Shown here: piece by piece, positions 1 to 64,000 of the stretch | Layout: every line of letters starts with the position of its first letter | Position numbering within the stretch: position 1 is the stretch's first letter | Translations under genes and position numbers: made by a program | Notes under the pieces: generated by a model | Told to the model about the DNA's origin: nothing | Seen by the model: the letters and a program-made list of their open reading frames with translations, nothing else | The model's database searches: none | NCBI GenBank assembly: GCA_965208325.1 | Contig: OZ242326.1 | Location: 1,408,001 to 1,472,000, forward strand | Direction of reading: 5' to 3' | DNA from: Candidatus Poribacteria bacterium | GTDB taxonomy: Bacteria > Poribacteria > WGA-4E > PCPOR2b | Length of the DNA: 64,000 nt

Positions 1-422
1 TCCGCGAAGAATGGCAGGATATGCGCTACCATGAAGCACCGCCCACTGCTTTCTGCAATTTGAACCATTTCGTTAGCATCGTCAAGCCTAACGGAGATAG
101 GTTTTTCGACAAGCACATGCTTTCCGGCTTCCAACGCGGCGATACTTACGGCTTTATGCAGATGGGTTGGCAAGCAGACGTCAATTAAATCAACGTCCGG
201 GTCAGCCAAGATATTGTCAATCGCATCATACTTGCGTATGTGCGAGAGGTCCTCAAAACCGCCGCGGGGTCCAAAGTTCCCCTGTATACCGGACCAATCC
301 CCCTCGCGCTTTTTCTGGTCTCGTGTGCAGATTGCGACGACTTCACCGCCCGAAACTTTTTTGGAGGCGTAATAGTGAATGGATCCCATAAAGCCGATGC
401 CAACAATTCCGATTTTTACCAC
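1..422 (-). CDS. Gfo/Idh/MocA family oxidoreductase (3' end runs off the window)
   Basis: Manual translation from GTG at 422: MVKIGIVGIGFMGSIH...DLIDVCLPTHLH...AGKHVLVEKP. Rossmann GxGxxG and EKP motifs. Not in the ORF track because the stop lies outside the window. Confidence 0.9.
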   Translation of the reverse strand, partial: MVKIGIVGIGFMGSIHYYASKKVSGGEVVAICTRDQKKREGDWSGIQGNFGPRGGFEDLSHIRKYDAIDNILADPDVDLIDVCLPTHLHKAVSIAALEAGKHVLVEKPISVRLDDANEMVQIAESSGRCFMVAHILPFFA

Positions 423-462
423 GGTTTTTCCCTCACGCTTCAAATTATGCGGCTCGTGTATT

Positions 463-1245
463 TTACCGCAAAGCCTTCACGCACTCCTCATGAATTTTTC
501 CATTTGTGGCAAGGAACGGTATTGGTTCGCCGCTATAGGCGGACGCATCGGGTGACAATGGGAAACACAATTCACCGGAAGGGCGCGTCATTACACCGCC
601 TGCCTCTTCCAAAATGACCGTTGGCGCTGCGATATCCCAGAGTTTGGTGTTGGTATCGAAACTGCCATCAAAGTCGCCTGCCGCAACGGCACAGATATGC
701 AGCGCCGCCGATCCAAGGCTTCTGCCCTTAAAGGGCTTTTGCACAAAGCCGTTAAGCGAAGCGATGACATCAGACGAATAACCAAACAGGCCGATCGCGT
801 CTAATTTTTCGCGGTCATTGACGTGAAGCGGGACTCCATTCAGGGTTGCGCCGTTGTTTTTGGCTGCGCTATACATGCGATCCGCAGTCGGGTCAAATAC
901 AACACCAAGCATCGGGACCCCTTTCTGCAAGAGCGCAATAACGACCGCGAAGATTGGGAAGCTTGCGGCATAGTTGGTGGTGCCGTCCAGCGGATCTGTC
1001 ACCCAACAGTTGTCGGATTTCGCCGACGACATGCCAAATTCCTCTCCGTATACGGCGTGATTCGGGAATTCAGATTGGAGCCGTTCAGCAATCAATATCT
1101 CCGATGCTTTATCGGCTTCGGTAACGATATCGCCGATGCCTTTGTAAGTAATCCGGCGAATCTTGCCGAAGTATTCCATCAGGACGCTGCCCGCTTCACG
1201 GGCAATGTCTTCGACAGTTCGTAAAACCACCGCCGGCTCATTCAT
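463..1245 (-). CDS. Inositol monophosphatase family protein (SuhB-like)
   Basis: Motifs DIVTEAD, GEE, WVTDPLDGTTNY, GSAAL, WDIAA. Confidence 0.92.
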   Translation of the reverse strand: MNEPAVVLRTVEDIAREAGSVLMEYFGKIRRITYKGIGDIVTEADKASEILIAERLQSEFPNHAVYGEEFGMSSAKSDNCWVTDPLDGTTNYAASFPIFAVVIALLQKGVPMLGVVFDPTADRMYSAAKNNGATLNGVPLHVNDREKLDAIGLFGYSSDVIASLNGFVQKPFKGRSLGSAALHICAVAAGDFDGSFDTNTKLWDIAAPTVILEEAGGVMTRPSGELCFPLSPDASAYSGEPIPFLATNGKIHEECVKALR

Positions 1246-1366
1246 TTCGTCTGTTGTTCCTTCTAGTTCGGTTCGCAGTCTTCATTAAATCGCCCGCCTT
1301 ATCACTACCCAAAGTGTAAAAAATTGCACTTCGGACGGTGGGATTTCAAATTTCTCAAGCAATTCA

Positions 1367-1427
1367 TAAAAAACGGGTTAAGGATGAGATAGGTTAATCC
1401 CACCAACGCTTCTGCTCCTCAACCCGT
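1367..1427 (-). terminator. Possible intrinsic terminator / hairpin downstream of the TPR gene
   Basis: Minus strand ACGGGTTGAGGA...TCCTTAACCCGT (12-bp stem including one G-U pair, long loop) followed by a T run. Confidence 0.45.
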
Positions 1428-1477
1428 AACCATAAACGTTCGAAGTTATTGTATGAGAACCGTGCCGAGTCAAAACC

Positions 1478-3427
1478 TCATTCCGACTTTTGATTTGTGG
1501 TTTCTGTTTCATTAATCTTCATTTTCAATTCGTTCAGCCTGCGGCGGACTTCCTGATTGTACCGGTTGATTTCCAGAAACTCTTCCCATAGCGCAAGAGC
1601 CTCATCCGCATAACCTTGGGAGATGTAATACTCGCCTAGCGCAATATGGGCTACATCGGCATGGGGATCTTTTTCGATTGATTCCTTAAACGCTTCCACT
1701 GCAGCGTCAGCCTCTCCTTCGAGCAGAGCAAGCTGCCCCCGCCCGTAGGCAATTAATGCGTGTTCGGGAAATTCGGCTGCAAGCGCATCAATTGATTCCT
1801 TAGCCCTATCAGCCATGCCATCCTTGTGAGCCGCCATTGCTGCATGAATTTTGGCATCAATTATTTGAACGTCAAGCTGGTGCAGTTCCGCATTACTCTC
1901 TGTATTTTGCTTCTGCCGTGCGGCGATCCGCGCGGCGGCTTCGTATTTGGTTTTCGCCCGCGTGTAGTTTCCATATTTATAGCAGACATCTCCAAGCTCC
2001 TTCTCGCCGCGGTAAGTGTTGCCTTTTGCATCAACAAGATCCTGGAAAATTCCCGCCCGCTTACTCTGATTTAACTGATAGTAAAGCACCTCGGCCAGGC
2101 TCTGGAGTGCATCGGTGGAATCCGTTTTCGCTGCGACCGCGCGTTCAAAAGACTCCATGGCTTTATGCGGGTCGCCCATTTTCTTGTATGCGAGCCCCAT
2201 CCTCCAGTAAATCTCTGAATCCCTGAACTGATTGAAGCCGACGACGGTTTGGTATGTCTCGATGGCTTTTTCGAATTCATCATTGGCATACTGATTCTCA
2301 CCGGTTTTTATGATGGCTTCAATAACTTCTCGATTGCTCCTTACCGCCTTGTTTAATACTTCTTGAGCGCGCTGATGCATTCCGAGTTTGCGGTAGCAGA
2401 TTGATAAGCTGAGATAGCTATATGGACTAATTTCCGCTTCGGCTGCATTCGCGAGTTGAATTGCGCGGAAATATAGTGCCCCGGCATCCCGATAACCTTC
2501 CTCCTGAAAAAGCATGTTGGCAACCATTAGCATGGCATCATAATATGTGCCTTGTCCGTCCATTGAAAATTGAAAACTTCTCATAATTTTTTCACCGCTG
2601 ACGCCAAATCCGGAGTTCGCCTCCGGTGCGGCGCCCATCGCGCGGCTGCGTTCCGCCCCGGGCGGACGGTCGCGTTCTAGGCGTTTCTCCCGCCTAGCTA
2701 GACTCCGACCGGCTTGCGATGCTAATGGATCTTCAGGTTTTGGGATAGTCGCTCCCATTAATTGTAATTCTCGTTTGGCTTCGCTAATGGACGCATCTGT
2801 GCCTTCGACCTTGCCATACTTTTTCACGAGGGATTGATAGGTTCGTTTGGCTTCCGAGCTATCCTTGAGCTGGTCTTTCTGGATTTGGCCTTTCCTCACG
2901 AGTGCTTGCGCCGCACGGTCACTCTTAGGGTATCGGTTGGCGAAGTTGCCATAGATTTCCGCGGCTTGCTCATAGTTTTTGGCTTCCTCATAACTCTTTG
3001 CCAACAGCAGTTGAGCGTTACTACTCAACTCATGTTCCGGAAAATTGTTTATGATTGTGTCGAAGAATCCCCTCGCGGATTCATATTCCTTAGACTTCAA
3101 ATAGTGGACTCCAAGCCGATAGTTCGCTGATGCAGCCTCATCGCTGTCGGGCGCCGCGGCGATTATTGCCTGATAGGTTTCCACGCCTCTCTCAGGCTGG
3201 TTCATAGTTTCAACATAAAGCTTGCCTACGGCTAATTGCGCTTGCCGAGCGATTGGTGTGCCCGGATTAGACGCGACCAGCGCTTCGGCTACTTCAATGG
3301 CGCCGTGATAATCTTTCTCATCGATCAGTTTCTCGACTTCCCCGGTACCCTTGCCGGAAATACAGCTATATTGGGCAAGTACCATCACAGTTGCTAATAC
3401 GAATGCGCAAAACCTATTATATTTCAT
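1478..3427 (-). CDS. Tetratricopeptide repeat protein, probably a secreted lipoprotein (BamD/YbgF-like TPRs)
   Basis: N-terminal hydrophobic signal ending at a Cys; many TPR units (e.g. ANYRLGVHYLKSKEYESARGFFDTIINNFPEH). Confidence 0.85.
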   Translation of the reverse strand: MKYNRFCAFVLATVMVLAQYSCISGKGTGEVEKLIDEKDYHGAIEVAEALVASNPGTPIARQAQLAVGKLYVETMNQPERGVETYQAIIAAAPDSDEAASANYRLGVHYLKSKEYESARGFFDTIINNFPEHELSSNAQLLLAKSYEEAKNYEQAAEIYGNFANRYPKSDRAAQALVRKGQIQKDQLKDSSEAKRTYQSLVKKYGKVEGTDASISEAKRELQLMGATIPKPEDPLASQAGRSLARREKRLERDRPPGAERSRAMGAAPEANSGFGVSGEKIMRSFQFSMDGQGTYYDAMLMVANMLFQEEGYRDAGALYFRAIQLANAAEAEISPYSYLSLSICYRKLGMHQRAQEVLNKAVRSNREVIEAIIKTGENQYANDEFEKAIETYQTVVGFNQFRDSEIYWRMGLAYKKMGDPHKAMESFERAVAAKTDSTDALQSLAEVLYYQLNQSKRAGIFQDLVDAKGNTYRGEKELGDVCYKYGNYTRAKTKYEAAARIAARQKQNTESNAELHQLDVQIIDAKIHAAMAAHKDGMADRAKESIDALAAEFPEHALIAYGRGQLALLEGEADAAVEAFKESIEKDPHADVAHIALGEYYISQGYADEALALWEEFLEINRYNQEVRRRLNELKMKINETETTNQKSE

Positions 3428-3534
3428 TGTTCGTCCTCCTTATCTTGTAATCCGTCGATAAAGTTTAGGGTAGGTCTGTCGGTTTTCAGATTTTCAACTG
3501 ACAAGCAGTTATGAATTCAATGCTGTCCAAGTGT

Positions 3535-4668
3535 TCAATACATATTACTTAGTGCGCTCGCTTCAATGAGGTCATGCAGAAATTTACGGCTGTAACCTTC
3601 CTTTTCGAGCAGAGCATCGCAATCTACCGTGTTCCGCTCATTGGGCCCCTTGCCTGTCTCCAAAATCGAATTGGTGAGCCAACTTGTACGAATCCCGTTT
3701 ATGCCCGAGGTGTAGTTTGTGTTGTATTGACCTTTAGCCAAGCCAACGATCTGATCTACCTTGCAATGCGGATATCCCTTTGGACGCTGAAATGTTAGTG
3801 GCTGCGGCTCGCCGCCCTTTGGGATAAAGCGGATGCCGTCTTTAATCTCAAGAACTCCCGCGCTGCCTTCAAGGATAATCCATTCCTTGAAGCCAATTTG
3901 CGTGTTGCCAACGATTGTAATTTTACCGCTCGACCCATCCTCCATTGTGACCTCTGAGTATGAATCTACTTCTACAGCTTTCATTGAGATATTTCCATCT
4001 TTGTCTTCACTCTTTTTGTCTGTTGTACCGTGCACTTGCATTGGCAACAAGTCTGTCATCCAGAGGAAAATATCCTGCATATGGCTGCCGGAGTCATTCG
4101 GCTGCCCTCCGCCGGAGAATCGCGCATCCCCCCGCCATCCGCTGCCGGGCCAATGTTGCGCTAAGTAGACATCAAACTTTTCCAGTTTGCCGATTATGCC
4201 GTCCGAAAACGCCTTTCTGCCAGTGACATAGATTTCTTCATAATGGCGCTGATATCCGACGACCAGATGCAAACCCCGCCCCATGGCAATCTTGGTCATT
4301 GTAATTGCATCTCCAACAATGTTCGCCATCGGTTTTTCCACGATTACGTGACACCCGGCGCGTAACGCATATTTGGAATGGATATCGTGCAACGAGTGGG
4401 GCGAGAAAACGCCGACAATATCGAGATCCTCTTTGTCCAGCATCTCAATGAATTCATATTCGCCGACGTAACGATTGAAACTGTTTTTCTCGTAGTTTTC
4501 AACGTGTTCGCGGAGGGCATTTTCCAGCGTGTCTATACTTCGTTCACTGTTGTCAGCTACCGCGGCAATCTCAACATCGTCCCGTGCAGCAAACGCTAAC
4601 GTGTTTCCGCGCCCAGCTCCACCGGGACCTATCACACCGACTCTAACGATGCTGTTCTTACTCGCCAT
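3535..4668 (-). CDS. Gfo/Idh/MocA family oxidoreductase
   Basis: VRVGVIGPGGAG, HVIVEKPM, VGYQRH, GGGQPNDSGSH. Confidence 0.9.
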   Translation of the reverse strand: MASKNSIVRVGVIGPGGAGRGNTLAFAARDDVEIAAVADNSERSIDTLENALREHVENYEKNSFNRYVGEYEFIEMLDKEDLDIVGVFSPHSLHDIHSKYALRAGCHVIVEKPMANIVGDAITMTKIAMGRGLHLVVGYQRHYEEIYVTGRKAFSDGIIGKLEKFDVYLAQHWPGSGWRGDARFSGGGQPNDSGSHMQDIFLWMTDLLPMQVHGTTDKKSEDKDGNISMKAVEVDSYSEVTMEDGSSGKITIVGNTQIGFKEWIILEGSAGVLEIKDGIRFIPKGGEPQPLTFQRPKGYPHCKVDQIVGLAKGQYNTNYTSGINGIRTSWLTNSILETGKGPNERNTVDCDALLEKEGYSRKFLHDLIEASALSNMY

Positions 4669-4785
4669 AACAAGAATGGCTCCTATCCTTAAGAAGAATG
4701 GTTAACTTAGACTTCGATAATTCCGCCGAGAATGCGGCAGCGTTGGCGGTTTGGGTTTCTATTGTAGCGAAACGTTTTTTTTCGC

Positions 4786-5661
4786 TTAGACGCCTAATTG
4801 TCTGAGAACATCCTTCGTCGAAACCATATGTTTGGCGACCCCTAGTTCCTTTGGCGCCAAACCGAGCGCGAGGCCAATCATCTGCGGAAGGTGGAAAACT
4901 GGCACATCGAGTTTGCGTCCGACCACCTTGCTGACTGAAGGCTGTTGGAGGTCGAGATTCATGTGGCAGAGCGGACAAGGCGTCACCATGCAGTCGGCGC
5001 CTTTGTCCTTTGCCTCGCCAATGTGCTTTCCCGCCATTTTGAACGCGGCTTCCTCGTTCTCCAAGTTTATGGGAAACCCGCAGCATCGCGTTTTCCCGTA
5101 GTAATCCACAGGCGTTGCACCCACCGCTTCAATCACGCGTTCCAATGAGGTTGGATTGTCTGGGTTGTCAATTCCCATAACATCCGCAGGCCGAAGGATG
5201 TAACAGCCGTAAAACGGTGCGACGCGCAAACCTGTTAGCGGCTGTTTAACCATGCTGCGTAAATTTTCTGTACCGACCTCCTTGATTAGGACGTACAGAA
5301 GGTGCGTTACATCCACACTCCCGTGATATTCGTGTCCACCATTTTTGAGAACTTCGTTGACTTCTGCACGATAGCCTTCATCCTCGGACAGCTTTTTATT
5401 GCTATTGCGCAGACAGCCGATACATGTCGAACAGACCGTCATTAGCGGCAAGTCTAACTCCTCGGCGAGCGCAAGGGTCTTGGCATTGTACGTATCGGCT
5501 AGCACCGGATTCTGTGCTTGCAGGACTCCTGCGCCGCTGCAAGGCGCACCGGTAAGTTCAATCAACTCTATGCCAAGCAGGGGCGCAATCTTATGGGTGG
5601 ACTGGTTCAGTTCAGGACAGTTTCCCTTGGCAACACATCCGGGAAAGTAGGCAACTCTCAT
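4786..5661 (-). CDS. CCG-domain HdrB-like protein; probable non-heme anchor subunit of a type E succinate:quinone oxidoreductase
   Basis: AYFPGC, CSGAG, TVCSTC, FYGCY, CCGFP, VTPCPLCHMNLD; last gene of the sdh cluster. Confidence 0.88.
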   Translation of the reverse strand: MRVAYFPGCVAKGNCPELNQSTHKIAPLLGIELIELTGAPCSGAGVLQAQNPVLADTYNAKTLALAEELDLPLMTVCSTCIGCLRNSNKKLSEDEGYRAEVNEVLKNGGHEYHGSVDVTHLLYVLIKEVGTENLRSMVKQPLTGLRVAPFYGCYILRPADVMGIDNPDNPTSLERVIEAVGATPVDYYGKTRCCGFPINLENEEAAFKMAGKHIGEAKDKGADCMVTPCPLCHMNLDLQQPSVSKVVGRKLDVPVFHLPQMIGLALGLAPKELGVAKHMVSTKDVLRQLGV

Positions 5662-5789
5662 TCACTCCTCCTGTATCAATTCTGAGGGTCATAATTTGGT
5701 GTATGTTCCATTCTCGCTAGCAGACAAGCGTTTAATCTCGGCGCGGCACCGGCATCTATTGGCTGCATACGTTTAAATTGGCTGAAACA

Positions 5790-6539
5790 CTATCTGACTA
5801 TAGCTTTGAGGTATTCCCGCCTCATCGCGGCAATGTTTGAGATTGAAATCTCTTTAGGGCAGACTGCTTCGCATTCCGCATGGTTGGAACAATCTCCGAA
5901 TCCTTCCTTGTCCATCTGTTCAACCATATTGAGCGCGCGCCGTTTTCTCTCCGGTTTTCCCTGCGATAACAGCGCGAATTGTGTAATTCTCGCCCCAACA
6001 AACAGAGACCCAGATGCGTTCGGACACGCCGCGACGCACGCCCCGCAACCGATACACACAGCGGCGTCCATTGCTTGGTCCGCATCATCTTTAGGTATCG
6101 GCAATGCATTTGCATCGGGCGCCTCACCGACATTCACAGAGATATACCCCCCGGCTGCCATGATTCTATCGAAAGCGCTGCGATCCACAACCAAGTCTTT
6201 AATGACTGGAAACGCCTTCGCACGCCAAGGTTCGATGGTAATGGTATCGCCATCTCTGTACTCACGCATGTGAACTTGGCAGGCGGCGGTTGCGCGCCTT
6301 GGCCCGTGAGCCACGCCATTTATCACAAACCCGCACATACCGCAGATACCTTCGCGGCAGTCGTTGTCAAATTCAATCGCCTCTTCGCCTTTTTTGATGA
6401 GATCTTCATTCAGCATATCAAGCATTTCAAGAAACGACATATCGGGGGAAGCATTACTGATAGTGTAAGGTACCATCTTACCCGCACTGCCAGCGTCTTT
6501 TTGCCGCCAAATGAGCAAATTTAACGTCATGTTTCTCAT
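5790..6539 (-). CDS. sdhB: Succinate dehydrogenase/fumarate reductase iron-sulfur subunit (cytochrome b-associated, Bacteroidetes-like type)
   Basis: [10 protein letters not shown] [2Fe-2S], [12 protein letters not shown] [4Fe-4S], [12 protein letters not shown] [3Fe-4S]-type. Confidence 0.93.
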
Positions 6540-6584
6540 TATGGTTAAATTTAATTATTCAGAAATTGGCGTTCACGCCATTAC

Positions 6585-7301
6585 TCAAGACGCAACGCCC
6601 CTAAAGTAAATTATTATGGGGAGCAATAAAAACCCAACCGCCATGGCGGCGGCAAAGACAATACCCACTGCGTAGATAAAAGGTGCATAGCGCGGGTAGC
6701 CGATGCCGATAGATTGAAAAGCGCTCCAGAAACCGTGTCTAAGGTGCAAGCCAAGCAGCAGCATTACCGCAACGTATCCGATTACAGTCCAAATATTACT
6801 GAACTCCTCTTCCACCAATCTGTATATATCCCTAACCTCTTCGCCATGAATTTCCGTGAGGTGTGCGTCAACGTATTCTGCTTCGACGCCCGGCCCGAAC
6901 TTGAACATTTTGAGATGGATGATTACAAAGGCTAACAAAACTATCCCTGTAACCAGCATACTCACAGAACTCAAAGATTTTCGGCTCGGATGCCCTGCCC
7001 CAGCGGTTTTGAAATACCGCATGGCGCGGGGGCGCGCCTCCGTTTTGCGTACTGCAACCGATATCCCCATGATGATATGGACCGCGAAAACGGCGACGAG
7101 TCCAAGTTCAATAACGATGAGGATTTCGCCGAGGTTGTGCAACCAATGCGCATATCGATTAAAGGGTCCGGCATTTTTGTGAAGGAGTAAGAGGTTGCCC
7201 GACAAATGTTCAAGAATGAATACACATAAAACTAAACCCGTAATGCCCGTCAGAAATTTTTTGCCGACCGAAGACCAGACAATTGATGAAAATCGAGACA
7301 T
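6585..7301 (-). CDS. sdhC: Succinate dehydrogenase cytochrome b subunit (b558 family, about 5 TM helices)
   Basis: SSVGKKFLTGITG, EHLSGN, VHI, IHL and HLRHGFWSAFQSIG heme-ligand His motifs. Confidence 0.92.
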   Translation of the reverse strand: MSRFSSIVWSSVGKKFLTGITGLVLCVFILEHLSGNLLLLHKNAGPFNRYAHWLHNLGEILIVIELGLVAVFAVHIIMGISVAVRKTEARPRAMRYFKTAGAGHPSRKSLSSVSMLVTGIVLLAFVIIHLKMFKFGPGVEAEYVDAHLTEIHGEEVRDIYRLVEEEFSNIWTVIGYVAVMLLLGLHLRHGFWSAFQSIGIGYPRYAPFIYAVGIVFAAAMAVGFLLLPIIIYFRGVAS

Positions 7302-7434
7302 AACTTTAAATCAATTCACAGTTCGATATGGAAATTGTTGCATCATCTCGCACGATGGGCGAATGCCGCGGCGAAGTTCCGCAGGTATGGCGACACCGCT
7401 CTTCGACCAGATAGGCTGATTCTCTGTGGCGTCC

Positions 7435-8400
7435 CTACTCTGTCCCCTTCTTTACTTCCAACTCTTCATGGATGCGCCGGACATCTTGGACCTCCGTCAC
7501 CGATGGGTGGGTGCCGGGTAAAAGGGGTTTGATTTTACCTTTCAGGGTGGCTTTAATCGCGATGCCTGCGTTCCGAAAAGCCCAACCGATACCCGCCGCT
7601 TTTATGGGCAGCGTGCGTTCATCAAGCACGCCGGTGTGCGCTACACTTTCGGTAAAGTGCAGGACGTGTTTCGCGCCGACGTTGTCCGTCAAGCCAGCGT
7701 CAATCGCCAATTCACGAAGCTTAATAATCTGATCCATCGGGGCAACATTCTTCGGGCAGACCTGCACGCACTCCACACACCGCGTACAATCCCAGATACC
7801 GCCTTCCTCGCTCAATTCGGTTAGCCACTCATGGGATTTTGCGTGGCGCGGATCGCCAACGACACGGTACGCCTTAGCTAATGCCGCAGGCGCCAAGAAT
7901 TTTGACGTTTCCTCCAGCACCGTACAATCGCTCACACACGCACCGCACATAACGCAGTTCATCGGTTGCTGCAGTTCGACCATTTTGCTGTGCGGCACCT
8001 GATACTCACGATCGGGCGGTTCTCCCTCTGTCTCGATCCACGGCTTGACCTGCTGTATCTTGTCCCAAAACATCTCCATATCGGTCACAAGATCTTTGAC
8101 CACCTTCATGTTACCCATCGGCTCCACACAAACCTCTTCACCGTTGGGAGCAAGCTTCGAGAGGGCAGTTTTGCAACCCAACTTTGCGTGTCCGTTCACC
8201 CTAAAGGCACACGAACCGCAGACGGCGCTGCGGCACGAACACCGCATCGTCAGTGTGCCATCAATATCTTCACGCACCTTGATGAGTGCGTCTAATACGG
8301 TCGAGAAGTCTGGTAAACCGTCCACTTGATACGTGTCATAGTGCGGTTCTTGGTCTTTTTGCGGATCGTATCGGTACACTTTTAAGTTGGCTTGTATCAT
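7435..8400 (-). CDS. sdhB: Succinate dehydrogenase iron-sulfur subunit, long type E-like form
   Basis: CSCRSAVCGSC, CVMCGACVSDC, CTRCVECVQVCP (full four-Cys third cluster), C-terminal extension. Confidence 0.92.
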   Translation of the reverse strand: MIQANLKVYRYDPQKDQEPHYDTYQVDGLPDFSTVLDALIKVREDIDGTLTMRCSCRSAVCGSCAFRVNGHAKLGCKTALSKLAPNGEEVCVEPMGNMKVVKDLVTDMEMFWDKIQQVKPWIETEGEPPDREYQVPHSKMVELQQPMNCVMCGACVSDCTVLEETSKFLAPAALAKAYRVVGDPRHAKSHEWLTELSEEGGIWDCTRCVECVQVCPKNVAPMDQIIKLRELAIDAGLTDNVGAKHVLHFTESVAHTGVLDERTLPIKAAGIGWAFRNAGIAIKATLKGKIKPLLPGTHPSVTEVQDVRRIHEELEVKKGTE

Positions 8401-8504
8401 TCATCATCTCCTTTGGGACCCCAGCGGTTAGCGGCTTGCAACTCGAAAAAACACACGGATTTAACTATCCACAGACCGCTCGGCGCTGCCGTCGTACATC
8501 AGTG

Positions 8505-10208
8505 CTAATATTTCCGTGCCTCAGGCTGCCATTGGGTAATCGTCACCGGCAAATAGTTGATTGCGGGACCGTCGGGTGTTTGGTAGACAACCACATGTTT
8601 AATCCAGTTTTCATCGTCGCGTTCAGGGTAATCGGTCCGAGTATGCGCCCCCCGGCTCTCCTTCCGGGCAAGCGCACTAACGATTATCGTTTCCGCGCAG
8701 TCTAGCATGTAATCTAACTCTAGGACTGCCAATAAATCAGTATTGAACACACGCCCCTTATCGTGAACGGAGATTTCGTTATAACGATTACGAACTTCAC
8801 CGATTTGGCGTTGGGCTTCGAGCAAACCGGCTTCGTCTCGAAATACACCGGTGTATTGATGCATAATCTCGCCCATCTCTAGCCTTAAGGCTGGTGCGCG
8901 CAGGTCGGTTGAACGCGAAAAGATGTCGATTATTTTCTGCTCTTCTATCTCCACAGCTTGATCCGAGACGTTCGAAGGGTTTATACTCCTGGCGTAATCC
9001 GCGGCATGCGCCCCGGCTCGCCGGCCGAATGCGACGCAGTCGAGCAGGCTGTTTCCGCCCAAACGGTTTGCACCGTGCGCCGAAACACACGCTACTTCGC
9101 CGGCAGCATACAATCCGGGGAGCGCCTCTACACCATCGCCGTTTTGCCGGTAACACCGCCCATCCACGTCGGTCTTGATTCCGCCCATAATATAGTGCAT
9201 TCCCGGTCGAATTGGCAGCGGTTCCTGCGTGATGTCTACGTTAGCGTAATCCTGTGCGAGTTCGTATATCTGGTGGAACGCTTCCAAGATACGGTCTTTG
9301 ATATGCCGGCAATCCAGCAGCACACACCCGTCCACGCCGCGCCCTTCTTGGATTTCAATGGTTTCGGCGCGCGACACAACATCGCGTGAAGCTTTCTCCA
9401 GCAGTGTCGTGGCGCCGTAGCGTTCATTCTGCATAAAACGATCGCCGTCGGCGTTCAGTAAATAGGCGCCCTCGCCGCGCGCGCCTTCGGTGATGAGGAA
9501 GCCGTTGGCAGGCAGGGTTGTCGGGTGGTATTGAACCATCTCCATATCCATGATTAGCGCGCCGACCCTATAGGCTAATGCTAACCCGTCGCCCGTCACG
9601 ATTAACCCGTTGGTACTCGGTTCATAAACGCGGCCGCAGCCGCCCGTGCACAAGATGACCGATTTTGCCTTAAAGACCTCTAGTTTGCCGCTCACGATTT
9701 CCATCGCCACTGCACCGCAGCAGGCGCCATCGTCCATCAACAGCGTTGTCACGAACCACTCGTCATAGGATTTGACATCCATCCGGAGCAGTTGTTCGTA
9801 CATGACGTGAAGAATTGTTTGCCCGGTCATGTCCCCTACGTGGCAAGTGCGGCTCTTATCCGTGCCGCCGAAACCGCGCATGTGGATACGCCCTTCATCG
9901 TCGCGATCGAAGATAACACCGTGATGTTCAAGTGTGAATATATCCTGAATACCTTCGCTGCACAGAATCTCAATGGCGTCCTGATCGCCTAAGAAGTCGC
10001 TGCCCTTGACGGTTTCGTAAGCGTGAACCTCCCACGAGTCGGCAATACCGAGTGCCGCGTTGATGCCGCCCTGCGCCGCAGCCGAGTGCGAGCGTGTCGG
10101 GTACACTTTCGACATCATGGCTACGTCCGCGCCTGCCTGCCTCGCATGCAACGCAGCGCTCATTCCCGCCAAACCACCGCCAATAACGAGCACGTCGTGT
10201 TCAATCAT
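8505..10208 (-). CDS. sdhA: Succinate dehydrogenase/fumarate reductase flavoprotein subunit
   Basis: GGGLAG, RSHSAAAQGGINAA (covalent FAD His), QYHPT, TEGARGEG, HYIMGG, HGANRLGGNSL, ESRGAH. Confidence 0.96.
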   Translation of the reverse strand: MIEHDVLVIGGGLAGMSAALHARQAGADVAMMSKVYPTRSHSAAAQGGINAALGIADSWEVHAYETVKGSDFLGDQDAIEILCSEGIQDIFTLEHHGVIFDRDDEGRIHMRGFGGTDKSRTCHVGDMTGQTILHVMYEQLLRMDVKSYDEWFVTTLLMDDGACCGAVAMEIVSGKLEVFKAKSVILCTGGCGRVYEPSTNGLIVTGDGLALAYRVGALIMDMEMVQYHPTTLPANGFLITEGARGEGAYLLNADGDRFMQNERYGATTLLEKASRDVVSRAETIEIQEGRGVDGCVLLDCRHIKDRILEAFHQIYELAQDYANVDITQEPLPIRPGMHYIMGGIKTDVDGRCYRQNGDGVEALPGLYAAGEVACVSAHGANRLGGNSLLDCVAFGRRAGAHAADYARSINPSNVSDQAVEIEEQKIIDIFSRSTDLRAPALRLEMGEIMHQYTGVFRDEAGLLEAQRQIGEVRNRYNEISVHDKGRVFNTDLLAVLELDYMLDCAETIIVSALARKESRGAHTRTDYPERDDENWIKHVVVYQTPDGPAINYLPVTITQWQPEARKY

Positions 10209-10253
10209 AAAACTCCCTCTGCATTCTTCCTAATGCTATCGCAAATGATCCTA

Positions 10254-10283
10254 ATCTTACCAAGATTCGCATGATGTTGTCAA
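10254..10283 (-). promoter_or_regulatory. Putative sigma70 promoter of the sdh operon
   Basis: Minus strand TTGACA-N18-TAAGAT with an extended -10 TG. Confidence 0.55.
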
Positions 10284-10411
10284 TGAAATTCTTTACGCCG
10301 GTTGGCTGATCCCAACTGTTAAACATAACACATTCATCAACGCAAATGCAAGCGCTATATCGCAAGCAGTACGCTTCCCGAAACTTATGAACTGGAATCA
10401 ACTCAACGTGC

Positions 10412-10440
10412 TTGATTTTTCAGTAAATTCGTGCTAGAAT
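10412..10440 (+). promoter_or_regulatory. Putative sigma70 promoter of the NHL gene
   Basis: TTGATT-N17-TAGAAT with an extended -10 TG. Confidence 0.5.
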
Positions 10441-10502
10441 GGGGAGAATTCGTGGGGAGAGGTGCGCCATAGCCAAGTTAGAATTGAGGAGATATTGAAG
10501 TT

Positions 10503-12509
10503 ATGAAAAAAACGATTGCCCTTTTGATTATTGCTTGCATGTATTACATATATGGAACCGGGCTGGCATTTGGGGTTAGTTTTCTAAAATTTGAGCGCGA
10601 GTTTAGCGGAAAAGGCAGCACAAACGGGGCATTCAGCAAAAACGTCCACGTTGCATTCGACGCCGAAGGCAACATTTATGTGAGCGATGCTGATAACAGG
10701 CTGCTGCAGAAACTGTCGTCGACAGGCGAATTCTTGATGCAAACCCCTATGGATCCTAAATCGACGGAAAATATTCTGAAAAAGCCGGGCGACATCGCGG
10801 TAGATGGGGAGGGCAACATATACGTAGCTGATAACACCGCGCACCACATCAAAGAAACAGAAAATCCGAAAATCTACATGTTTGCGCCGTGTGTTTACAA
10901 GCTCAATCCTAGCGGTGAGTTGATGCACACCTATTTCGTTGACCCCGTTGATGTACGCCCAAAGCAGGTATTGCCCGCGCACCTGATGATTGACGAAGAC
11001 GGCAAATCCGCCTTTGGGATTCAGCCGAAACTGCATGACCGTAAATTGCTAGTTGATGTCAACCGCCAAAACCAGCTGTACGTACTTGACCAGAAAAAGT
11101 CCACAGTCAGCATGTTTGGCGCAGATGGTGAAAAATTAAGGGAGTTTGGCAGGTACGGCGCAGCGAACGGAGAATTCGACGGCGATGCCTCCGACATTGA
11201 AATTGACAGCGCGGGGAATGTGCTAATTGCAGACACCGGCAACCACCGCGTGGTCAAGTTTAATCCGGACGGGCAATTCGTGCTGAGTTTCGGCATTAAA
11301 GGACGCGGCAGCGGCGAATTCACCAAACCGCTGGCAATCGCCGCGCTGGCGACCGGCGAGATTCTTGTCAAGGATGCCAGCCAATTCAAGCGTCATCTGG
11401 GTGGATTGCCAGCCGGCGGCTTGATGACGTTAATCTCGCCGTCCGGCGTTGGGATTGCCGATACCGTTACGGCGAACGCGCGGAATAGAAATACGATACT
11501 CGGTCAAAATATGCCGGGGCAATCCGATTTGGACGTATTGCAGCGGCGAATTCGACTTCTGGAGGAGGCAGAATACAGGCGGTATTTCAGCGAATATTTC
11601 GATGAAGAGGACGATAAAGATAAAAATAAGAAAGAGGAAGACGAAGATCTGAAAGCAGCGGCAGTCCGAGCGACTATCTATCACAATGTCATCGCCAGGG
11701 TTCAGAAATTCGACAGCAACGGCAGATACAAAGACCGCGTAATTTATGAGGTCGATAAACAGAGCGATACAGACCGCGACATCGCATTTCTGGCGTTGGA
11801 TTCCTTGGGCCGAATCTACCTGCGTAATGCGAGCGATTTGACTATCCATCAATATTCAATCGCCGGGTTCACGATAAAGCCGTCGCACATGAACGCGCTC
11901 TACAACTCCAGAGCAAGCAACATTGACACCGAGTTTCTTGAAGACTACGAGGATATCGACGCGCACGCGGACGTGATAGATCAATTCAATCAGTTGCGCA
12001 TGGATAACACCTTTTTCTGGACTTATGCCCTGTCGGAACGCTGGAATCTGATGTTGGTCGACACCCTTAGCTACGGTGAAATAGACGAACGCTACACCAC
12101 GCCTCCCAAACGCGAGGACAGCTATGACCTAGATACGAATGCGCTCACGAACACTTTCGCTGCAAACCTAAAATTCATCACCAATCCAAATCCTTACCAA
12201 TATCAAGAACTAAACTTATATGCCGAACGGGTTGACGGCAGGACGGAACTTGGCAGAAACGCAATCTACCAAGACCTGAATCGACAGCGCCAAGAAGATG
12301 AAGGCGATGCCGAATCATTAGCTGTCGGACTAAACTGGGATATCTTGTCCAAGATGAATTTGTGGCTTGAATACTCCGATCTCAATCCCGCCGATACAAG
12401 CCGCAACTATACCCGCCGCTACTTCGATGTTTCTGGAGATCTCTACGAAGTCTTCGCTATCCGGAATCAGAGAAAACAGTTTTTGGGTGAATTGTCGATA
12501 AAATTTTAA
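10503..12509 (+). CDS. Secreted NHL-repeat (beta-propeller) protein with a possible C-terminal outer-membrane beta-barrel
   Basis: Signal peptide; NHL repeats (VAFDAEGNIYVSDADN, IAVDGEGNIYVAD, IDSAGNVLIADTGNHRVVKF); amphipathic strands ending FLGELSIKF. Confidence 0.8.
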   Translation: MKKTIALLIIACMYYIYGTGLAFGVSFLKFEREFSGKGSTNGAFSKNVHVAFDAEGNIYVSDADNRLLQKLSSTGEFLMQTPMDPKSTENILKKPGDIAVDGEGNIYVADNTAHHIKETENPKIYMFAPCVYKLNPSGELMHTYFVDPVDVRPKQVLPAHLMIDEDGKSAFGIQPKLHDRKLLVDVNRQNQLYVLDQKKSTVSMFGADGEKLREFGRYGAANGEFDGDASDIEIDSAGNVLIADTGNHRVVKFNPDGQFVLSFGIKGRGSGEFTKPLAIAALATGEILVKDASQFKRHLGGLPAGGLMTLISPSGVGIADTVTANARNRNTILGQNMPGQSDLDVLQRRIRLLEEAEYRRYFSEYFDEEDDKDKNKKEEDEDLKAAAVRATIYHNVIARVQKFDSNGRYKDRVIYEVDKQSDTDRDIAFLALDSLGRIYLRNASDLTIHQYSIAGFTIKPSHMNALYNSRASNIDTEFLEDYEDIDAHADVIDQFNQLRMDNTFFWTYALSERWNLMLVDTLSYGEIDERYTTPPKREDSYDLDTNALTNTFAANLKFITNPNPYQYQELNLYAERVDGRTELGRNAIYQDLNRQRQEDEGDAESLAVGLNWDILSKMNLWLEYSDLNPADTSRNYTRRYFDVSGDLYEVFAIRNQRKQFLGELSIKF

Positions 12510-12572
12510 TTGGCGGTATGGACAATTTATACCGACGCCATTTCTCGATTCACCATTCGACTCACACCAAAT

Positions 12573-12740
12573 AACCCCTGAGCGACAGCGGGCGTGTAGA
12601 ATCTCGAATCCTACATACAAAATAGCCCCAGCGGGACGATAGGTATTTGGTAACGCGGAAACTATACTCATCAAATACCCGTAGGGACGGCAGGTTTATA
12701 GATTCGCGGATTCATGGTGCCTGTTGCCTTGACGGGCGAC
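12573..12740. repeat. Degenerate REP/MITE-like repeat cluster between convergent genes
   Basis: Related units agccccagcgggacgataggt and atacccgtagggacggcaggt, an inverted copy gcctgttgccttgacgggc and a weaker first unit. Confidence 0.45.
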
Positions 12741-12770
12741 GTAAACGAAATCAATCCGTCCCCTGTTCCT

Positions 12771-14969
12771 TCACGGCGCCACTTCCACAACCCACCCCAC
12801 TGTTTTGGCGGGTTTGTATTCTCCGTCGCGCAGGTATTTCGAGGTGTGCCACAAACATAACCGCTTTCCGTCGGGCAACCATGTCACTTTCACCAAGTCA
12901 ACTGTTGTACGCGCGATCGGCAATGCGCGGTTCGTTTCCATATCCAGCACCCATACCTTCCACATTATCCCCATACAATCCTCACGTTCCAGATAAGCCA
13001 GCCGAACGCCTTGGGGCGACCATGACGGCGATGTGTGTTTGAGAACTCTTGACTCATTTGGCAAATCCGTAGAAACAACGTGGAGTTGCTTATTTAGCAG
13101 CGCGCCCGACACCGCATCTCCGGAAAGCACGTAAGCAAGGTTAGTTCCGTCAGCCGACCAATTTACCTGTTTAACACGTTGGGAAGACGTTTTGATCTCT
13201 TTCAGTTTTGTGCCGTTAGTATCCTGGATGCGAATCCTGGCGTGTCCGGAGGCGTAGTGTTGGTAATCCAAACCAATTGCAACTCGATTTCCATCTGGAG
13301 ACCACGAAGGCGGGTCTAGGTAACTGAAGGCGCCAATCCGACCCTTGATTGGTATCCGCGCCATCTGGGCAAGCTGGGATTTATCGCTATTAATTCGATA
13401 AAGGTTATGAACCCCATCTTCCCAACGCCGGAACGCAATCTGATTTGCCGTCGGCGACCACGCCGGCGCATCCCCGGCAACCAGCTTGATTATGTGGGGA
13501 TTATGCCGATTAATTATAAATACATAGCTGTCCCTTCCCTCATATCCTTCAAACGCAATAAGATTGCTGTCGAGCGACCATGATAGATGCGGATTATAGA
13601 AATTCCCTCCGCACAGCCGCTTGAACCGCCTCGCATATCTGTCCGTCAACCAGAGTTCGCTCGCTTTCCAGTATTGCCCGGAGAGGTTGGTTCGCTTCAA
13701 AAACGCAATCACCTTGCCGTTGGGCGACCAGTGAGGGGATTCTCCGCCTTCAATCAGTTCCAATGTCCGAACGTTTGAACAGAGGGCTTTATTGAACTGA
13801 ACACCCTCGATTTCTTCAAACTCGCCAATTCCAAACCCGTCCATCCAACCGTATTCCCCGTCTGGAAGTTCAACGTGATACCAATTCTCCGACGCATCAA
13901 CGATTGGCAGTTCGACGCCATCGTTAAGTGACAATAGCACGTCTGAGGTTTTTTCAGCACTCGGCTCCCCAGTAATTCCGCTGTCTCTTTTGGCATAAAC
14001 AGGTGCTTCATCGCGAACGACGATTCCGAATGGACGTTTATCCGGTTCAACTTGAGGCGCATCGGCGTCTAGATTTTCAAAGGCATACACATATCCGTCG
14101 TGCGACGTGATGTAAAGCATTCCGTCCGCGATTGCCGGCGCCGCGTCAAAGTAGCCTTTTGCTTCGTACGACCAAATCTCCGCTTGTGATTCAGCGTCAA
14201 AAGCGTGAACTTTTTTATCGCGTCCGCCGATGTAGACGACCCCATTTGCCATGACCGGATAGCTACTCGTACCGGGCGTGAAACCGCGCCAAAAATCCGC
14301 GTGATGATGCGGCATCGTTGGCCGTAACTTTCCGCGGGTGCAAACATATTCGTTGCCGCTAATCCTGACGCGGCTCCTGACTTGGTTCAGTAACGCACCG
14401 GTCGCCGCATCCATGATAAGAATCTTGTTCGGAAATACGCCAACGTAAATGTTTCCGCCTGAAGCAATCGGCGGGGAATCCATCCAGTTCTCGGCTTGGT
14501 ACTGCCAAATCTGGACGCCCGAATCCGATTCAAGCGCATACACCCGGTTGTCTCGCGCACTGACGTAGACGCGGTTGTTCCACACTGTCGGTGCGTACCG
14601 AATGGCGCCGCTAGTTTGAAACGTCCACCGTACTCCCCAATTTTCTGCGTCAAGCGCATACAGCTTTTGGTCCTCTGAACCAACGTATACGGTTCCGTAA
14701 GCCACGGCAACGCTACCGATTATGGGGCCTCCGGTCTTGAATTTCCAGCGCAACTTGAGCGGCGGCTTAAGGCGCTGATCGGAACTTTTACCGGAGAAAT
14801 TCAGGTCGTGCATGAACATCGGCCAATCTTGGGGCCGAGTCGGCGATACAGTTTCGGCCCGTTGACTCACCCCGTCGGGTTTTGCGGAAGGAGTCGCATC
14901 TTGCGTGTCAGGAGATTGACACGACCATATGGCAAAAACAAGTAAAACCGAAAAAATGATTCGCCTCAT
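12771..14969 (-). CDS. Lipoprotein with a PQQ-like (BamB-type) beta-propeller, an SH3-like domain and TolB/PD40-like repeats
   Basis: Lipobox-like IWSC; WPMF, WKFKTGG, VYVGSED PQQ repeats; WYHVELPDGEYGWM SH3-like; repeated PxWSPxG. Confidence 0.82.
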   Translation of the reverse strand: MRRIIFSVLLVFAIWSCQSPDTQDATPSAKPDGVSQRAETVSPTRPQDWPMFMHDLNFSGKSSDQRLKPPLKLRWKFKTGGPIIGSVAVAYGTVYVGSEDQKLYALDAENWGVRWTFQTSGAIRYAPTVWNNRVYVSARDNRVYALESDSGVQIWQYQAENWMDSPPIASGGNIYVGVFPNKILIMDAATGALLNQVRSRVRISGNEYVCTRGKLRPTMPHHHADFWRGFTPGTSSYPVMANGVVYIGGRDKKVHAFDAESQAEIWSYEAKGYFDAAPAIADGMLYITSHDGYVYAFENLDADAPQVEPDKRPFGIVVRDEAPVYAKRDSGITGEPSAEKTSDVLLSLNDGVELPIVDASENWYHVELPDGEYGWMDGFGIGEFEEIEGVQFNKALCSNVRTLELIEGGESPHWSPNGKVIAFLKRTNLSGQYWKASELWLTDRYARRFKRLCGGNFYNPHLSWSLDSNLIAFEGYEGRDSYVFIINRHNPHIIKLVAGDAPAWSPTANQIAFRRWEDGVHNLYRINSDKSQLAQMARIPIKGRIGAFSYLDPPSWSPDGNRVAIGLDYQHYASGHARIRIQDTNGTKLKEIKTSSQRVKQVNWSADGTNLAYVLSGDAVSGALLNKQLHVVSTDLPNESRVLKHTSPSWSPQGVRLAYLEREDCMGIMWKVWVLDMETNRALPIARTTVDLVKVTWLPDGKRLCLWHTSKYLRDGEYKPAKTVGWVVEVAP

Positions 14970-14990
14970 TATCGTCCTTTTCAGCGAGAT

Positions 14991-15476
14991 TCACTCCTCT
15001 GAGCCAGTTTTATATACTAGCCCCCTCAACCTCAGGTAAAACACCGGGTTGTCCTTTCCCGCCTCCATCAACAAATCGGTTAGTTCCGATTTAGATAGGC
15101 GTTCCAGCTCTTGACGAATTTGCGAATCGACGACACCTTCATCAACCCGCTCGTAAACCCATTCAAATAGGACCGCGGCAACATGCTGACAGACATCAAA
15201 CCCTTGGGAATATGAGCAGGTGCAGTTGCCGTCAATTCCATCATCATCGTACCAGACTCTGACAGTGTAATTCGGGGATGATCTGCCGGCCATTTCGGCA
15301 TCAATAGCAGTTTCGCTAACCCTCAGATTCTTCACCAATCCCGATTCGTAATCGTCGTATCCACGCCCCGCCAAGGTATGGCCGACCAGTGTGTAGATGT
15401 CATCCTCAGTGACGTCATTTAGCTTCATTCGCAATACCCGCAACTTGTTTTTTACGTGCACATCAAAATCCGGCAT
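14991..15476 (-). CDS. SWIM zinc finger protein
   Basis: CTCSYSQGFDVCQH fits CxCxnCxH. Confidence 0.8.
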   Translation of the reverse strand: MPDFDVHVKNKLRVLRMKLNDVTEDDIYTLVGHTLAGRGYDDYESGLVKNLRVSETAIDAEMAGRSSPNYTVRVWYDDDGIDGNCTCSYSQGFDVCQHVAAVLFEWVYERVDEGVVDSQIRQELERLSKSELTDLLMEAGKDNPVFYLRLRGLVYKTGSEE

Positions 15477-15561
15477 ATTTCAAGGTAAATTATAGGTGAT
15501 TATTTGCGCTTCGTCAACGCGCAATTGTGCTGCCCGTGACGCATGCAGGGGATTTATTCTA

Positions 15562-15590
15562 TTGACACTAACCGTTTGTTCAGTTACACT
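15562..15590 (+). promoter_or_regulatory. Putative sigma70 promoter of the hflX operon
   Basis: TTGACA-N17-TACACT. Confidence 0.65.
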
Positions 15591-15642
15591 TTCGTCACGG
15601 ATGAATCTGTAGGTATTGACTCCACCGCTGAAAGGAGAGTTT

Positions 15643-16971
15643 ATGTCCGAAACTCATCACCTGACGATACCCTCACCCCAACGCGTTGTCCTCGTTGGAG
15701 TAAAATTAAAAACGCAACTGAAAAGTGATGTAGAGGATTCGCTAGTAGAGTTAGGACAACTCGCGGAGACCGCCGGTTTCGAGGTGCTTCACAAAATTGT
15801 ACAGCCCAGAGATACACCGGATCCCGCACATTTTATCGGGGCGGGGAAGCTAAAGGAATTGGGCGCATTGATGAGCGAAGCGGGTGCGGACGCGGTCGTT
15901 TTCGATAATGAACTCACGCCGGCGCAAACACGCAATATTGAAAAGGCATTGGACACAGTTGCCATCGACCGGACAAGCCTAATTCTGGAAATCTTCGCGC
16001 AGCGGGCACAGACGAAGGAAGCAAAACTACAGGTGGAGTTAGCCCAGTTACAATATGCCTTGCCGCGTCTGACTCGGATGTGGACCCATTTGTCCCGCTT
16101 GGCGACGGGCGGCGGCGGAAGTACGGCTGTCGGTGCAGGGCGTACCGGCGGCGCGGTCCGCGGTCCGGGCGAAACGCAGCTACAAATTGACCGAAACTTG
16201 ATTGGTGCGCAGATACTACGCCTCCAGAAATCCTTGAAGGCGGTTGAAAAACAACGGCGCGTTCAGCGAAGCAGCCGAAGCGAGATGATTAAAGTGTCGC
16301 TGGTTGGTTACACAAATGCCGGCAAGTCAACGCTCTTCAACGTGCTGACCGGCGAAAATCGGCTTGCTGAAAATCGGTTGTTCGCGACCCTCGATCCAAC
16401 CACGCGCGTCGTTGACTTACCCGACAACCGGCAAATCTTGTTGACAGATACTGTCGGATTCATCAAAAAACTTCCGCATCATCTTGTCGCTGCATTCAAA
16501 GCCACACTAGAGGAGGTTGCTGAAGCGGATTTGCTTCTTCACGTGGTTGATGGAAGCCACCCCCAGGCGGAAGCTCAAGTCGAATCCGTGAACGACGTGC
16601 TCAAATCGTTGAACGCCAACGACATCCCCACAATCATCCTACTGAATAAAATCGACCTATCCGAAAACGAGGAACAACCGCAACTTCTCCGTTTCAAATT
16701 TCCCGATAGCCTCCAAATTTCTGCACAGACAGGGGCTGGGCTTGAAAAACTGAAGACCGAGCTTGCTGACCGATTCGCTTCCACGGACATTGACATGTCG
16801 CTCCGCCTCTCTTATCGTGACGGCAAGGCGCTGGACTACCTGTATAAACACGGCGAGGTTTTTGAGGCGGATTATGGCGGCAACGCCATCCGAGTCCAAG
16901 CGAGGCTTCCGCACCGCTATCTGAAGGCGTTGAATCAGCTTGCGGCGCATTCAACCTATGAGCTGCGATAA
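15643..16971 (+). CDS. hflX: GTPase HflX
   Basis: ELGQLAETAG, LQVELAQLQYALPRL, GPGETQL, GYTNAGKST, LFATLD, DTVGFI, NKID; start moved to the ATG after AAAGGAG. Confidence 0.96.
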   Translation: MSETHHLTIPSPQRVVLVGVKLKTQLKSDVEDSLVELGQLAETAGFEVLHKIVQPRDTPDPAHFIGAGKLKELGALMSEAGADAVVFDNELTPAQTRNIEKALDTVAIDRTSLILEIFAQRAQTKEAKLQVELAQLQYALPRLTRMWTHLSRLATGGGGSTAVGAGRTGGAVRGPGETQLQIDRNLIGAQILRLQKSLKAVEKQRRVQRSSRSEMIKVSLVGYTNAGKSTLFNVLTGENRLAENRLFATLDPTTRVVDLPDNRQILLTDTVGFIKKLPHHLVAAFKATLEEVAEADLLLHVVDGSHPQAEAQVESVNDVLKSLNANDIPTIILLNKIDLSENEEQPQLLRFKFPDSLQISAQTGAGLEKLKTELADRFASTDIDMSLRLSYRDGKALDYLYKHGEVFEADYGGNAIRVQARLPHRYLKALNQLAAHSTYELR

Positions 16972-16989
16972 ACAAGACAAGGACTTGTA

Positions 16990-18816
16990 TTGAATGGAGA
17001 AGTATTCCTTAAATGGAGTCCTTCCGCCAATGGAAGGGACAATAACACCCATCGGAAAGCGTTTAAACGATTGCTTCACGAAGGGAAACGCGCATGGATT
17101 TTGGTTGATGCGCTGGCGGACCGGACACGTTTCCACCTTAACTTTGTCGACCATACCTTTTCTCAAGCGGACAGTGCTGAGGCTATCCAGACATTACTCC
17201 GGCAGCTTCTCAGCCCTTCTCAAGGCTTTAACCGAACCTACCTTCTCGCACAGGAAGGTGCCGAAGTTCCGTGCTACGATATAACGGAACATATCGGTAG
17301 ATGTCTAGGGGGCGATCTCACAGTCGCCGATAGGCTGAGAGGCCGCACCATTTTTCACCTCCGTCAAACCGGCGCGCAGACGGAGGATCTTCTGTCTGTA
17401 GACGGCGTTTGCGCGCACGCGCACCGGATATTGCAGCCGTACCTCCGCGAATTCGCCGAATACTTGGACAGAGCCGTTATCGGTTTTTGCTGTAACCTTC
17501 CGACCTTTCTGTCCCCGCTCCGAAGCGAACCGCAATCAATTCCTTGGAGCGTGGAACTTGTCAACCAACTCGAGACCGATGCCTCGGTAGAATTCCTCCG
17601 ATTACTTCCGTTGACATTCCATGAAACGTACGACTCAGCGGCAGTTCGTTGCCGTTATTGGGAGCATCTGACCCGACAGTTCGCAGAGGTTTGTATCGGC
17701 GGACTGAAAAAGTATTGCCGCGAGTTGAATCTACAATTCGCAATAAATATTCCTGCGTCGGCGCGAGCGTTGGAAGCGGATATTGGGGAATTACTCAACC
17801 ACGCCAATCGCCCCATTTTCAGCCCTAAAAAGACGGATCAGCCGTACCGATTCTTAATCTCCAAGTGGGCCGCCAGCGTGCCGAATATTGAACGCTCCGG
17901 GCAAATCAGCATCTGCGCACCGGACACAACATCAAGTTTCGGTTCAGACCGACTCGCTTATGGCAGCGCGTTGGGATTCAATTCATGGATTTTGCCGGAA
18001 AATTCCTCAACCGCACCCGAAGACACGTTAGTAAACCTGAATCGCTTCCTGTCCGTTGGTGTTGCGACAAGACCGATGCTCATGATTTCGCCGATCCACA
18101 GCCTCTGGACAAAACCCGATGGAAAAGTCTGGGATTGGATAAAAAAAGAGTGGAGTTGGCTGTGTCAAACCGTTTGGACTCTCGGATATGACTTCGATGT
18201 AGTCTCGGAAACGGAATTGACCGCGGCGACGGTCAATAAAGGTGCAATCCATTTTGATAAAACCGCTTACCCGCTCATCTTGCTCCCAACTTGCCTGTCG
18301 CTCCAGGAACGGACGGTGAATCTGTTGACGCAATTTGAAAATGCGCGCGGCAAGCTGATTGCCCTGCCTCCAGTGCCGTATTTGCTCAACGGCAGAATCG
18401 GCGTCGACCCCTATCCGCTCGAACGTTTGCTTTATCGGTGGCGCACATCCATTGTAACCGGTGAAACGAAGAACGAAAAAACGGAAAGTCTCAAACGGCT
18501 GCTGCGAAAGTGGGTCAATCCGGCGATACAGGTTTTCCGGCGGCCCGACAATATTCCGACGAACTGCCTGGCAATTCATCACCGTCATTCGGACGATGTT
18601 GAACTGTTCTATCTTTACAACCGAGAGGAAATGCCGGTTGAGGTCCTCGTCGAGATGAATTGGGAGGCATCTACACTGAATGAATGGAATGCTGCGACCG
18701 GTGAGCAGGGGGGTTTAGACTGTTGGCACGCCGACGCAAAAACGTACACGACGCTATCCTTTGCACCCCAACAGGGAAGGCTAATTGTCGACCAAAGGGT
18801 GATGCGCGAAGCGTGA
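16990..18816 (+). CDS. Hypothetical protein resembling degenerate GH106/alpha-L-rhamnosidase-like proteins
   Basis: IPWS, VRCRYWEHL, LGYDFDVVSE, YPLILLP and FYLYN segments resemble that architecture; weak. Confidence 0.45.
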   Translation: MNGEVFLKWSPSANGRDNNTHRKAFKRLLHEGKRAWILVDALADRTRFHLNFVDHTFSQADSAEAIQTLLRQLLSPSQGFNRTYLLAQEGAEVPCYDITEHIGRCLGGDLTVADRLRGRTIFHLRQTGAQTEDLLSVDGVCAHAHRILQPYLREFAEYLDRAVIGFCCNLPTFLSPLRSEPQSIPWSVELVNQLETDASVEFLRLLPLTFHETYDSAAVRCRYWEHLTRQFAEVCIGGLKKYCRELNLQFAINIPASARALEADIGELLNHANRPIFSPKKTDQPYRFLISKWAASVPNIERSGQISICAPDTTSSFGSDRLAYGSALGFNSWILPENSSTAPEDTLVNLNRFLSVGVATRPMLMISPIHSLWTKPDGKVWDWIKKEWSWLCQTVWTLGYDFDVVSETELTAATVNKGAIHFDKTAYPLILLPTCLSLQERTVNLLTQFENARGKLIALPPVPYLLNGRIGVDPYPLERLLYRWRTSIVTGETKNEKTESLKRLLRKWVNPAIQVFRRPDNIPTNCLAIHHRHSDDVELFYLYNREEMPVEVLVEMNWEASTLNEWNAATGEQGGLDCWHADAKTYTTLSFAPQQGRLIVDQRVMREA

Positions 18817-18883
18817 TGAAGGATAATGTGACATAATCTCAAGTCTATGTGGATATTTTTGATTTCAAGGATAGTTCGCACGA

Positions 18884-19642
18884 ATGCTCAAGGAACTGAA
18901 CAAAAGCGAATGGCTTTCGCTGTTAAACATCCCCGAAGACAGGATACCGAAGGTTTTAGTGCTGCGCGGCACCCGGAACCTGAGACGCAATTTTTACAAG
19001 CATCGTGCTTATTTTACGGATTGCATTGAGATTGGCTCACCAAACGGAATTTTCGAGGACGTGTTGATTGGTAAATATCAGGATACCGATGTCGGTTATG
19101 CATCTGTATACGGCGATGCAATGGCATCCGAAATCACGCATGTGTTCGGTGTGCTGGGGACGTCCGTCGTCATCCAGACCGGTTGCTGCGGCGCGCTGGC
19201 GGATTGGCATCAGCCCGGCGATATCGTGTGTGCGACATCAGCGCATTGCGGAGAGGGGGCGGCGCAATATTATTTTCCCCGTACACAAGAGATAGATGCG
19301 TCACCCAACCTCGTTGACTTGCTTAAGCCCGTATGGTTTGATCCTGTTGCATTACACAAAGGTCCAATTTGGACCACATCCGCGCTGCTAGGAGAGGGAA
19401 TACAGGAAGTTCAGAAATGGTCTCGTCAGGGCTATATCGCGGTGGACATGGAAACTGCGAGCACTTTCGCAGTTGCAGAATATTTTCAGATGGGCAGGCT
19501 GTCGCTGCTGTTCGTTTTTGATAATCCCTGCCGGGGGGAGCACATTCTCTTGAACGATGCTAAAAAACAGAAGCGGAGAGCAATTGGGGAGCAGGTCATG
19601 ATTAATGCAGTCTTTGGCATAATAGAATGCTGCGAATTTTGA
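18884..19642 (+). CDS. Nucleoside phosphorylase family protein (PNP/UDP)
   Basis: IQTGCCGAL, PGDIV, GPIWTT, AVDMETAS. Confidence 0.85.
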   Translation: MLKELNKSEWLSLLNIPEDRIPKVLVLRGTRNLRRNFYKHRAYFTDCIEIGSPNGIFEDVLIGKYQDTDVGYASVYGDAMASEITHVFGVLGTSVVIQTGCCGALADWHQPGDIVCATSAHCGEGAAQYYFPRTQEIDASPNLVDLLKPVWFDPVALHKGPIWTTSALLGEGIQEVQKWSRQGYIAVDMETASTFAVAEYFQMGRLSLLFVFDNPCRGEHILLNDAKKQKRRAIGEQVMINAVFGIIECCEF

Positions 19643-19674
19643 ATGGGATAATTTTTCAAAGCACGGAGGGTTGA

Positions 19675-20892
19675 ATGGAAAGTCACACAGACACGATAAT
19701 TGAAAAAACGGAATCGCATTTCTTTCCGGTGTTCAACAGAAGTCCTTTGGTCGTTGATAGAGCAAGCGGATGTCTGGTCTGGGATGTAAACGGAAAGGAA
19801 TATATTGACCTGACATCGGGCTGGGGTGTGACGACGCTCGGGCATTGTTACCCCGCTTTGATTGAAGCGGTATCAGAGCAGTTAGGGTTGTGCATGCAAG
19901 CTCCAAACTGTAATCTGTCTTACACGATTCCTCAAGCTGAAGCCTCGGAACTGCTTTGTGAGATTTCACCGCCGGGTCTCACAAGGGTCTTCTTTACGAA
20001 CTGCGGCTCTGAAGCCGTAGAGTGCGCGATCAAGCTTGCCCGACGAGCGAAAAATAAGCCGGGGTTCATCGCTTGCCGGAACGGCTTTCACGGCAGAACG
20101 CTGGGCGCCGCATCGATCACCGGTCAGGAACGGTACAGAGCGCCGTTTGAACCGCTATTGCCCGGGATGAAGTTCGTTGAATTCGGGAGTTGCGCGGCTA
20201 TCGAAGCTGCCATTGATGAGGAAACAGCCGCAATTATCGTAGAACCGATTCAGGGAGAAGGCGGTGTAATTGTGCCGCCAGCCGGTTATCTGAATGGTCT
20301 GAGGAAAATTGCGCATAGGCATGATATCCTGCTCATCTTCGATGAAATTCAGACCGGCATCGGCCGGACGGGAAAAATGTTCGGCGCCAACCACGAAGGC
20401 GTGACACCGGATATTCTCCTTTTGGGCAAATGCTTGGGCGGCGGAATTCCCGTCGGGGCTATTGTTATCACTGAGGATGTCGCTGCAACAATCGAAAAGG
20501 GCGATCATGGGGGCACCTTTGCGGGCAATCCAATCGCGTGTGCTGCGGTTGTTTCCGTCATCCGAGAGTTGCTAGCGCATCGAATCCTTGAACATTGCCA
20601 AAAGGCTGGAGACATCGTAATAAACTCCCTGAGAGAGATTCAACACTCTACTGCTGAAAAGATTGTTGATATTCGCGGACGCGGTCTCCTGATTGGGTGC
20701 GAATTGTCGTCTGATGAATTGGCATCTGCCATTTCAAATCAGTGTCTGGAGCAAGGGGTCATCATCAACGTTGTGCACGGTAAAGTAATCAGAATATTTC
20801 CCGCGTTGAATGTAGATCTTTCACTCTTGGAGAAAGGGATGCAAACGATCGCAAACATTATGGGTTCTTCACTGTTAAGCGAGGACACCTAA
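19675..20892 (+). CDS. Class III PLP aminotransferase (acetylornithine aminotransferase-like)
   Basis: GSEAVECAIK, FHGRT, EPIQGEGG, DEIQTGIGRTG, GKCLGGG, HGGTFAGNP. Confidence 0.9.
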   Translation: MESHTDTIIEKTESHFFPVFNRSPLVVDRASGCLVWDVNGKEYIDLTSGWGVTTLGHCYPALIEAVSEQLGLCMQAPNCNLSYTIPQAEASELLCEISPPGLTRVFFTNCGSEAVECAIKLARRAKNKPGFIACRNGFHGRTLGAASITGQERYRAPFEPLLPGMKFVEFGSCAAIEAAIDEETAAIIVEPIQGEGGVIVPPAGYLNGLRKIAHRHDILLIFDEIQTGIGRTGKMFGANHEGVTPDILLLGKCLGGGIPVGAIVITEDVAATIEKGDHGGTFAGNPIACAAVVSVIRELLAHRILEHCQKAGDIVINSLREIQHSTAEKIVDIRGRGLLIGCELSSDELASAISNQCLEQGVIINVVHGKVIRIFPALNVDLSLLEKGMQTIANIMGSSLLSEDT

Positions 20893-21011
20893 ATTGCCCA
20901 AATAGCATAATGGCGCCCATGTTTGTGCATGAGCTACGTGAGGAATTGCCTTGAACTCCGACTGGAAAGAACTGACATCCCGATAAACAGTATTCTTGAG
21001 CATGGTGAACC

Positions 21012-21422
21012 GTGAAAGCTTATATCTCCATTAAATACCGTGAAGACAACAGCAACAAATATTGTATTCAAAAAATCTCGTCTGCGCTTGAGCGAAACGG
21101 CTTTGAAACAGTATGTGTCGCCCGTGACATTGAGAATTGGGGGCAAGTCGAATTAAGTCCTGAAGAGTTGATGCAAAGGTCATTTGCTGCAATCGAGTCG
21201 AGTGACGTATTCGTGGTCGACCTATCAGAAAAAGGGGTAGGCTTGGGCATCGAAGCGGGCTACGCACACGCGGTGAAAATTCCGGTTGTAGTAATCGCAA
21301 AAGCGGGTTCAGACATTTCAACGACACTACAGGGGATTTCGCAGAAGCTGTTATTTTACGAGACTTTCGATGATCTTGTTCAATTTTTTGAAGTGTCGAT
21401 GGTTCCCCATGTTCGGCAATGA
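21012..21422 (+). CDS. Nucleoside 2-deoxyribosyltransferase family protein
   Basis: KAYIS, AIESSDVFVVD, GLGIEAGYAHA. Confidence 0.8.
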   Translation: MKAYISIKYREDNSNKYCIQKISSALERNGFETVCVARDIENWGQVELSPEELMQRSFAAIESSDVFVVDLSEKGVGLGIEAGYAHAVKIPVVVIAKAGSDISTTLQGISQKLLFYETFDDLVQFFEVSMVPHVRQ

Positions 21423-21491
21423 GTATAGACTAGGTTTAACTAGGGCGCTATTCTCGACTTTTTGAAGGCAGATTTGGAATACAGTGCCCGG

Positions 21492-24400
21492 TTAGTCTAC
21501 AATCAAAGTCTGAACCTTAGCCTCCAGGTCATGTTCCCAACTGCGCCCGGCGATTTCTCCCGCCGCGTTGATCAGGATGAACGGATGCCACCCGACAGCA
21601 TATCGTTCAAATGTCTCGCCTTTCGCGCCGTCGACCGTAGCTGGGCGGTCTAGTCCAATCGAGCATGACAGCAACTGTTCTGTAATGTGCCGTTTGACCG
21701 CCTCAATCTCGGAGGCGGCGGGACAGACGGCGACGCACACGAGGCCTTTTTCACCGTAAACCTCGTGCAAAATATTCAACAGGCGAATCCATTGTATATG
21801 ATTGGAACGGTTCAAATCCCAGAAATGTAGAACTATCGTCTTGCCTTCCAACTCTCCGATGGATACGGGTGAACCGGACAGCCATTTTGCAACCGCCAAC
21901 TCCGGCGCCGTTTTGTTCAGCAATGTATTGAAGCGATCTTCGGCGGACGCGGCGTATGACCGCTGCAACTGCTGCTCCGGGGTCGGCTCTGGTTTATTTT
22001 CGGACGGCGTTAGAGTTAAAACTAAATCGCGTTGATTCACCGCGATACTCTCAAAAATCTTGTGGTTACGATCAGCGCTGACAGAAATTGACACCATTTG
22101 GTCTTTGATGTGCTTCATTTCAAATTCGCCTAGCCCATTGGTACTAGTGCCGGTGTAGAAGTAACCGGAGACATCTTCTTCGGCTTCAACTCTTACTGAT
22201 GCCTGATTAATCGGCTTGCCATTGGCGTCCACGACTTTCCCAGCGAGGTAACCGTCCCCCTCGATCAACACTAGGTCGTGTCGCTGGTTGGCTTTTAGCA
22301 TCTTGAATCTATGGCGCGCGAACGCTGGGTGATGGGTTTGCAGATTAATGACGACAGCCATTAGTAGATTATCAAACCGAAAATTGCCATTTTCGTCGGT
22401 ATAGGTGTCCCAGCCTTGCGATTGATAGTGTGTATATACCCGTGCACCGTGTACCGGTTGACCTGAAGTATTGGTTATGCGTCCTTCAAGGTAGAACTGA
22501 CCGACCTCTGGCAACAAAATGAGATCCGCGATTTGGGTCATTTCCGCCGTTGCGGTAAATGTCTCGGTTGCCGTCGTCCAATACCCTTCTGCATTCGCAG
22601 AGATTGTGTACTCGTCGCCGACAATGAGTTCAATTTCCCGGTATCGTCCATCGCCATCTGTCACCGCGACGGTCGAAACTAACCCTATTTCCGACTGACG
22701 ATCGAAGTACAGCAGATTTATGTTCACTGACGGAATGGGTTCACCGGCGCGGTCGACTACTCGCCCGGCGACTTTTACGCGCTCATACGGTTCAATCAGA
22801 ATCTCAACCGACGCGTCCGGCTGGACTTCAACCTCCGCCGTTCCGCGCAATTCCAGCTCGCTATGTTCCGCTTTCAAGGCGAGTTTCTGCCCAATTCGTA
22901 ATCCGCGAACCGTAAATTCGCCCTGTTCATCCGACGTGTCGCACGCACTTAAAAAATTGCGCCCTTTTGCGATTATGACACCGGAGACCGGTTCCCCAGC
23001 TTTCGTCAATACTCGACCAGACAATTCCAATCCTTTGGAGAACTGAAAATCTACGACGACAGTTTCGCCCTCAACGACATCAACATACCGCGTAACCTGT
23101 CCGACATTCTGATAGTCTTGCGGGGCATAGGTTGAAACCAGCACGCGGCCAGGCGCAGCGCGGAAACTATAGATGCCGAATTCGTCAGTTGTTGAAACGT
23201 GATCTATCGGCCCAAACTCCGGACCCGGGCGGGCGGTGTCGTGAAACCTAATATGATGGTTCGCAACCGGTTCCTTTGTGTCCTGATCGGTCACCCGCCC
23301 AGAAATATGGCCGCCCCGAACCAGGGTCAAATTTATATTAGACATAATTTGTCCCTCAGCGACCTTAAAAAATTCGTTGGAGGCAGCCGTCCACCCTTCA
23401 GGTACCTCATCAAGATAGAGGTTGTACATACCGGGGGCGATGTTCTTCAGGAGGTAATTCCCATTCTCATCGACACTTACATGTTCCGCCCCCATTCCCG
23501 CGGTCAGTGGAGAGATGCGTAGAAGTGCAATAGTGGCGTTTTTGACCGGCGCGCCGGTATCTGCATAGCTGAGCCGCCCCTCAATCCGAGCCTCACGCTC
23601 CAGCCGAAATTCGAGTCCCGATGCGCCAGGCGGCACAGGGAAACGCATCTCCTCTGCATATCCTTGCCCATGAATAACGAGGCTTGCTGTCACGTCCGGC
23701 GGTAGCCTGCGGAGAACAAACTCGCCGTTCGTATCAGTATTGGTGGGGGGAATGATGGAAATAATGTCTAAGCCAAGGAATAAGTCCCATAGTATTGGGT
23801 TGCTAGAAAATGTGGCGTTACTATACAAGGATTTGATCCGTACTTCCGCATTCTGGATCGGAACGCCCGCCGTGTTTAGAACTCTTCCCGAAATGACCTC
23901 CTGCGTGCCGAGTTGGATTTCAACATCCATCTTGCTTTTTAGCGGGAGGTTCTGCCAACCGATTGCATGATTGGGGTGCGTGGCGACAATGGGGTGTGTG
24001 ATGACGATGTTATCCCGATCTTGCTCCCTGTCGTCGGGACGCTGGACTTCAAAGTGGAACGTGCCATCGGGTGCCGTGCGAGTGACAGTTTCGAAAGATT
24101 TGAGTTTTGACGGGTAAAAAAGTTCGGCATCCGCTACCGGCGCACCGTCACTGTCAACAACCCGGCCGGAGTAAATTAGTTTCTCGTCCTCACCCTTCGC
24201 TGCTACTGCGGGGTGTTGCGGCGTCGCATTCTTTACACCGCCATTACCTGAAACTGACCCTAGTTCAACTGACTCGCGGCTTCGCACCGTTGAACCGCGA
24301 TTGGAGACTCCCGGCGGACGCTTTCCCGACGGGGTCGGTATGCCCGCAATTAACGGACGAATTGCGATGGGAGCGGGTGTAATGAATGCGACCGGAATCG

Positions 24401-25184
24401 GCTGGCTCGTGTCTGACGGCGACAGCCCGATCTGGTTTCTTGGGGACACATTCGGCGAATCGCTTCGCTCTCCAAACAGTCCAACCAAAACACATAAAGC
24501 CATAATCAGCGAAATTAACGCTTTGCTTACTGACGTGCTACCCCACGTGAACCCCATGGTTGGAGATGGAATGTGGCGAATCTGCTCAATTAGCTGCATG
24601 AGGAATCCTCCTTTGAGTTTGCGGCTCTTTACGACTCTGCCGTAATGTTCAGACAACGCGCTGCCGAGCTGCAGCCGCGCACGACGCAACTTGCTCTTGA
24701 CAGTATTGACGGAAACACCGAAAAACTCTGAAATCTCCTTCAGCGAATAATCACCTGCATAGAACATCGACACGACGATCCGACTTTCGTCAGAGAGCTC
24801 TGACATTGCCTGCTCAAGATCTACCTGCCAATCCTGTGTTGGCACCGTGTGTTCAGGTTGAATCTGTAGCGAGTCGTCCACTGCCTGCTCCAGCGCAATC
24901 TCGTGCCGGCGTCTTCTCGTAACACGCACCAGCCAACGTTTGCATTCGTTGGACATGATTGTATACAGCCAGCTGCGGAAGAGATGCGGATGCCGCAGTT
25001 TTTGGAGATGGCGGAATGCCTTTAAAAAAACCTCTTGCGTAATGTCCTGCGAATCGGCTACGTTCCGCACTTTCTGATAGGCGTAGGTATAGACCATGTC
25101 CTGATACTTGTGTACGAGCACACCGAAGGCATCGCGATCCCCGGCGAGCGTTTGAGACACTAACTTTTCGTCGGCTGTATACAT
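21492..25184 (-). CDS. ECF sigma factor fused to a TM helix, 8 carboxypeptidase-regulatory-like repeats and a C-terminal thioredoxin-like domain (paralog 1)
   Basis: Sigma2 (GDRDAFGVLV..DITQEVFL..FRSWLYTI), sigma4 (SLKEISEFFGVSVNTVKSKLRRAR), TM ALISLIMALCVLVGLFG, 8 GRVxxxxGxPV repeats, APEL..GKTIVLHFW; ATG after AGGTGG. Confidence 0.9.
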   Translation of the reverse strand: MYTADEKLVSQTLAGDRDAFGVLVHKYQDMVYTYAYQKVRNVADSQDITQEVFLKAFRHLQKLRHPHLFRSWLYTIMSNECKRWLVRVTRRRRHEIALEQAVDDSLQIQPEHTVPTQDWQVDLEQAMSELSDESRIVVSMFYAGDYSLKEISEFFGVSVNTVKSKLRRARLQLGSALSEHYGRVVKSRKLKGGFLMQLIEQIRHIPSPTMGFTWGSTSVSKALISLIMALCVLVGLFGERSDSPNVSPRNQIGLSPSDTSQPIPVAFITPAPIAIRPLIAGIPTPSGKRPPGVSNRGSTVRSRESVELGSVSGNGGVKNATPQHPAVAAKGEDEKLIYSGRVVDSDGAPVADAELFYPSKLKSFETVTRTAPDGTFHFEVQRPDDREQDRDNIVITHPIVATHPNHAIGWQNLPLKSKMDVEIQLGTQEVISGRVLNTAGVPIQNAEVRIKSLYSNATFSSNPILWDLFLGLDIISIIPPTNTDTNGEFVLRRLPPDVTASLVIHGQGYAEEMRFPVPPGASGLEFRLEREARIEGRLSYADTGAPVKNATIALLRISPLTAGMGAEHVSVDENGNYLLKNIAPGMYNLYLDEVPEGWTAASNEFFKVAEGQIMSNINLTLVRGGHISGRVTDQDTKEPVANHHIRFHDTARPGPEFGPIDHVSTTDEFGIYSFRAAPGRVLVSTYAPQDYQNVGQVTRYVDVVEGETVVVDFQFSKGLELSGRVLTKAGEPVSGVIIAKGRNFLSACDTSDEQGEFTVRGLRIGQKLALKAEHSELELRGTAEVEVQPDASVEILIEPYERVKVAGRVVDRAGEPIPSVNINLLYFDRQSEIGLVSTVAVTDGDGRYREIELIVGDEYTISANAEGYWTTATETFTATAEMTQIADLILLPEVGQFYLEGRITNTSGQPVHGARVYTHYQSQGWDTYTDENGNFRFDNLLMAVVINLQTHHPAFARHRFKMLKANQRHDLVLIEGDGYLAGKVVDANGKPINQASVRVEAEEDVSGYFYTGTSTNGLGEFEMKHIKDQMVSISVSADRNHKIFESIAVNQRDLVLTLTPSENKPEPTPEQQLQRSYAASAEDRFNTLLNKTAPELAVAKWLSGSPVSIGELEGKTIVLHFWDLNRSNHIQWIRLLNILHEVYGEKGLVCVAVCPAASEIEAVKRHITEQLLSCSIGLDRPATVDGAKGETFERYAVGWHPFILINAAGEIAGRSWEHDLEAKVQTLIVD

Positions 25185-25234
25185 AATAACCACCTTATCC
25201 GAAAAACAAGTATGGAAGCCCTATTTGAATTACA

Positions 25235-25260
25235 TAGACACATCAAGCGAACCAGAGGTT
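25235..25260 (-). promoter_or_regulatory. Putative ECF sigma-dependent promoter (AAC-N18-GTCTA)
   Basis: Minus strand gcAACctctggttcgcttgatgtGTCTAt; the same motif and spacing occur upstream of all three ECF paralogs. Confidence 0.7.
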
Positions 25261-25289
25261 GCACCGCGTGGATAAAATAGTTGAAAAAC

Positions 25290-25418
25290 TCAAGGAATAG
25301 TACCAAAGAGATGTCTCAAACGATTGAATCCCGCTTCAATGAGAATATAAATCACGCAACCGCGACAGGGGATAGGAAGGCTGTGTTTATGGGACAACTA
25401 CATCAAAGGTGGGGCTAA
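25290..25418 (+). pseudogene. Remnant of a DUF433 3' end and DUF5615 (PIN-like toxin) 5' end
   Basis: 25290-25352 aligns without gaps to 31921-31983 (48/63 identical by hand count); ORF 25311-25418 MSQTIESRFNENINHATATG... Confidence 0.6.
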
Positions 25419-25784
25419 TAGCGGACGGAGATGAAAGACAAACCAAATTTGCGATAACTAGGCAACGGGGCAGATCCTGTCCATGGCGCAAACTCTCTTC
25501 ATGTTTAGATGGACTACACCGGAATCGTCTATTATGGACCGGCAGACTGCAATTAGATGAATTATCCTGCGGCTAATCTTGATGCCGGTAGTTTTCGAAT
25601 CGGATGAAATGGAATAATAAGGTGGGGTTTTTACCAGAGAGGTGTTTACATAGATTCAGGCCGCAAATATGCCAATTGCAGCACCGCGGCTGCAGCAGGT
25701 AGAGATACGCATTCGACCCAACCTACACCGCTGCAATTCTGATAGATTAGCGAAGCGAATCAGGATTTAGCAGTGATCGGCAAT

Positions 25785-27026
25785 TTACTTTGTTCGTGTC
25801 GTCTTCTCGGGAGTGCTGTCCTTTTCGATGATAGCAATGTGCGGCAGGCGCCACTCTATGCTTGCAGGACCCACGTCGAACCATTCACCCGATAATCCCA
25901 TCGAAACGAAATCTTCCTCGCCCCGGTCTTTATCGTGCGGTTCATGGGGCGCCCAGTTTGTGAATGTCACCGGCTCACCGTTCGCCCAAACCCATTCCCC
26001 TTCGTTCGCATAATCCGTCAGTCCAATCCAGCACCGATTTGGTCCAAAGGTTTTTGATATCCAGTCCTGCTCTGCTGCATCGTTGATTGCAACGAGATAC
26101 CCACCTTCGGCAGCGGCTTGAGTGTTGGCTTCATCCCAACTCTCGCTACTAATTCGCTTGTACGCGTGCCCATTTGCTGGATTCACCACCCACGCTGCGC
26201 CGACGCCCCGTGGTGACGTTGACACTTCCGCAGAAACTTCGACTCGACCAGTGGGACCTTCAGGCCAATTCGGAAGTCTGTCGAGCGCGAAAACCAAATC
26301 TTCTCTGTCTTCTCCTTGTTTTAGCAGGAAAGGATCTGCTGACGCCGAAAGCCTGTGATAGTTCACCGTCATTGTGTAGATTGCGGGTTCATCAACGAAG
26401 TAATTAAAATAACCGTCAGTGTCAGTCTCGTTCGAGGAACTTGAGCTACCGCTACCCGTCCCGTCGGGCGTACGGTGGTTTACGCTGACATTAATCCTCG
26501 CACTGGAAAGCGGGGTGCCATTGAGAAACACAATGCGTCCCCGAATGTAATTCCGCAATTTCACTCTGACTTCGACATTCTCAACGTGCACGTCCGGATT
26601 AATGGCGAACACGATTCCCTGCCAAGGCGAATACTCGTGCCGGTAAATGGTCAGTGTCGCCACCCTTACGGAAATGATTTCGCCGCTGGTCCCGGACGGA
26701 TGATAAAACTTGGTGGCCGGTGTTAATCGGACTTTTGCCGGCGGGATGTTTTTCATAGAAAAACGTCCCATTTCGTCAGAGTGCGATTCTGAAAGTGTGA
26801 TGAAGGTTCCTTCAACTGATTCAAGCGAAAACGGTAAAAGGGATAGCCCAAATCCCGCAACCGGATTACCTTTTAAATCAACAACACGGCCGGACAGTGT
26901 AGAAGTACTGTCCAGAGCCATACCCTGCAACGATGCGGCGAATGTAAATACCATTATCCCAACAAGTAGCCGCAGGTTCTCTCGCCTAAACGCGGCGTAT
27001 AAACACCTTAAATGTAACCAGTTCAT
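25785..27026 (-). CDS. Secreted protein with 2 carboxypeptidase-regulatory-like repeats and a C-type lectin domain
   Basis: ATG after AGGAGG; hydrophobic signal; NGHAY, SWDEA, YLVAINDAAEQDWI, WIGLTD, GEPVTFTNWAPHEP, WFD. Confidence 0.85.
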   Translation of the reverse strand: MNWLHLRCLYAAFRRENLRLLVGIMVFTFAASLQGMALDSTSTLSGRVVDLKGNPVAGFGLSLLPFSLESVEGTFITLSESHSDEMGRFSMKNIPPAKVRLTPATKFYHPSGTSGEIISVRVATLTIYRHEYSPWQGIVFAINPDVHVENVEVRVKLRNYIRGRIVFLNGTPLSSARINVSVNHRTPDGTGSGSSSSSNETDTDGYFNYFVDEPAIYTMTVNYHRLSASADPFLLKQGEDREDLVFALDRLPNWPEGPTGRVEVSAEVSTSPRGVGAAWVVNPANGHAYKRISSESWDEANTQAAAEGGYLVAINDAAEQDWISKTFGPNRCWIGLTDYANEGEWVWANGEPVTFTNWAPHEPHDKDRGEEDFVSMGLSGEWFDVGPASIEWRLPHIAIIEKDSTPEKTTRTK

Positions 27027-27264
27027 GGAAGATGCCTCCTTCGGAATGTTGAATGCGACCGAGGACGAATCCCTCTGTGAATGACCCAAATCGGTCTTTT
27101 GACGAAGCCAATTAGGGTTTGATTTCTTGACAACCCGGTTTTTTTACCGGGGAATGGCTAGACGATGGCGTTGCCGCTCACGTATCAAACAAGCTGTAAA
27201 CGCTGTTTCTAGCTGATATACGCTTAGCAATCACTTTGCGTTCAAGGCGTCAAATTATCGAGTG

Positions 27265-28728
27265 TCAACGTCGCTTTTTCCCCGGCGATTCACGTCTTTT
27301 CGTTTCGGAGTCATTACGCCCTTCAAAGGATTCATGTCGTTTTTCATTGAGATTGCTCCGGTCTTTTTTACGCTCATCATCATCATGAAGTATTTCAGGT
27401 TCATCCGGCAAATTTAGATTAGAAGTCGGGTCATCCGTATCTTCCAACGACTCCAGCAACCTATCCAACTCCTTCGCCTCGACCCCGCCGGGGAATTTCC
27501 AATCCTCAGCTTGCTTCATTTGGTTTTCCAATTCGGGTGGGACGATTGGCGCCGGGATCGGCTGTTCCAAACCCTCCAGAAATTCCGCCATCTCTAGCGA
27601 CGGTGCGGCATGGCGCGGTGCTGCCACAGGCGCGGAATCGTCCACTGCCGAGTCGGATGCGGAGGTCCAAAGTGATGAACGGGATACAGGCTTCGGTTCG
27701 GCAACGTTCGCAGGTTGCGAATCTGTTCCTGACGGAAGCACTACGTCGGACTCGGAACGGGCGATCTCCGGTCTATCATCATCAAATATGCCGGCAAAAT
27801 TCCCCCATACCTTCGCCATTCCTCGCCTCGGCGCATCAGCAGGTTTGCCGTCTGGACCGATAAAGCCAATCTTCACATGTTCGGGAAGTTTCTTTGTGAA
27901 AGGGAATGGGGTATGTAAGTACTCTTGTATAGCACCAACATCGTATGACTCGCCCACAGCAGGAAAGTGTAGCTCACCGATACTCCCGTCCGAGTTAATT
28001 TCATAGTAGGTCGTATCGGCTCTGAGCGGAAAGCGTGTCCCATCTTTGGCTCTGGCAATCGTGACAAATTTTCCTTCATTCCATTGTTGTGCGAAAGTTG
28101 GGTCTTTTAATGCTTCTTTCACATAATAGTGCGTCTCCAGAAAATGCTGAATTCTAGTTTCTTCAAACTGTGCCGACGACGTGTCCACCGGCAGCCCCAT
28201 ACGTTCTAGCACACTGTTTTTGTAATCGGCATCATTTCCAAACAGGGGTTGCTCGAAAAACTGCTGCTTTGAATGTAGCAGATTGAACCGATACATGAGG
28301 AATGAATTGTATTCCGCACCGTTCTCGATTAGCAGGCCTTTATCCAGCAACATCTGCAGGAATTCTGCACGCGGATAGGCTTGGTCGACATTTGCTAAGT
28401 CGATGCCGCTGAAATTAATCGCCTGCGACTCAACCCATGTGTCAAAATTAGTGTCATGCGCTTCCATAAGGGCTTCGACAGATTGCGGGTTTTGAAATGA
28501 GGTTGAATCGGAAATGTGACGCATTCGAGTCAACTCCTCGTCCGCCCCTTTGACGACAGCTGTCCACCAATAGTCCCGCAAATAGTTGCTTATCGCAATC
28601 TCTTCTGGTGAACCATCGCTCTGGCTAAAAACAACGTGCTGTCGATGTAACAGTGCAGCGATAACAGCCGCCGCAACAACTCCCAGACCAATCATTACAA
28701 TCTTCCACTTTGACAAGGAAACCAACAT
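27265..28728 (-). CDS. Hypothetical membrane-anchored protein
   Basis: 487-aa ORF with an RBS, N-terminal TM segment and a low-complexity acidic/charged C-terminus. Confidence 0.75.
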   Translation of the reverse strand: MLVSLSKWKIVMIGLGVVAAAVIAALLHRQHVVFSQSDGSPEEIAISNYLRDYWWTAVVKGADEELTRMRHISDSTSFQNPQSVEALMEAHDTNFDTWVESQAINFSGIDLANVDQAYPRAEFLQMLLDKGLLIENGAEYNSFLMYRFNLLHSKQQFFEQPLFGNDADYKNSVLERMGLPVDTSSAQFEETRIQHFLETHYYVKEALKDPTFAQQWNEGKFVTIARAKDGTRFPLRADTTYYEINSDGSIGELHFPAVGESYDVGAIQEYLHTPFPFTKKLPEHVKIGFIGPDGKPADAPRRGMAKVWGNFAGIFDDDRPEIARSESDVVLPSGTDSQPANVAEPKPVSRSSLWTSASDSAVDDSAPVAAPRHAAPSLEMAEFLEGLEQPIPAPIVPPELENQMKQAEDWKFPGGVEAKELDRLLESLEDTDDPTSNLNLPDEPEILHDDDERKKDRSNLNEKRHESFEGRNDSETKRRESPGKKRR

Positions 28729-28953
28729 GATAGGTGCTCCTTTCTCCTAATGCTAGATTGTTGGTGAAGATACCAAATGATTAAACCTAAACACCAACCC
28801 TTCAGGCGTTTTTTTTACTCATTCAATCTGGCTATTAGGATGGTTGTTCGTGAAAGTGTGTTTGGATTTACACATTGTAGCGCTGTGAACACTCAGTAAT
28901 TCGATCGTTAATTACCATGCGGTTATTTTTCACCGAATTGTGTAAATTTAAGG

Positions 28954-31143
28954 TTATTCGTTCTCATTGGGAGGCGGCGAGGCGAAACCTTGTCTTTCGA
29001 TGATAGCCTTCTGGGTCATCCGCCACTGTGGGCTTTCCGGTCCAACATCAAACCATTGTCCATTCGGACTGAGACCCATGAAGACGTAATCTTCTTCACC
29101 GAGCGGCGACTCGGTCGGTTCATTGGGCGCCCAGTTCGTGTAAGTAGCCGGTTCGCCGCTGGACCATCGCCATTCCCCCGCCTTTTCGATATCAGTTAGT
29201 CCAATCCAATAGGGCTCGGTACCAAAAACTTTCACCAGCCAACTCTGCTCCGAGGCGTCGTTAATCGAAACCAAGTATGCATCCTCGGTAATCGCTTTCG
29301 CTTGAGCATCTTCCCAACTTTCACAATGAATGCTTCGATAGGCGTGACCATTTTGAGGATTCATCACCCAAGCTCCATCTCGGTCCGGCGGCGCGGCGCT
29401 ATCCGGTGTTGGCTCAATGGGAATTGGCGGGCTGTCAAGCGTTATGACCAAATCATCATGCCGTTGACCGGTTTCGAGAGCAAATTGCTCCGACGTCGCC
29501 GATAAGCCTTGAAATTCAACAGCTACCGCGTAAAATCCTGGCTGAGGCGGATTCACATAGTGCACAAAGTATCCCGCATCGTCCGTGCGGGGCAATCCTC
29601 CGCTACTACCCGTGCCTTCCCCATCAAATGTACGCCATCGCACGCTAATCAGAACTTTCGCCTTGGCAAGCGGTGTGCCGTCGGTGAATACAACCTGACC
29701 CCGAATGCGCATCCGCGGTTTAACTACAATTTCAAAATTATCAATGTGTGTCCCTGGCTCAATGGTAAATGTAATGCCACCGTGAGGGGGCGGTTGCCGG
29801 GAGTCCGCATGAAAAGTCATCGCGCCAGTATCTATGGACAAAACCTCCGCGTCTACAAAATTGTCTTGGTCGTAGCTGTGCGGAGGCATGTCATCGCTTG
29901 TTACAGGATTGGGCTGTGCCATGAACTGGAGAGGCCCGGGTTTGATGCCAGAAATCGAAAACCGTCCCTCTTCGTCCGTGTCCGATTTGAACGTGTACGG
30001 CTGTGCGTCCCTCCTGAACCAATCATAACTGAACATTGGCATGATTTTGCCGTCAAATGACATCAGCGGTCCAACAGCTATGGGGAATCCCGCGATTGGA
30101 TTGCCATCTGTGTCAACCACACGGCCCGATAAGGCAATTTTATCGGAACCGCTCACCGATGCAGCAGTTGTGAATTGCGGACTCGGGGATTTGGCACCCC
30201 CAGCCACGGCAGTGGTTTCTCGGTAAACTGGCTCGGAGTTCGGCTCCACTGAGGCGCGGTTGGCGACCGCCAATGGATGCTTTCCCGACGTGGCAGGAAT
30301 ACCCGTAATTGACGGGCGTGCGGAAAACGGAGGCGAAGCAAGTAACACGACCGGGATCGGGCGGTTCGCGTCTGGCGGCGACAGTGCAGTTTGATTGCCT
30401 GCGTACGCTTTCGGTGAGCTGTCTCGTGCTCCGATAAGTCCAATCAGGATGCACAATGCCGTAATCAACGAAAATACCGTCTTGCTAACAGTTGCACTGG
30501 TCCACGTGAACCCAACTGTTGGCGGTGGGATATGGCGTACCTGCTCCATAAGTTGCATGAGGAATCCTCCTTGGAGTTTGCGGCTCTTCATGAATCGACC
30601 GTAGTGTTCAGACATCGCGGTGCCGAGTTGCTGCCGTGCTCGATGTAACTTGCCCCGGGCGGTGTTCACGGAGACGCCGAGAAATTCTGAGATTTCCTTC
30701 ATCGAACAGCCACCCATGTAGAACATCGACACCGCCACGCGATTATCGTCCGGGAGCGCAGAGATTGCACGCTCTAAGTCCACCTGCCAACCTTCTGTTG
30801 CGGCAGTGTGTGCGGGTTCAATCTGTAGGGCATCGTCTGTAGCGTCGTCCAACGCAATTTCGCGCCGGCGTGTTTCCGTGGCCCGCGCCAGCCAGCGGTT
30901 GCACTCGTTGGACATGATTGTATACAGCCAACTTCGGAACCGATGCGGGTGCCGCAGTTTGCAGAGATGCCGATATGCCCGGAGGAAAACCTCCTGCGTG
31001 ATGTCCTGCGAGTCGGCTTCGTTCCGCACCTTCTGAAAGGCATAGGTGTAGACCATGTCCTGATACTTATGCACGAGCACACCGAAGGCGTCTCGATCCC
31101 CCGCAAGGGTTTGAGACACTAAGTTTTCGTCGGGTGAATTCAT
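28954..31143 (-). CDS. ECF sigma factor fused to a TM helix, 2 carboxypeptidase-regulatory-like repeats and a C-type lectin domain (paralog 2)
   Basis: Sigma2 and sigma4 motifs as in paralog 1; TM TVFSLITALCILIGLIG; lectin YWIGLTD..TNWAPNEP..WFD; ATG after GAGGTG. Confidence 0.9.
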   Translation of the reverse strand: MNSPDENLVSQTLAGDRDAFGVLVHKYQDMVYTYAFQKVRNEADSQDITQEVFLRAYRHLCKLRHPHRFRSWLYTIMSNECNRWLARATETRRREIALDDATDDALQIEPAHTAATEGWQVDLERAISALPDDNRVAVSMFYMGGCSMKEISEFLGVSVNTARGKLHRARQQLGTAMSEHYGRFMKSRKLQGGFLMQLMEQVRHIPPPTVGFTWTSATVSKTVFSLITALCILIGLIGARDSSPKAYAGNQTALSPPDANRPIPVVLLASPPFSARPSITGIPATSGKHPLAVANRASVEPNSEPVYRETTAVAGGAKSPSPQFTTAASVSGSDKIALSGRVVDTDGNPIAGFPIAVGPLMSFDGKIMPMFSYDWFRRDAQPYTFKSDTDEEGRFSISGIKPGPLQFMAQPNPVTSDDMPPHSYDQDNFVDAEVLSIDTGAMTFHADSRQPPPHGGITFTIEPGTHIDNFEIVVKPRMRIRGQVVFTDGTPLAKAKVLISVRWRTFDGEGTGSSGGLPRTDDAGYFVHYVNPPQPGFYAVAVEFQGLSATSEQFALETGQRHDDLVITLDSPPIPIEPTPDSAAPPDRDGAWVMNPQNGHAYRSIHCESWEDAQAKAITEDAYLVSINDASEQSWLVKVFGTEPYWIGLTDIEKAGEWRWSSGEPATYTNWAPNEPTESPLGEEDYVFMGLSPNGQWFDVGPESPQWRMTQKAIIERQGFASPPPNENE

Positions 31144-31206
31144 AGCACACACCTCAACCGAAATGATACACCACAACCCCGCAACAGCCCAGACAAAACT
31201 ACTTAT

Positions 31207-31232
31207 TAGACCCGCTGCGCGGATAAAAAGTT
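31207..31232 (-). promoter_or_regulatory. Putative ECF sigma-dependent promoter (AAC-N18-GTCTA)
   Basis: Minus strand atAACtttttatccgcgcagcggGTCTAa. Confidence 0.7.
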
Positions 31233-31631
31233 ATGCCTTAGCGAAAAAAATTCGGGTGTGGCTGCACCTATCGCAGCGGGTCACCTTGCCCCAACGCACC
31301 GATGATAAGCGAGGCGTCTTGCCCTACATTCCTTATGAATCATCGAATCACGGCGCGGATAAAGAGTTACTCCGCAAAAAAATATTTCCGAGCGTGTTCC
31401 ATCTTCAATCCAAACAATAAACAGTTGAAAACCTCGGCTGCCGCGTGTAAAATGAATAGGACCAATCATTGATTCCACGCACGATTAAGGTCTAATGTGA
31501 TCGGCAAATTACGATAGCATCGCAGTAATTATTTTACTCCAAGAAACTCTAAAGGAGTTGAAAAGAAATTAAACAACCTCATCCAAATTAGACCCACACC
31601 ACCCAGAATGGTTGACATCAGGAGGTTTAAA

Positions 31632-31958
31632 ATGGGAAAAATCAAACCGCATATTGAAATCACACCCGGAATTTGCGGCGGTAAACCTCGCATCGCCGGA
31701 CACCGGATTCGGGTGCAAGACATCGTGATATTGCACGATAAGATGGGCAAAGACCCATATGAGATTGCCAATGACTATCCTTCCATTACATTGGCCGATG
31801 TCTATGCCGCACTGGTTTATTATTTGGACAACCTAGAAGAAATTCGCCAAGACATTGTAGAGTCGGAGAGATTAGAGGATGAGATGAGTGCCAAGACCCG
31901 TTCCCCACTGATGCAGAAAATCAAGGAATGGAATCAAAATCATGCCTCAAACGATTAA
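31632..31958 (+). CDS. DUF433 domain protein (putative antitoxin)
   Basis: IEITPGICGGKPRIAGHRIRVQDIV...EIANDYPSITLADVYAALVYY; ATG after AGGAGG. Confidence 0.9.
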   Translation: MGKIKPHIEITPGICGGKPRIAGHRIRVQDIVILHDKMGKDPYEIANDYPSITLADVYAALVYYLDNLEEIRQDIVESERLEDEMSAKTRSPLMQKIKEWNQNHASND

Positions 31959-32022
31959 ATTCCGCCACGATGAGGATGTTAATGCGGGGAGTCAAAGAAG
32001 ATTGTGGGTGTCGTTTACCTAG
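31942..32022 (+). pseudogene. Truncated DUF5615 (PIN-like toxin) remnant
   Basis: Overlaps the DUF433 stop; MPQTIKFRHDEDVNAG resembles the (I/L)xFxLDE N-terminus of the usual DUF433 partner; stops after 26 codons. Confidence 0.55.
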
Positions 32023-32093
32023 ACAAGAAACTAGAATTGAAAAAGATGGTAGAATTGCCTTTTAATCCGTTTTGGAATTGATTGATGGACAGG

Positions 32094-35000
32094 TCAATCC
32101 GCAAGCAGCGTTTGAATCTGAGCCTCGAGATCATGCCCCGAAGCACGCCCGGCAATCTCTCCCGCAGCGTTAATTAGGAGGAACGGATATCGCCCGATGG
32201 CGTATTGATCAGATGTCTCGCCTTTCGCGCCGACGACCGCTGTTGGGCGGTCTAAGCCGACTGAGTACGACATCGACTGTTCCGCGATGCGTCGTTCGAC
32301 CCTCTCGCCCATTTCTGTAGCCGGACAAATTGCGAGGCAGACAATCCCTTTTTCTCCATACGCCTCCTGCAAGAGATTCAATAGCCGTACCCATTGGACA
32401 CGGTCGTCGACGTAATTTAAATCCCAGAAATACACGATAATGGTCTTTCCTTTCAACTGTCCGATGGATGCGGGCGGACCGGACAGCCACTCTGCAACCG
32501 CCAAATCGGGTGCAGGTTGGCCCACCAAGGATTTGAATCGTTCGTGAGCTGCTTCGTAATATGACCATTGCGCCTCTTGCTGTGCTTGCTGCTCTGGAGC
32601 TGTTTCGGGTCGCGGTTCGTTGGGCGTCAGTGTCAAGACCAGATCACGCTGATTCACCGCGATACGGTCAAAACTTTTGTAATCCTGATCGGTACGGATT
32701 GCGATTGACACGAACGGGTCATTGATATGCTTTAGCTCAAACGCGCCCTGTGAGTTGGTGTAAACGGCATGAAATAGTTGACCGGTAGTGTAATCTTCTT
32801 GGGGTTCTACCGTCACGCTCACGTTCTCAATCGGGCTGCCTTTTGTGTCCACGACTTTCCCAGCGATATAACCGACCGCTTTGACTAGTACCAGGTCGTG
32901 CCGCTGGTTGGTTTTCAGAATCCTAAATGTATGGAATGCGTACTCCGGGTGGTTAATATGCAGTTGCATGACGACAGCCATGGAAAGATTGTTTAACCGA
33001 TAATCGCCGCTGTCGTCAGTTTGTGTCATCCAGTGTTGCGACCGGTGGTTTGTTTCGAGGTATGCGCCGCCGACCGGCTCCCCAGTATTGTCGGTAACGC
33101 GTCCCTCTATGAAATACGGGTCGGTCGGAGCTGGCAGCAGGATGAGATCCGATACTTGCGTCATCTGCGAATCAGGGGTAAACATTCCGGTTTCGGCTGG
33201 CAAATATCCGTCTGCGTCCGCACGTATGACATACTCATCTCCCACGATTAATTCAATATCCCGGAAGCGTCCACCACCATCTGTCACCGTGACTGTCGAA
33301 CCGAGCCTTGGGTCATCCTGCCCGTCCCACTGGTGCATTAGAAAAACATTTACCGACGGGATGGGTTCGCCGCGGCGGTTAAGCACACGCCCGGAGACCT
33401 TTACTCGATCGTAACGTTCCATCTGGATTTCAACCGATGCACCTGGCTGCACTTCAACCTCGGCCTTCCCGCGTAATCCCAATTTGCTGTGTTCCGCTTT
33501 GAGGACGAGTTTACGTCCGGCCTCCAGTCCAGCCACGGTGAATTCACCCTGTTCGTCAGTTTTGTTGCCGTACTCCCTGAACCAATCTGACACGTCGGTA
33601 ATATTCGTAATTTTCGCCCCTGAGACAGGTTTACCCGCCGATGTCAAAGCTCGGCCGCGCAGTTCAATCCCTTTCGAGAACTGAAAATCAGCCGTGACCG
33701 TCTCAGATTCGACGACAACCACCTGTTTACTAACTAGTCGAATACCCCCCAGATAACCATTCGGTGCACTGGTGTAGACAAGGGCACTACCAGGTGCGGC
33801 ACGGAGGCGATAGACGCCGGTTTCATCTGTGTGCGTCCCGTGAACCGATGCTTGGGATTGCGGCCGAGCGGCGTCGTGAAAGCTGATATGGTGGTTTGCG
33901 ATGGGATCGCCTGTGTCTCGGTCGGTCACGCGTCCGGTGATAAACCCACCCTGTACCAAGATTAGGTCTACCCCAGATACGGTTTGACCCTCTACGACCA
34001 CAATGTGTTCTTTTGCTACTGCTGTCCACCCGTCAGGTCCCTCATGAAGAAAGAGGTTGTACGTACCGGGAGCGATGTTTTTCAGAAGGTATTTCCCGTT
34101 TGCATCAGTATTTGTTCGCCCCCATCCGTCCGTAGGATGGATACCCTCAAGCAAGACCGCCGCGTTTTTGACAGGCTCGCCGGTACCTGCGAAGCTGAGG
34201 TTTCCCTCAACCCTGCCCTCGCGCTTCAGTCGAAACTCTAGCCCCATTGTACCGACCGCCACACTGAAATGCAGTTCCATTGCATATCCTGGTCCCTGGG
34301 TCACAAGATTCGTTGTCGCACCTAACGGAAGTCCGCGGAGCACAAACTCCCCGTCCGCGTTCGTTTTAGCGGGTGAAATGGGCATAGCGTCGATTCCCAA
34401 CCCTACTCCGTGTTCTCCCGTTGTCAAGTCGACAGTGACCAAGTATTGAATGCGCGCCTCCGCGTTTTCAATCGGCTCGCCTGCTTCATTCAGAATTTTG
34501 CCTGAGATAATCGCAGGCGCTCCGAGTTGAATCTCAACATCAGACGTGCTCTCGGGTTGGAGCTCCTGCCAACCGATTGCATGATTGGGGTGCATTGCGA
34601 TTATGTGCACACGATCCCGTTTTTTGGGTTCGGGACGAAGAAACTCAAAACTGAACGCCCCATCCGCCCCCGTACGGGTGACAGACTTGGACGGTTTGAG
34701 CCTCATTGAGTAAAACACCTCGGCATCTGCTACCGGCGCGCCGCCGCTGTCAACGACCCGACCGGAGTAGACAAGTTTTTCGCCCTCGTTTCCCGCTGCA
34801 GTTGCCGCGAGTTTCGGCACGGTATTCTTCCCACCGCGGTTCGTCGAACTCAATCTTATGTCATTTGATTGGGTGATTTGCCGTGTGGGTGCGCGGTTGG
34901 CGGTAGCCAGCGGGTGCTTTCCCGAAGGGGTTGGAATACCTGAAACCGAGGTACTCGCTGCGTATTGATCCGGTGTGTAAAACGCCGCCTCAATTGGCCA

Positions 35001-35783
35001 TCGGGTCGCATCTGACCGCGTCGGCCAAAGCTGGTTTCCTGACAACTCTGTTGATGTGTGGATTCGTCCTCCAATCAATCCAATTAAGACGCACAATGCC
35101 GTAATTAGCGAAAATAGAGTTTTGCTCACCGTTGTGCTGCTCCAAGTGAAAGCCATAGCTGGTGTTGGGATGCGGCGAATTTGCTCCGTTAACTGCATGA
35201 GAAACCCTCCTTTGAGTGTGTGGCTCTTCAAGTATCTGCCGTATCGTACAGACATCGCGCTGCCGAGTTGCTGGCGCGCCCTATACAACTTACCCTTTAC
35301 GGTGTTCGCGGAGACACCGAGAAATTCCGAGATTTCTTTCAGCGAGCATTCGCCCATATAAAACATCGCCACCGCCACCCGATTATCATCGGAGAGCGCA
35401 GAGATTGCCTGTTCAAGGTCAATCTCCCAGCCCGGTGTGGGGACAGTGTGCGCGGGTTCAACCTGCAGGGCATCGTCCGCAGCGTCCTCTAGCGCAATTT
35501 CACGCTGCCGTTTTTTGGATACCCGTTTCAGCCATCGGTTGCACTCGTTCGCCATGATTGTATACAGCCAACTTCGGAACCGGTGCGGATGCCGCAGTTG
35601 ATAGAGGTGACGGTACGCCCGCAGGAAGACCTCTTGGGAGATGTCCTGCGAATCGGCTTCGTTCCTCACCCTTTGGAATGCGTAGGTGTAGACCACGCCC
35701 TGGTACTTGCGCACGAGCACGCCGAATGCGTCTCGATCGCCCGCAAGAGTCTGAGACACCAATTTTTCGTCGGATGAATACAT
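32094..35783 (-). CDS. ECF sigma factor fused to a TM helix, 8 carboxypeptidase-regulatory-like repeats and a thioredoxin-like domain (paralog 3)
   Basis: Collinear with paralog 1 over its full length; TM TLFSLITALCVLIGLIG; APDL..KGKTIIVYFW. Confidence 0.9.
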   Translation of the reverse strand: MYSSDEKLVSQTLAGDRDAFGVLVRKYQGVVYTYAFQRVRNEADSQDISQEVFLRAYRHLYQLRHPHRFRSWLYTIMANECNRWLKRVSKKRQREIALEDAADDALQVEPAHTVPTPGWEIDLEQAISALSDDNRVAVAMFYMGECSLKEISEFLGVSANTVKGKLYRARQQLGSAMSVRYGRYLKSHTLKGGFLMQLTEQIRRIPTPAMAFTWSSTTVSKTLFSLITALCVLIGLIGGRIHTSTELSGNQLWPTRSDATRWPIEAAFYTPDQYAASTSVSGIPTPSGKHPLATANRAPTRQITQSNDIRLSSTNRGGKNTVPKLAATAAGNEGEKLVYSGRVVDSGGAPVADAEVFYSMRLKPSKSVTRTGADGAFSFEFLRPEPKKRDRVHIIAMHPNHAIGWQELQPESTSDVEIQLGAPAIISGKILNEAGEPIENAEARIQYLVTVDLTTGEHGVGLGIDAMPISPAKTNADGEFVLRGLPLGATTNLVTQGPGYAMELHFSVAVGTMGLEFRLKREGRVEGNLSFAGTGEPVKNAAVLLEGIHPTDGWGRTNTDANGKYLLKNIAPGTYNLFLHEGPDGWTAVAKEHIVVVEGQTVSGVDLILVQGGFITGRVTDRDTGDPIANHHISFHDAARPQSQASVHGTHTDETGVYRLRAAPGSALVYTSAPNGYLGGIRLVSKQVVVVESETVTADFQFSKGIELRGRALTSAGKPVSGAKITNITDVSDWFREYGNKTDEQGEFTVAGLEAGRKLVLKAEHSKLGLRGKAEVEVQPGASVEIQMERYDRVKVSGRVLNRRGEPIPSVNVFLMHQWDGQDDPRLGSTVTVTDGGGRFRDIELIVGDEYVIRADADGYLPAETGMFTPDSQMTQVSDLILLPAPTDPYFIEGRVTDNTGEPVGGAYLETNHRSQHWMTQTDDSGDYRLNNLSMAVVMQLHINHPEYAFHTFRILKTNQRHDLVLVKAVGYIAGKVVDTKGSPIENVSVTVEPQEDYTTGQLFHAVYTNSQGAFELKHINDPFVSIAIRTDQDYKSFDRIAVNQRDLVLTLTPNEPRPETAPEQQAQQEAQWSYYEAAHERFKSLVGQPAPDLAVAEWLSGPPASIGQLKGKTIIVYFWDLNYVDDRVQWVRLLNLLQEAYGEKGIVCLAICPATEMGERVERRIAEQSMSYSVGLDRPTAVVGAKGETSDQYAIGRYPFLLINAAGEIAGRASGHDLEAQIQTLLAD

Positions 35784-35848
35784 AACACCCACCTATCCAA
35801 AACAGGAGAAAAATCAGCGCCGCAATGAAAATGGGCGCAACTATTATC

Positions 35849-35874
35849 TAGACACACTTCGTGGATTGGAGGTT
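35849..35874 (-). promoter_or_regulatory. Putative ECF sigma-dependent promoter (AAC-N18-GTCTA)
   Basis: Minus strand atAACctccaatccacgaagtgtGTCTAg. Confidence 0.7.
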
Positions 35875-36206
35875 ATGCTGGATAGAAAAAAAATTTGGCG
35901 GGCAATCTCCGCACAGGCGGATCATCTGTCATTAGACGTTGAAACCTGATTGGAAACTTGAAGGAGTATCCTAATTTGAGCAATGGTTCTTGAAAGTGCC
36001 AGTAAATGACAAGGGCGTTTACGTTCATTCTCACCGGGAGCGGGGAAATTTGCCGCGCGAGAGATGATTGCAGCCCATCATTGCGAAGACTGAAGAAGCC
36101 AAGGTGTGCGGCAGCATTTCATGCTCGGAGCGTTTTATTCAACGGTTGGAGAGTTTTTAATTCTCTCCAACCGAAATTTGAAGGAATAGGACTATGCGCA
36201 GCAACT

Positions 36207-37043
36207 TTACGCTGGAAGCTGAACCCAAGCCGTAACATGCGGCGGCAAGATGAGCGGACGTTTCGACGCAACAACTTCCGCCCTAAGCCGCTCGCCAAGC
36301 GTGTCCAAATCGACCTCTTGAGCGGTTGCGATTCCGTAGGCTTCCAAGAGCGGGATGAGGCTGCGAAAACCGTGCGCTATGAATTGGTAACCCGCCCAAG
36401 CGGCTGGACCGCCAACCGGAGCCGAATATTGTAATGTGGGTTCAGGCAGGCCGGCATCAACAAACGTGCCGTATAGGTCAAGACCCATGCCAACATTGGC
36501 GCCTGAGCGGCGGAAAACCTCTATCCCCCACTCCGCTAACTGGTTCAGTAATGGGGTAGTTGGGCGGGCAGTTGCCTTATAGGTCGAGAACTCAACCTCC
36601 TGAAATGCGACGATGCCACCCGGGCGCACACGCGCCGCGAGCTGCTTCAACGTATCTACTGGGTCAGCCAGATACATCAGTACCAAGCGTCCAATTAGGG
36701 CGTCGAAATCGCTCGGCAAGTCCAGAGTTTGGGCATCCCCCGCCACGAATTGGATGTTTGCCAAGCCGGCTTCCTGTGCCCGCGATTTGGCAGTTTCGAG
36801 AATCTCCGCGTTCATGTCAACGCCGACAACCTCCCCCTCACTGCCGACTAACTCGGCGGCGGCGAACGCTACATCTCCCGCACCGCTGCCGATATCAAGC
36901 ACTTTCATCCCCGTAAAAAGACCGGCATCCCTGAGAAGGCGCCGGGTTATGTCTTCATACAGTCCCGACTGCTGGATTAACCGCTCGGTCTCTTCCTTGC
37001 TGCGCCCCATGGTATACGTCATCTCTCTATTTGTGTTGCTCAT
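36207..37043 (-). CDS. Class I SAM-dependent methyltransferase
   Basis: VLDIGSGAGDV, VVGVD, FDALIGR, VRPGG. Confidence 0.9.
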   Translation of the reverse strand: MSNTNREMTYTMGRSKEETERLIQQSGLYEDITRRLLRDAGLFTGMKVLDIGSGAGDVAFAAAELVGSEGEVVGVDMNAEILETAKSRAQEAGLANIQFVAGDAQTLDLPSDFDALIGRLVLMYLADPVDTLKQLAARVRPGGIVAFQEVEFSTYKATARPTTPLLNQLAEWGIEVFRRSGANVGMGLDLYGTFVDAGLPEPTLQYSAPVGGPAAWAGYQFIAHGFRSLIPLLEAYGIATAQEVDLDTLGERLRAEVVASKRPLILPPHVTAWVQLPA

Positions 37044-37102
37044 ATAAATATATCCCCCTTGAGTTAATGGAAAAAGTGAACAAGATAGCTTAGACTCGGT
37101 GA

Positions 37103-38326
37103 TTACGGTTCAATCAATTTGTGGAACAGTATTTCGCCATCAACGATGCGTTTTATGACGACGCTTTTCGATGTGTGCCGGTTTTCGTCGTAGCCAGAGA
37201 TGAAGGTTGCTCCACTGTAATTCTCCGTGGCTGCAATCTGGTCGCGGATCATCGACGGTGTCAGATCGTCCGTACGGCGCATGGCGAGCGCGACCAGCCT
37301 GATGGCATCATATCCGCCCGCTGCGCCTCCATCGGGCGTTTCATCAAACATTGCGGTGTACGCAGCCACGAATTGGTAGGCATCTTCGCCCAAATCACTC
37401 GGTTCCGCCTCGGCGGAAAAACCGCTGCTATAGAAACTCCCGTCAACAGCCGCTCCGGCTGTGGCAATCAACGCGGTGTTGTCCCAGCTATCGCCGCCCA
37501 AGAAGATTGCCGTTATACCAAACTCATCCTTTGCTTGCCGAACTGCGAGCGGGACTTCAGGGATGAAGCCGGTGCTAAAAACCACGTCCGGTGACGCATC
37601 GGCAATTGCGGTTAGTTGCGCGGTGAAATCGGAAGTTCCTGCCGTGTAAAATTCATTAGCCGCAATCACGCCGCCCTGAGCGGTAAAGTTGTCAATGAAG
37701 GTTTGCGACAATCCCTCCGAATAAACATCTTCCCAGTGCGTCAGCACCGCCGCGGTGTTTGCCTGTAAATCTTGCATGGCAAACTGAGCCATCACCTTCC
37801 CTTGGAAATCGTCTGTGAAAGCCGCCATGAACACAAAATCACCCGCAGCCGCAACCGCCGGATTGGTCGCGGAGGTTGCCATCATCGGTATCGAGTTGCG
37901 CTGCGCAATTTCCCCGACCACCACGGCGTAGGTAGATCGGTTCGGGCCGACAATTGCAGAAACGCCCTCATCGAAAATCAGTTCTTCCGCAAGCGCTGCA
38001 ACATATTCGGTGTCGTTTATATCCTCGCTAATGAGGCGCTGTGTCGGAATGTCACGAGGAACGAGTTGAATTGGTGTGCCCCGAACGCCGCCCGACTCGT
38101 TCAGTTGCAGCGTTGCTAATTCCGCACCGTATCGGCTGTTATTTCGGTTTGGCGAGGTGTACAAGAATCCAATTTTAATCGCAGATTCTCCGTCATCCGG
38201 GGGCGGAGGCGTAAGCAATTCTTGGAACTGCTCGCAACCCGCAAACAGGGTGCTCATTAAGATTAATGGAATCAAAAACCGACTATTTAATCTGGATGCA
38301 GTCAGTCGGCTGCGTCGATCTGTCAT
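37103..38326 (-). CDS. Branched-chain amino acid ABC-type substrate-binding lipoprotein (LivJ/LivK-like)
   Basis: Lipobox LFAGC; AIVGP, SATNP, TDDFQG, DFTAQL, LGGDSWD, GYDA. Confidence 0.88.
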   Translation of the reverse strand: MTDRRSRLTASRLNSRFLIPLILMSTLFAGCEQFQELLTPPPPDDGESAIKIGFLYTSPNRNNSRYGAELATLQLNESGGVRGTPIQLVPRDIPTQRLISEDINDTEYVAALAEELIFDEGVSAIVGPNRSTYAVVVGEIAQRNSIPMMATSATNPAVAAAGDFVFMAAFTDDFQGKVMAQFAMQDLQANTAAVLTHWEDVYSEGLSQTFIDNFTAQGGVIAANEFYTAGTSDFTAQLTAIADASPDVVFSTGFIPEVPLAVRQAKDEFGITAIFLGGDSWDNTALIATAGAAVDGSFYSSGFSAEAEPSDLGEDAYQFVAAYTAMFDETPDGGAAGGYDAIRLVALAMRRTDDLTPSMIRDQIAATENYSGATFISGYDENRHTSKSVVIKRIVDGEILFHKLIEP

Positions 38327-38343
38327 TCAAGTTCTCCTTGCCG

Positions 38344-39564
38344 TTACGGCTCAATCAGTTTATGGAACTGCGCTTCGCCGTTGACGATGCGGTTAATCAC
38401 GGCACTCTTGTTCGCGTGACGGTTTTCATCATAGGCTGAGAGCAAAGTTGCCCCGCTGTAGTTCTCGGTTGCGGCAATCTGGTCGCGAATCGCCGTTGGT
38501 GTCAACTCGTCCGCACGCCGCATGGCTTGAACGACAATCCTGAGCGCATCGTATCCGAGCGCCGCGCCCCCGTCCGGCGCCTTTCCGAAGATTGCCGCGT
38601 AGGCGGTAAAGAATTGATGCCCCTCTTCACTCAAATCGCCGGCGGAGGCATTGGCGGAAAAGAAGGTTGAGAAAAAACTCCCTTCAAGCAGTTCTGCGTT
38701 ATCGGCTATTAACGACGCATTATCCCAACTATCGCCGCCGAGTAATATCCCCGTAATGCCGAGCGCTCTCGATTGATCGACCACCAATGGGATTTCTGCG
38801 GAGAATCCAGGCAGGAAAAAGACATCCGGGGCGGATTCAGCGATTTCGATCAATTGCGCCGTATAATCTGTGTCGCCCCTCATGTAAAATTGCGTGTGCA
38901 GCACATTGCCCCCAAATGCTGTAAAGTTGTCGACGAAAGTTTGCGATAAGCCTTCCGAATAGAGGGAGCCGCTGCGCGTAAAGACTGCGGCGGTTTTTGC
39001 CTCCAAGTCTTGGATGGCAAATTGAGCCATGACTTTTCCCTGAAAATCGTCAGTGAAAGCCGCCATAAACACAAAATCGCCCGCAGCGGTAACACTTGGA
39101 TTGGTCGCGGTAGTCGTCACCATCGGTATCCCGTGCAGTTGAGCAATCACTCCAATGGGTACAGCGTAAGAAGAGAGATTGGGACCGACAATTGCTGACA
39201 CCCTCTCTTGAGTAATCAACTCCTCCGCTATCGCAGCGGCATGTTCGGCGTCGTTGATGTTCCCGCGCGCAACAATTGCAATTTCCTGTCCGTGCACGCC
39301 GCCCGCACCGTTCACTTGCAGCGCCGCCAATTCCGCGCCGTTCAATGTGTGGCTGCGCGTTGGGCTGCTGTAAATTACGCCGATTTTGATTGGAGCGTCG
39401 TCATCAGTCTCTGGTAACGGCGTTAGCACATGTTGAAATTGCTCGCAACCGGTAAGCTGCATAAAGATGCCGATCGCTAAGATGAAGAACACCGCAGTAT
39501 AAGAAAAATACGCCAAATCCTTGTGGCAACGTATCACAGTTTTATTTGCTCCTTGAAATGTCAA
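38344..39564 (-). CDS. Branched-chain amino acid ABC-type substrate-binding lipoprotein, tandem paralog
   Basis: LTGC lipobox; shares AAGDFVFMAAFTDDFQGKVMAQFA and FHKLIEP with its neighbour; start uncertain. Confidence 0.87.
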   Translation of the reverse strand: MTFQGANKTVIRCHKDLAYFSYTAVFFILAIGIFMQLTGCEQFQHVLTPLPETDDDAPIKIGVIYSSPTRSHTLNGAELAALQVNGAGGVHGQEIAIVARGNINDAEHAAAIAEELITQERVSAIVGPNLSSYAVPIGVIAQLHGIPMVTTTATNPSVTAAGDFVFMAAFTDDFQGKVMAQFAIQDLEAKTAAVFTRSGSLYSEGLSQTFVDNFTAFGGNVLHTQFYMRGDTDYTAQLIEIAESAPDVFFLPGFSAEIPLVVDQSRALGITGILLGGDSWDNASLIADNAELLEGSFFSTFFSANASAGDLSEEGHQFFTAYAAIFGKAPDGGAALGYDALRIVVQAMRRADELTPTAIRDQIAATENYSGATLLSAYDENRHANKSAVINRIVNGEAQFHKLIEP

Positions 39565-39590
39565 CGAATCTCCCCTTTTACAGTTTGTCT

Positions 39591-39620
39591 ATCCAGTTTC
39601 AATCGATCCAGTTTCAATCG
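39591..39620. repeat. 15-bp tandem duplication ATCCAGTTTCAATCG x2
   Basis: Perfect direct repeat in the intergenic region; partial third copy ccagtttca near 39644. Confidence 0.7.
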
Positions 39621-39657
39621 ATTGCAATATCATCGAATATGGGCCAGTTTCATTGGG

Positions 39658-40524
39658 TTATCTAAAAACAACGTTAATCCGCAAATCAACGGATTGGCTT
39701 ACCAAATCCGACGTAACTTCCACGCCTAAATCGGGAAACGGCGTAATCCATTTTGCTTTCGTAAAGCTAGTGTAGCGCCCTTCAACTTCAAGCCAACAGT
39801 CGTCCCACATTTTCTTCTCCACACCGACACCGCTCGTCCATGCTGTGGAATAAAAATCCTTGGATGCCCTACCGGATTCATAGCCGCCAATGCCGCAAGG
39901 CTCCGGATTGAAACACCCGTTGTAGTAGGCATCAAGTCGTGATTTCGCGAGGCGGACGCCTGCAAGTACGTAAATGCCGCCCTTCCACGCCCGCAGCGTT
40001 CCGGGACTAGCGCCTAGCTTTAGCGCCAGCCCGAAGCTATTAGTCCTTTGAAACGTCCACTGCTCGGACCAACTCTCCCCAAGTTGGTTTGGGGCTTCGG
40101 ATGTTCCCTCCTCCTCAATATTTCCGTAAACGCTGCCGCCGTGGAACAGGTAGTCCAATTCGCCGCTGAAGAAAAAAACGTCCTTACCGAATGGTATGCG
40201 ATAGCCGATCTGATATCCAAGTCCGTTAATGCCTCCAACCGTGTTCGATTCTGCACGATTTACTTTTCCCTTTTGAGTCGACACATTCTGCGGATGTGTA
40301 TTGTCGACAGTCTTGTTGTAATAGGCATCAATAAAGTCCCCTGCTGATATAAAACCGGCATAAGGACCTGCGTGTGGATGTGTAAACCCCAAGCACGAAA
40401 TTAACATGAAGCAGCAGAAAGTTCCGGTCAAAATGGTATGGGTCGAAAGGATGGAATGCCGCAAACTTGTTTTGTTTATCCCTTTATTCACATCAATCCC
40501 GTTCAAATTATGATTAAAACCCAT
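39658..40524 (-). CDS. Putative outer-membrane beta-barrel protein
   Basis: Amphipathic strands (GYQIGYRI, FFFSGELDY, WTSGVGVE, LEVEGRYT) ending VVFR; start uncertain. Confidence 0.65.
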   Translation of the reverse strand: MGFNHNLNGIDVNKGINKTSLRHSILSTHTILTGTFCCFMLISCLGFTHPHAGPYAGFISAGDFIDAYYNKTVDNTHPQNVSTQKGKVNRAESNTVGGINGLGYQIGYRIPFGKDVFFFSGELDYLFHGGSVYGNIEEEGTSEAPNQLGESWSEQWTFQRTNSFGLALKLGASPGTLRAWKGGIYVLAGVRLAKSRLDAYYNGCFNPEPCGIGGYESGRASKDFYSTAWTSGVGVEKKMWDDCWLEVEGRYTSFTKAKWITPFPDLGVEVTSDLVSQSVDLRINVVFR

Positions 40525-40867
40525 TTTTGCTCCTTCAAATCATTAAAGCGGCTACAACTCCGCGATATTATATATACATCTAAAAATAAATGCAAGCACA
40601 TAGGGCGATGCGCTGTTCCATGGGAAAAAGACTGAATTCCGATGCTTCGGCTGGCTGTGGCAGCGGTTACGGGGAGGTTTTTCGCCACTCAAATGCGGCG
40701 AAGCAGGGACGAAAAGACAGGATACAATGAGCCAATCGGTGTATGGGCAACTCATCCCTCTCAACCCACCGCTACCCATGTTGAATTATTGATTGTATTC
40801 TTAAAACTATGATAAAATAGAAGCGATTGACCATCCCAATCAAATTTAGGATAGGAAGGAGATATCC

Positions 40868-41503
40868 ATGACGACTTCCAATGTGCCGCAGATAAAGCAG
40901 ATTAAAGCGAAAGCATCGGTCTGCACCGATTGCGGGCTGTCCGAGACCCGCACACAAGTTGTGTTTGGCGAAGGAAACGCCGACGCGGCACTAACATTGG
41001 TTGGCGAGGGGCCTGGCGATCAAGAAGATAGGCGTGGACGGCCATTCGTCGGCAAGGCGGGGAAGCTACTCGATGAAGTCATGGGGGACGCTCAAATCAG
41101 AAGGGCGGACATCTGGCTCACCAATGTCATCAAATGCCGCGCCTGCGTCACGGAAGACGGTTTCACGCGGAACCGTCCGCCAAAGATGGAGGAGATAAAA
41201 GCCTGCCATCAATGGCTGGATTCAGAACTGAACTTAATTCAGCCGGCTGTGATTGTTTGTATCGGTGCGCCAGCCGCGAACCGGCTGATTCATAGGAATT
41301 TCAAGATGACTCAAGAACGCGGGCGTTGGTTCACGGATACCCAATACGCGCCGTTCGCCATTGCCGCGCTGCATCCAGCATATATCCTGCGCCTTCACGG
41401 CAACGACTTCACCGCCGCCCGCCGATACCTCGTGGAAGATCTCATTGAGGCGCGAGAGAAGGCGGAGGACGCGCCGCAACGCCAACAGTTAACGCTGTTT
41501 TGA
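40868..41503 (+). CDS. Uracil-DNA glycosylase, family 4 (Fe-S)
   Basis: CTDCGL, VGEGPG, GRPFVGKAG, TNVIKC, NRPP, HPAYILR. Confidence 0.93.
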   Translation: MTTSNVPQIKQIKAKASVCTDCGLSETRTQVVFGEGNADAALTLVGEGPGDQEDRRGRPFVGKAGKLLDEVMGDAQIRRADIWLTNVIKCRACVTEDGFTRNRPPKMEEIKACHQWLDSELNLIQPAVIVCIGAPAANRLIHRNFKMTQERGRWFTDTQYAPFAIAALHPAYILRLHGNDFTAARRYLVEDLIEAREKAEDAPQRQQLTLF

Positions 41504-41673
41504 GAATCCCGCGCTCGTCGGCGGTTTAACGTAGTCTTCACAATCCCAACCGTTTACAGCAAAGTGCGGTTTGAGGAATACGTCCTATCCTATCGCCATG
41601 TCGGGATTTACAGAACACAAGCGAATTGCAAGCGCGTTTCTGATATACCTCGTCGTTGTATTATCATAAATTT

Positions 41674-43715
<2,042 letters not shown>

Positions 43716-43737
43716 CAGGTTTTGGGAGCATGATAAA

Positions 43738-44778
43738 TTGCCAGAAAACACGCCGTTGTACCCGTTAAAATTCGAGCCAATCTACAAGGAAAAGGTCTGG
43801 GGCGGAAGAGGGTTAGAAAAGCTTGGGCGAAAACTTCCGGGAAGTGCGAGCACACGTATCGGCGAATCGTGGGAGGTGGCTGATCTCGGTGTAAGCTCAC
43901 CCTCTGGGGGCGGCGGCTATGCACGCTCTATTGTAAACAACGGTCAATTTCTCGGCACTTCGTTGCACGAACTCATCGCGCGATACGGCGAGAGACTTCT
44001 GGGGCGGTTGTCGCCCGGCGTCTCGGGCAATTTCCCATATTTGTTCAAATACATCGACATTCACGAGAACGTGTCTGTGCAGGTACATCCCACTTCTGCA
44101 TATGTCCGCAGCCACCCTAAAGCATGCGTAAAACATGAAGCGTGGTACATCGTGGATGCAAAACCGGGAGCGGTCGTCTATAAAGGTGTCCGCGAAGGCG
44201 TGACGCCCCGGCAGTTTCGCGGCGCCATCGCATCCGGAACGGTTCAAGAGGTTGAAGCAACGCTGATTAAAGTGCCGGCGAAGCGCGGCGGCTGCCACTA
44301 CCTGCCGAGCGGCACCTGCCATGCGGCTGGTGCGGGCGTGCTATTAGCCGAAATTCAGAACGCCAGCGACACGACGTTCCGCGTGTACGATTGGGGCCGA
44401 ACAGACCGCGATCTGCATATTGAGCAGGCGATGCAGTGTATCGAGTTCGGCCCGCCCGACGTTAGCCAATACGAAAAGCGGCTAACTAGACCTAACCGGA
44501 TTGGCGACGCTGCACAACTGCTTGCGTGCGAACACTTTCGTATTCATAAGGTTCACGCAACCAGAAACGCGGCGCGGGAATTGGCATTCAATCAAATCTC
44601 CGTCTGGATGGTGCTTGAGGGCAGCGGACAAATCGACCCTAACAACGGCGCCGCGCCTGTCGAGTTCTCGCGGGGCGAAACACTCTTTTTTCCGGCAAGT
44701 CTTTTGAATGTTCAGATCGAGATATTTCAAGATGCGGTCTGGCTTGAAGTTACCTTTCCATCAACTTCAGCGGCATGA
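43738..44778 (+). CDS. Type I mannose-6-phosphate isomerase (cupin)
   Basis: KVWGG, GESWE, FPYLFKYID, SVQVHP, EAWY, GTCHA, EIQNASDTTFRVYDW; TTG start after GGGAG is inferred. Confidence 0.88.
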   Translation: MPENTPLYPLKFEPIYKEKVWGGRGLEKLGRKLPGSASTRIGESWEVADLGVSSPSGGGGYARSIVNNGQFLGTSLHELIARYGERLLGRLSPGVSGNFPYLFKYIDIHENVSVQVHPTSAYVRSHPKACVKHEAWYIVDAKPGAVVYKGVREGVTPRQFRGAIASGTVQEVEATLIKVPAKRGGCHYLPSGTCHAAGAGVLLAEIQNASDTTFRVYDWGRTDRDLHIEQAMQCIEFGPPDVSQYEKRLTRPNRIGDAAQLLACEHFRIHKVHATRNAARELAFNQISVWMVLEGSGQIDPNNGAAPVEFSRGETLFFPASLLNVQIEIFQDAVWLEVTFPSTSAA

Positions 44779-44928
44779 TATTGACTTAAAAAGTAATTTA
44801 ATCTTCCGTTCAACAGACAATTCTGGATAATTCTTGGCGGTTTCGACGTTGATTGTTGATGGATGACCGTGTACAGTCTATTCCCGAGGTTGCCTTCAGC
44901 ATTAAATCCAGATGAAGGAGGGCTAACA

Positions 44929-45672
44929 TTGACAGAACAACAAAAATATCTTTTTGATTTACAGGGGTACATCGTATTGAAAGATGTGGTACCGTTAAAC
45001 ATCGTGGAGGCGTGCAACCGCGTGCTGGATCGATTTGAAAATATGCCTCCGGAGGAATTTCCGACTCCTCTCGTTTTGGGAACGCCAAAAACAGAGAAAG
45101 AGCTTTACATCTCAAATATCCTTGAGAGCGACCCGGCTTTTATTCCGCTAATTGACATCCCCGAAGTACTGTCCATTATCGAAGGCGTTACCGGCGGCGA
45201 GTACCGCCTGAATCATACCTATACCATCTACAGATGGAAAGATGGATATACACCGATGCATATGCACGCCACGCCGATTATCTCCAAATGCCAATACCAC
45301 TGCCGCAACGGTCAGATGGTTTCTACCTTAACCAAAGCAGTGTTTCCAATGATTGATTGCCATGTTGAGGACGGTAGCTTCGCAGCTATCCCGGGCGCGC
45401 ACAAGAGCAATTTTCCGAGGCCGTGGGGCGAGCATCCGGACGAAAATCCGGTTTTGACGCCGATACCCGCAAATGCGGGCGATGCTATCATTTTTACGGA
45501 AGCCTTAACACACGGCTCAGTGATGAACAAGTCAGGCCGCCGAAGGCGAACTGTTTATTTTTGTTACAGCATCGGTTACATGCCTGACTGGGGCGGACAA
45601 GGGCTGGTCTTTAGCGACCGGGTCATGGAGTCCCTAAACGCGGCACAGCAGGAGATTATTCGGTTGAAGTAG
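44929..45672 (+). CDS. Phytanoyl-CoA dioxygenase (PhyH) family protein
   Basis: FDLQGYIVL, IPGAHK, AGDAIIFTEALTHGS, RRT; TTG start after AAGGAGG. Confidence 0.85.
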   Translation: MTEQQKYLFDLQGYIVLKDVVPLNIVEACNRVLDRFENMPPEEFPTPLVLGTPKTEKELYISNILESDPAFIPLIDIPEVLSIIEGVTGGEYRLNHTYTIYRWKDGYTPMHMHATPIISKCQYHCRNGQMVSTLTKAVFPMIDCHVEDGSFAAIPGAHKSNFPRPWGEHPDENPVLTPIPANAGDAIIFTEALTHGSVMNKSGRRRRTVYFCYSIGYMPDWGGQGLVFSDRVMESLNAAQQEIIRLK

Positions 45673-45771
45673 GTATCTTCAATCAGACAATCAGTAGGCG
45701 GGCGTAACGCACGATTAGACGGCGCACGGCGGACATAAGGCACGACTAGAACGAAACTAGAGGCTACGAAC

Positions 45772-47808
45772 ATGGCAGAAATTTCATCGGTCAAGGCGCG
45801 TGTGTGGATGAGCTACGTGAACGTAGTCAACGGCGTGGACGAAGACTTCCGTGACATGAATGCCCACGGTATCGAAGGCGTGGAGATTAACATGTATCCT
45901 GCGATATGGGTGGGCGACGAAATTGACCTGAATCAGGCGTTAGCATGCGCCCGAAAATACGACATGAAGCTCGCATTTACGATCGAGAACATCACGCTTC
46001 GTGCGGACCGCGTCGCTGCACATGGCATTACGCCAACACCGTGCGTTATGATTGGCGGCGCCTATCATGGAAAAGCAATCGACTGGAATCGGTTCTCCTT
46101 CGCACCTGAACGGCAGGAAATAACGATTGAGAAGCCTGTTTTCGGCAGCGATTGGACGCTCGGAAACGGCAGTTACTACGCCGAACTATTGCCGCCGCAT
46201 CATGCGGAGGCCGTCGTCAAGGAGAAGGATTACGACGGCCGCCAACACTTGGCAATAATTCCTGCGTCGATTGAGGTTGATGGCGAGCACACCTATCGTA
46301 TGCAGTTTGATCTATCCGGCACACGGGGTGATCTTGACAATGTCATGCTAGCAGTCTATTGGCGAATGCGCGGCCCCATTTTCGAGCAGCCGCAGCCTGC
46401 AAACTATTTCGGCAACGCGGCAAGTCCCCACGCGGCTGGTACCGCCGAAGGGCTTCGCGCACAGCTTAGATACGAGATTGGGAGGTGGGCGGAGGCAAAC
46501 GGCGGCGAATTTCCCGCCGATATTGTTATGGGAGTGCGTATCGGCGACGAGGATTTTTTGCAGACGGTGCCGAACGGTCCCGCGAATCCAGCGCAGTCGA
46601 TGCCGCTATGGGACTATTCAGACGATGCCATTTCTGCCTTCAAACGACTGAATCCCGTCGACACCTATCCGCGGCATTGGACGTATCGTGAGGCGTTCGG
46701 CGCGCGTGCTTATGCCGATTGGATGTGGTCTTGCCACGGCGCCTGTGCAAATCTTCTGCGAACTGCGAAGGATACGCTGCGCCAAGAAGGTCTCGAGTCG
46801 CTAAGAATTTATCGGAATCTTACACGCTGCAACATCTTCTACGTAGGAAACGACCACGGCGGCATGGGGCTCGACATGTGCGCGCGCGAGATGGACATTG
46901 TTTCCGCAGACCCCTACCCAGCCTCGGACCGCGGTTACAACGACAGTTCAATACCGCGGGATATGAGTTACGTCGCCGGTCTTGCCCGCCGGCATGGGAA
47001 AGAGCTAATGCCGTGGATGCAGGGCCATGAAATTCAACACCCGTCAGTGGTGCATCTCAACCGGCTCTATGAGCAGCACGTTGCACAAGCGCCGACGCGA
47101 ATAATGTATTTGGGCTATGGAAACCATGAGCGCCCTCCAAAAGGCACCGCTGCCACCTTTCCGGGCGGGAACCCGGACTCATGGGAGGAATCCCGCCGGC
47201 TGAACAACCAGTTCCGCCAACGCGCCGCAAGAAATGTTACCGCGCGCGTTGCAGCCGTGCGCGATTATCATGTGTGGAGCCTTAACGCGTTCGGTGAAGT
47301 GGACTGCCTTGACCGGCTATTCACGGACATTCTCGGTGAAATATCCGATCCGCACGGCACGCCGTTCGACCCGATCGAGGTTCGTTCGCTTGACGCGCTC
47401 GATTGGGTAGAACTTGCGCATTACAGTATCGTGGTTGCCGCTCTGCCGCACAAGGTGCCCCCGCATTGCTGGCGCCGATTTGCGGAATTGCCCGGCAAGT
47501 GCGTATTGCTTGCTTCCGACTGTGAAACGCTCACGGAGGATGAAGCAACGACCGGTGTCCGTTCTTCAGGTGAGATTTCGCATGGTGGGGAGGTCTCGAC
47601 GATTGACGGGGTTTGCCTGCCGAGCTTGTACGTCCGTCCCGTTGAGGTCAGCCCCGACGTGCACAACCTCGGAGAATACGGCGGTAAGACTTGCATTTGG
47701 CGGGTAGGCTCCATCCTCTTTTCCAGCGGACGGATACGGCGCGAGGCGGTGCCGCAATTCGTTGAATGGCTGGGCGCGTGTGAGTGCCCCGAGTTAATCG
47801 ACGGTTAA
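45772..47808 (+). CDS. Hypothetical protein, possible glycoside hydrolase-like TIM barrel
   Basis: 678-aa ORF; GVRIGDE, WDYSDDAISAF, DIVSADPYP and PWMQG resemble GH42-like catalytic-domain segments. Confidence 0.5.
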   Translation: MAEISSVKARVWMSYVNVVNGVDEDFRDMNAHGIEGVEINMYPAIWVGDEIDLNQALACARKYDMKLAFTIENITLRADRVAAHGITPTPCVMIGGAYHGKAIDWNRFSFAPERQEITIEKPVFGSDWTLGNGSYYAELLPPHHAEAVVKEKDYDGRQHLAIIPASIEVDGEHTYRMQFDLSGTRGDLDNVMLAVYWRMRGPIFEQPQPANYFGNAASPHAAGTAEGLRAQLRYEIGRWAEANGGEFPADIVMGVRIGDEDFLQTVPNGPANPAQSMPLWDYSDDAISAFKRLNPVDTYPRHWTYREAFGARAYADWMWSCHGACANLLRTAKDTLRQEGLESLRIYRNLTRCNIFYVGNDHGGMGLDMCAREMDIVSADPYPASDRGYNDSSIPRDMSYVAGLARRHGKELMPWMQGHEIQHPSVVHLNRLYEQHVAQAPTRIMYLGYGNHERPPKGTAATFPGGNPDSWEESRRLNNQFRQRAARNVTARVAAVRDYHVWSLNAFGEVDCLDRLFTDILGEISDPHGTPFDPIEVRSLDALDWVELAHYSIVVAALPHKVPPHCWRRFAELPGKCVLLASDCETLTEDEATTGVRSSGEISHGGEVSTIDGVCLPSLYVRPVEVSPDVHNLGEYGGKTCIWRVGSILFSSGRIRREAVPQFVEWLGACECPELIDG

Positions 47809-47830
47809 AACCGAAGCAATATCACTCCGA

Positions 47831-49306
47831 TCAGACACCCTTAATTGCATATTCCTCCATCTTGGAATGCAGGGTGTTTCGATTGATTCCGAGGAGTTCC
47901 GCTGCCTTGCTGCGATTCCAACCTGTCCGCTCAAGAACAATTTTAAATAACGCCTTCTCAAAACCAGCGCGAATCTCCGTGTAGAGCAAGCCATCAGTTC
48001 TTTCGGACTCAATGTACTCGTCAACGCGTTCCGTAATCATGGCTTTTAACTGTGTGCCGTAGCTTGTGTCCGCATTGGCATCGGAAGAAGCCTTAACCGT
48101 GACGAGCTGGGGAAAATGTTCCGGTAGAAGTACGTGACCCGAGCACATCACTAATGCGCGCTTGAGCGTATTTTCCAATTCTCGCACGTTCCCGGGCCAA
48201 TCGTAATTCACTAGCATTTCAAATGCTTCAGGAGAGATTGACGCTTCCGGAAGATTATACTCCCCGGCAAAGCGGCGAATAAACGAATCGATAAGATCCC
48301 GAATATCCTGTTTCCGCTCGCGCAGCGGGGGCAGATAGATTGGGACAACATTGAGCCGATAGTACAAATCTTCACGAAATGCGCCTTTTTGGATAGCTAA
48401 ATCGAGCTGCCGGTTGGTCGCAGCGATAACCCGCACGTCAACGTGACTCGACACATTTGACCCAACTGGCTCAACCTCGCGTTCCTGTAGCACACGCAAT
48501 AATTTCATCTGCACTTCTGTAGGCAGCTCGCCCACCTCATCCAGAAAGATTGTCCCACCATGAGCTTGTTTAAACTTGCCTTGCCGGTCTGCATCCGCCC
48601 CAGTGAATGCGCCCCTGACATGCCCGAACAGCGTGCTTTCGATTAAGCCCGGCGGAACCGCGCTGCAATCGACCACAACAAAGGATGCCTCTGCTCTCCT
48701 GCTGTTCTGGTGGATTGCGCGGGCAACCAACTCCTTCCCGGTTCCACTCTCACCCATGATAAGCATGGTTTCATCAAGCATCGCGGCGCGTCCTATGATT
48801 TGAAAAACCACATGCATCGCGGGACTTTCACCCACAATTTGAAATCTTGCGTCCTCTTCGGAAGACGATGCGGCGGCTGTATCGGTATTCAGAGTGCGTT
48901 CCTGATTGGATTTTAAACCTGCGAGTGTCCGCTTTGCTTGATTAGCGGCATATGCAGCTCGAGCAACGAGATCGGTTACGGCTATGATGTCAAAAGGCTT
49001 TGTGATATAGTCGTAGGTGCGCCGTTTGGCGGCTTCGATGGCGATTTGCGTCGTGCCATGCGCAGTAACAATTATAATCGAGACTGTGGAGTTTATTTCT
49101 TGAATCGTCTCAATCAGATCCAGCCCGTTAGTATCAGGCATGAAGATATCAAGCAGTATCACGTCAATCGGTTTTGTCCGCAGCAGGTCAACTGTCTCGC
49201 GGCCGTTGCGCGCACAGAATATGCGGTAACCCTCTTTCTTTAGGGCTTTCGTCAGTACGAAACGAATGCTTTCGTCATCGTCAGCGATGAGAATTGAGTA
49301 ATTCAT
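47831..49306 (-). CDS. Sigma54-dependent response regulator (NtrC family)
   Basis: Receiver ILIADDD/LLDIFMP; GESGTGKE, GAFTGA, FLDEVGE, YYRLNV, WPGNVREL; Fis-type HTH. Confidence 0.95.
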   Translation of the reverse strand: MNYSILIADDDESIRFVLTKALKKEGYRIFCARNGRETVDLLRTKPIDVILLDIFMPDTNGLDLIETIQEINSTVSIIIVTAHGTTQIAIEAAKRRTYDYITKPFDIIAVTDLVARAAYAANQAKRTLAGLKSNQERTLNTDTAAASSSEEDARFQIVGESPAMHVVFQIIGRAAMLDETMLIMGESGTGKELVARAIHQNSRRAEASFVVVDCSAVPPGLIESTLFGHVRGAFTGADADRQGKFKQAHGGTIFLDEVGELPTEVQMKLLRVLQEREVEPVGSNVSSHVDVRVIAATNRQLDLAIQKGAFREDLYYRLNVVPIYLPPLRERKQDIRDLIDSFIRRFAGEYNLPEASISPEAFEMLVNYDWPGNVRELENTLKRALVMCSGHVLLPEHFPQLVTVKASSDANADTSYGTQLKAMITERVDEYIESERTDGLLYTEIRAGFEKALFKIVLERTGWNRSKAAELLGINRNTLHSKMEEYAIKGV

Positions 49307-49378
49307 GGGTATTCACATTTGGAGCACGTATTTGCGTTAGGCAATCCGTGCCAATCTTGAGATTCGAGCGTTCGGGTT

Positions 49379-50947
49379 TCAGATTGGGAGTGTAATTATG
49401 AAAGCCGTACCTTGGGTTAGCGCGGCATCGACTTCAACAGTGCCGCCGTGTTCTTCAATAACCTCGCGGCAAATCGCCAGTCCAAGCCCTGTTCCTTTGT
49501 GCTTCGTGGTAAAAAACGGATCGAACAGATGCGGCACGATATCCGGGGAGATTCCGGCGCCCGTGTCCTGAACACGAATCTGAACTGTCCTTTTGTCTGC
49601 CGCTTCCGTTCCGCTCGGAGGCTGCTTTGAGCGGGCATCAGCGCCAGCGTCATCACTTTGGGTTTGGATTGTCAACACACCGCCTTTTTCCATGGATTCG
49701 ATTGCGTTCCGGAACAGATTCAGTAACACTTGCGTCAACCTATCCGCATCGACGGCGACGGGCGGACAGCTGTCCCAACGGCTGTATTGGACACGAATCC
49801 GGTTTTGATCGAAATCAGGTTGACAGATGGACAGGCCATTTTCGATAATCTCGTAAAGATTGTGCAGCTTAAAATTCGTGGGGTGCCCCTTGCCAAAGGT
49901 GAGCAACTGTTCAATAACGCCATTGAGGCGGTCCACCTCTTTAATGATGACGTCGATACACGCTTTAGTTTCAGGATTCGATTCACTTTCGAGTTCGAGG
50001 AGTTGCGCCGCCCCGCGAATGCCGCCAAGCGGATTCCTAACCTCGTGGGCGACAGTTGTGGCGAGCTTGCCGAGTGTTGCAAGCCGTTCGGATTGGACGA
50101 ACGAATCAATCATCTCCTGAATCTTAACGCGTTGGCCCAAAATTGAAGCGATGATTGTCAAAATGCGAAGGTCATCTTGAGCAGAGAATTCATCTGAAGC
50201 CTTGTCGACTGTTAGTGTCGCTGCCACCTGTTCATCAACGATGACCGGGATACACCAAAAAGCAATTGAATCTTTAGACTGAACCGAAGTCGCATCGGGA
50301 AGGTCGAGTTGTTGAAGCGGTTTGCGCGTATGCGGGACGCCAATTGCCTGTCCGGAATCCAAAACTTTCCGCTGAATTTCGTGGATTTGACTGTCTGTTC
50401 CGCGCTGCAGTTCTGCTTTCGTCAATCCGAATACGGCGCCCATCGTTCTTGTTCGTTTACCATCGTGCCAGATTCTCAGCGTGCCGCGATACACTCCCAT
50501 ACGGTGTGTGAGGATTTTCATGATTTCTTGGAAAAGTTCGTCCAGTTCTAAAGCAGAATTTGCAGCTTTGCCGACTTCAAACAGCGTAGCGAGGTCACGT
50601 ACCCGACTGCCTAAGTTTTGAAGTTGCTCTTCGTTTGTGTCTCGCTTTAATTCGGACAATCGTAGTGTACGAGTGATCGCCAGCGCAATGAAGGGATACA
50701 CCGTGGCAACAACCGTCGTTACTCCGGCAACGTACATCTGATCATAAAACAGGACGATATACAGCCAATTTGCAAATGTTGTTAAAGCAACTAGCACCGC
50801 TTGCCCGATCCGTCCGCTATATTTTCCCGCAAGGACTATGATTCCGTAGTAGATGTGCATCACAATTTCGTAGCCTTGCGGATAATTTGAATTGTATGTA
50901 AAGAGATTGATGAGTACAACAAGGGTTGCGAGGAAGGTTGTGTTCAT
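49379..50947 (-). CDS. Membrane sensor histidine kinase with a GAF domain (NtrB-like transmitter)
   Basis: N-terminal TMs, GAF, AHEVRNPL, QVLLNLFRNA, DTGAG, FDPFFTTK, GTGLGL. Confidence 0.93.
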   Translation of the reverse strand: MNTTFLATLVVLINLFTYNSNYPQGYEIVMHIYYGIIVLAGKYSGRIGQAVLVALTTFANWLYIVLFYDQMYVAGVTTVVATVYPFIALAITRTLRLSELKRDTNEEQLQNLGSRVRDLATLFEVGKAANSALELDELFQEIMKILTHRMGVYRGTLRIWHDGKRTRTMGAVFGLTKAELQRGTDSQIHEIQRKVLDSGQAIGVPHTRKPLQQLDLPDATSVQSKDSIAFWCIPVIVDEQVAATLTVDKASDEFSAQDDLRILTIIASILGQRVKIQEMIDSFVQSERLATLGKLATTVAHEVRNPLGGIRGAAQLLELESESNPETKACIDVIIKEVDRLNGVIEQLLTFGKGHPTNFKLHNLYEIIENGLSICQPDFDQNRIRVQYSRWDSCPPVAVDADRLTQVLLNLFRNAIESMEKGGVLTIQTQSDDAGADARSKQPPSGTEAADKRTVQIRVQDTGAGISPDIVPHLFDPFFTTKHKGTGLGLAICREVIEEHGGTVEVDAALTQGTAFIITLPI

Positions 50948-50959
50948 GGCCGGGCGAGA

Positions 50960-51562
50960 TTAATTCCGCAAAAAATTATCGAGCATCTTGAGTCCGATGC
51001 GGCCGCTTTTTTCCAGATGGAATTGTGTCGCAATGAGGTTCTCGTGGGCGACAACACTGCAAAATTCAACGCTGTACGTCGTTTTGCCAATTATGTGAGA
51101 TGAAATCCGGGGAATCGGATAGTACGAATTTACAAAATAGAAGTGCGCGGGATTCGGGACATCGTGAAAAAAAGGGTGCGATTGGGTCTGATTCACTTCA
51201 TTCCAGCCAATCTGCGGCACTTTTAAAATGCGGTCTGCTTCAAATTTTTTTACAACACCTGGTAAAATGCCGAGGCACTCGGTATTTTCTTCTTCGCTGT
51301 GATCGAACAGAATTTGGATGCCGATACATATTCCCAGCATAGGTTTGCCGGCATTATAAACCTGCTTCAATATCTCCGAGAGCCCTCCCGCCTTCAGGTT
51401 GTCCATGGTTGCCCGTGCTGCCCCGACACCGGGGAAAATTACCTTTTCGGCAGACAGAATGGTATCGGAATCCGCCGTAATCACTCCATCGTAGCCTAAG
51501 TATGCCACGGCTCGTTCAACGCTTGTCAAGTTGCCTGCGCCGTAGTCGATAATTGCAATCAT
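50960..51562 (-). CDS. hisH: Imidazole glycerol phosphate synthase, glutaminase subunit
   Basis: IIDYGAGNL, FPGVG, LGICIG, VPQIGWN, QFHLEKSG. Confidence 0.95.
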   Translation of the reverse strand: MIAIIDYGAGNLTSVERAVAYLGYDGVITADSDTILSAEKVIFPGVGAARATMDNLKAGGLSEILKQVYNAGKPMLGICIGIQILFDHSEEENTECLGILPGVVKKFEADRILKVPQIGWNEVNQTQSHPFFHDVPNPAHFYFVNSYYPIPRISSHIIGKTTYSVEFCSVVAHENLIATQFHLEKSGRIGLKMLDNFLRN

Positions 51563-51598
51563 GGTCAACACACGTTTATGGTACGTTCGTTTGAAAAA

Positions 51599-52408
51599 TT
51601 AAAAATGGCCCGTTGAAGTGGTGTTGAAGGGTGAAAATAAGTCCGAACTGTCCATTTGTCCAAACGCCGTCTTCATTCGAAAAATGTACAATTCCTTCTC
51701 CTCATCACCGTGATAGGGAACGGCAAAATTCAGCGTATTGTCTTTAACATCGGGGTACTGATTTGGGTTCAGGATGTTTCCACCCGCCTTTACTTCGGTC
51801 ATCACTCGGAATCGTAGTTTAACCGATGCGTTTTCCACATTTCTTGTCTTACTGAAGGTCTCTTGCTCGCTGAACAGATTCAGCAGTTTTTGTTTCATCG
51901 AAGCTGAGATCGATATCCCAAGTTCATCAAGCCGTTCTTCCAACGCTTGACCGAATGACTCAGATATTAGGGTTGTAACAGGTACCGTCTCAAAGAATTT
52001 TCCGTGGCCTAAGCAAACTTTCACGTTTGTTCCGCTTCTGCCACGAATCAAGTAAAATACTTGCCGAATGGGTAAGGAAAGTATGTCGTCGCCCGTTTGA
52101 AGCATCTGTGTCCGGATGATGTTTTCTGCCCCTTCAATCAATTCTTGGACATCTTTTTCACCCGTCGGAATTGTCGAGTTGAAAGAGGAAACTGAATAGC
52201 TGTTGTTATCTTTTAATTCTATCAACTCTCCACCGTCAAAAATTGGGTCATTTTGATTGAGCTTTATAGCCAAATCGGGGAACTTTCCTTTGTTGATACA
52301 AGCGAGCATATCCTCATCGAATGGAAAAGTATCAAGCGGATTTTGGGATGTGAATTTATCTCTTTTTACACATAGGTCGGCGAAGTAGTGGTAAATTGAA
52401 CTAGCCAT
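51599..52408 (-). CDS. Putative type II restriction endonuclease (PD-(D/E)xK), C-terminus possibly frameshifted
   Basis: FPDLAIK...ELIELKD motif; abuts the DNA methyltransferase with no gap; AT-richer than its flanks. Confidence 0.55.
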   Translation of the reverse strand: MASSIYHYFADLCVKRDKFTSQNPLDTFPFDEDMLACINKGKFPDLAIKLNQNDPIFDGGELIELKDNNSYSVSSFNSTIPTGEKDVQELIEGAENIIRTQMLQTGDDILSLPIRQVFYLIRGRSGTNVKVCLGHGKFFETVPVTTLISESFGQALEERLDELGISISASMKQKLLNLFSEQETFSKTRNVENASVKLRFRVMTEVKAGGNILNPNQYPDVKDNTLNFAVPYHGDEEKELYIFRMKTAFGQMDSSDLFSPFNTTSTGHF

Positions 52409-53305
52409 CTATTTATTTGACTCAAAAAGTGCCATCTGTTCGGAAGCAGAATTTGGTACTTTACTTTGTGTAGTTGTTCCCCAAATGACTTCTAAGTTCG
52501 GTGTGCATTTGTAGTCTTTGAACAAACCTGAAATGTCATCTGCTTTTCTTTTTTCAGCAAGCCTATTCCGAATTATTTCGACGTTAATCTTATCGAGTTC
52601 CATGCCAACCGATTGTCGTCCCAACTGCTCCGCAACAACCAAGGTCGTCCCCGAACCAGCGAATGGGTCCAACACAACATCCCCGGGATTTGTTGACGAC
52701 AAGATTATCCTAACGAGAAGTTGAGTCGGTGTCTGTTGCTTGTGCAAACGATTCCCCTCTGTATCCCGAAGGGCTTCATCTCCAGCAAAGTACCCCGATG
52801 TCAGCTCACGAATATCGTCCCACACGTCGGTAACGAACATGCCGTTTTCCCGTTCATATTTGTAATCAGCTGGAAGCGGCGGATTGATTCTCAGGCGGTG
52901 AAATACGCCTGGGCGTTCCCCCTTCGTTGCGAACGCAATAATCTGGTAATGCTTGCCAAAACGCTTCATTCCGGGCACGGCGGACGTTTTCTTTTTCCAA
53001 ATTATCAAGTTTTGAAACGTCCACCCTGATTCGCGAAGACAGCGCAGCACTGATTCAGTTTTCTTTTCGCGTTGCATAAAATAGATTGCGCCGCCTGACG
53101 CCGTCCCGCGGCAAATCTTTGTACAAACATCGCTCATCCGCCTCCAATATTCCGCTTCAGGCAAGTTGTCGTCCCACTCATTATATCCTTTGTCCTGATT
53201 GAAGGGCGGATCGAGAAACGTGAGATCCACAGGCCGCAAATCAATGTTCTGTTGGTCCAATAACGACGAACAATCTCCGAGCAGCACAGTTGCATTCATT
53301 TTCAA
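52409..53305 (-). CDS. Site-specific N4-cytosine/N6-adenine DNA methyltransferase (beta class)
   Basis: FLDPPFN precedes VLDPFAGSGTT; IIWKK, TDVWD. Confidence 0.93.
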   Translation of the reverse strand: MKMNATVLLGDCSSLLDQQNIDLRPVDLTFLDPPFNQDKGYNEWDDNLPEAEYWRRMSDVCTKICRGTASGGAIYFMQREKKTESVLRCLRESGWTFQNLIIWKKKTSAVPGMKRFGKHYQIIAFATKGERPGVFHRLRINPPLPADYKYERENGMFVTDVWDDIRELTSGYFAGDEALRDTEGNRLHKQQTPTQLLVRIILSSTNPGDVVLDPFAGSGTTLVVAEQLGRQSVGMELDKINVEIIRNRLAEKRKADDISGLFKDYKCTPNLEVIWGTTTQSKVPNSASEQMALFESNK

Positions 53306-53451
53306 TCCTGAGACCTGAGAAACTCGTCATTGACTATCATCGGGACTTCATTTGGTATTGGGAAATTGATTTAAGTCCCGGCGAAAATTTTTCCATGCAC
53401 GTCAAATGGATTCGGAAGTTTACATTTCCAATATATGGCCATTCGTTTGTA

Positions 53452-53934
53452 TCAGTTGTCCGCCAAATCCTCAATCCGCCGATACAGGTTCGCCATCTCG
53501 ATTGCCGCAGCAGCCGCTTCCGCGCCTTTGTTCCCCATTTTGGTCCCGGTACGCTCAATGGCTTGCTCAACCGTATCGGTGGTAATCACACCGTAAATCA
53601 CCGGAACACCCGTGTTGGATGAAACGTGCGAAATGCCTTTAGCGCTCTCGCTTGCGACAAAATCGAAGTGCGGCGTCGCGCCCCGGATTACGGCGCCGAT
53701 GCAAATAACTGCGTCATATCGATTACTTTCTGCGAGCCGTTTTGCCGTTGCGGGAATCTCAAACGCACCCGGCGTCCAAAATATATCTACATCATCGAGA
53801 CTGACCCCGTGGCGTTTCAGAGCGTCCAGCGCCCCATCTAACAATTTGGTGGTAATAAAGCCGTTAAATCGACTGACGGTAATGCCGACCTTCAATTTGC
53901 TTCCAATCAGATTGCCTTCATAAATGTTCGGCAT
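53452..53934 (-). CDS. ribH: 6,7-dimethyl-8-ribityllumazine synthase
   Basis: [30 protein letters not shown]. Confidence 0.97.
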
Positions 53935-53936
53935 CG

Positions 53937-55184
53937 TTAATCACGGCGCACATCTTTATCTTGCGCACCCTCCTCTTCATCAATTGTGTGCAGCAGCAAA
54001 TGTCCTAACTTCGTTCTTTTGGCTTCGAGGTAGCAGCGGTTGAATTTCTGGGGTGGGGTCTGCAGCGGGACGCGCTCGACGATTTTAAGGTTATGCCCGG
54101 CCAGTCCGCTGACCTTGCGCGGATTGTTTGTTAAGAGACGCATCTCAGTTACACCCAGATCTGCCAAAATTTGCGCACCGACGCCGTAATCGCGCAAATC
54201 CGCAGGGAAACCGAGTCGATTGTTCGCTTCCACAGTATCCAGCCCTTCCCTGTCTTGCAAATTGTAAGCGCGAATTTTGTTGCTGAGCCCCATGCCGCGG
54301 CCTTCTTGGCGCATGTACACCAAGACCCCCCGTTCTTCTGCTTGGATGAGTTCCATGGCTTTATCCAACTGTTCCCCGCAATCGCAACGCAGCGATCCAA
54401 ATACATCTCCGGTGAGACACTGTGAATGGACGCGCACCAACACCGGTGTTTTATCTGAGACATCACCTTTGACGAGTGCGATATGGGTCTTCAGGTCGTC
54501 CAGGCTTTCATAGGAATAAAGTTTGAAATGCCCATGCTGCGTTTGTACATCCGCCTCGGCGACGCGTTTGATAAGCGTTTCCGTCTGCCGCCGGTACGCG
54601 ATGAGATCGGCGATGGTAATTATCTTCAATCCATGCTTCGGGGCAAGTTTCAAGAGTTCAGGCATTCTTGCCATCGTGCCGTCTTCATTTAAGATTTCAC
54701 AGAGTACCCCCGCAGGATAAAGCCCCGCGAGCAGCGCAAGGTCAACGGTCGCCTCGGTATGCCCGGCTCGCCGCAGCACGCCGCCATCCATCGCTTGCAG
54801 CGGGAAGATATGCCCCGGCCGCACAAAATCTTCCGGTGTTGTCTGGGATTCGACAAATTTTCGGATTGTGTGCGCGCGTTCATAGGCAGATACGCCCGTG
54901 CTCACGTCTTTTGCGTCGATGGTTACGGTAAACGCAGTATGCAGCCGGGCGGTATTTTCGGATACCATTAAGGGGAGATTCAGCTCTGCCAAACGAGCCG
55001 CGGTAGCTGGGAGGCAAATCAAGCCGCGTCCGTACTTCGTCATAAAATTTATCGCATCCGGCGTGACCTTTTCAGCCGCCATTATCAAATCGCCTTCGTT
55101 TTCCCGATCCGGATCGTCGGTGACGATAATCATTTCACCATTACGAATGGCTTTAACGGCTTCCGGAATTGTGTTAAACGTCAT
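53937..55184 (-). CDS. ribBA: Bifunctional DHBP synthase / GTP cyclohydrolase II
   Basis: [47 protein letters not shown]. Confidence 0.97.
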
Positions 55185-55295
55185 AAAAATTCCCCAAGAA
55201 CTCTGTCTTATCCTACTTTGGCCGGGGAGTTTTCCCGACAGAGAAAAACTGCGCTCCTCATTTGGCTAATAATGAATGTGCTGAATTTACGCGTG

Positions 55296-55937
55296 CTAAC
55301 TAACGTAGCCGTGTTCCCGCAAAAACGCCAAATCAATAGTCCGGGACTCCCCAAGGCCGGAAACTATAAGCCGTTCGACATAACGCCCTAACAAATCAAC
55401 CTCAACATTTACACGCGCACCGACTCTTAACTTTCCGAGCGTTGTTACTAGTTTGGTGTGTGGAATAAGCGCCACTTCAAAACTATCATCGGACAATTCC
55501 GCGACGGTTAGGCTGACACCGTCTACACAGACAGAGCCTTTATATACGATATACCGCATAGCCGTAGGAGAAACCGTGACGCTCATCATGGACGCTTCGT
55601 CCCTCCAGCCGCTCACAGTACCCACTTCGTCCACATGCCCTAATACAAGGTGCCCGCCCAGCCGATCGCTCAAGCGCAACGGCAGTTCAAGGTTAACTGC
55701 GTCTCCAGGTCTAAGTTCGCCGAGAGTAGTTTTGCGAGACGTTTCCGCGGAGATGTCCGCTGTAAAACTGTCTTCAGTGACACGAGCCATAGTCAAGCAG
55801 ACACCGTTCACAGCGATACTGTCGCCGACATTGCTCTCCGCTGCTGCTTGCGTCGTTTCGATTGTAAGCGCGGCAATTTGACCGCCGCGCTGAACCTGTT
55901 TGATAATCCCGACAGTTTCAACGATGCCTGTGAACAT
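55296..55937 (-). CDS. ribE: Riboflavin synthase (alpha chain)
   Basis: MFTGIVE, GDSIAVNGVCLT, GGHLVLGHVD, DGVSLT, IPHT. Confidence 0.97.
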   Translation of the reverse strand: MFTGIVETVGIIKQVQRGGQIAALTIETTQAAAESNVGDSIAVNGVCLTMARVTEDSFTADISAETSRKTTLGELRPGDAVNLELPLRLSDRLGGHLVLGHVDEVGTVSGWRDEASMMSVTVSPTAMRYIVYKGSVCVDGVSLTVAELSDDSFEVALIPHTKLVTTLGKLRVGARVNVEVDLLGRYVERLIVSGLGESRTIDLAFLREHGYVS

Positions 55938-55977
55938 TATCTTCTGTAATTCTGTAATGTGAAGACTCCGAGTGCGC

Positions 55978-57105
55978 TCACAAGTTAGGATTCAAATAAC
56001 CTTCTATGAGGAGGTCCCCATCAATGGGCGTAACTGTTAAATCACGAATCGTGTAAGCCTCTGACAGGTATTGAATCCCGACTCCCCCGATTGGCCCAGC
56101 CGCCGCCTCGCCGCCAATTAACTTTGGTGCGAAAAAGAACACGACCTTGTCTACAATTCCCGCCTTTAATGCAGAGGAGTTGACTTCCGCACCGCCTTCA
56201 ACAAGCACACTGGTGATGCTTCGGTGTCCAAGTTCACACATCAACGTTCCCATGCAAACACGGCCATCTTTCTCTTTAACGGTCAAAATTTCTGCGCCGG
56301 CCGCCTTCAGGTTCGCGAGGTCTCCCAAATTAGCACGTTCTGTCACAGCGATGATTGTACCCACACTATGGTCGGGGCTGAAGATTTTCGCCGTTGGGGG
56401 TGTGCGTCCGTGCGAATCCATCACAATGCGAATTGGATTTTTGCCGCGCCCGTGCGGCAATCGCGTCGACAACGATGGGTTGTCGTTCAAAATTGTTTCA
56501 ACCCCAACTAAAATCGCATCAACCTGATTACGAATCTCATGCCCTTTCGTCCTGGACGCTTGCGACGTAATCCATTGGGATTCGCCCGAAGCAGTGGCGA
56601 TTTTACCGTCAAGACTGCACGCGGCTTTGAGGATAACGAACGGCTGCTTGGTCTCCGTATATTTGAGATACACTTCATTGAGGCGCCGCGCTTCCCGCTC
56701 AAATAAGCCGACTTTCACGCGAATTCCAGCATCTCTCAACTCCCGCAGGCCATTGCCGTTGACGTAGGGATTCGGATCTTCGAGTGCAACAAAAGCGTTG
56801 GCGATTCCTGCCCTAACAATTGACTTCGTGCACGGCTGTGTACGTCCCCAGTGGCAGCACGGTTCCAGTGTGACATATAAGGCCGCCCCCCGAGCGAGGT
56901 CACCGGCTTGATTCAATGCATGAACCTCCGCATGCGCTTCCCCAGCCTTCTGATGGTATCCCTCGCCGACAATGGTGTTGTCCCGCACGATGACCGCACC
57001 CACTAAAGGATTGGGGCTGGTGCGGCCGCGGGATTTTTCGGCGAGTTCGAGCGCATAACGCATGAAGCCTTTATCTGTCGATGACCACTGGGATGACCGG
57101 GACAA
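55978..57105 (-). CDS. ribD: Riboflavin biosynthesis deaminase/reductase RibD
   Basis: PNPLVGAV, HAEV, TLEPCCH, SLDGKIA, VEGG; start moved to the TTG after AGGAG because the longer ORF runs through the riboswitch. Confidence 0.95.
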   Translation of the reverse strand: MSRSSQWSSTDKGFMRYALELAEKSRGRTSPNPLVGAVIVRDNTIVGEGYHQKAGEAHAEVHALNQAGDLARGAALYVTLEPCCHWGRTQPCTKSIVRAGIANAFVALEDPNPYVNGNGLRELRDAGIRVKVGLFEREARRLNEVYLKYTETKQPFVILKAACSLDGKIATASGESQWITSQASRTKGHEIRNQVDAILVGVETILNDNPSLSTRLPHGRGKNPIRIVMDSHGRTPPTAKIFSPDHSVGTIIAVTERANLGDLANLKAAGAEILTVKEKDGRVCMGTLMCELGHRSITSVLVEGGAEVNSSALKAGIVDKVVFFFAPKLIGGEAAAGPIGGVGIQYLSEAYTIRDLTVTPIDGDLLIEGYLNPNL

Positions 57106-57120
57106 ATACCGCTCCTGATA

Positions 57121-57150
57121 CAAAAAAAGCCCAAAGATCAGTCTTTGGGC
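57121..57150 (-). terminator. Intrinsic terminator of the FMN riboswitch expression platform
   Basis: GCCCAAAGA-CTGA-TCTTTGGGC-TTTTTTT. Confidence 0.9.
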
Positions 57151-57165
57151 GGAAGAATCGCGACC

Positions 57166-57288
57166 GTGCCTTCTCCCTTCCGGACTATTACCGTCGGCTC
57201 TGGAATCACACCAGATCTGTCCTCGACATTTATCGTGGACTCGCGGACTATACCGCCGATGGGGAATTCCACCCACCCCCGAAGACGC
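57166..57288 (-). ncRNA. FMN riboswitch (RFN element)
   Basis: Minus strand TCTTCGGGGGTGGGTGGAATTCCCCATCGGCGGTATAGTCCGCGA...AGATCTGGTGTGATTCCAGAGCCGACGGTAATAGTCCGGAAGGGAGAAG upstream of ribD. Confidence 0.93.
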
Positions 57289-57374
57289 TCTGATTCTCTT
57301 AGAGGGTGCGCGTAGGCACATCAAAAGCCCGCCTTCGCAATCACCCCCTCAGTGAATATACGAGTTCGAAGAAT

Positions 57375-57403
57375 ATTATATCATAGCTTGTATGACAAAT
57401 CAA
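57375..57403 (-). promoter_or_regulatory. Putative sigma70 promoter of the rib operon
   Basis: TTGATT-N17-TATAAT with an extended -10 TG. Confidence 0.65.
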
Positions 57404-57613
57404 AAAAGTTTATCAAACCGGTATGCAAAACGCGTCTCACCCCTCTTTTTCGCTTGATTATTTTCGAGAGTTCACTTATCATCTGTTGGGATATGAGACG
57501 TAGCGTCATGGATATGCTCTGAGACTGCATCGGTGTAATGATTATGAATTACGCGATGGGACCTCAGGTGAAATAATCTTACGGAAAGCGCATAAAGGAG
57601 TCCATAAGCAAAA

Positions 57614-57823
57614 ATGACATCAGCCCTTGAAGACGAGCTTGTTGAGGCATACGAGCGGGAAGTGGAAAGATTAGTCTCCAAGCAACGCAAATACCGCGAT
57701 GTGCTCGGCGGCGCGGACATCGCCGCAGTGGTTCGTGCGTTTCGTTTCACTTTTGAGCACGGCAATGAAAAAGTGACAGCTCAGATGCTCTACGATATGA
57801 TTGACGACGATAACGGAGAATAG
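57614..57823 (+). CDS. Small acidic hypothetical protein
   Basis: 69-aa ORF with AAGGAG upstream, ending 3 nt before the SMC-like gene. Confidence 0.65.
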   Translation: MTSALEDELVEAYEREVERLVSKQRKYRDVLGGADIAAVVRAFRFTFEHGNEKVTAQMLYDMIDDDNGE

Positions 57824-57826
57824 CGC

Positions 57827-59710
57827 ATGCTGCTAGAACGAATCATGCTCAAATCCTTTGGGTGTTATGACCGAAAACATTTCGATTTGAGCGAAGGCAT
57901 AAACCTGATTTTCGGCCCCAATTTCAGCGGCAAGAGCACACTCGTTAGTGCAATCTTCTTCGCACTGACTGGCAAACCTATTATCCCGCGCGTTAATCCG
58001 TCGTCAATGGCACGGTCCGGCGCGGCAAGCGGCACGACGGGGCTGGGGTTCTGCAATCAAGAGGGACGTTATCGACTCTTTCGGTCAACGAACGGAGATG
58101 TTCAAATCCGCCGTCTAGAGAACGGCGAGTGGCGCATCCAAATAACCGGGAAACGCACCGCGGACACGGAACTTCAGCAGATTGTTCATCTGAACCACCA
58201 CCATCTTTCTGCGGCATCATTCCTGAGAGAGGGCGAAATCTTTGAATTCCTGACCCGGATGCCGGCGAGTCGGCGGGATATCTTGTATGCGCTGCTTGGC
58301 ATCGATCGGCTCATAGAGGTTCGCGAACGGTTTATTGACGGGCGCCGCCTATCCAAGCGCGGGGAAAAGCGGGTTCAAGAGCATCAGCGCAGCCTGCGGG
58401 TAACATCTGTCAAGGGGCATGGAGAAGAAATTAAGCGGCTTGAAGAAGAGCTGAAAGCCCTGGAAGCGCAATATGAAAACCTAACAAGCAAGGGTGTCGA
58501 AGACAGCGACGCGCTGTTAATCGTTGAACTGAATCAGACCCGCGACCGGCTCGAGCAGCAGATAGATACCTTGGGTAAAGAACGCGCCTCAATTCTCAGC
58601 GGCTTTACCAACCCGGCGCATCTTCACGACTCAATCAAGGCGATTGAAACAGCAATTTCAGAAGCGCGCGGATTGGAGGCGGAACGGGAGAGTGTCATTC
58701 AGGAGGTCGGCGTCCTGACCAGCCAGATTCGGACGCTGAACGGGGAATGTGAAACCTTGCACCAGTTCATCAATAACCAGCGCGGACATTGTCCGACCTG
58801 CCATCAGCCGATACAGCGTGATACGATTTTGCACATCATCGAAGAAAAGTCGTCCACACAAGAAAAATATCAGCGTGAACTTGACGCAAAACAGGCGATT
58901 CTCAATAAACACACCGATGATGTCAGCACATTGCGCGAACTTGACCAGCGGCGCCAACTCTTGTTGAACAAAGTCGAGATGCTTGCGCGTGTCGAAACCC
59001 AGTTGGGGGAGTTGCAGCGTGAAATTAAGACCGTGGTAGATCGGCTGAACGTTCTACAACCCTCCGCACCGCCGCATCGAGATACTACCGTTGAATCACA
59101 GCCGGATGCGGCGCAGACGGCTGAAAACCGGCGCCGTATGAAATCAAAAATTGATACATTGCGGGCGCGCCTTAGCTCACTCAACGCGGAAGAGGCGGTG
59201 TTAGCGCATAAACTCCAAGAACTTCAACGCGTTCAAACTGAAGCCGAAAAGATGCTACGGACACGTCTTAGGTTTGAACTTGCTTGCGCTGGCGTGGATA
59301 AAACTATTGAAACACTTCAGCAACAGATTCTGCAACCCGCCGAGGAAGAACTTCAGCGTTGGTTAAAACGAATGAACCTTTTCGATCGTGTCAGCATTGA
59401 CCTCAAAAGCCAACACCTGCTCCCGTCTCTAAATATCGACGGTGCGGAACGCAACCTGATGCTGCTCAGCGGCAGCGAAAAGATGATTCTTTATCTCTGC
59501 TTCAAAGCCGCGCTGTCAACTGCGTTGGGGAATAACGGCTTTTTTGTCTTCGACGATCCAACCCTGCATTTGGACGTAGAACGCAAGCACTTGATGATCT
59601 CGTTTATTCAACAACTTGCCGCCAATCACCAGGTCATCGTAACCAGCAACGACACCGATGTGAGACATGCACTGACTGATTCACACATAATTGAAACAAC
59701 CGGTGAATAA
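57827..59710 (+). CDS. Rad50/SbcC-like SMC-family ATPase
   Basis: Walker A GPNFSGKS, coiled coils, zinc hook CPTCHQ, signature LSGSE, Walker B FVFDDPTLHLD. Confidence 0.9.
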   Translation: MLLERIMLKSFGCYDRKHFDLSEGINLIFGPNFSGKSTLVSAIFFALTGKPIIPRVNPSSMARSGAASGTTGLGFCNQEGRYRLFRSTNGDVQIRRLENGEWRIQITGKRTADTELQQIVHLNHHHLSAASFLREGEIFEFLTRMPASRRDILYALLGIDRLIEVRERFIDGRRLSKRGEKRVQEHQRSLRVTSVKGHGEEIKRLEEELKALEAQYENLTSKGVEDSDALLIVELNQTRDRLEQQIDTLGKERASILSGFTNPAHLHDSIKAIETAISEARGLEAERESVIQEVGVLTSQIRTLNGECETLHQFINNQRGHCPTCHQPIQRDTILHIIEEKSSTQEKYQRELDAKQAILNKHTDDVSTLRELDQRRQLLLNKVEMLARVETQLGELQREIKTVVDRLNVLQPSAPPHRDTTVESQPDAAQTAENRRRMKSKIDTLRARLSSLNAEEAVLAHKLQELQRVQTEAEKMLRTRLRFELACAGVDKTIETLQQQILQPAEEELQRWLKRMNLFDRVSIDLKSQHLLPSLNIDGAERNLMLLSGSEKMILYLCFKAALSTALGNNGFFVFDDPTLHLDVERKHLMISFIQQLAANHQVIVTSNDTDVRHALTDSHIIETTGE

Positions 59711-59770
59711 CGCCCATGCAGATGTCCTGCCATACAGCTGCCATCCGCCGTATCGCGGGATAGTCACCCA

Positions 59771-59805
59771 AAAGTAGAAGGCATACGCAGTGTGCCTGCT
59801 ACTTT
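59771..59805. terminator. Palindromic GTAG-type hairpin between convergent genes (terminator or REP)
   Basis: AAAGTAG-a-AGGCA...TGCCT-g-CTACTTT. Confidence 0.55.
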
Positions 59806-59834
59806 GCCGTGAGCTTAAATTGTTTTAGTCCTTT

Positions 59835-61430
59835 CTATTTCACAATCACCATCCGACGCATCGCGGAATAATCACCCGCCCGGAGTTGATAGAAATAGGT
59901 GCCGCTTGCCACCGCTTCGCCGCGTTCGTTGTGTCCATCCCAATACACCGCACTGCCTTTTTCAGTATAGAACCCTGCCGACTGAAGCCCCAAATCGAAA
60001 TGACGCACCAACACGCCGCTGGCGTTATAAATGGAAAGCGCGGCATTCGAGTCACGGTCAAGGTGATACGGAATCCATGTCTCCGGGTTGAAAGGATTCG
60101 GGTAATTGGGGAGAAGCTGCGTTTTTGCCGGGACACCGGCGTTGGTTGCCAGCCAATTGCGCAGCAAGTCCGCACCGATGCGAACTTCCGGCATCGTGTC
60201 AGACATACGCTCTAACTCCCTTAAAGCCGACCGCAATCGGCTGAGAGTCTCGGAGCCCATCGGCGTAGTACGGCTATGGGTGCCCTCCTGCTGAATGTTT
60301 TCGCGTGCCGTGGCGTAATCAAACCTCACGCTCGCGGTGTAGACAGATGGCGCCGCCGAGACAATACCTGATTGGCCGAATAGACGCGCCACACGAACAA
60401 GGTCAAAAATATCGACTTCACCATTCCCGTCAATATCTGCCGCAAGCCCTTCACCAGTTTGCCCAAAACTACCGCCGACTTTTACGAGATCGAAGATATC
60501 GATTTGCTCATCTCGGTTGATGTCTTCAGGACGGAATTCGACGTATGAAAACACTATCGTTTGCGATTGGCCATCCGGGTTGGTGAGGACAATTTCGACA
60601 TCCCCAACCATACTTGCGGGGATTGTAAAGGTGATTTCAGTAGGCGAGATAAATTTTACGTCCAGTATCTGCATGCCGCCGACGGAAACGCTTGATCCTT
60701 CCTGAAAATTCTCTCCGAGCAATTGGACTATTGTACCTTCGGTTATTATCCCGCTGTCTGATGTGACACTGTCAAGGATCGGCGCCGGAGCTCTCGGTTC
60801 AATCTGAACATCAATTGTATCCGACTGCTCGTCCGGATTAGAAATGACAATTTCGGCAGCCCCAACCGCTTCATTCGGGATTGTGATGCTGAGTTCGGTG
60901 GCCGAGATGTACGTTACGTCCAAAATTTCAATGCCGTCTACAGTAACGCTTGCACCTTCTTGAAAATTCTCTCCGATTAATTGAACGACATCGCCGCCGA
61001 AGATTATGCCGCGATCCGACACTACGCTGTTTAGGATTGGCGCGGGAACTCTCGACTCAAGCTGAATATCGAAAGTTGTCGCAGGAAAATCGACGTCATC
61101 CAGTATGTGCGTTACCTCGGCGAGAACTTCCCCATCTTGTTCGACGGTGATTTTTATCTCATCGCCGACTTCCGGTACTGGCGGAGTTAGAATGAAATAG
61201 AAAACGGCATAAATTCCTGCACCGCTTGCTTCCCCAGTGCGCGCGGGTCGCGATGATTCACGCGGGCTGGTTGTATTCTCCACCGTAACATCAAGCCCAT
61301 CTATCGGATTGCCGTTTGCATCTGTTACCGTACCCTTTATCAAAATCGAATCAGTCGCGTAGCTATTCATCGGTACAGCCGTGCATAGCAGAAAAATTAT
61401 CCCCAAACAACAAATTGCGGTGCGTTTCAT
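59835..61430 (-). CDS. Secreted protein with 2 IPT/TIG domains, a dockerin-like EF-hand repeat and an FlgD-Ig/secretion-tail-like C-terminal domain
   Basis: Signal peptide; PAPIL.SV.SD.GII..G..VQL.GENFQEG twice; DINRDEQIDIFDLV and DIDGNGEVDIFDLV; NYPNPFNPETWIPY...WDG...SGTYFYQL. Confidence 0.88.
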   Translation of the reverse strand: MKRTAICCLGIIFLLCTAVPMNSYATDSILIKGTVTDANGNPIDGLDVTVENTTSPRESSRPARTGEASGAGIYAVFYFILTPPVPEVGDEIKITVEQDGEVLAEVTHILDDVDFPATTFDIQLESRVPAPILNSVVSDRGIIFGGDVVQLIGENFQEGASVTVDGIEILDVTYISATELSITIPNEAVGAAEIVISNPDEQSDTIDVQIEPRAPAPILDSVTSDSGIITEGTIVQLLGENFQEGSSVSVGGMQILDVKFISPTEITFTIPASMVGDVEIVLTNPDGQSQTIVFSYVEFRPEDINRDEQIDIFDLVKVGGSFGQTGEGLAADIDGNGEVDIFDLVRVARLFGQSGIVSAAPSVYTASVRFDYATARENIQQEGTHSRTTPMGSETLSRLRSALRELERMSDTMPEVRIGADLLRNWLATNAGVPAKTQLLPNYPNPFNPETWIPYHLDRDSNAALSIYNASGVLVRHFDLGLQSAGFYTEKGSAVYWDGHNERGEAVASGTYFYQLRAGDYSAMRRMVIVK

Positions 61431-61628
61431 GATATACTCCTTATTACCTCAATATTTTCTCAAACTCTAAATCTGCATCCATTGCTAGTCGTCAATACCC
61501 TTACCTTCAAATTACGTCTACAAAATGGGGTGCGTTTCACGATATTCTCCTGCATCTTTGGATTGATGCACCAGTCGTTATACTGACATTCCCAACGCTG
61601 CGCTTTTGCTTAGCCGAACGTGACTCTC

Positions 61629-61661
61629 GAAACCGAGTTTTTTTCTTGAAAAATCGGTTTC
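61629..61661. terminator. Hairpin downstream of the Ldh-like gene
   Basis: GAAACCGA...TCGGTTTC inverted repeat with inner T and A tracts. Confidence 0.5.
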
Positions 61662-61674
61662 TACAACGGATTAA

Positions 61675-62721
61675 CTAGCTAACCTGCACGCCCAAAGATG
61701 CGGCGACGCCAACAATTGACTCCCAGACATCGTCGGCGATTGGAATTCCATCGCGTTTACGTGCGGCGCGGGTGCGAGATTCCGGGTCGCCCGGCATGAG
61801 CACCGCTTCAAATCCGGGCGCCGGCGCAATACCCCTAATGCGATCTCCCATCTCATTCACTTGGTTTGTAAACGCAGCGAACGGGCGGAACAAATCGGCC
61901 TTGAGTACAATCATCGTCACACCTTGGTGCCCCATTATAGCGCCGCCCCGGCCCGCATCCGTGAACGTATCGCTGCCCGTAAAGATTCGTCCCAGAAACT
62001 CCACCGCCATCATCAGCGCATAGCCCTTGTGTCCGCCAAACGGCAAATAAGCACCACCATCAAAATAGTCGTTTGGATCCGTGCTGGGAACACCGTCTTT
62101 GTCAACGAGACACCCGGCCGGCAGTTGAACACCCCTACGCCGCGCATCAAGGACTTTAACCCCCGACACGGCAGTCGTGGCGAAGTCGAACATCATCGGC
62201 GGCGCTTCGCCGCCAGGGAAACCCATTGCCAACGGGTTCGTATGCAGCGCCCGCTCTCGTCCGCCGTACGGGGCAGTTGCGGGCACTTCCACGCCAAACC
62301 CTCCAGCCCAGAGCATCGAAATCATACCTTCAGACGCTGCCATCTCCACATAGTGCCCGAGGCGCCCGATGTGGCAGGCTTGAACAAGGCCGACGACCGT
62401 GACATGATGTTCCTTCGCTTTTTCGATTGCGGTCTCCATCGCATACTTAGCCGTGACATGACCGAAAGCCCAGTTGCCTTTAACCAAGGCGCTTGCGGCG
62501 GTTTCGTTTAGGATTTCAGGACGCGCAGTCCCGACAATTTCGCCGGCTTGCATGCCTTTTACATAGTGCGGCAAATGCCAGACGCCGTGTGTGTCGACCC
62601 CGCTGAGGTTTGCCGACACAAGGTGTTCTGCAACAATGTCAGCGTTGTGTTCATCCGCACCGCCCTTCAGTAGAATCTCTCTGGCAAGCGCCTGAAGTGT
62701 GTCCGCAGTCTTGACTATCAT
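61675..62721 (-). CDS. Ldh family (type 2 malate/L-lactate dehydrogenase-like) oxidoreductase
   Basis: GVDTHG, HIGRLGHY, TNPLA, DFATT, GGHKGYAL, MPGDPE. Confidence 0.9.
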   Translation of the reverse strand: MIVKTADTLQALAREILLKGGADEHNADIVAEHLVSANLSGVDTHGVWHLPHYVKGMQAGEIVGTARPEILNETAASALVKGNWAFGHVTAKYAMETAIEKAKEHHVTVVGLVQACHIGRLGHYVEMAASEGMISMLWAGGFGVEVPATAPYGGRERALHTNPLAMGFPGGEAPPMMFDFATTAVSGVKVLDARRRGVQLPAGCLVDKDGVPSTDPNDYFDGGAYLPFGGHKGYALMMAVEFLGRIFTGSDTFTDAGRGGAIMGHQGVTMIVLKADLFRPFAAFTNQVNEMGDRIRGIAPAPGFEAVLMPGDPESRTRAARKRDGIPIADDVWESIVGVAASLGVQVS

Positions 62722-63038
62722 TCATCCTTCCTAACAAGTTCGTTTTAGATGTTCACGCGCTGTCCAGACGTTAGCGCCGCGTCGAACGCCCCGAATTCAG
62801 ATTGAAACCGGTCTGCCAATTTGGTAAAATAGAAATAACGCTGCTCCCAGAAATTGTAAAAACCGTTGCGTTATTCTTGCACGAAAGGCGAATAAAGTCA
62901 AGAAGATAAAGTACGGGCTATTCTGATGAGGAGATGTTTCGAACGCTTCTGCACGTCGTTGACAACAACGGCTTTCGCCGGCAATTCGCATTGTGCTTCC
63001 GTATACCCTAACACTGTTTAGGATTTACGCAGGAATTT

Positions 63039-63104
63039 GGGCGGGCACAAGACCTGACCTTACATCGCGTTCATTTCCAGTAGGGGCAACCCTTGTAGTT
63101 GCCC
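63039..63104. repeat. Inverted pair of GTAG-family REP elements
   Basis: GGGCGGGCACAAGACCTGACCTTAC (63039-63063) and GTAGGGGCAACCCTTGTAGTTGCCC (63080-63104). Confidence 0.6.
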
Positions 63105-63135
63105 CCACCATTATTGTGTAATTGGGAAGGGAAAA

Positions 63136-64000
63136 ATGGAGAAACGGACTTTAGGAAAAACTGGCCTTGAGGTGAGCCGCCTGGGCTTAGGGCTTGCCTG
63201 GATAGGATTTGAGCTGACACTGAATGAGACGCGGCAAGCCGGTGAGGTAATAAATACGGCGCTTGACGCGGGTGTGAATTTGCTCGACACCGCCGCCTGT
63301 TACGGAATCAGCGAAGAGTTAATCGGCCGCACGGTTGCGCACCGCCGCCATGAATTTTACCTAGCTACCAAATGCGGGCACGGCGGGACAGGTGCTGACT
63401 GGTCTGCAGAAACTGTCAATGAGAACATCGACCGCAGCTTGAAGCGGATGCGGACTGATTACTTGGATATCGTGCAACTGCACTCCTGCGGCGTGCACAT
63501 CCTAGAGGAGAGCGACGCCGTGCAGGCGCTATTGGATGCGAAGAAGGCGGGCAAAACGCGATTTATCGGTCACAGCGGGGATAACGAGTCCGCCCGATGG
63601 GTCATCGAGAGCGGGTTGTTCGATACGCTCCAGACCAGTTTCAACCTCATCGACCAACGCGCCCGCACACGCCTGTTTCCCGCTGCAGAAGCTAACGATA
63701 TTGGCATCATCATCAAACGCCCAATCGCCAACGCCGTGTGGCGGGCAGCCAAGAGTCCCAGCGACTATTATGACGGTTACTTTGAACGTGCGAAAATCGT
63801 GGATGCCATGGGCCCCATTCCCGGCGCCCCGGAGAACCGAATCCTGCTCCCTATGAGTTTCACGTTCGCCCACGATGCGGTGGACACGGCAATTGTCGGC
63901 ACCAAAAATCCTGAAAATATGCGCCAAAACATCGAGTTGTACAATAGCGGCCTATCAATCCCACCAGAAGCCGTTGCCGAACTGTACCGCCGCTTCGACC
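63136..64000 (+). CDS. Aldo/keto reductase (3' end runs off the window)
   Basis: Manual translation MEKRTLGKTGLEVSRLGLG...GVNLLDTAACYG.SEELIG...LATKCG...SLKRMRTDYLDIVQLHS. Confidence 0.92.
   Translation, partial: MEKRTLGKTGLEVSRLGLGLAWIGFELTLNETRQAGEVINTALDAGVNLLDTAACYGISEELIGRTVAHRRHEFYLATKCGHGGTGADWSAETVNENIDRSLKRMRTDYLDIVQLHSCGVHILEESDAVQALLDAKKAGKTRFIGHSGDNESARWVIESGLFDTLQTSFNLIDQRARTRLFPAAEANDIGIIIKRPIANAVWRAAKSPSDYYDGYFERAKIVDAMGPIPGAPENRILLPMSFTFAHDAVDTAIVGTKNPENMRQNIELYNSGLSIPPEAVAELYRRFD

Follow-up and report, generated by a model that had tools for sequence, protein, structure and literature searches.

The window, that is, the whole stretch of 64,000 nucleotides that was analysed, comes from a sponge-symbiont bacterium of Candidatus Poribacteria. 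Five genes for subunits of succinate:quinone oxidoreductases lie in a row on one strand at positions 4786-10208, in the order sdhA, long four-Cys sdhB, cytochrome-b sdhC, short three-Cys sdhB and CCG/sdhE. A preliminary description of the locus had given this order, the motifs of the two sdhB genes and a gap of 45 bp between sdhC and the short sdhB, and our analysis confirmed each of them. The features are:

10254-10283, minus strand: candidate promoter, TTGACA-18-TAAGAT, matching the consensus at 10 of 12 positions, 46 nt upstream of sdhA1
8505-10208, minus strand: sdhA1, 567 aa, flavoprotein assigned to a type E enzyme (TIGR01812, 708 bits, cut-off 567)
7435-8400, minus strand: sdhB1, long Fe-S subunit, 321 aa (NF004616, 239 bits, cut-off 228)
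6585-7301, minus strand: sdhC, single cytochrome-b anchor of type B, 238 aa (TIGR02046 b558 family, 142 bits, cut-off 96)
6540-6584, minus strand: sdhC-sdhB2 spacer of 45 bp, presumed former site of sdhA2
5790-6539, minus strand: sdhB2, short Fe-S subunit of type B, 249 aa (NF005746/PRK07570, 420 bits, cut-off 243)
4786-5661, minus strand: sdhE, CCG-domain, HdrB-like subunit of type E, 291 aa (Pfam CCG PF02754, two stretches)
3535-4668, minus strand: GFO/IDH/MocA oxidoreductase gene downstream of sdhE

We refer to this genome as G000, to its congeners as G001-G003 and to a genome of the sister genus as G009; L-numbers include the metagenome contigs L123-L125. No terminators were predicted in the gaps of the five-gene row. 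The five genes are presumably co-transcribed. The TTGACA-18-TAAGAT site, the best of the promoter-like sites, is, tentatively, a candidate promoter for the whole row; it is a consensus match in a region where 8 promoter-like sites were seen and 8.1 were expected from shuffles. The downstream GFO/IDH/MocA gene, which adjoins sdhE in G000-G003 and in G009, probably does not belong to the enzymes.

SdhA1 enters the FAD fold at once (GGGLAG at residue 10) and carries, at residue 39, the motif RSHSAAAQGG with the His for covalent FAD. It has no twin-arginine leader, there being no RR motif among its first 40 residues. Because the leader is absent and the FAD-binding His is kept, SdhA1 is predicted to face the cytoplasm and not to be an equivalog of the flavoprotein of MFR, the periplasmic 8-methylmenaquinol:fumarate reductase (SdhABE) of epsilonproteobacteria. 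Indeed, when SdhA1, SdhB1 and SdhE were tried as MFR equivalogs they scored 446, 175 and 256 bits against cut-offs of 1100, 600 and 500. The third-cluster motif of SdhB1, CTRCVECVQVCP at residues 205-216, has four Cys in the spacing C205-x2-C208-x2-C211-x3-C215-P, and the protein bears a C-terminal extension; residues 4-313 also align with two models of long SdhB, NF009227 and NF009226, at scores under their cut-offs. An extra Cys in this motif, with a second [4Fe-4S] cluster replacing [3Fe-4S], is named as a mark of type E in the excerpted text of PMC2754724, and the motif of SdhB1 has the pattern predicted to hold such a cluster. SdhE has 12 Cys and two stretches of the Pfam CCG domain (E 4.8e-28), as in type E, with CCG itself at residues 193-195 and C-S-G in the N-terminal copy, and hydropathy revealed no hydrophobic segment in it. 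Its scores on MFR_anch_SdhE (256 bits, cut-off 500) and HdrB (231 bits) are both under cut-off. The intergenic gaps of the row contain no minus-strand ORF of at least 80 aa, those listed there overlapping sdh genes, and bacterial sdhABE operons without SdhF are described in the portion of PMC2680327 that was available. The genes sdhA, sdhB and sdhE, contiguous in type E operons, are here separated by sdhC and sdhB2, a feature of the gene order and not of the enzyme.

The two intervening genes are of another type. SdhC has five hydrophobic segments by hydropathy, and His32, His75, His129, His186 and His189 are invariant in an alignment of all five poribacterial homologues. It would thus be a type B anchor: one subunit of five helices, with four His heme ligands among the five conserved His. 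The third-cluster motif of SdhB2 (residues 217-228) has three Cys, C217-x5-C223-x3-C227-P, the pattern predicted for [3Fe-4S] in the PRK07570 family of type B subunits, and all of the Cys ligands and the five His are conserved in SdhB2 and SdhC. In type B the order is sdhC-sdhA-sdhB; here sdhB2 follows sdhC after 45 bp, which again concerns gene order and not the enzyme.

The preliminary description had noted that sdhC and short sdhB of this type normally flank a flavoprotein gene of their own, and this is borne out: sdhC is followed directly by a type B sdhA in 68 of 71 informative loci (80 were fetched, and 9 with too little downstream DNA were set aside), and within these 71 it directly precedes sdhB in this genus only. 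It had also proposed a search of the genome for a second sdhA, and had named a cognate one elsewhere as a reason to give up its reading; we found such a gene. The gene, sdhA2 (G000:C1:1-1563), lies outside the window, 1.4 Mb away, and scores 900.6 bits on NF005749/PRK07573 (cut-off 866; profile positions 120-641), the family that partners this type of sdhC and sdhB. SdhA1 reaches only 251-256 bits on that model, and the two flavoproteins are about 28% identical. In G000 the gene is cut by the start of the contig, so that its first ~116 codons are missing from the assembly. This truncation is an assembly cut: the ends of the contig align to sites of G001 that are 3.8 kb apart, the stretch between them holding the missing 5' part, and contigs from the public runs X1, X4 and X5, which belong to two studies, reach beyond contig base 1 in the upstream direction by 477, 370 and at least 543 nt, respectively. 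That sdhA2 is intact in G000 itself is to be expected from its congeners, for in G001 and G003 it is full length (profile positions 4-641; open frames of 643 aa, the ORF of G001 being 637 aa). There it lies at the same relocated site, ~1.0 Mb from sdhC-sdhB2, behind a DUF6785/DUF6784 membrane-protein gene and before another GFO/IDH/MocA gene, GFO2, which follows sdhA2 in all four genomes of the genus. The inventory of G000 comprises three SdhA-like matches (SdhA1, SdhA2 and nadB), two SdhB-family matches and one SdhC, all in the window, and one SdhE. Two SdhA, two SdhB, one SdhC and one SdhE make exactly one set per enzyme.

The five-gene order is present in all four single-contig assemblies of the genus. 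In the sister genus the order is sdhA1-sdhB1-[sdhC-sdhA2-sdhB2]-sdhE; G009 and the contigs L123 and L124 show it as sdhB1-sdhC-sdhA2-(sdhB2-sdhE). This nested, intact state is known from a single lineage, namely G009 and contigs 98-99% identical to it. Elsewhere, the gap between sdhB1 and sdhE is 88-314 nt in all eight non-congeneric genomes with both matches, and it is ~1.78 kb in this genus. In G021, G067 and L054 the type E operon lies next to the type B operon in convergent orientation, and relatives with type E alone or type B alone have a flavoprotein of their own in each case. Of 176 genomes of the phylum, 10 have type B genes, a patchy distribution. An empty insertion site was sought in outgroups and was not reconstructed.

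Junction sequences were compared among G000-G003, G009, G021 and G027. In G009 the stop codon of sdhC overlaps the start of sdhA2 (TGATG), sdhA2 ends 12 nt before sdhB2, and sdhB2 begins as it does in this genus (ATG A[AG]A AAC ATG ACG). The sdhC-sdhB2 spacers have diverged among the four assemblies, from 45 to about 57 nt. In a 71-row tree the relocated sdhA2 and the in-operon copies of G009, L054 and L055 form one clade (SH-aLRT 95), for sdhB2 and for sdhC, too, the nearest outgroup is G009, and the bases immediately before the relocated sdhA2 start resemble the 3' end of sdhC of G009. These sequence comparisons show that the relocated gene descends from the in-operon copy. Purifying selection acts on all six sdh genes. 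Pairwise dN/dS among the four congeners is 0.03-0.14 for sdhC, 0.04-0.12 for sdhB2, 0.09-0.13 for sdhA2 and 0.03-0.11 for sdhA1, sdhB1 and sdhE; no internal stops were found in the six genes of these congeners, and sdhC and sdhB2 are full-length open frames in all four, with dS between the genomes reaching about 1.0. Relaxed selection on sdhC and the short sdhB, which the preliminary description had named as a reason to abandon its reading, is thus absent.

We consider it highly probable that two distinct succinate:quinone oxidoreductases, both conventional, are encoded in part in the window, their genes being interleaved and sdhA2 relocated. One, of type E and without heme, would consist of SdhA1, the long SdhB1 and SdhE, the CCG protein; its electrons would pass from FAD through [2Fe-2S], [4Fe-4S] and the second [4Fe-4S] cluster to the CCG subunit, at the surface of the membrane, and on to quinone. 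The other, of type B, would combine the diheme cytochrome b SdhC with the short [3Fe-4S] subunit SdhB2 and with their own SdhA2, which presumably assembles with SdhB2-SdhC in trans. The direction of catalysis is inferred, and the quinone would be menaquinone: three matches to MqnA/MqnD were over cut-off, MenA was not found and UbiA gave no match over cut-off. As judged from the relatives, a whole sdhC-sdhA2-sdhB2 cassette would, in one lineage of poribacteria, have become lodged between sdhB1 and sdhE; later, in this genus, sdhA2 would have been precisely excised, leaving the 45 bp, and retained at a new site. The result is a rare gene arrangement rather than a new kind of complex.

The preliminary description had called the locus a hybrid and had offered two explanations: a cassette inserted into a type E operon, with its sdhA lost or relocated, or one SdhA for two modules. 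The former stands, with relocation as the outcome, since the sister genus keeps the intact cassette between sdhB1 and sdhE and sdhA2 lies ~1-1.4 Mb off in this genus. The latter would have SdhA1 dock on either SdhB1-SdhE or SdhB2-SdhC, so that the row is one unit with two electron exits and SdhA2 is redundant or otherwise employed. The shared strand, the gaps free of predicted terminators and the keeping of sdhC-sdhB2 within the type E row in all four congeners are in harmony with it, as is Synechocystis sp. PCC 6803, for which the available part of bioRxiv 10.1101/2021.09.27.461999 reports a single sdhA-like gene and two genes like sdhB. So is L125, a contig of the sister lineage in which a 472-nt frameshifting deletion breaks the in-operon sdhA2 beside intact sdhC and sdhB2; because of this deletion, and because the search of G009 (90% complete) yielded no further type B sdhA, some cells may have sdhC-sdhB2 without a cognate flavoprotein. 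Nevertheless, a cognate sdhA2 of the matching family, descended from the in-operon copy, is kept under selection in all four congeners, the two flavoproteins are far apart in sequence, the inventory amounts to two complete enzymes, and relatives with just one of the types give it its own flavoprotein. We therefore regard a shared SdhA1 as quite unlikely. A related proposal, speculative and quite unlikely, is that sdhC-sdhB2 stays in the type E row for a reason: its products would be co-made with SdhA1-SdhB1-SdhE and would accept either flavoprotein or join the type E enzyme. If so, a separately controlled SdhA2 would switch the cell between configurations, and L125 would offer an example from nature of SdhC-SdhB2 at work with no flavoprotein of its own.

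It is very unlikely that sdhC-sdhB2 is a non-functional remnant heading for loss since sdhA left the operon. The canonical order is broken here and kept at nearly all informative loci, and the patchiness of type B genes in the phylum would fit such decay, but the full-length frames, low dN/dS and conserved Cys and His ligands of both genes, and the like conservation of sdhA2, all argue against it. Nor is the arrangement an assembly chimera, another ground on which the preliminary description would have dropped its reading. The contigs of G000 and G002 both start within sdhA2, in a region that is evidently hard to assemble, as might be expected if sdhA2 truly lay between sdhC and sdhB2 and had been misplaced. 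That is exceedingly improbable, given that the sdhC-spacer-sdhB2 junction recurs with diverged spacers in four independent single-contig assemblies, that runs from 15 studies contain word matches to the region, that sdhA2 lies in continuous sequence between DUF6785 and GFO2 in G001 and G003, and that a 32-kb contig from an independent run spans the sdhA2-GFO2 region.

Both of the proposed enzymes have close counterparts. The type E, or 'non-classical', SdhABEF of Sulfolobus and Acidianus and SdhABE of Wolinella succinogenes and Campylobacter jejuni, as far as the available portions of PMC2754724 and PMC2680327 describe them, likewise combine a flavoprotein with an SdhB that has the fourth Cys, and in them too a CCG-domain subunit without transmembrane helices replaces SdhC/D. 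In relatives of this organism sdhA-sdhB-sdhE are contiguous, whereas here two genes of another enzyme intervene; unlike the archaeal systems of those excerpts, the row has no SdhF-like gene that we could identify among ORFs of at least 80 aa in its gaps, and, in contrast to the MFR of W. succinogenes as portrayed there, SdhA1 lacks a twin-arginine leader and keeps the FAD-binding His. The diheme succinate:menaquinone reductases/quinol:fumarate reductases encoded by type B sdhC-sdhA-sdhB likewise have one cytochrome b, of five helices and with conserved His, as their sole anchor; their SdhB is short, with three Cys in its third motif, and their flavoprotein is a long one (about 640 aa) of the matching family. 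The NCBIfam models PRK07570, PRK07573 and TIGR02046 scored over cut-off in the controls Bacteroides thetaiotaomicron, Corynebacterium glutamicum and Synechococcus elongatus. These type B systems differ in that the flavoprotein gene here is ~1-1.4 Mb away and sdhC-sdhB2 sits inside the operon of another enzyme. Finally, Synechocystis sp. PCC 6803, according to the same partial preprint text, has dispersed sdh genes with one sdhA-like ORF, two sdhB-like ORFs and the CCG protein Slr0201. The two systems are thus alike in that the sdh genes do not form one operon and include two SdhB paralogues and a CCG/HdrB-like third subunit, but where the cyanobacterium is described as having a single sdhA-like ORF, this bacterium has two flavoprotein families, one per Fe-S subunit, and a cytochrome-b anchor besides.

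Five open reading frames on the minus strand fill the stretch at 4786–10208 in the order given by the preliminary description, and both of the third-cluster motifs that it cited were found, CTRCVECVQVCP in sdhB1 and one of the three-Cys type in sdhB2. Here sdhA1, sdhB1 and sdhE denote the genes of a type E enzyme, and sdhC and sdhB2 those of a type B enzyme, whose flavoprotein gene, sdhA2, lies outside the window.

Genes of the five-gene row, with profile scores
8505–10208, minus strand: sdhA1, 567 amino acids; TIGR01812, 708 bits (cut-off 567)
7435–8400, minus strand: sdhB1, 321 amino acids; NF004616, 239 bits (cut-off 228)
6585–7301, minus strand: sdhC, 238 amino acids; TIGR02046 (b558 family), 142 bits (cut-off 96)
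5790–6539, minus strand: sdhB2, 249 amino acids; NF005746/PRK07570, 420 bits (cut-off 243)
4786–5661, minus strand: sdhE, 291 amino acids; Pfam CCG, two stretches

SdhB1 aligned over essentially its full length to two long-SdhB models, NF009227 and NF009226, and SdhE scored below the cut-off on both MFR_anch_SdhE (256 bits) and HdrB (231 bits). Five hydrophobic segments were found in SdhC and none in SdhE or SdhB1, and His32, 75, 129, 186 and 189 of SdhC were invariant in an alignment of five poribacterial homologues. SdhA1 contains RSHSAAAQGG and begins with an FAD fold, without a twin-arginine leader. From their common strand, their spacing (gaps of 104, 133, 45 and 128 bp from sdhA1 to sdhE) and the absence of predicted terminators in the gaps, we infer that the five genes are co-transcribed. 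Counts of promoter and terminator sites in the row were at or below shuffle expectation, and terminator-like hairpins on the minus strand occurred only within sdhC and in none of the gaps. A GC hairpin with a T-run at 6637–6655 (minus strand), toward the 3′ end of sdhC and some 50 nt ahead of the stop, is probably a chance occurrence (4 sites found versus 6.7 expected in shuffles). An Rfam scan of 3400–10600 at E values up to 0.1 returned 0 matches.

The preliminary description had counted one flavoprotein in the locus and regarded that of the type B set as missing; a whole-genome search revealed a second SDH flavoprotein gene. Three SdhA-like frames are present in this genome (G000), a single 4.71-Mb contig of which the window spans bases 1408001–1472000: sdhA1; nadB, for L-aspartate oxidase (TIGR00551, 560 bits); and, at bases 1–1563, a frame scoring 900.6 bits on NF005749/PRK07573 (cut-off 866), a model on which SdhA1 reaches only about 251–256 bits. 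PRK07573 is the flavoprotein family that partners the PRK07570 SdhB and the b558 SdhC. Because this sdhA2 frame is open from base 1 and its match covers profile positions 120–641, the gene is cut by the start of the contig, and about 116 codons of its 5′ part are absent from the assembly. The congeners G001 and G003 have a full-length sdhA2, at a distance of about 1.0 Mb from sdhB2.

The truncation stems from the assembly. Aligned to G001, the two ends of the G000 contig fall 3.8 kb apart, and genes for an ABC ATPase and a DUF6785/DUF6784 protein lie between them, together with the 5′ portion of sdhA2; the contig ends of a further congener, G002, are similar, with about 2.7 kb missing relative to G001. 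Thus, neither contig is a closed circle at this point. Both of these single-contig assemblies begin inside sdhA2 (G000, start in L008 and end in L007; G002, L035/L036). When compared with the first 3 kb of the G000 contig, contigs from public sequencing runs extended upstream of base 1 by 477 nt in X1 (possibly the source), by 370 nt in X4 and, in an independent study, by 543 nt or more in X5. The multiplicity of DUF6785 genes, seen in four relatives, may be the cause of the assembly breaks.

With exactly two SdhB-family matches and one SdhC match, all in the window, together with one SdhE match and two SDH flavoproteins, G000 has one full set each for a type E and a type B enzyme. All of the subunits remain under purifying selection: among the four congeners (Nei–Gojobori method, dS up to about 1.0), dN/dS was 0.05–0.11 for sdhA1 (0.03–0.11 with the sister-genus genome G009 added), 0.03–0.09 for sdhB1, 0.03–0.14 for sdhC, 0.04–0.12 for sdhB2, 0.03–0.05 for sdhE and 0.09–0.13 for sdhA2, and none of the six genes had an internal stop in these genomes.

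Gene order at sdh loci of Poribacteria
This genus, G000–G003 (4 of 4): sdhA1-sdhB1-sdhC-sdhB2-sdhE-GFO-TPR (GFO, a GFO/IDH/MocA oxidoreductase gene); sdhA2 elsewhere, with one and the same gene, GFO2, always following it
Sister genus, G009 and contig L124 (L123 likewise, within the part that it covers): sdhB1-sdhC-sdhA2-sdhB2-sdhE
Genera g4 and g5, same family: sdhB1 adjoins sdhE; type B SdhB not found
Genus g10, another family (G021, G067, L054): sdhA1>sdhB1>sdhE> facing <sdhB2<sdhA2<sdhC
Genus g12: sdhC-sdhA2-sdhB2 alone

The DNA of contigs L123–L125 is 98–99% identical to that of G009, and these are counted as one lineage, not as additional ones. In G009 an extra open reading frame of 235 codons (L020, 3743–4450) lies between sdhA1 and sdhB1, widening the gap to 1.4 kb, and L123 has a similar gap with the extra frame. 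Elsewhere sdhB1 and sdhE are close neighbors, at 88–314 nt in all eight non-congeneric genomes with matches to both, as compared to about 1.78 kb in this genus. Across bacteria, sdhA2 lies directly 3′ of sdhC in 68 of 71 informative loci (80 were fetched through an SdhC alignment, and 9 with less than 1.5 kb downstream were excluded). Three loci depart from this order: L037, which is G002; L065, an Acidobacteriota chromosome in which neither sdhA nor sdhB of type B occurs in the 6 kb downstream of sdhC; and L079, a Gemmatimonadota contig in which a 3.3-kb insert separates sdhC from sdhA. The type E and type B operons are convergent and about 130–140 nt apart in L022 (G021), contig C74 of G067, L054 and L055. 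These loci are from another poribacterial family, so the two enzymes were linked before the nesting arose.

The four relocated copies of sdhA2 and the in-operon copies of G009, L054 and L055 form one clade (SH-aLRT 95) among 71 type B flavoproteins, in a tree from a quick IQ-TREE run (LG+G4, without bootstrap) based on the 521 residues present in G000 and on matches with no less than 40% identity and 90% coverage. The closest non-congener for both SdhB2 and SdhC is G009, and in the SdhC tree this genus and G009 form a clade with a support of 99. Judged by its sequence, then, the relocated flavoprotein gene is the cognate of the type B set. At the old site in G009 the start of sdhA2 is overlapped by the stop of sdhC and its end lies 12 nt before the start of sdhB2; that start is common to G009 and this genus, in which sdhC and sdhB2 are now 45 to about 57 nt apart. 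Immediately upstream of the start codon at the new site, 20 nt are similar to the final codons of sdhC in G009, a likeness that is only suggestive, because ribosome-binding sites constrain this stretch. The nested, intact order in G009 and the relocated sdhA2 in this genus support one alternative already raised in the preliminary description, namely an inserted cassette whose own sdhA had moved away.

We sought an empty target site for sdhA2, using its DUF6785/DUF6784 and GFO2 neighbors, in G009 and four other poribacterial genomes (G021, G006, G059 and G027). The site could not be reconstructed because DUF6785 is a multi-copy family and the GFO2 orthologues, at 72% identity in G009 and 69% in G021, do not adjoin DUF6785. 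The DUF6785/DUF6784 membrane-protein gene upstream of relocated sdhA2 (L033, 8464–10386, in G001) belongs to a hugely expanded group, with 60, 81, 23 and 13 matches to one protein query (E ≤ 1e-30) in four poribacterial genomes (G009, G021, G059 and G006), and such genes often seem to be neighbors of ABC ATPase genes. GFO/IDH/MocA genes flank both the sdh row (window 3535–4668) and relocated sdhA2 (L008, 1635–2807); recombination between these two as the cause of the relocation was rejected, their proteins being only 23% identical. First-look counts for one such protein gave 96–233 candidates per genome, and in Poribacteria the GFO/IDH/MocA proteins appear to form a very large set of paralogues.

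How many enzymes, then, does the locus serve? The preliminary description had called it a hybrid in which a single flavoprotein might feed two modules, which, if true, would be a new respiratory architecture. We give flavoprotein sharing a small probability. It draws on the metagenome contig L125 (99% identical to L124 and G009), in which the in-operon sdhA2 (2331–3772) carries a 472-nt frameshifting deletion of residues ~37–201 between an intact sdhC and an intact sdhB2, and on G009 (90% complete), in which no second type B flavoprotein was found; the deletion could reflect a recent loss or a rare variant, or else an error in short-read assembly. The evidence does not support a hybrid and points instead to two ordinary enzymes, and we are confident, if short of certain, that two separate enzymes are encoded.

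The locus is a well-resolved case of operon evolution in an uncultured phylum of sponge symbionts, with four stages to be seen in living relatives: separate operons, convergent neighbors, a nested operon, and one nested gene moved by about 1 Mb. It indicates that, in a membrane complex, transcription of the catalytic subunit can be uncoupled from that of its partners, and it is a caution for automated metabolic reconstruction from metagenome-assembled genomes, in which it could pass as a five-subunit or an incomplete enzyme. A full-text literature search found no paper whose title or abstract start concerned sdh gene organization in Poribacteria.

Each of the two enzymes belongs to a known kind. 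In the type E enzyme, assigned by criteria in an excerpt of PMC2754724, SdhA1, with its His41 motif for covalent FAD, would oxidize succinate, and electrons would travel by way of the three SdhB1 clusters to the CCG subunit at the inner membrane face and on to quinone. In the type B enzyme they would travel from SdhA2 through SdhB2 ([3Fe-4S] type) to two SdhC hemes, crossing the membrane, and to quinone; SdhA2 and SdhB2–SdhC would assemble from separate transcripts. In a profile search of G000, three MqnA/MqnD matches exceeded the cut-off, no UbiA match did, and MenA was not found; menaquinone from the futalosine route is the probable quinone. A periplasmic enzyme like the 8-methylmenaquinol:fumarate reductase of W. 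succinogenes was ruled out for the type E set: that enzyme, as described in an excerpt of PMC2680327, has a Tat leader and lacks the FAD histidine, whereas SdhA1 lacks the leader and keeps the histidine. Dispersed sdh genes as such are already known, for example in Synechocystis 6803, with one sdhA-like and two sdhB-like ORFs and the CCG protein Slr0201 (excerpt of bioRxiv 10.1101/2021.09.27.461999); the arrangement described here, with an operon nested inside a second one and later split, is a rare variant.

Follow-up and report, generated by a model that had tools for sequence, protein, structure and literature searches.

Three co-oriented genes in a Candidatus Poribacteria genome each join an ECF sigma factor (domains sigma2 and sigma4), a single transmembrane (TM) helix and an ectodomain in one reading frame. 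Codons at the sigma junction contain a strong Shine-Dalgarno (SD) sequence and an in-frame ATG, which would start a sigma-free product with the same hydrophobic helix as its signal or anchor. On balance, the sequence makes it probable that each gene regulates itself and encodes two nested in-frame products: a sigma factor tethered to the membrane in a self-inhibited state, and a sigma-free surface protein.

Architecture of the locus

The window is a stretch of 64,000 nucleotides (assembly GCA_965208325.1, contig OZ242326.1; source genome labelled G000), and locus coordinates are positions within it. The open reading frames of the fusion genes lie on the minus strand at 21492-25193 (A, 1233 aa), 28954-31176 (B, 740 aa) and 32094-35792 (C, 1232 aa). 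Their true starts are likely to be the SD-preceded ATGs at 25184, 31143 and 35783, from which the genes are listed below; SD strengths are duplex energies against the 16S tail of the same genome.

21492..25184, minus strand: gene A, architecture as in C; 57% identity to C overall
24474..24530, minus strand: predicted TM helix of A, residues 222-240; hydropathy peak 2.39
24597..24612, minus strand: internal SD and in-frame ATG of A; predicted 1035-aa product; -11.8 kcal/mol
25233..25263, minus strand: putative ECF-type promoter of A; matrix score 19.9
25286..25352, plus strand: remnant of a DUF433 3′ end upstream of A; repeat of 31917-31983, 76% identical
25785..27089, minus strand: gene D, sigma-less CarboxypepD and C-type lectin with a signal-like N-terminus; 41% identity to the B ectodomain
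27265..28728, minus strand: gene E, orphan carrying a hydrophobic anchor at its N-terminus and an acidic tail; neither Pfam match nor genome paralogue
28954..31143, minus strand: gene B, sigma-TM-linker cassette as in A and C; about two CarboxypepD-like repeats; C-type lectin with non-canonical sugar motifs
30433..30489, minus strand: predicted TM helix of B, residues 230-248; hydropathy peak 2.18
30556..30571, minus strand: internal SD and in-frame ATG of B; predicted 534-aa product; -11.2 kcal/mol
31205..31235, minus strand: putative ECF-type promoter of B; matrix score 27.3
31608..31958, plus strand: DUF433 gene, divergent from B; a frequent neighbour of these genes in relatives
32094..35783, minus strand: gene C, sigma2-sigma4, two linker helices, TM helix, linker, eight CarboxypepD_reg, ResA/TlpA-like domain without CxxC
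35061..35117, minus strand: predicted TM helix of C, residues 226-244; hydropathy peak 2.16; helix in the AlphaFold2 model
35196..35211, minus strand: internal SD and in-frame ATG of C at codon 199; predicted 1034-aa sigma-free product; -12.3 kcal/mol
35847..35877, minus strand: putative ECF-type promoter of C, -35 TAACCT and -10 GTCTA; matrix score 26.5

Pfam found Sigma70_r2 and Sigma70_r4_2 in A, B and C, and TIGR02937 matched all three above its cut-off; the presence of sigma2 and sigma4 alone, with no sigma3 or sigma1, places them among the ECF (group 4) factors. The N-terminal cassettes of A and B are 72-77% identical to that of C. Each protein has one Kyte-Doolittle peak of at least 1.6 (2.16-2.39, residues 222-248), a TM assignment made from hydropathy only, and AlphaFold2 places a helix there. 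These results confirm three co-oriented fusions with a common sigma2-sigma4-TM-linker cassette, as an earlier note on this DNA had described, including the TM helix after sigma4 on which that note had made its proposal depend. A tethered one-component design, with sigma factor, one TM helix and ectodomain in a single frame, is thereby supported. The linker that the note had called Ser/Pro-rich is enriched only moderately (Ser/Pro/Thr 32-36%).

Eight CarboxypepD_reg stretches were found in A and eight in C, as claimed, and the lectin of B is equally clear (Lectin_C, E 4.2e-12; 152 PDB sequences matched, giving a CTLD fold). The two repeats ascribed to B were recovered in part: one stretch is over the cut-off, and the second is visible solely as a related Dioxygenase_C match. 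A and C both end in a ResA/TlpA-like domain with a thioredoxin-like fold (profile match to 4nmu, E 4.9e-12). The Pfam scan of the locus covered ORFs of at least 100 aa in 21492-35874; no anti-sigma match occurred among the other ORFs scanned (a secreted lectin paralogue, a Pfam-less orphan and DUF433), in agreement with the view that a separate anti-sigma gene is absent. Gene E, which follows B, may share its transcript.

Assembly error does not account for the in-frame fusions, because contigs from sequencing runs span the junctions. Contigs of run X1, which may be the source sample, cross all three with no differences; those of X4, another sample, cross the A and C junctions; and a contig of X5, another study, crosses the C junction with 187 differences and no gaps. 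The 30 close relatives, at 59-93% identity, all carry the name Ca. Poribacteria. GC3 of the locus (0.56-0.57) lies within the 10-90% range of the genome (0.47-0.61) and relatives keep the locus in synteny, which rules out the horizontal origin implied by the term island; gene order and composition describe a syntenic tandem array. The DUF433 remnant evidently marks the unit of tandem duplication.

An internal start site at the sigma junction

The GGFLMQL segment of A, B and C was correctly noticed as conserved, but was read as a protein motif only; it also encodes the SD and in-frame ATG, which had been missed. Junctions were scored for an SD of -8 kcal/mol or stronger with an ATG inside a 35-codon window. 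All 13 long ECF genes of G000 scored, an in-sample count since the window was chosen after those junctions had been viewed. The background was 1.85% of 21,441 internal windows, 8 of 245 other windows of the same genes, and 24.5% of N-terminal windows. With the same window, 82 of 115 fusions in other genomes carried the site (35/38 in the L001-L030 set), these loci having been found by a profile that includes the junction and including kin that are not independent. The SD can be lost, because 33 of the 115 fell below the threshold and 24 still did so when the window was widened and every start codon was allowed.

Three reading frames occur at the SD, which is translated as GG, EE/KE or RR. In the GGFLM subfamily its glycine is GGA in 41/44 sequences and the next glycine is GGC in 0/45, and the top codons of the other seven conserved glycine columns reach 36-67%; only two of 34 four-fold columns attain 90%. 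The first Glu of the KEExM subfamily is GAG in 35/42 sequences against a background of 34%. Among the two-fold columns of the GGFLM subfamily, 11 of 48 are likewise at least 90% fixed, which counts against the synonymous signal. Overall, the SD codons appear to be under synonymous constraint, conserved beyond the needs of the protein.

The start is shifted by about 14 codons between the GGFLM and KEExM subfamilies along one homologous helix. A start at the presumed ancestral site is found in 4/42 GGFLM genes, and one at the GGFLM site in 0/44 KEExM genes; a quick tree search joins the GGFLM clade and two KEExM clades in a fork of unresolved order, which makes the direction of the shift an inference. 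The internal SD is stronger than that of the sigma start in 136 of 153 cases, and the short form may therefore be the bulk product. Within each gene, the junction ranks among the 7-12% of 70-nt windows with the least structure. In a metagenome scan seven of 79 sigma cores were extended, with the SD-ATG in all four KEExM-like ones and in none of three unrelated ones. A programmed frameshift freeing the sigma part was rejected, as inspection by eye gave no slippery heptamer shared by A, B and C and no off-frame stop common to them. The internal Met sits in an amphipathic helix and could be retained for packing.

SD-like sequences can cause translational pausing. The internal SD might thus allow sigma folding or targeting before the TM helix emerges, with the Met kept for helix packing, and it always lies 5-40 codons ahead of the TM helix in TM-bearing members. 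However, the same SD and ATG occur in TM-less fusions (G000 genes at 2412364, 3096245 and 483013), pausing needs no ATG at initiation spacing, and sigma-less descendants take the site as their start. We consider a pause highly improbable as the explanation.

Sigma-less descendants and exchange of ectodomains

Five sigma-less GGFLM genes start exactly at the internal ATG, and G000 also contains three sigma-less KEExM genes. The dN/dS values are 0.22-0.31 for the sigma-less GGFLM genes and 0.24-0.28 for fused ectodomains, indicating that the sigma-less descendants are kept under purifying selection. Three sigma-less descendants have a signal-peptide-like N-terminus and have lost the linker.

These genes bear on an alternative with two products in which the short form is a regulator, acting as an anti-sigma factor in trans or as a hetero-oligomer partner that recaptures sigma or sets its threshold. 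The short form of the widespread KEExM subfamily begins before both linker helices, like a translationally coupled anti-sigma gene, and the two isoforms of phage endolysins are described as forming heteromers (PMC9430671, in the portion available). The start lies, however, inside the second helix in GGFLM genes and after it in GGxxxM genes, so that their short forms are without most or all of the candidate anti-sigma segment; moreover, the descendants persist under selection, three of them with the linker deleted. This alternative is unlikely.

Exchange of modules, also proposed earlier, is supported. A stand-alone secreted protein encoded elsewhere in the genome shares 51% identity with the B ectodomain, and comparison of C with its orthologue gave dS values of 0.33 for the sigma part and 0.82 for the ectodomain. 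Identity between B and C is 62-87% to residue 240, 40-42% across the linker and 15-32% beyond residue 360, which places the exchange point at the first CarboxypepD repeat, about residue 345, as judged from the alignment. A swap at the internal start of this locus is ruled out, as B-C identity runs past it.

In a further explanation, put forward for Planctomycetes in the part of PMC7671368 consulted, a mobile sigma cassette lands in frame by chance, only the partner made from its own start matters, and the fusion is incidental. The sigma factor fused in frame to SAICAR synthetase in L026 would fit such capture, as would the non-TM partners that bring starts at other offsets. Against it stand strong purifying selection (dN/dS 0.08-0.18 in the sigma part, 0.10-0.31 in junction plus TM) and the content of the travelling cassette, about 345 residues when duplicated, which comprises the linker helices, TM helix, spacer and promoter. 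We therefore regard fortuitous capture as very improbable.

Ectodomain and linker function

Redox sensing by the thioredoxin-like fold is rejected, because the CxxC active site of thiol-disulfide oxidoreductases was present in 0/22 such domains aligned to the CxxC position of ResA; of the earlier assignment the ResA/TlpA-like match stands and the redox input does not. Canonical Ca-dependent, sugar-binding C-type lectins carry EPN/QPD and WND motifs. The B lectin carries EPT and WFD at the positions of EPN and WND; EP is kept in 9/9 lectin sequences examined, and EPN/QPD or WND in none. The lectin fold is real, its sugar motifs are non-canonical, and a glycan input for B may still apply.

The AlphaFold2 model contains confident helices after sigma4 (block pLDDT 86-94). 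Its whole core matches the anti-sigma-bound forms of SigW (Z 14.7, rmsd 4.4, 156 aligned) and of CnrH (Z 13.5, rmsd 3.7, 149 aligned); against holoenzyme forms the rmsd is about 27. Training on sigma/anti-sigma crystals may account for the closed pose. Class I/II anti-sigma domains have a helix that binds sigma2 just before the TM helix, according to the part of PMC7406223 available. The linker matched no solved anti-sigma factor in the PDB and no Pfam family; the sole hit, a weak one to a Notch3 TM peptide (E 0.031), was attributed to composition. Complex prediction of the sigma core with the post-sigma4 segment scored 0.18 (mark 0.32). An M50 protease gene is present in the genome, and M50 proteases occur also in all 14 control genomes.

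Promoters

The sigma4 recognition motifs are as quoted earlier (GVSVNTVKSKL, GVSVNTARGKL and GVSANTVKGKL). Their near-identity had been presented as surprising; it follows from A, B and C being recent paralogues, and a similar consensus is found in the distant KEExM subfamily. All three genes share one ECF-type promoter motif, which occurs in 31 of 38 upstream regions of the GGFLM subfamily, other subfamilies having a different motif. The promoters of A, B and C could be read by another ECF factor.

The proposed shared regulon thus survives in part: a shared promoter type is probable, but external sites are not above chance. A genome scan with a matrix trained on these same promoters gave no sites scoring at least 17 other than those of A, B and C, and a loose consensus gave 10 gene-proximal matches against 7.2 expected. 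These scans do not support an external shared regulon; a divergent or degenerate one may exist. Scans for sigma-70 promoters and terminators were below shuffle means.

These data weigh on the reading in which each gene makes one product, varied inputs converge on a shared external regulon, and the SD-ATG is a fossil of gene fusion. IutY and SCO4117 are described as single products (PMC8999054, in the part available), the SD is lost in some relatives, and the promoter motif is common to A, B and C. The synonymous constraint, the differing start positions in homologous helices and the selected sigma-less descendants argue against it, as do the lack of external promoter sites above chance and of CxxC, and we judge it distinctly unlikely.

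Comparison with known systems

The architecture is of a known kind (IutY, ECF52, ECF57), and the internal start is the unusual part; literature searches found no internal start in tethered ECF fusion genes in print. In the sections of PMC5411451 and PMC8999054 available, IutY of Pseudomonas putida (ECF243) likewise has a cytosolic ECF sigma factor, one TM helix and an extracytoplasmic domain, is released by Prc and RseP, and serves iron-starvation cell-surface signalling with aerobactin; this description mentions no internal start. Here, the ectodomains belong to an expandable array and consist instead of repeat, lectin or pseudo-thioredoxin modules. A, B and C contain no FecR domain of the IutY type, and no TonB-dependent receptor partner was found among the flanking ORFs scanned, a part of those in the window.

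ECF52 (SCO4117), ECF48 and ECF53 resemble the fusions in joining sigma, TM helix, proline-rich region and carbohydrate-binding domain; the accounts consulted in part suggest autoregulation and propose release by proteolysis. They differ in being confined to Actinobacteria and in a zinc finger (HxxxCxxC) between sigma4 and TM, a motif absent from the 45-residue sigma4-TM segment of A, B and C, where Pfam also matched no zinc finger. SCO4117 is credited there with 29 putative target promoters, whereas here only the genes' own were found.

ECF57 and the extended Planctomycetes ECFs are, in the descriptions available in part, also expanded; they bear TM extensions and, at the C-terminus, unrelated partners (WD40, for example), and CarboxypepD-like proteins lie near C-terminally extended members. 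ECF57 is reported as restricted to Planctomycetes, with about two TM helices and no conserved promoter (PMC7826278, in part), whereas the Poribacteria fusions have one TM helix (by hydropathy only), a conserved promoter motif and the internal start. According to the same source, ECF57 has two completely conserved Cys residues that form a pair across sigma2 and sigma4; here a sigma2 Cys is at least 90% conserved, and a sigma4 Cys is present in B and C and replaced by Tyr in A. The duplicated unit in PMC7671368, as far as that account was available, is sigma2-sigma4 alone, as against about 345 residues here. No Planctomycete fusion on a plasmid was found among the 40 records listed out of 65.

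[quoted passage not shown] In two-polypeptide phage endolysin genes, too, a nested in-frame ORF begins at an internal start located at a domain junction, as experiments have shown (PMC9430671). Those are phage enzymes without a membrane tether and not transcription regulators.

Discussion

Under the favoured model of two nested products, the two helices between sigma4 and TM in the long form would act as a minimal built-in anti-sigma factor of the CnrY kind, and the membrane tether would hold sigma off RNA polymerase. A cue at the ectodomain (ligand, damage or clipping) could lead to site-1 and then RseP-type site-2 cleavage, by analogy with IutY, and so release sigma. Going by the promoter motif, free sigma would transcribe mainly the array's own promoters, common to the three paralogues, giving more surface protein. 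Since freed sigma would raise surface-protein output, we propose that the ectodomain is both sensor and product.

A wider proposal, which we put forward tentatively, is that this is a phylum-wide single-gene feedback module of Poribacteria for surface proteins, self-gauging and confined to its own promoter family. The portable cassette would consist of its own promoter, sigma, anti-sigma helices, internal start and TM helix; it would be attached to secreted domains of eukaryote-like type (lectin, WD40, PD40, sortilin/BNR, Kelch, laminin G, PKD), and a genome could hold up to about 40 copies. The working surface protein would then be the short isoform, with the rare long isoform as its gauge, and the second start would matter enough to have been re-created elsewhere in the same helix.

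The literature, so far as the available sources go, treats membrane-tethered ECF fusions as single-product proteins, and one review names IutY as the only one with experimentally shown release (PMC8999054). If two isoforms are made, the stoichiometry of a two-gene sigma/partner system would be retained inside one ORF, and annotation, proteomics and knock-out designs would overlook what is probably the more abundant product. It would also give a symbiont a means of controlling a large and shifting repertoire of eukaryote-like proteins that face the host, with a separate feedback loop for each.

The array and its genomic setting

Three sigma–ectodomain fusion genes were found in the window:

21492-25193, minus strand, gene A, ORF
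28954-31176, minus strand, gene B, ORF
32094-35792, minus strand, gene C, ORF

Domain searches identified Sigma70_r2 and r4_2 in all three, eight CarboxypepD_reg stretches each in A and C, and Lectin_C in B; the ORFs, sigma domains, repeats and lectin of the array described in the earlier note were all recovered. The junctions were crossed in frame by independent short-read contigs, and the fusion of sigma factor to ectodomain is almost certainly real. Hydropathy gave a single hydrophobic peak downstream of sigma4 in each protein, where the note had placed a transmembrane (TM) helix, and the fusion proteins are very likely membrane-tethered.

The array had also been called an island, a description that did not hold. 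GC3 is ordinary, and relatives (the 30 close ones all bear the name Ca. Poribacteria) carry 1-3 copies, with the same methyltransferase gene and pair of substrate-binding genes alongside; locus L029 has only one copy between those flanks. In the window this conserved upstream anchor occupies 37103-39564, the two tandem substrate-binding-like genes being of LivK type by inspection. A DUF433 remnant upstream of A matches the final part of the DUF433 gene that lies upstream of B and so marks a tandem duplication. A lone DUF433 gene without evident toxin partner (31608-31958; remnant 25286-25352) adjoins these sigma genes in 12 of 30 Poribacteria loci. At 27265-28728, an orphan gene encodes an anchored protein whose tail is highly acidic and of low complexity; it lacks a Pfam match or paralogue, has an orthologue in L001 and is absent from the same place in L002, both close-relative loci.

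A putative internal translation start at the sigma/linker junction

In sequence terms, the GGFLM segment of A, B and C encodes a translation start: AGGAGG is followed by 7 more bases and then ATG. Shine-Dalgarno (SD) energies were computed against the 16S tail of the same genome, with a threshold of -8 kcal/mol or stronger. A junction window of 35 codons around the sigma4 end, picked after viewing the genes of the genome under study (G000) and then used unchanged on other loci, contained such an SD with an in-frame ATG in 13/13 long ECFs of that genome. Background was 1.85% of 21,441 internal windows, taken from 1,805 ORFs at least 300 aa long. Elsewhere in these 13 genes 8/245 windows were positive, and N-terminal windows, with true starts inside, were so in 24.5%.

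Among 176 sigma cores, 153 were extended by at least 100 aa, and of these 117 passed the junction test (82/115 new loci; 35/38 from close-relative loci L001-L030), counts that overstate independence because the loci are related and the profile used to find them covers the junction. A strong site was missing in 24/115 new loci even when the window was widened and every start codon allowed. The internal SD was stronger than that of the sigma start in 136/153. All three reading frames are used, the SD being translated as GG, EE/KE or RR, and it occurs at offsets of about -7, +1, +7, +10, +13 and +17 codons.

Probable selection on the internal start and on both predicted products

Motif rules for the junction subfamilies left 60/156 rows outside any subfamily. 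In the GGFLM subfamily (45 rows), to which A, B and C belong, 41/44 use GGA for the first SD glycine and none uses GGC for the second; at seven other conserved glycine columns the top codon reaches only 36-67%. Only 2/34 four-fold columns reach 90%, although 11/48 two-fold columns do so as well. Among the 43 rows of the KEExM subfamily, 35/42 encode the SD glutamate by GAG, against a background of 34%.

In the alignment, the GGFLM helix corresponds to the LxxxFTxxIxExI helix of the KEExM subfamily, in which the ATG sits 13-14 codons further upstream. A start at the upstream site was found in 4/42 GGFLM genes, and one at the GGFLM site in 0/44 KEExM genes. A fossil start would stay in place or decay, whereas here the start sits elsewhere along a homologous helix, which suggests that it was rebuilt. 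The direction of the shift is taken from the broader distribution of KEExM (families f1, f2, f3, f5 and f6; GGFLM, f1 and f2), since a quick tree does not settle the order at this fork.

The internal ATG is the first codon of five sigma-less GGFLM genes, some with a sigma tail visible upstream, and in two further genes sigma is broken and the downstream frame intact. In G000, sigma-less genes start at a KEExM-type SD-ATG at C1:2545302 (+), 2628604 (-) and 3997146 (-), with sigma remnants recognisable upstream of two. The five sigma-less GGFLM genes have dN/dS of 0.22-0.31, similar to fused ectodomains, indicating that translation begins at this site, at any rate once sigma has been lost. Sigma parts have dN/dS of 0.08-0.18, so the long form matters too. 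The internal start is very probably under selection, and it is fairly likely that both long and short products are made.

Membrane tether and proposed inhibition and release

An AlphaFold2 model (105 aligned rows, mean pLDDT 85.3) placed two confident helices after sigma4 in addition to the TM helix. The modelled sigma core superposes whole on anti-sigma-bound SigW and CnrH, not on holoenzyme forms; this closed pose may reflect training bias. CnrY inhibits through a helix on sigma4 and another on sigma2 (PMC7406223). The model suggests that the post-sigma4 helices are a built-in minimal anti-sigma; the linker gave no sequence match to known anti-sigmas. By analogy with IutY (PMC5411451; PMC8999054), sigma would be freed from its tether by proteolysis. 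An M50 protease gene is present in G000, as in 14/14 control genomes. Release by intramembrane proteolysis is marginally favoured.

Putative promoter and detectable regulon

A putative ECF-type promoter (-35 TAACCT or CAACCT, -10 GTCTA) lies 44-82 bases upstream of 31/38 parsed GGFLM genes, a count that omits 7/45 genes without a parsed start. Some members of other subfamilies carry different motifs, as autoregulation predicts, and autoregulation of the array genes is likely. The near-identical sigma domains had been proposed to serve a shared regulon. G000 scans detected no promoter sites above chance besides A, B and C: at a matrix score of 17 or more these alone were recovered (all three in the training set; shuffles yield 1-2 matches), and a loose consensus gave 10 gene-proximal matches, A, B and C among them, against 7.2 expected. 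The detectable regulon is thus confined to the array, in keeping with the sigma-free isoform as output.

Ectodomains and module exchange

A and C end in a ResA/TlpA-like domain. CxxC was absent from all 22 thioredoxin-like sequences, leaving the proposed redox input unsupported. This pseudo-thioredoxin (21552-21914 and the matching end of C) has a near-invariant Cys, often CxxIC, on the second strand in place of the catalytic CxxC. For glycan sensing by B, the lectin fold was confirmed, but its sugar-site motifs deviate from the canonical C-type set. Module exchange is supported: similarity between B and C covers sigma, TM and linker and stops at the first repeat, so that the swap point falls downstream of the internal start, and the B ectodomain is 51% identical to a stand-alone secreted protein (G000 C1:2451186), against 41% to neighbour D, a sigma-less CarboxypepD and lectin gene. 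Between C and its L001 orthologue, dS rises from 0.33 over sigma to 0.82 over the ectodomain. At 26151-26196, in the D lectin domain, contig depth is very high with many loose ends in all four runs, pointing to many related lectin genes in these communities.

Other fusions

G000 has 10 further long ECFs, 7 with a TM helix, whose partners are WD40, PD40, BNR/sortilin, Reg_prop, CarboxypepD+AhpC or unknown. About 40 sigma matches with long open frames were listed in each of two other genomes (G036 and G019). Scanning 19 representatives (7 without match) added Kelch, laminin G, PKD, ankyrin and SAICAR synthetase. The last (PurC; PF01259, E 7e-55) is joined in frame to a sigma cassette five codons past the internal ATG (L026:13493-15019 (+)); it may be an assembly chimera, or a real capture whose enzyme relies on this start. 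An ECF with most of sigma2 gone (L045:6959-8236 = G000:C1:3097958-3099238) is fused to leucine-rich repeats and still has the strong SD-ATG (-11.9) seen in the intact gene beside it. L047 (G000:C1:3756772-3757365) and L048 (3964501-3964857) are split or truncated ECF genes, one of which nearly duplicates the N-terminal part of the BNR-propeller fusion at 1400596. Many G000 loci encode a large secreted WD40-propeller family with the N-terminal motif W-x-L-P-E-G-A-x-x-R-L-G-K-G, whose WD40 module also sits behind some sigma cassettes.

Comparison with known systems

The array's probable mode of action resembles that of IutY and ECF52; SCO4117 and two-polypeptide endolysins also serve as comparisons. 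On the features tested, the fusions matched none of ECF57, ECF48, ECF52, ECF53 or the IutY type. 'Poribacteria' has 0 occurrences in the accessible part of the ECF classification supplement (PMC7826278). In Planctomycetes, sigma duplication with capture of downstream genes has been described (PMC7671368). A literature search of titles and abstract starts, with few subscription journals, returned no report of Poribacterial ECF fusions or of internal starts in ECF fusions. The array of the earlier note is real and its architecture of a known kind, and GGFLM is not a mere protein segment, since it carries an SD and in-frame ATG. The fusion architecture is already known; the putative nested start is what is new.

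Follow-up and report, generated by a model that had tools for sequence, protein, structure and literature searches.

A synonymously constrained internal Shine-Dalgarno site and start codon in Poribacteria ECF sigma fusion genes points to a possible sigma-less second product

ECF sigma factors with fused extensions are currently treated as single-protein, one-component signalling devices. Three tandem genes (A, B, and C) of a sponge-symbiont bacterium (Candidatus Poribacteria) raise the question of whether one reading frame of this kind can encode two proteins. All three lie in the stretch of 64,000 nucleotides analysed here (the window), and the original prediction held that each carries a conserved in-frame AGGAGG-N7-ATG past sigma region 4, from which a shorter protein could be translated. 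We favor, with moderate confidence, the reading that this is a selected internal initiation site yielding a predicted sigma-less membrane isoform, and that the general pattern goes back to loss of the stop codon between paired sigma and partner genes.

Gene A encodes, in order, an ECF sigma factor (sigma2, sigma4), a linker, one transmembrane (TM) helix, eight CarboxypepD_reg-like repeats, and a thioredoxin-like end, the last being an AhpC/TSA match below the Pfam cut-off (Table 1). The products of all three genes match PF04542 and PF08281 above cut-off, PF07638 also matches, and families of regions 1 and 3 are missing from their Pfam matches; sigma2 plus sigma4 is the ECF (group 4) definition. 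Both regions are confidently modelled in AF2, with the last sigma4 helix of gene A reaching residue 187 and the TM helix modelled at residues 221-242. A sigma factor, one TM helix, and an extracytoplasmic domain are encoded in a single ORF in each case, in frames that are stop-free over 729-1230 aa. The linker of only ~35 residues has no Cys/His motif, and the Pfam matches of A, B, and C include neither zf-HC2 nor any anti-sigma family, nor the FecR family at E up to 0.01. TonB receptors are absent among the neighbouring genes. Gene D, situated between B and A, is a free-standing paralogue of the B ectodomain that has a signal peptide of its own (41% identity over ~400 aa, E 1e-96); the B-type ectodomain therefore exists also without a sigma factor.

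Table 1 Coordinates of genes, internal sites, and predicted products in the window.
Feature	Position	Strand	Length	Description
Gene A	21492..25184	-	1230 aa	Basis: open frame, Pfam, structure model
Gene B	28954..31143	-	729 aa	ECF sigma, TM helix, CarboxypepD_reg, C-type lectin domain
Gene C	32094..35783	-	1229 aa	Architecture as gene A
Gene D	25785..27026	-		Paralogue of B ectodomain
Sigma70 region 4 of gene A	24666..24821	-		PF08281 match, residues 125-176 of P0001 (gene A protein)
Internal site A	24597..24612	-		AGGAGG 24612-24607, 7-nt spacer, ATG 24599-24597; SD duplex -12.1 kcal/mol
Internal site B	30556..30571	-		AGGAGG, 7-nt spacer, ATG 30558-30556; SD duplex -11.2 kcal/mol
Internal site C	35196..35211	-		AGGAGG, 7-nt spacer, ATG 35198-35196; SD duplex -13.5 kcal/mol
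Predicted sigma-less isoform A	21492..24599	-	1035 aa	Inferred from motif, frame, structure model
Predicted short isoform B	28954..30558	-	534 aa	
Predicted short isoform C	32094..35198	-	1034 aa	

Motif counts and reading frames confirm the predicted AGGAGG-N7-ATG: its ATG is an in-frame codon 196 in each gene, as numbered from the 5' ATGs at 25184 (A), 31143 (B), and 35783 (C). The pattern AGGAGGNTTYCTCATG occurs exactly three times in the window, each time on the minus strand at one of these sites, against a chance expectation of 0.01; three matches were reached in 0 of 100 shuffles. It encodes the peptide [K/Q]-G-G-F-L-M. The proposed placement between sigma4 and the TM helix also held, with the ATG 22 codons past the end of the Sigma70_r4_2 Pfam match and ~25 codons ahead of the predicted TM helix. 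In the structure model the site falls at a domain boundary with pLDDT <50, between helix 159-187 and helix 194-203.

The host makes use of SD sites. The 3' end of its 16S rRNA reads CACCTCCTTT, and upstream of the first ATGs of its genes GGAGG peaks at 14 to 10 nt; at the internal sites GGAGG starts 12 nt before the ATG, the spacing that the host prefers. That the internal SDs are better than those at the 5' starts is partly borne out, since the SD:anti-SD energies in Table 1 compare with -11.3, -9.5, and -12.1 kcal/mol at the 5' starts of A, B, and C. The internal SD sits in an A-rich stretch, and mRNA folding around the site is weak (mean MFE -4.78 versus -8.04, sd 1.86; rank 5 of 238 windows). 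Sigma-70-like promoter sites in 24300-25500 numbered 0, versus 1.5 in shuffles, a count that is uninformative for the Poribacteria phylum, and inspection of the homologue sequences by eye revealed neither a slippery heptamer nor a nearby out-of-frame stop as a frameshift signal.

Conservation among the three paralogues is in itself ordinary. They share 75-79% DNA identity across the first 240 codons, and 15 of the 18 motif positions are identical, a score equalled or exceeded by 103 of 1005 18-nt windows; the same codon is used in 65 of 147 degenerate columns with an identical amino acid. The significance of the motif therefore comes only from a wider comparison. We aligned at codon level 72 homologues from ~30 genomes (51-91% identical in amino acids; median difference at fourfold sites 0.54; tree length 6.86), which are related and mutually non-independent. 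Gly192, whose codon forms the SD core, reads GGA in 62 of 65 sequences (GGG 2, GGC 1), and its three third-base changes on the tree are the fewest among 64 fourfold columns (median 13). Lys191 codons are AAA in 41 cases and AAG in none. The third base of Gly193 is free (GGT 42, GGG 19, GGA 11). Synonymous change in the six-codon window at the site has an observed/expected ratio of 0.53 versus a median of 1.03 and is lower only at the gene 5' end; the 15-codon window here is the most constrained stretch of 257 columns (permutation p 0.002 to 0.005). The Gly codons are thus held to GGA-GGN beyond genome usage, as had been proposed as a check: GGA makes up 23.3% of Gly codons in the genome, yet only 12.4% of first Gly codons in Gly-Gly, and AAA-GGA occurs in 15 of 161 K-G-G contexts. 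Such synonymous constraint is proof of a nucleotide-level function, not of initiation as such.

The start codon is also kept, with ATG in 70 of the 72 homologues, GTG in one, and GCG in one; the sole homologue lacking a start (GCG) also lacks GGA, carrying GGC. Seven more distant metagenome loci have GGA in six and GGG in one, and ATG in six and GTG in one; locus L141, with GGG-GGA, has a weaker SD. Retention of GGA-GGN and ATG/GTG, freedom of the base after the SD core, and absence of GGA in the startless homologue together favor a selected internal start. The original prediction would have been undermined by distant homologues with random Gly codons or a lost Met. GGA and the start are mostly kept, but two variants depart from this. 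Some protein-only homologues read KGGFTC or KGGFIV, retaining GGF without Met; DNA for the Met-less KGGFTC variants was not found among metagenome contigs or 176 genomes of the phylum. In 8 of 76 homologues the peptide is RAGFLM: GCN replaces the first Gly codon, disrupting the SD core, and ATG, TTT, and CTC are kept. Because Met persists there without the SD core, selection on the protein, or some other constraint, may also act on Met and its neighbours.

Similar signals recur in other sigma fusions of the genome. All 14 sigma-fusion ORFs, which represent ~7 paralogue groups, have an in-frame ATG with an SD duplex of <= -8.6 kcal/mol (a threshold chosen after the data were seen) 6-29 codons past sigma4, and eight reach <= -10.8 kcal/mol; the corresponding background is 1.4% and 0.3% of 4000 35-codon windows. 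Genome-wide there are 15 internal AGGAGG-N5-9-ATG sites, six of them at sigma junctions. The SD and ATG are also found in sigma fusions without a TM helix, namely those with WD40, LRR, or a soluble domain. Across the genome collection, 36 of 74 fused Poribacteria ECF ORFs have a strong SD and start past sigma4, so that by sequence the arrangement is common without being a requirement. Among paralogous Poribacteria fusions whose peptide is of the K-E-E type, SD-forming codons occur in 27 of 31 sequences with Met versus 4 of 14 without (Fisher p 2e-4, phylogeny ignored), and one of those four Met-less sequences has TTG.

Gene pairs in which sigma and partner are separate suggest an origin. Split sigma genes stop 9-19 codons past sigma4, and the following start codon comes at a distance of -11 to +46 nt; for 3 of the 13 split pairs, the ATG of the partner is in the sigma frame, 9-15 nt past the sigma stop. 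The C-terminal part of another fusion has a free-standing homologue whose first residue lines up with the internal Met of that fusion. The suggestion that the A/B/C site is the fossil of a sigma-plus-partner operon joined by stop loss accordingly agrees with the genome-wide pattern, but the A/B/C site itself does not coincide with the ancestral boundary: the paralogous fusion families have their SD and ATG 13 codons farther upstream, and the A/B/C site therefore looks re-made and not just like a remnant. A search for homologues split by a stop at the site came back empty, as none of the 20 inspected (of 65; 140-447 aa) was a clean sigma gene ending just before the Met. Those 20 appear to be truncated or frameshifted; P0054 stops right at KGGFLM, and P0039 two residues farther on. 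A sigma-purC chimera of genome G005, considered as a natural reporter, was dropped, a native purC (99% identical, own SD and ATG) being present elsewhere in that genome.

Three other explanations of the motif must be weighed against these data. The SD and ATG may be a functionless relic of a stop-loss-fused sigma/partner operon, held only by a needed K-G-G-F-L-M peptide and inherited codons. Stop-loss fusion is plausible in view of the in-frame partner starts of the split pairs, Met-less homologues keep GGF, the RAGFLM variants retain Met without the SD core, and conservation among the three paralogues alone is ordinary. A relic is nonetheless difficult to reconcile with a Gly192 column that has changed less at its synonymous site than any other fourfold column, and this in favor of a codon that the genome avoids in Gly-Gly. 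The third base of the adjacent Gly is free, and once the second base of the first codon has changed its third base varies as well (Ala variants: GCA 3, GCC 3, GCG 1). With the site displaced from that of the paralogous families, and SD codon choice covarying with Met, we regard a relic as improbable.

Selection on AGGAGG as a pause element, slowing ribosomes past the sigma domain for folding or TM helix targeting with the Met incidental, would account for constraint at the nucleotide level ~25 codons ahead of a TM helix, and the RAGFLM variants demonstrate that Met can persist without the SD. It would leave unexplained the in-frame ATG/GTG at start-site spacing in 71 of 72 homologues, the start codon in all 14 fusion ORFs though Met is a rare residue, the occurrence of the signal in TM-less fusions, and the scarcity of SD codons where Met is missing. 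It is disputed whether SD-like sequences cause ribosome pausing in the first place, and we judge this explanation a little less probable still than a relic. Recent duplication or gene conversion among the tandem paralogues, with the motif unselected, gains from their tandem position and DNA identity and from the motif window being no outlier among the three. However, 76 homologues spread over two bacterial families retain the motif, as do metagenome relatives with ~55% protein identity, at distances where other synonymous sites are nearly half-randomised. Duplication alone, a caveat of the original prediction, is not sufficient when GGA-GGN and ATG are retained across 72 homologues of ~30 genomes; the homologue codon data already contradict it, and its likelihood is very slight.

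Under the preferred reading, a selected internal start, A, B, and C belong to a Poribacteria-specific family of one-polypeptide ECF sigma-TM-ectodomain proteins with the site in the flexible linker past sigma4, and each gene is probably also the source of a shorter protein with the receptor part only. Initiation at the 5' ATG would give a membrane-tethered sigma, a hybrid of the IutY kind (see below), presumably freed by proteolysis. Ribosomes loading at the internal SD would instead produce a type II membrane protein that lacks sigma but shares the TM helix and ectodomain of the long form; predicted isoform A begins MQLIEQIRHIP, with ~25 cytoplasmic residues preceding the TM helix and ectodomain. 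The short protein may adjust how much receptor module there is per tethered sigma, serving as co-receptor, decoy, or site-1 protease shield, and would act much like the separate partner gene in split sigma/anti-sigma operons. An anti-sigma role by direct binding, one of the functions first envisaged, is unlikely for ~25 cytoplasmic residues with pLDDT <50 and no anti-sigma domain; class I anti-sigma factors bind sigma2/sigma4 through a cytoplasmic domain of about four helices. Docking of helix 194-203 on sigma as a mini anti-sigma was considered and found unsupported, with residues 188-226 at pLDDT <50 and no confident docking.

The family would have originated from sigma-partner pairs fused via stop-codon loss, with its start re-created downstream of the paralogous families' site. 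A broader and distinctly more tentative proposal, which we think possible but on balance unlikely, is that C-terminally extended ECF genes of Poribacteria systematically act as "operons inside one ORF", each giving a tethered fusion and a free partner from a selected start, with a decayed ancestral start replaced nearby. The ratio of free partner to fused sigma would then be the regulated quantity. If fusion genes also make a free partner, annotation misses one protein per gene, and models of sigma holding and release need a second, sigma-less species sharing the sensor domain. Stop-codon loss could create a fusion while the original separate product stays, which would ease the evolution of fused regulators, and one-component ECF sigma factors of other phyla may hide the same two-product logic.

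Among known systems, the closest in layout is IutY of Pseudomonas putida (ECF243), a hybrid sigma/anti-sigma protein described in the portions of PMC5411451 and PMC8999054 considered here. Like A, B, and C, it is a single polypeptide with an N-terminal ECF sigma, one TM segment, and an extracytoplasmic domain. Its sigma is inactive while tethered and is released by Prc and RseP (PMC5411451, PMC8999054); the Poribacteria genome encodes an RseP-like M50 peptidase and three S41 peptidases, known here from their genes. IutY differs in having a FecR-type periplasmic domain and a TonB-dependent receptor, where A, B, and C have CarboxypepD_reg repeats with a thioredoxin-like or C-type lectin domain. 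An internal start is unmentioned in the available text of PMC5411451, in which "start codon" and "translation" are absent. Long C-terminal extensions on an ECF sigma are shared with ECF52 (SCO4117), ECF48, and ECF53 of Actinobacteria and with the WD40 extensions of ECF57; as summarised in the consulted parts of PMC8999054 and PMC5826349, these include TM helices and carbohydrate-binding or repeat domains, and proteolytic activation has been proposed. The ECF52/48/53 type has a zinc-finger anti-sigma domain between sigma and TM helix (PMC8999054, same parts), and none was found in A, B, or C. Those parts of PMC8999054 and PMC5826349 describe no internal start, and internal starts in ECF fusion genes went undescribed in a literature search that covered few subscription journals.

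For the internal start itself, the nearest parallels lie in other protein families. In-frame internal initiation sites were mapped in E. coli by Ribo-RET, among them ArcB-C, clpB, infB, and mrcB (bioRxiv 10.1101/520783). According to the sections of that preprint considered here, the ArcB site has an SD-like sequence and in-frame start placed precisely where two domains of a membrane signalling protein meet, as in A, B, and C, and the E. coli sites are likewise conserved across species with locally reduced synonymous variation. Those genes give a full-length and a C-terminal product, as is predicted for A, B, and C; ArcB-C, a soluble phosphotransfer domain, was demonstrated by Western blot and ribosome profiling, whereas the short product predicted here is the membrane and ectodomain part. 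In SctQ/YscQ of type III secretion and in phage endolysins with internal starts, which are unrelated in family to A, B, and C, a fused gene provides both the full-length protein and a free C-terminal piece; by the accounts in the excerpted text of PMC4295842, PMC4443714, and PMC12203907, that piece is a separate gene in other systems, and the two isoforms work together.

The pattern AGGAGGNTTYCTCATG matched three times in the 64-kb window, always on the minus strand (0.01 matches expected by chance; none of 100 shuffles reached three). As the original prediction had stated, an invariant AGGAGG-N7-ATG lies in frame just after sigma4 in all three ECF sigma fusion genes, here termed A, B and C, which are arranged in tandem with the internal ATG at codon 196. 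The motif encodes the peptide [K/Q]-G-G-F-L-M. All three products begin with Sigma70_r2 and Sigma70_r4_2 domains (Pfam), followed in A and C by eight CarboxypepD_reg-like repeats and a thioredoxin-like end scoring below cut-off, and in B by CarboxypepD_reg and a C-type lectin domain. An AlphaFold2 model of residues 1–255 (41-sequence alignment, mean pLDDT 67.6) is confident in sigma2 and sigma4, with the last sigma4 helix extending up to residue 187. Residues 188–226 fall below a pLDDT of 50, with a short helix at 194–203, and the TM helix is placed at 221–242. This low-pLDDT stretch between sigma4 and the TM helix places the internal ATG in a flexible linker at the domain boundary.

Genes and ORFs of the sigma-fusion cluster (positions within the window)
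Feature	Position	Strand	Length	Internal site
gene A	21492-25184	minus	1230 aa	24597-24612
gene D	25785-27026	minus		
ORF	27265-28728	minus	487 aa	
gene B	28954-31143	minus	729 aa	30556-30571
gene C	32094-35783	minus	1229 aa	35196-35211

The 16S rRNA 3′ end of the host is CACCTCCTTT. Upstream of first ATGs (ORFs of 150 aa or more, final 30 nt), GGAGG was counted 389 times, with 273 of these copies beginning between -14 and -10; in the internal motif it begins at -12. Anti-SD duplex energies are -12.1, -11.2 and -13.5 kcal/mol at the internal sites and -11.3, -9.5 and -12.1 kcal/mol at the 5′ starts, so the internal signals are equal or slightly better, and not clearly superior as had been claimed. 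Folding is weak at the site: a 42-nt window centred on it averages -4.78 kcal/mol over 72 sequences, where the mean is -8.04 (sd 1.86), placing it fifth of 238 windows.

Recent duplication could by itself explain the motif identity among A, B and C, a caveat that holds for these three genes: codons 1–240 are 75–79% identical in DNA; of 147 degenerate columns in which the amino acid agrees, 65 share one codon in all copies; and conservation at least matches that of the motif in 103 of 1005 18-nt windows. The wider homologue family contradicts this explanation. The host genome is a single 4.7-Mb contig (49% G+C), and close homologues (51–91% identity over 255 aa) were found in two families of its order (61 relatives searched); among 176 genomes of the phylum, the A–C family is present in 31, all from those two families. 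In all, 76 homologous junctions and one non-homologous junction were compared. The start position in the 76 homologues is ATG in 74, GTG in one (L056) and GCG in one (L101); at the first Gly position, GGA stands in 65, GGG in two, GGC in one (L101) and an Ala codon in eight. Seven more distant metagenome relatives, two of them identical contigs, carry GGA (6) or GGG (1) and ATG (6) or GTG (1); one of these relatives, L141, reads GGG-GGA. Variants encoding RAGFLM keep ATG, TTT and CTC without the SD core. KGGFTC or KGGFIV is the peptide in homologues known only as proteins, and L135, the sole such Met-less homologue with DNA, has GTG at the Met position.

A search for homologues split by a stop at the site gave no clean case among the 20 of 65 shorter homologues read, which appeared truncated. 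Two metagenome contigs of identical sequence, L139 and L140, carry an in-frame TAA six codons past the internal Met (KGGFIMQVMEQL*, ~2020–2022 in L139), beyond which the TM helix and ectodomain follow without a change of frame; the contigs represent a natural split form or else a pseudogene. At another locus (L102, G051:C1:2163054-2164526, minus strand), a sigma from the A–C family (59% identity) is joined to an unrelated C-terminal domain, with GGAGG, 10 nt and ATG at the join (peptide WRGKTIM).

Codon-level alignment of the homologues, proposed as a check in the original prediction, found Gly192 held to GGA beyond genome codon usage. The tests were run on the 72 sequences that are free of stops and matched along the full N-terminal region (tree length 6.86 substitutions per site; median pairwise fourfold-site difference 0.54); five of the 77 fetched were left out for stops (L084, L099) or a match not spanning the region (L100, L102, L103). 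Gly192 is GGA in 62 sequences, GGG in two and GGC in one; at the other eight conserved Gly positions outside the junction, the top codon has a share of 34–70%. On the tree, the third base of Gly192 shows three changes, the lowest number for any of 64 conserved fourfold columns (up to 27, with a median of 13). Lys191 is AAA in 41 sequences and AAG in none, while other Lys columns mostly favour AAG. The third base of Gly193, just beyond the GGAGG core, is free (GGT 42, GGG 19, GGA 11; observed/expected 1.04), and the spacer codons are also unusually constant (TTT 64/69, CTC 63/71). Where Ala replaces Gly and the SD core is broken (seven aligned sequences), the third base varies (GCA 3, GCC 3, GCG 1). 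With 6-codon windows, the pairwise synonymous observed/expected ratio at the junction comes to 0.53 (median 1.03), a value undercut only by the gene's opening codons (0.34). In 15-codon windows, no stretch across the 257 columns is more constrained than the junction (0.69–0.71) (column permutation p 0.002–0.005). Host codon bias runs opposite to GGA at Gly192, as GGA, at 23.3% among Gly codons overall, drops to 12.4% at the first position of Gly-Gly (GGC there 68.6%). AAA-GGA occurs in 15 of 161 K-G-G contexts of the host genome, three being A–C. The low first-position GGA in Gly-Gly across long ORFs is consistent with a general avoidance of GGAGG inside genes.

Within long ORFs of the host, internal ATGs with AGGAGG 5–9 nt upstream occur at an equal rate in frame (15 of 14,994) and out of frame (26 of 25,489). 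Six of the 15 in-frame sites directly follow sigma4 in ECF fusion ORFs, namely A, B, C and sigma-unknown domain, sigma-WD40 and degraded sigma-LRR fusions. Outside the window, at G000:C1:3096227-3099238 of the host genome (covered in part by L023), sigma-WD40 and degraded sigma-LRR ORFs stand in tandem with GAAAGGAGGAAGAnnATG at each join; in the second ORF most of sigma2 is gone. A genome-wide Pfam search for sigma4 gave 15 matches in frames longer than 400 aa, one of which hits a stop 15 codons on. The remaining 14, about seven paralogue groups, all have an in-frame ATG 6–29 codons past sigma4 with an SD duplex of -8.6 kcal/mol or lower, a threshold picked after the data were seen, and eight reach -10.8 kcal/mol; 1.4% and 0.3%, respectively, of 4000 random 35-codon windows from long ORFs do so. 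For another fusion family, the C-terminal part has a stand-alone homologue of 268 aa whose start maps no more than two residues from the internal Met of the fusion. Split sigma genes (n = 13) end 9–19 codons past sigma4; a scan found the next gene's start with an SD in nine, at -11 to +46 nt from the sigma stop, and in three (one read by eye) the partner ATG is in the same frame, 9–15 nt past the stop. One base change in the sigma stop of these in-frame pairs would yield exactly the fused architecture.

Such stop loss fits the suggestion that the site is the fossil of a fused sigma operon, but its position in A–C does not. The A–C linker and TM region aligns with those of paralogous fusion families (L004–L009; common motif R-K-L-x-P/G-x-F...I) whose SD and ATG (L-K-K/E-E-M-x-x-M) lie 13 codons upstream of the A–C Met, and the aligned A–C linkers have neither SD nor ATG there. 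We infer that the A–C site is not simply an old gene boundary and that the start moved or arose anew, either of which would indicate that selection favours an internal start.

In the L005 family, 31 of 32 members have an SD-forming xAG codon (GAG 22, GAA 0; AAG 9, AAA 0) and 31 keep the ATG. A wider sample took the best 80 of 568 genome-collection loci, all titled Poribacteria except one 'uncultured bacterium'; 74 are fused, and 36 of these have a strong SD and start within 45 codons, so the feature is frequent, not universal. SD codon choice proved coupled to the start codon: among the 45 of 80 loci with [KQRE][KQER]E[ED]xx after sigma4 (35 without the peptide were left out), AAG-GAG-GAA occurs in 27 of 31 with Met at the sixth position and in four of 14 without, one of these four having TTG (Fisher p 2e-4, phylogeny not corrected for). 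This comparison applies the check suggested in the original prediction to a paralogous family. One family of the order shows a huge expansion of L005-type sigma-TM fusions (most of 102 genomes scored at least 18 each), and about 1,780 matches were counted in 151 genomes across the order. A further fusion family (L294, L303, L304) has AAAGGAGGTTTTATTATG or AAAGGAGATTT(T/A)...ATG ~19 codons past sigma4. The encoded peptide is KGGFIM, KGDFIM or KGDLM and leads into a different C-terminal part that looks soluble; the residue switches from Gly to Asp while the SD letters stay. In L199 (3052–4581, minus strand; G005:C1:1584000-1592500), a sigma paralogue is broken six codons past the internal ATG by an in-frame second purC copy (99% identical, minus the first five codons), and ~115 nt past the stop of this copy comes the end part of the old sigma-fusion gene. 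Elsewhere the same genome carries a native purC equipped with an AAGGAGG and ATG of its own.

The synonymous constraint at the junction shows a nucleotide-level function. By itself it does not distinguish initiation from, for example, a pause site, yet the start codon is constant at start-site spacing and the same signal occurs in fusions without a TM helix, both of which favour initiation and leave the pause site the less favoured reading. On balance, the internal start of A–C is somewhat more probably functional than not, and initiation there would most likely give two products per gene. The original prediction of a full sigma-receptor plus a sigma-less membrane isoform is partly supported: it gains from the constraint on SD and start, and the RAGFLM and GGG-GGA variants, the Met-less KGGFTC and KGGFIV proteins and the lack of a clean split form among the homologues read count against it. 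The long product would be a tethered sigma, and the short one a type II membrane protein with an identical ectodomain that could set the ratio of sensor module to tethered sigma, as a co-receptor, decoy or site-1 protease shield. The proposed anti-sigma role through direct sigma binding is unlikely, because the cytoplasmic tail of the short product would be ~25 residues without an anti-sigma domain. The host genome encodes one RseP-like M50 and three S41 peptidases. Between B and A, gene D encodes a signal peptide and a paralogue of the B ectodomain (CarboxypepD_reg, C-type lectin; 41% identity over about 400 aa, E 1e-96), and as a sigma-less paralogue it shows that the ectodomain also occurs on its own. 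The 487-aa ORF inside the cluster has its TM helix at the N-terminus and is acidic and charged towards the C-terminus; it gave no Pfam match at E up to 1e-5.

The predicted long product resembles IutY of Pseudomonas putida, a hybrid sigma/anti-sigma protein that stays inactive as long as it is tethered and whose release depends on Prc and RseP (PMC5411451, PMC8999054); such proteolytic release is known for IutY and predicted for A–C. The terms 'start codon' and 'translation' are both absent from PMC5411451, the paper on IutY. In-frame internal starts at domain boundaries are established for ArcB-C, ClpB, IF2 and PBP1B (bioRxiv 10.1101/520783), with SctQ and phage endolysins as further cases (PMC4295842, PMC12203907), and fused ECF sigma factors for IutY, ECF52 and ECF57 (PMC8999054; Casas-Pastor classification, PMC7826278). 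A selected internal start recurring across families of sigma-fusion genes did not appear in the literature searched, where a single hit proved unrelated. Domain-boundary internal starts and fused ECF sigmas are each known; what is new, so far as that literature shows, is the two combined.
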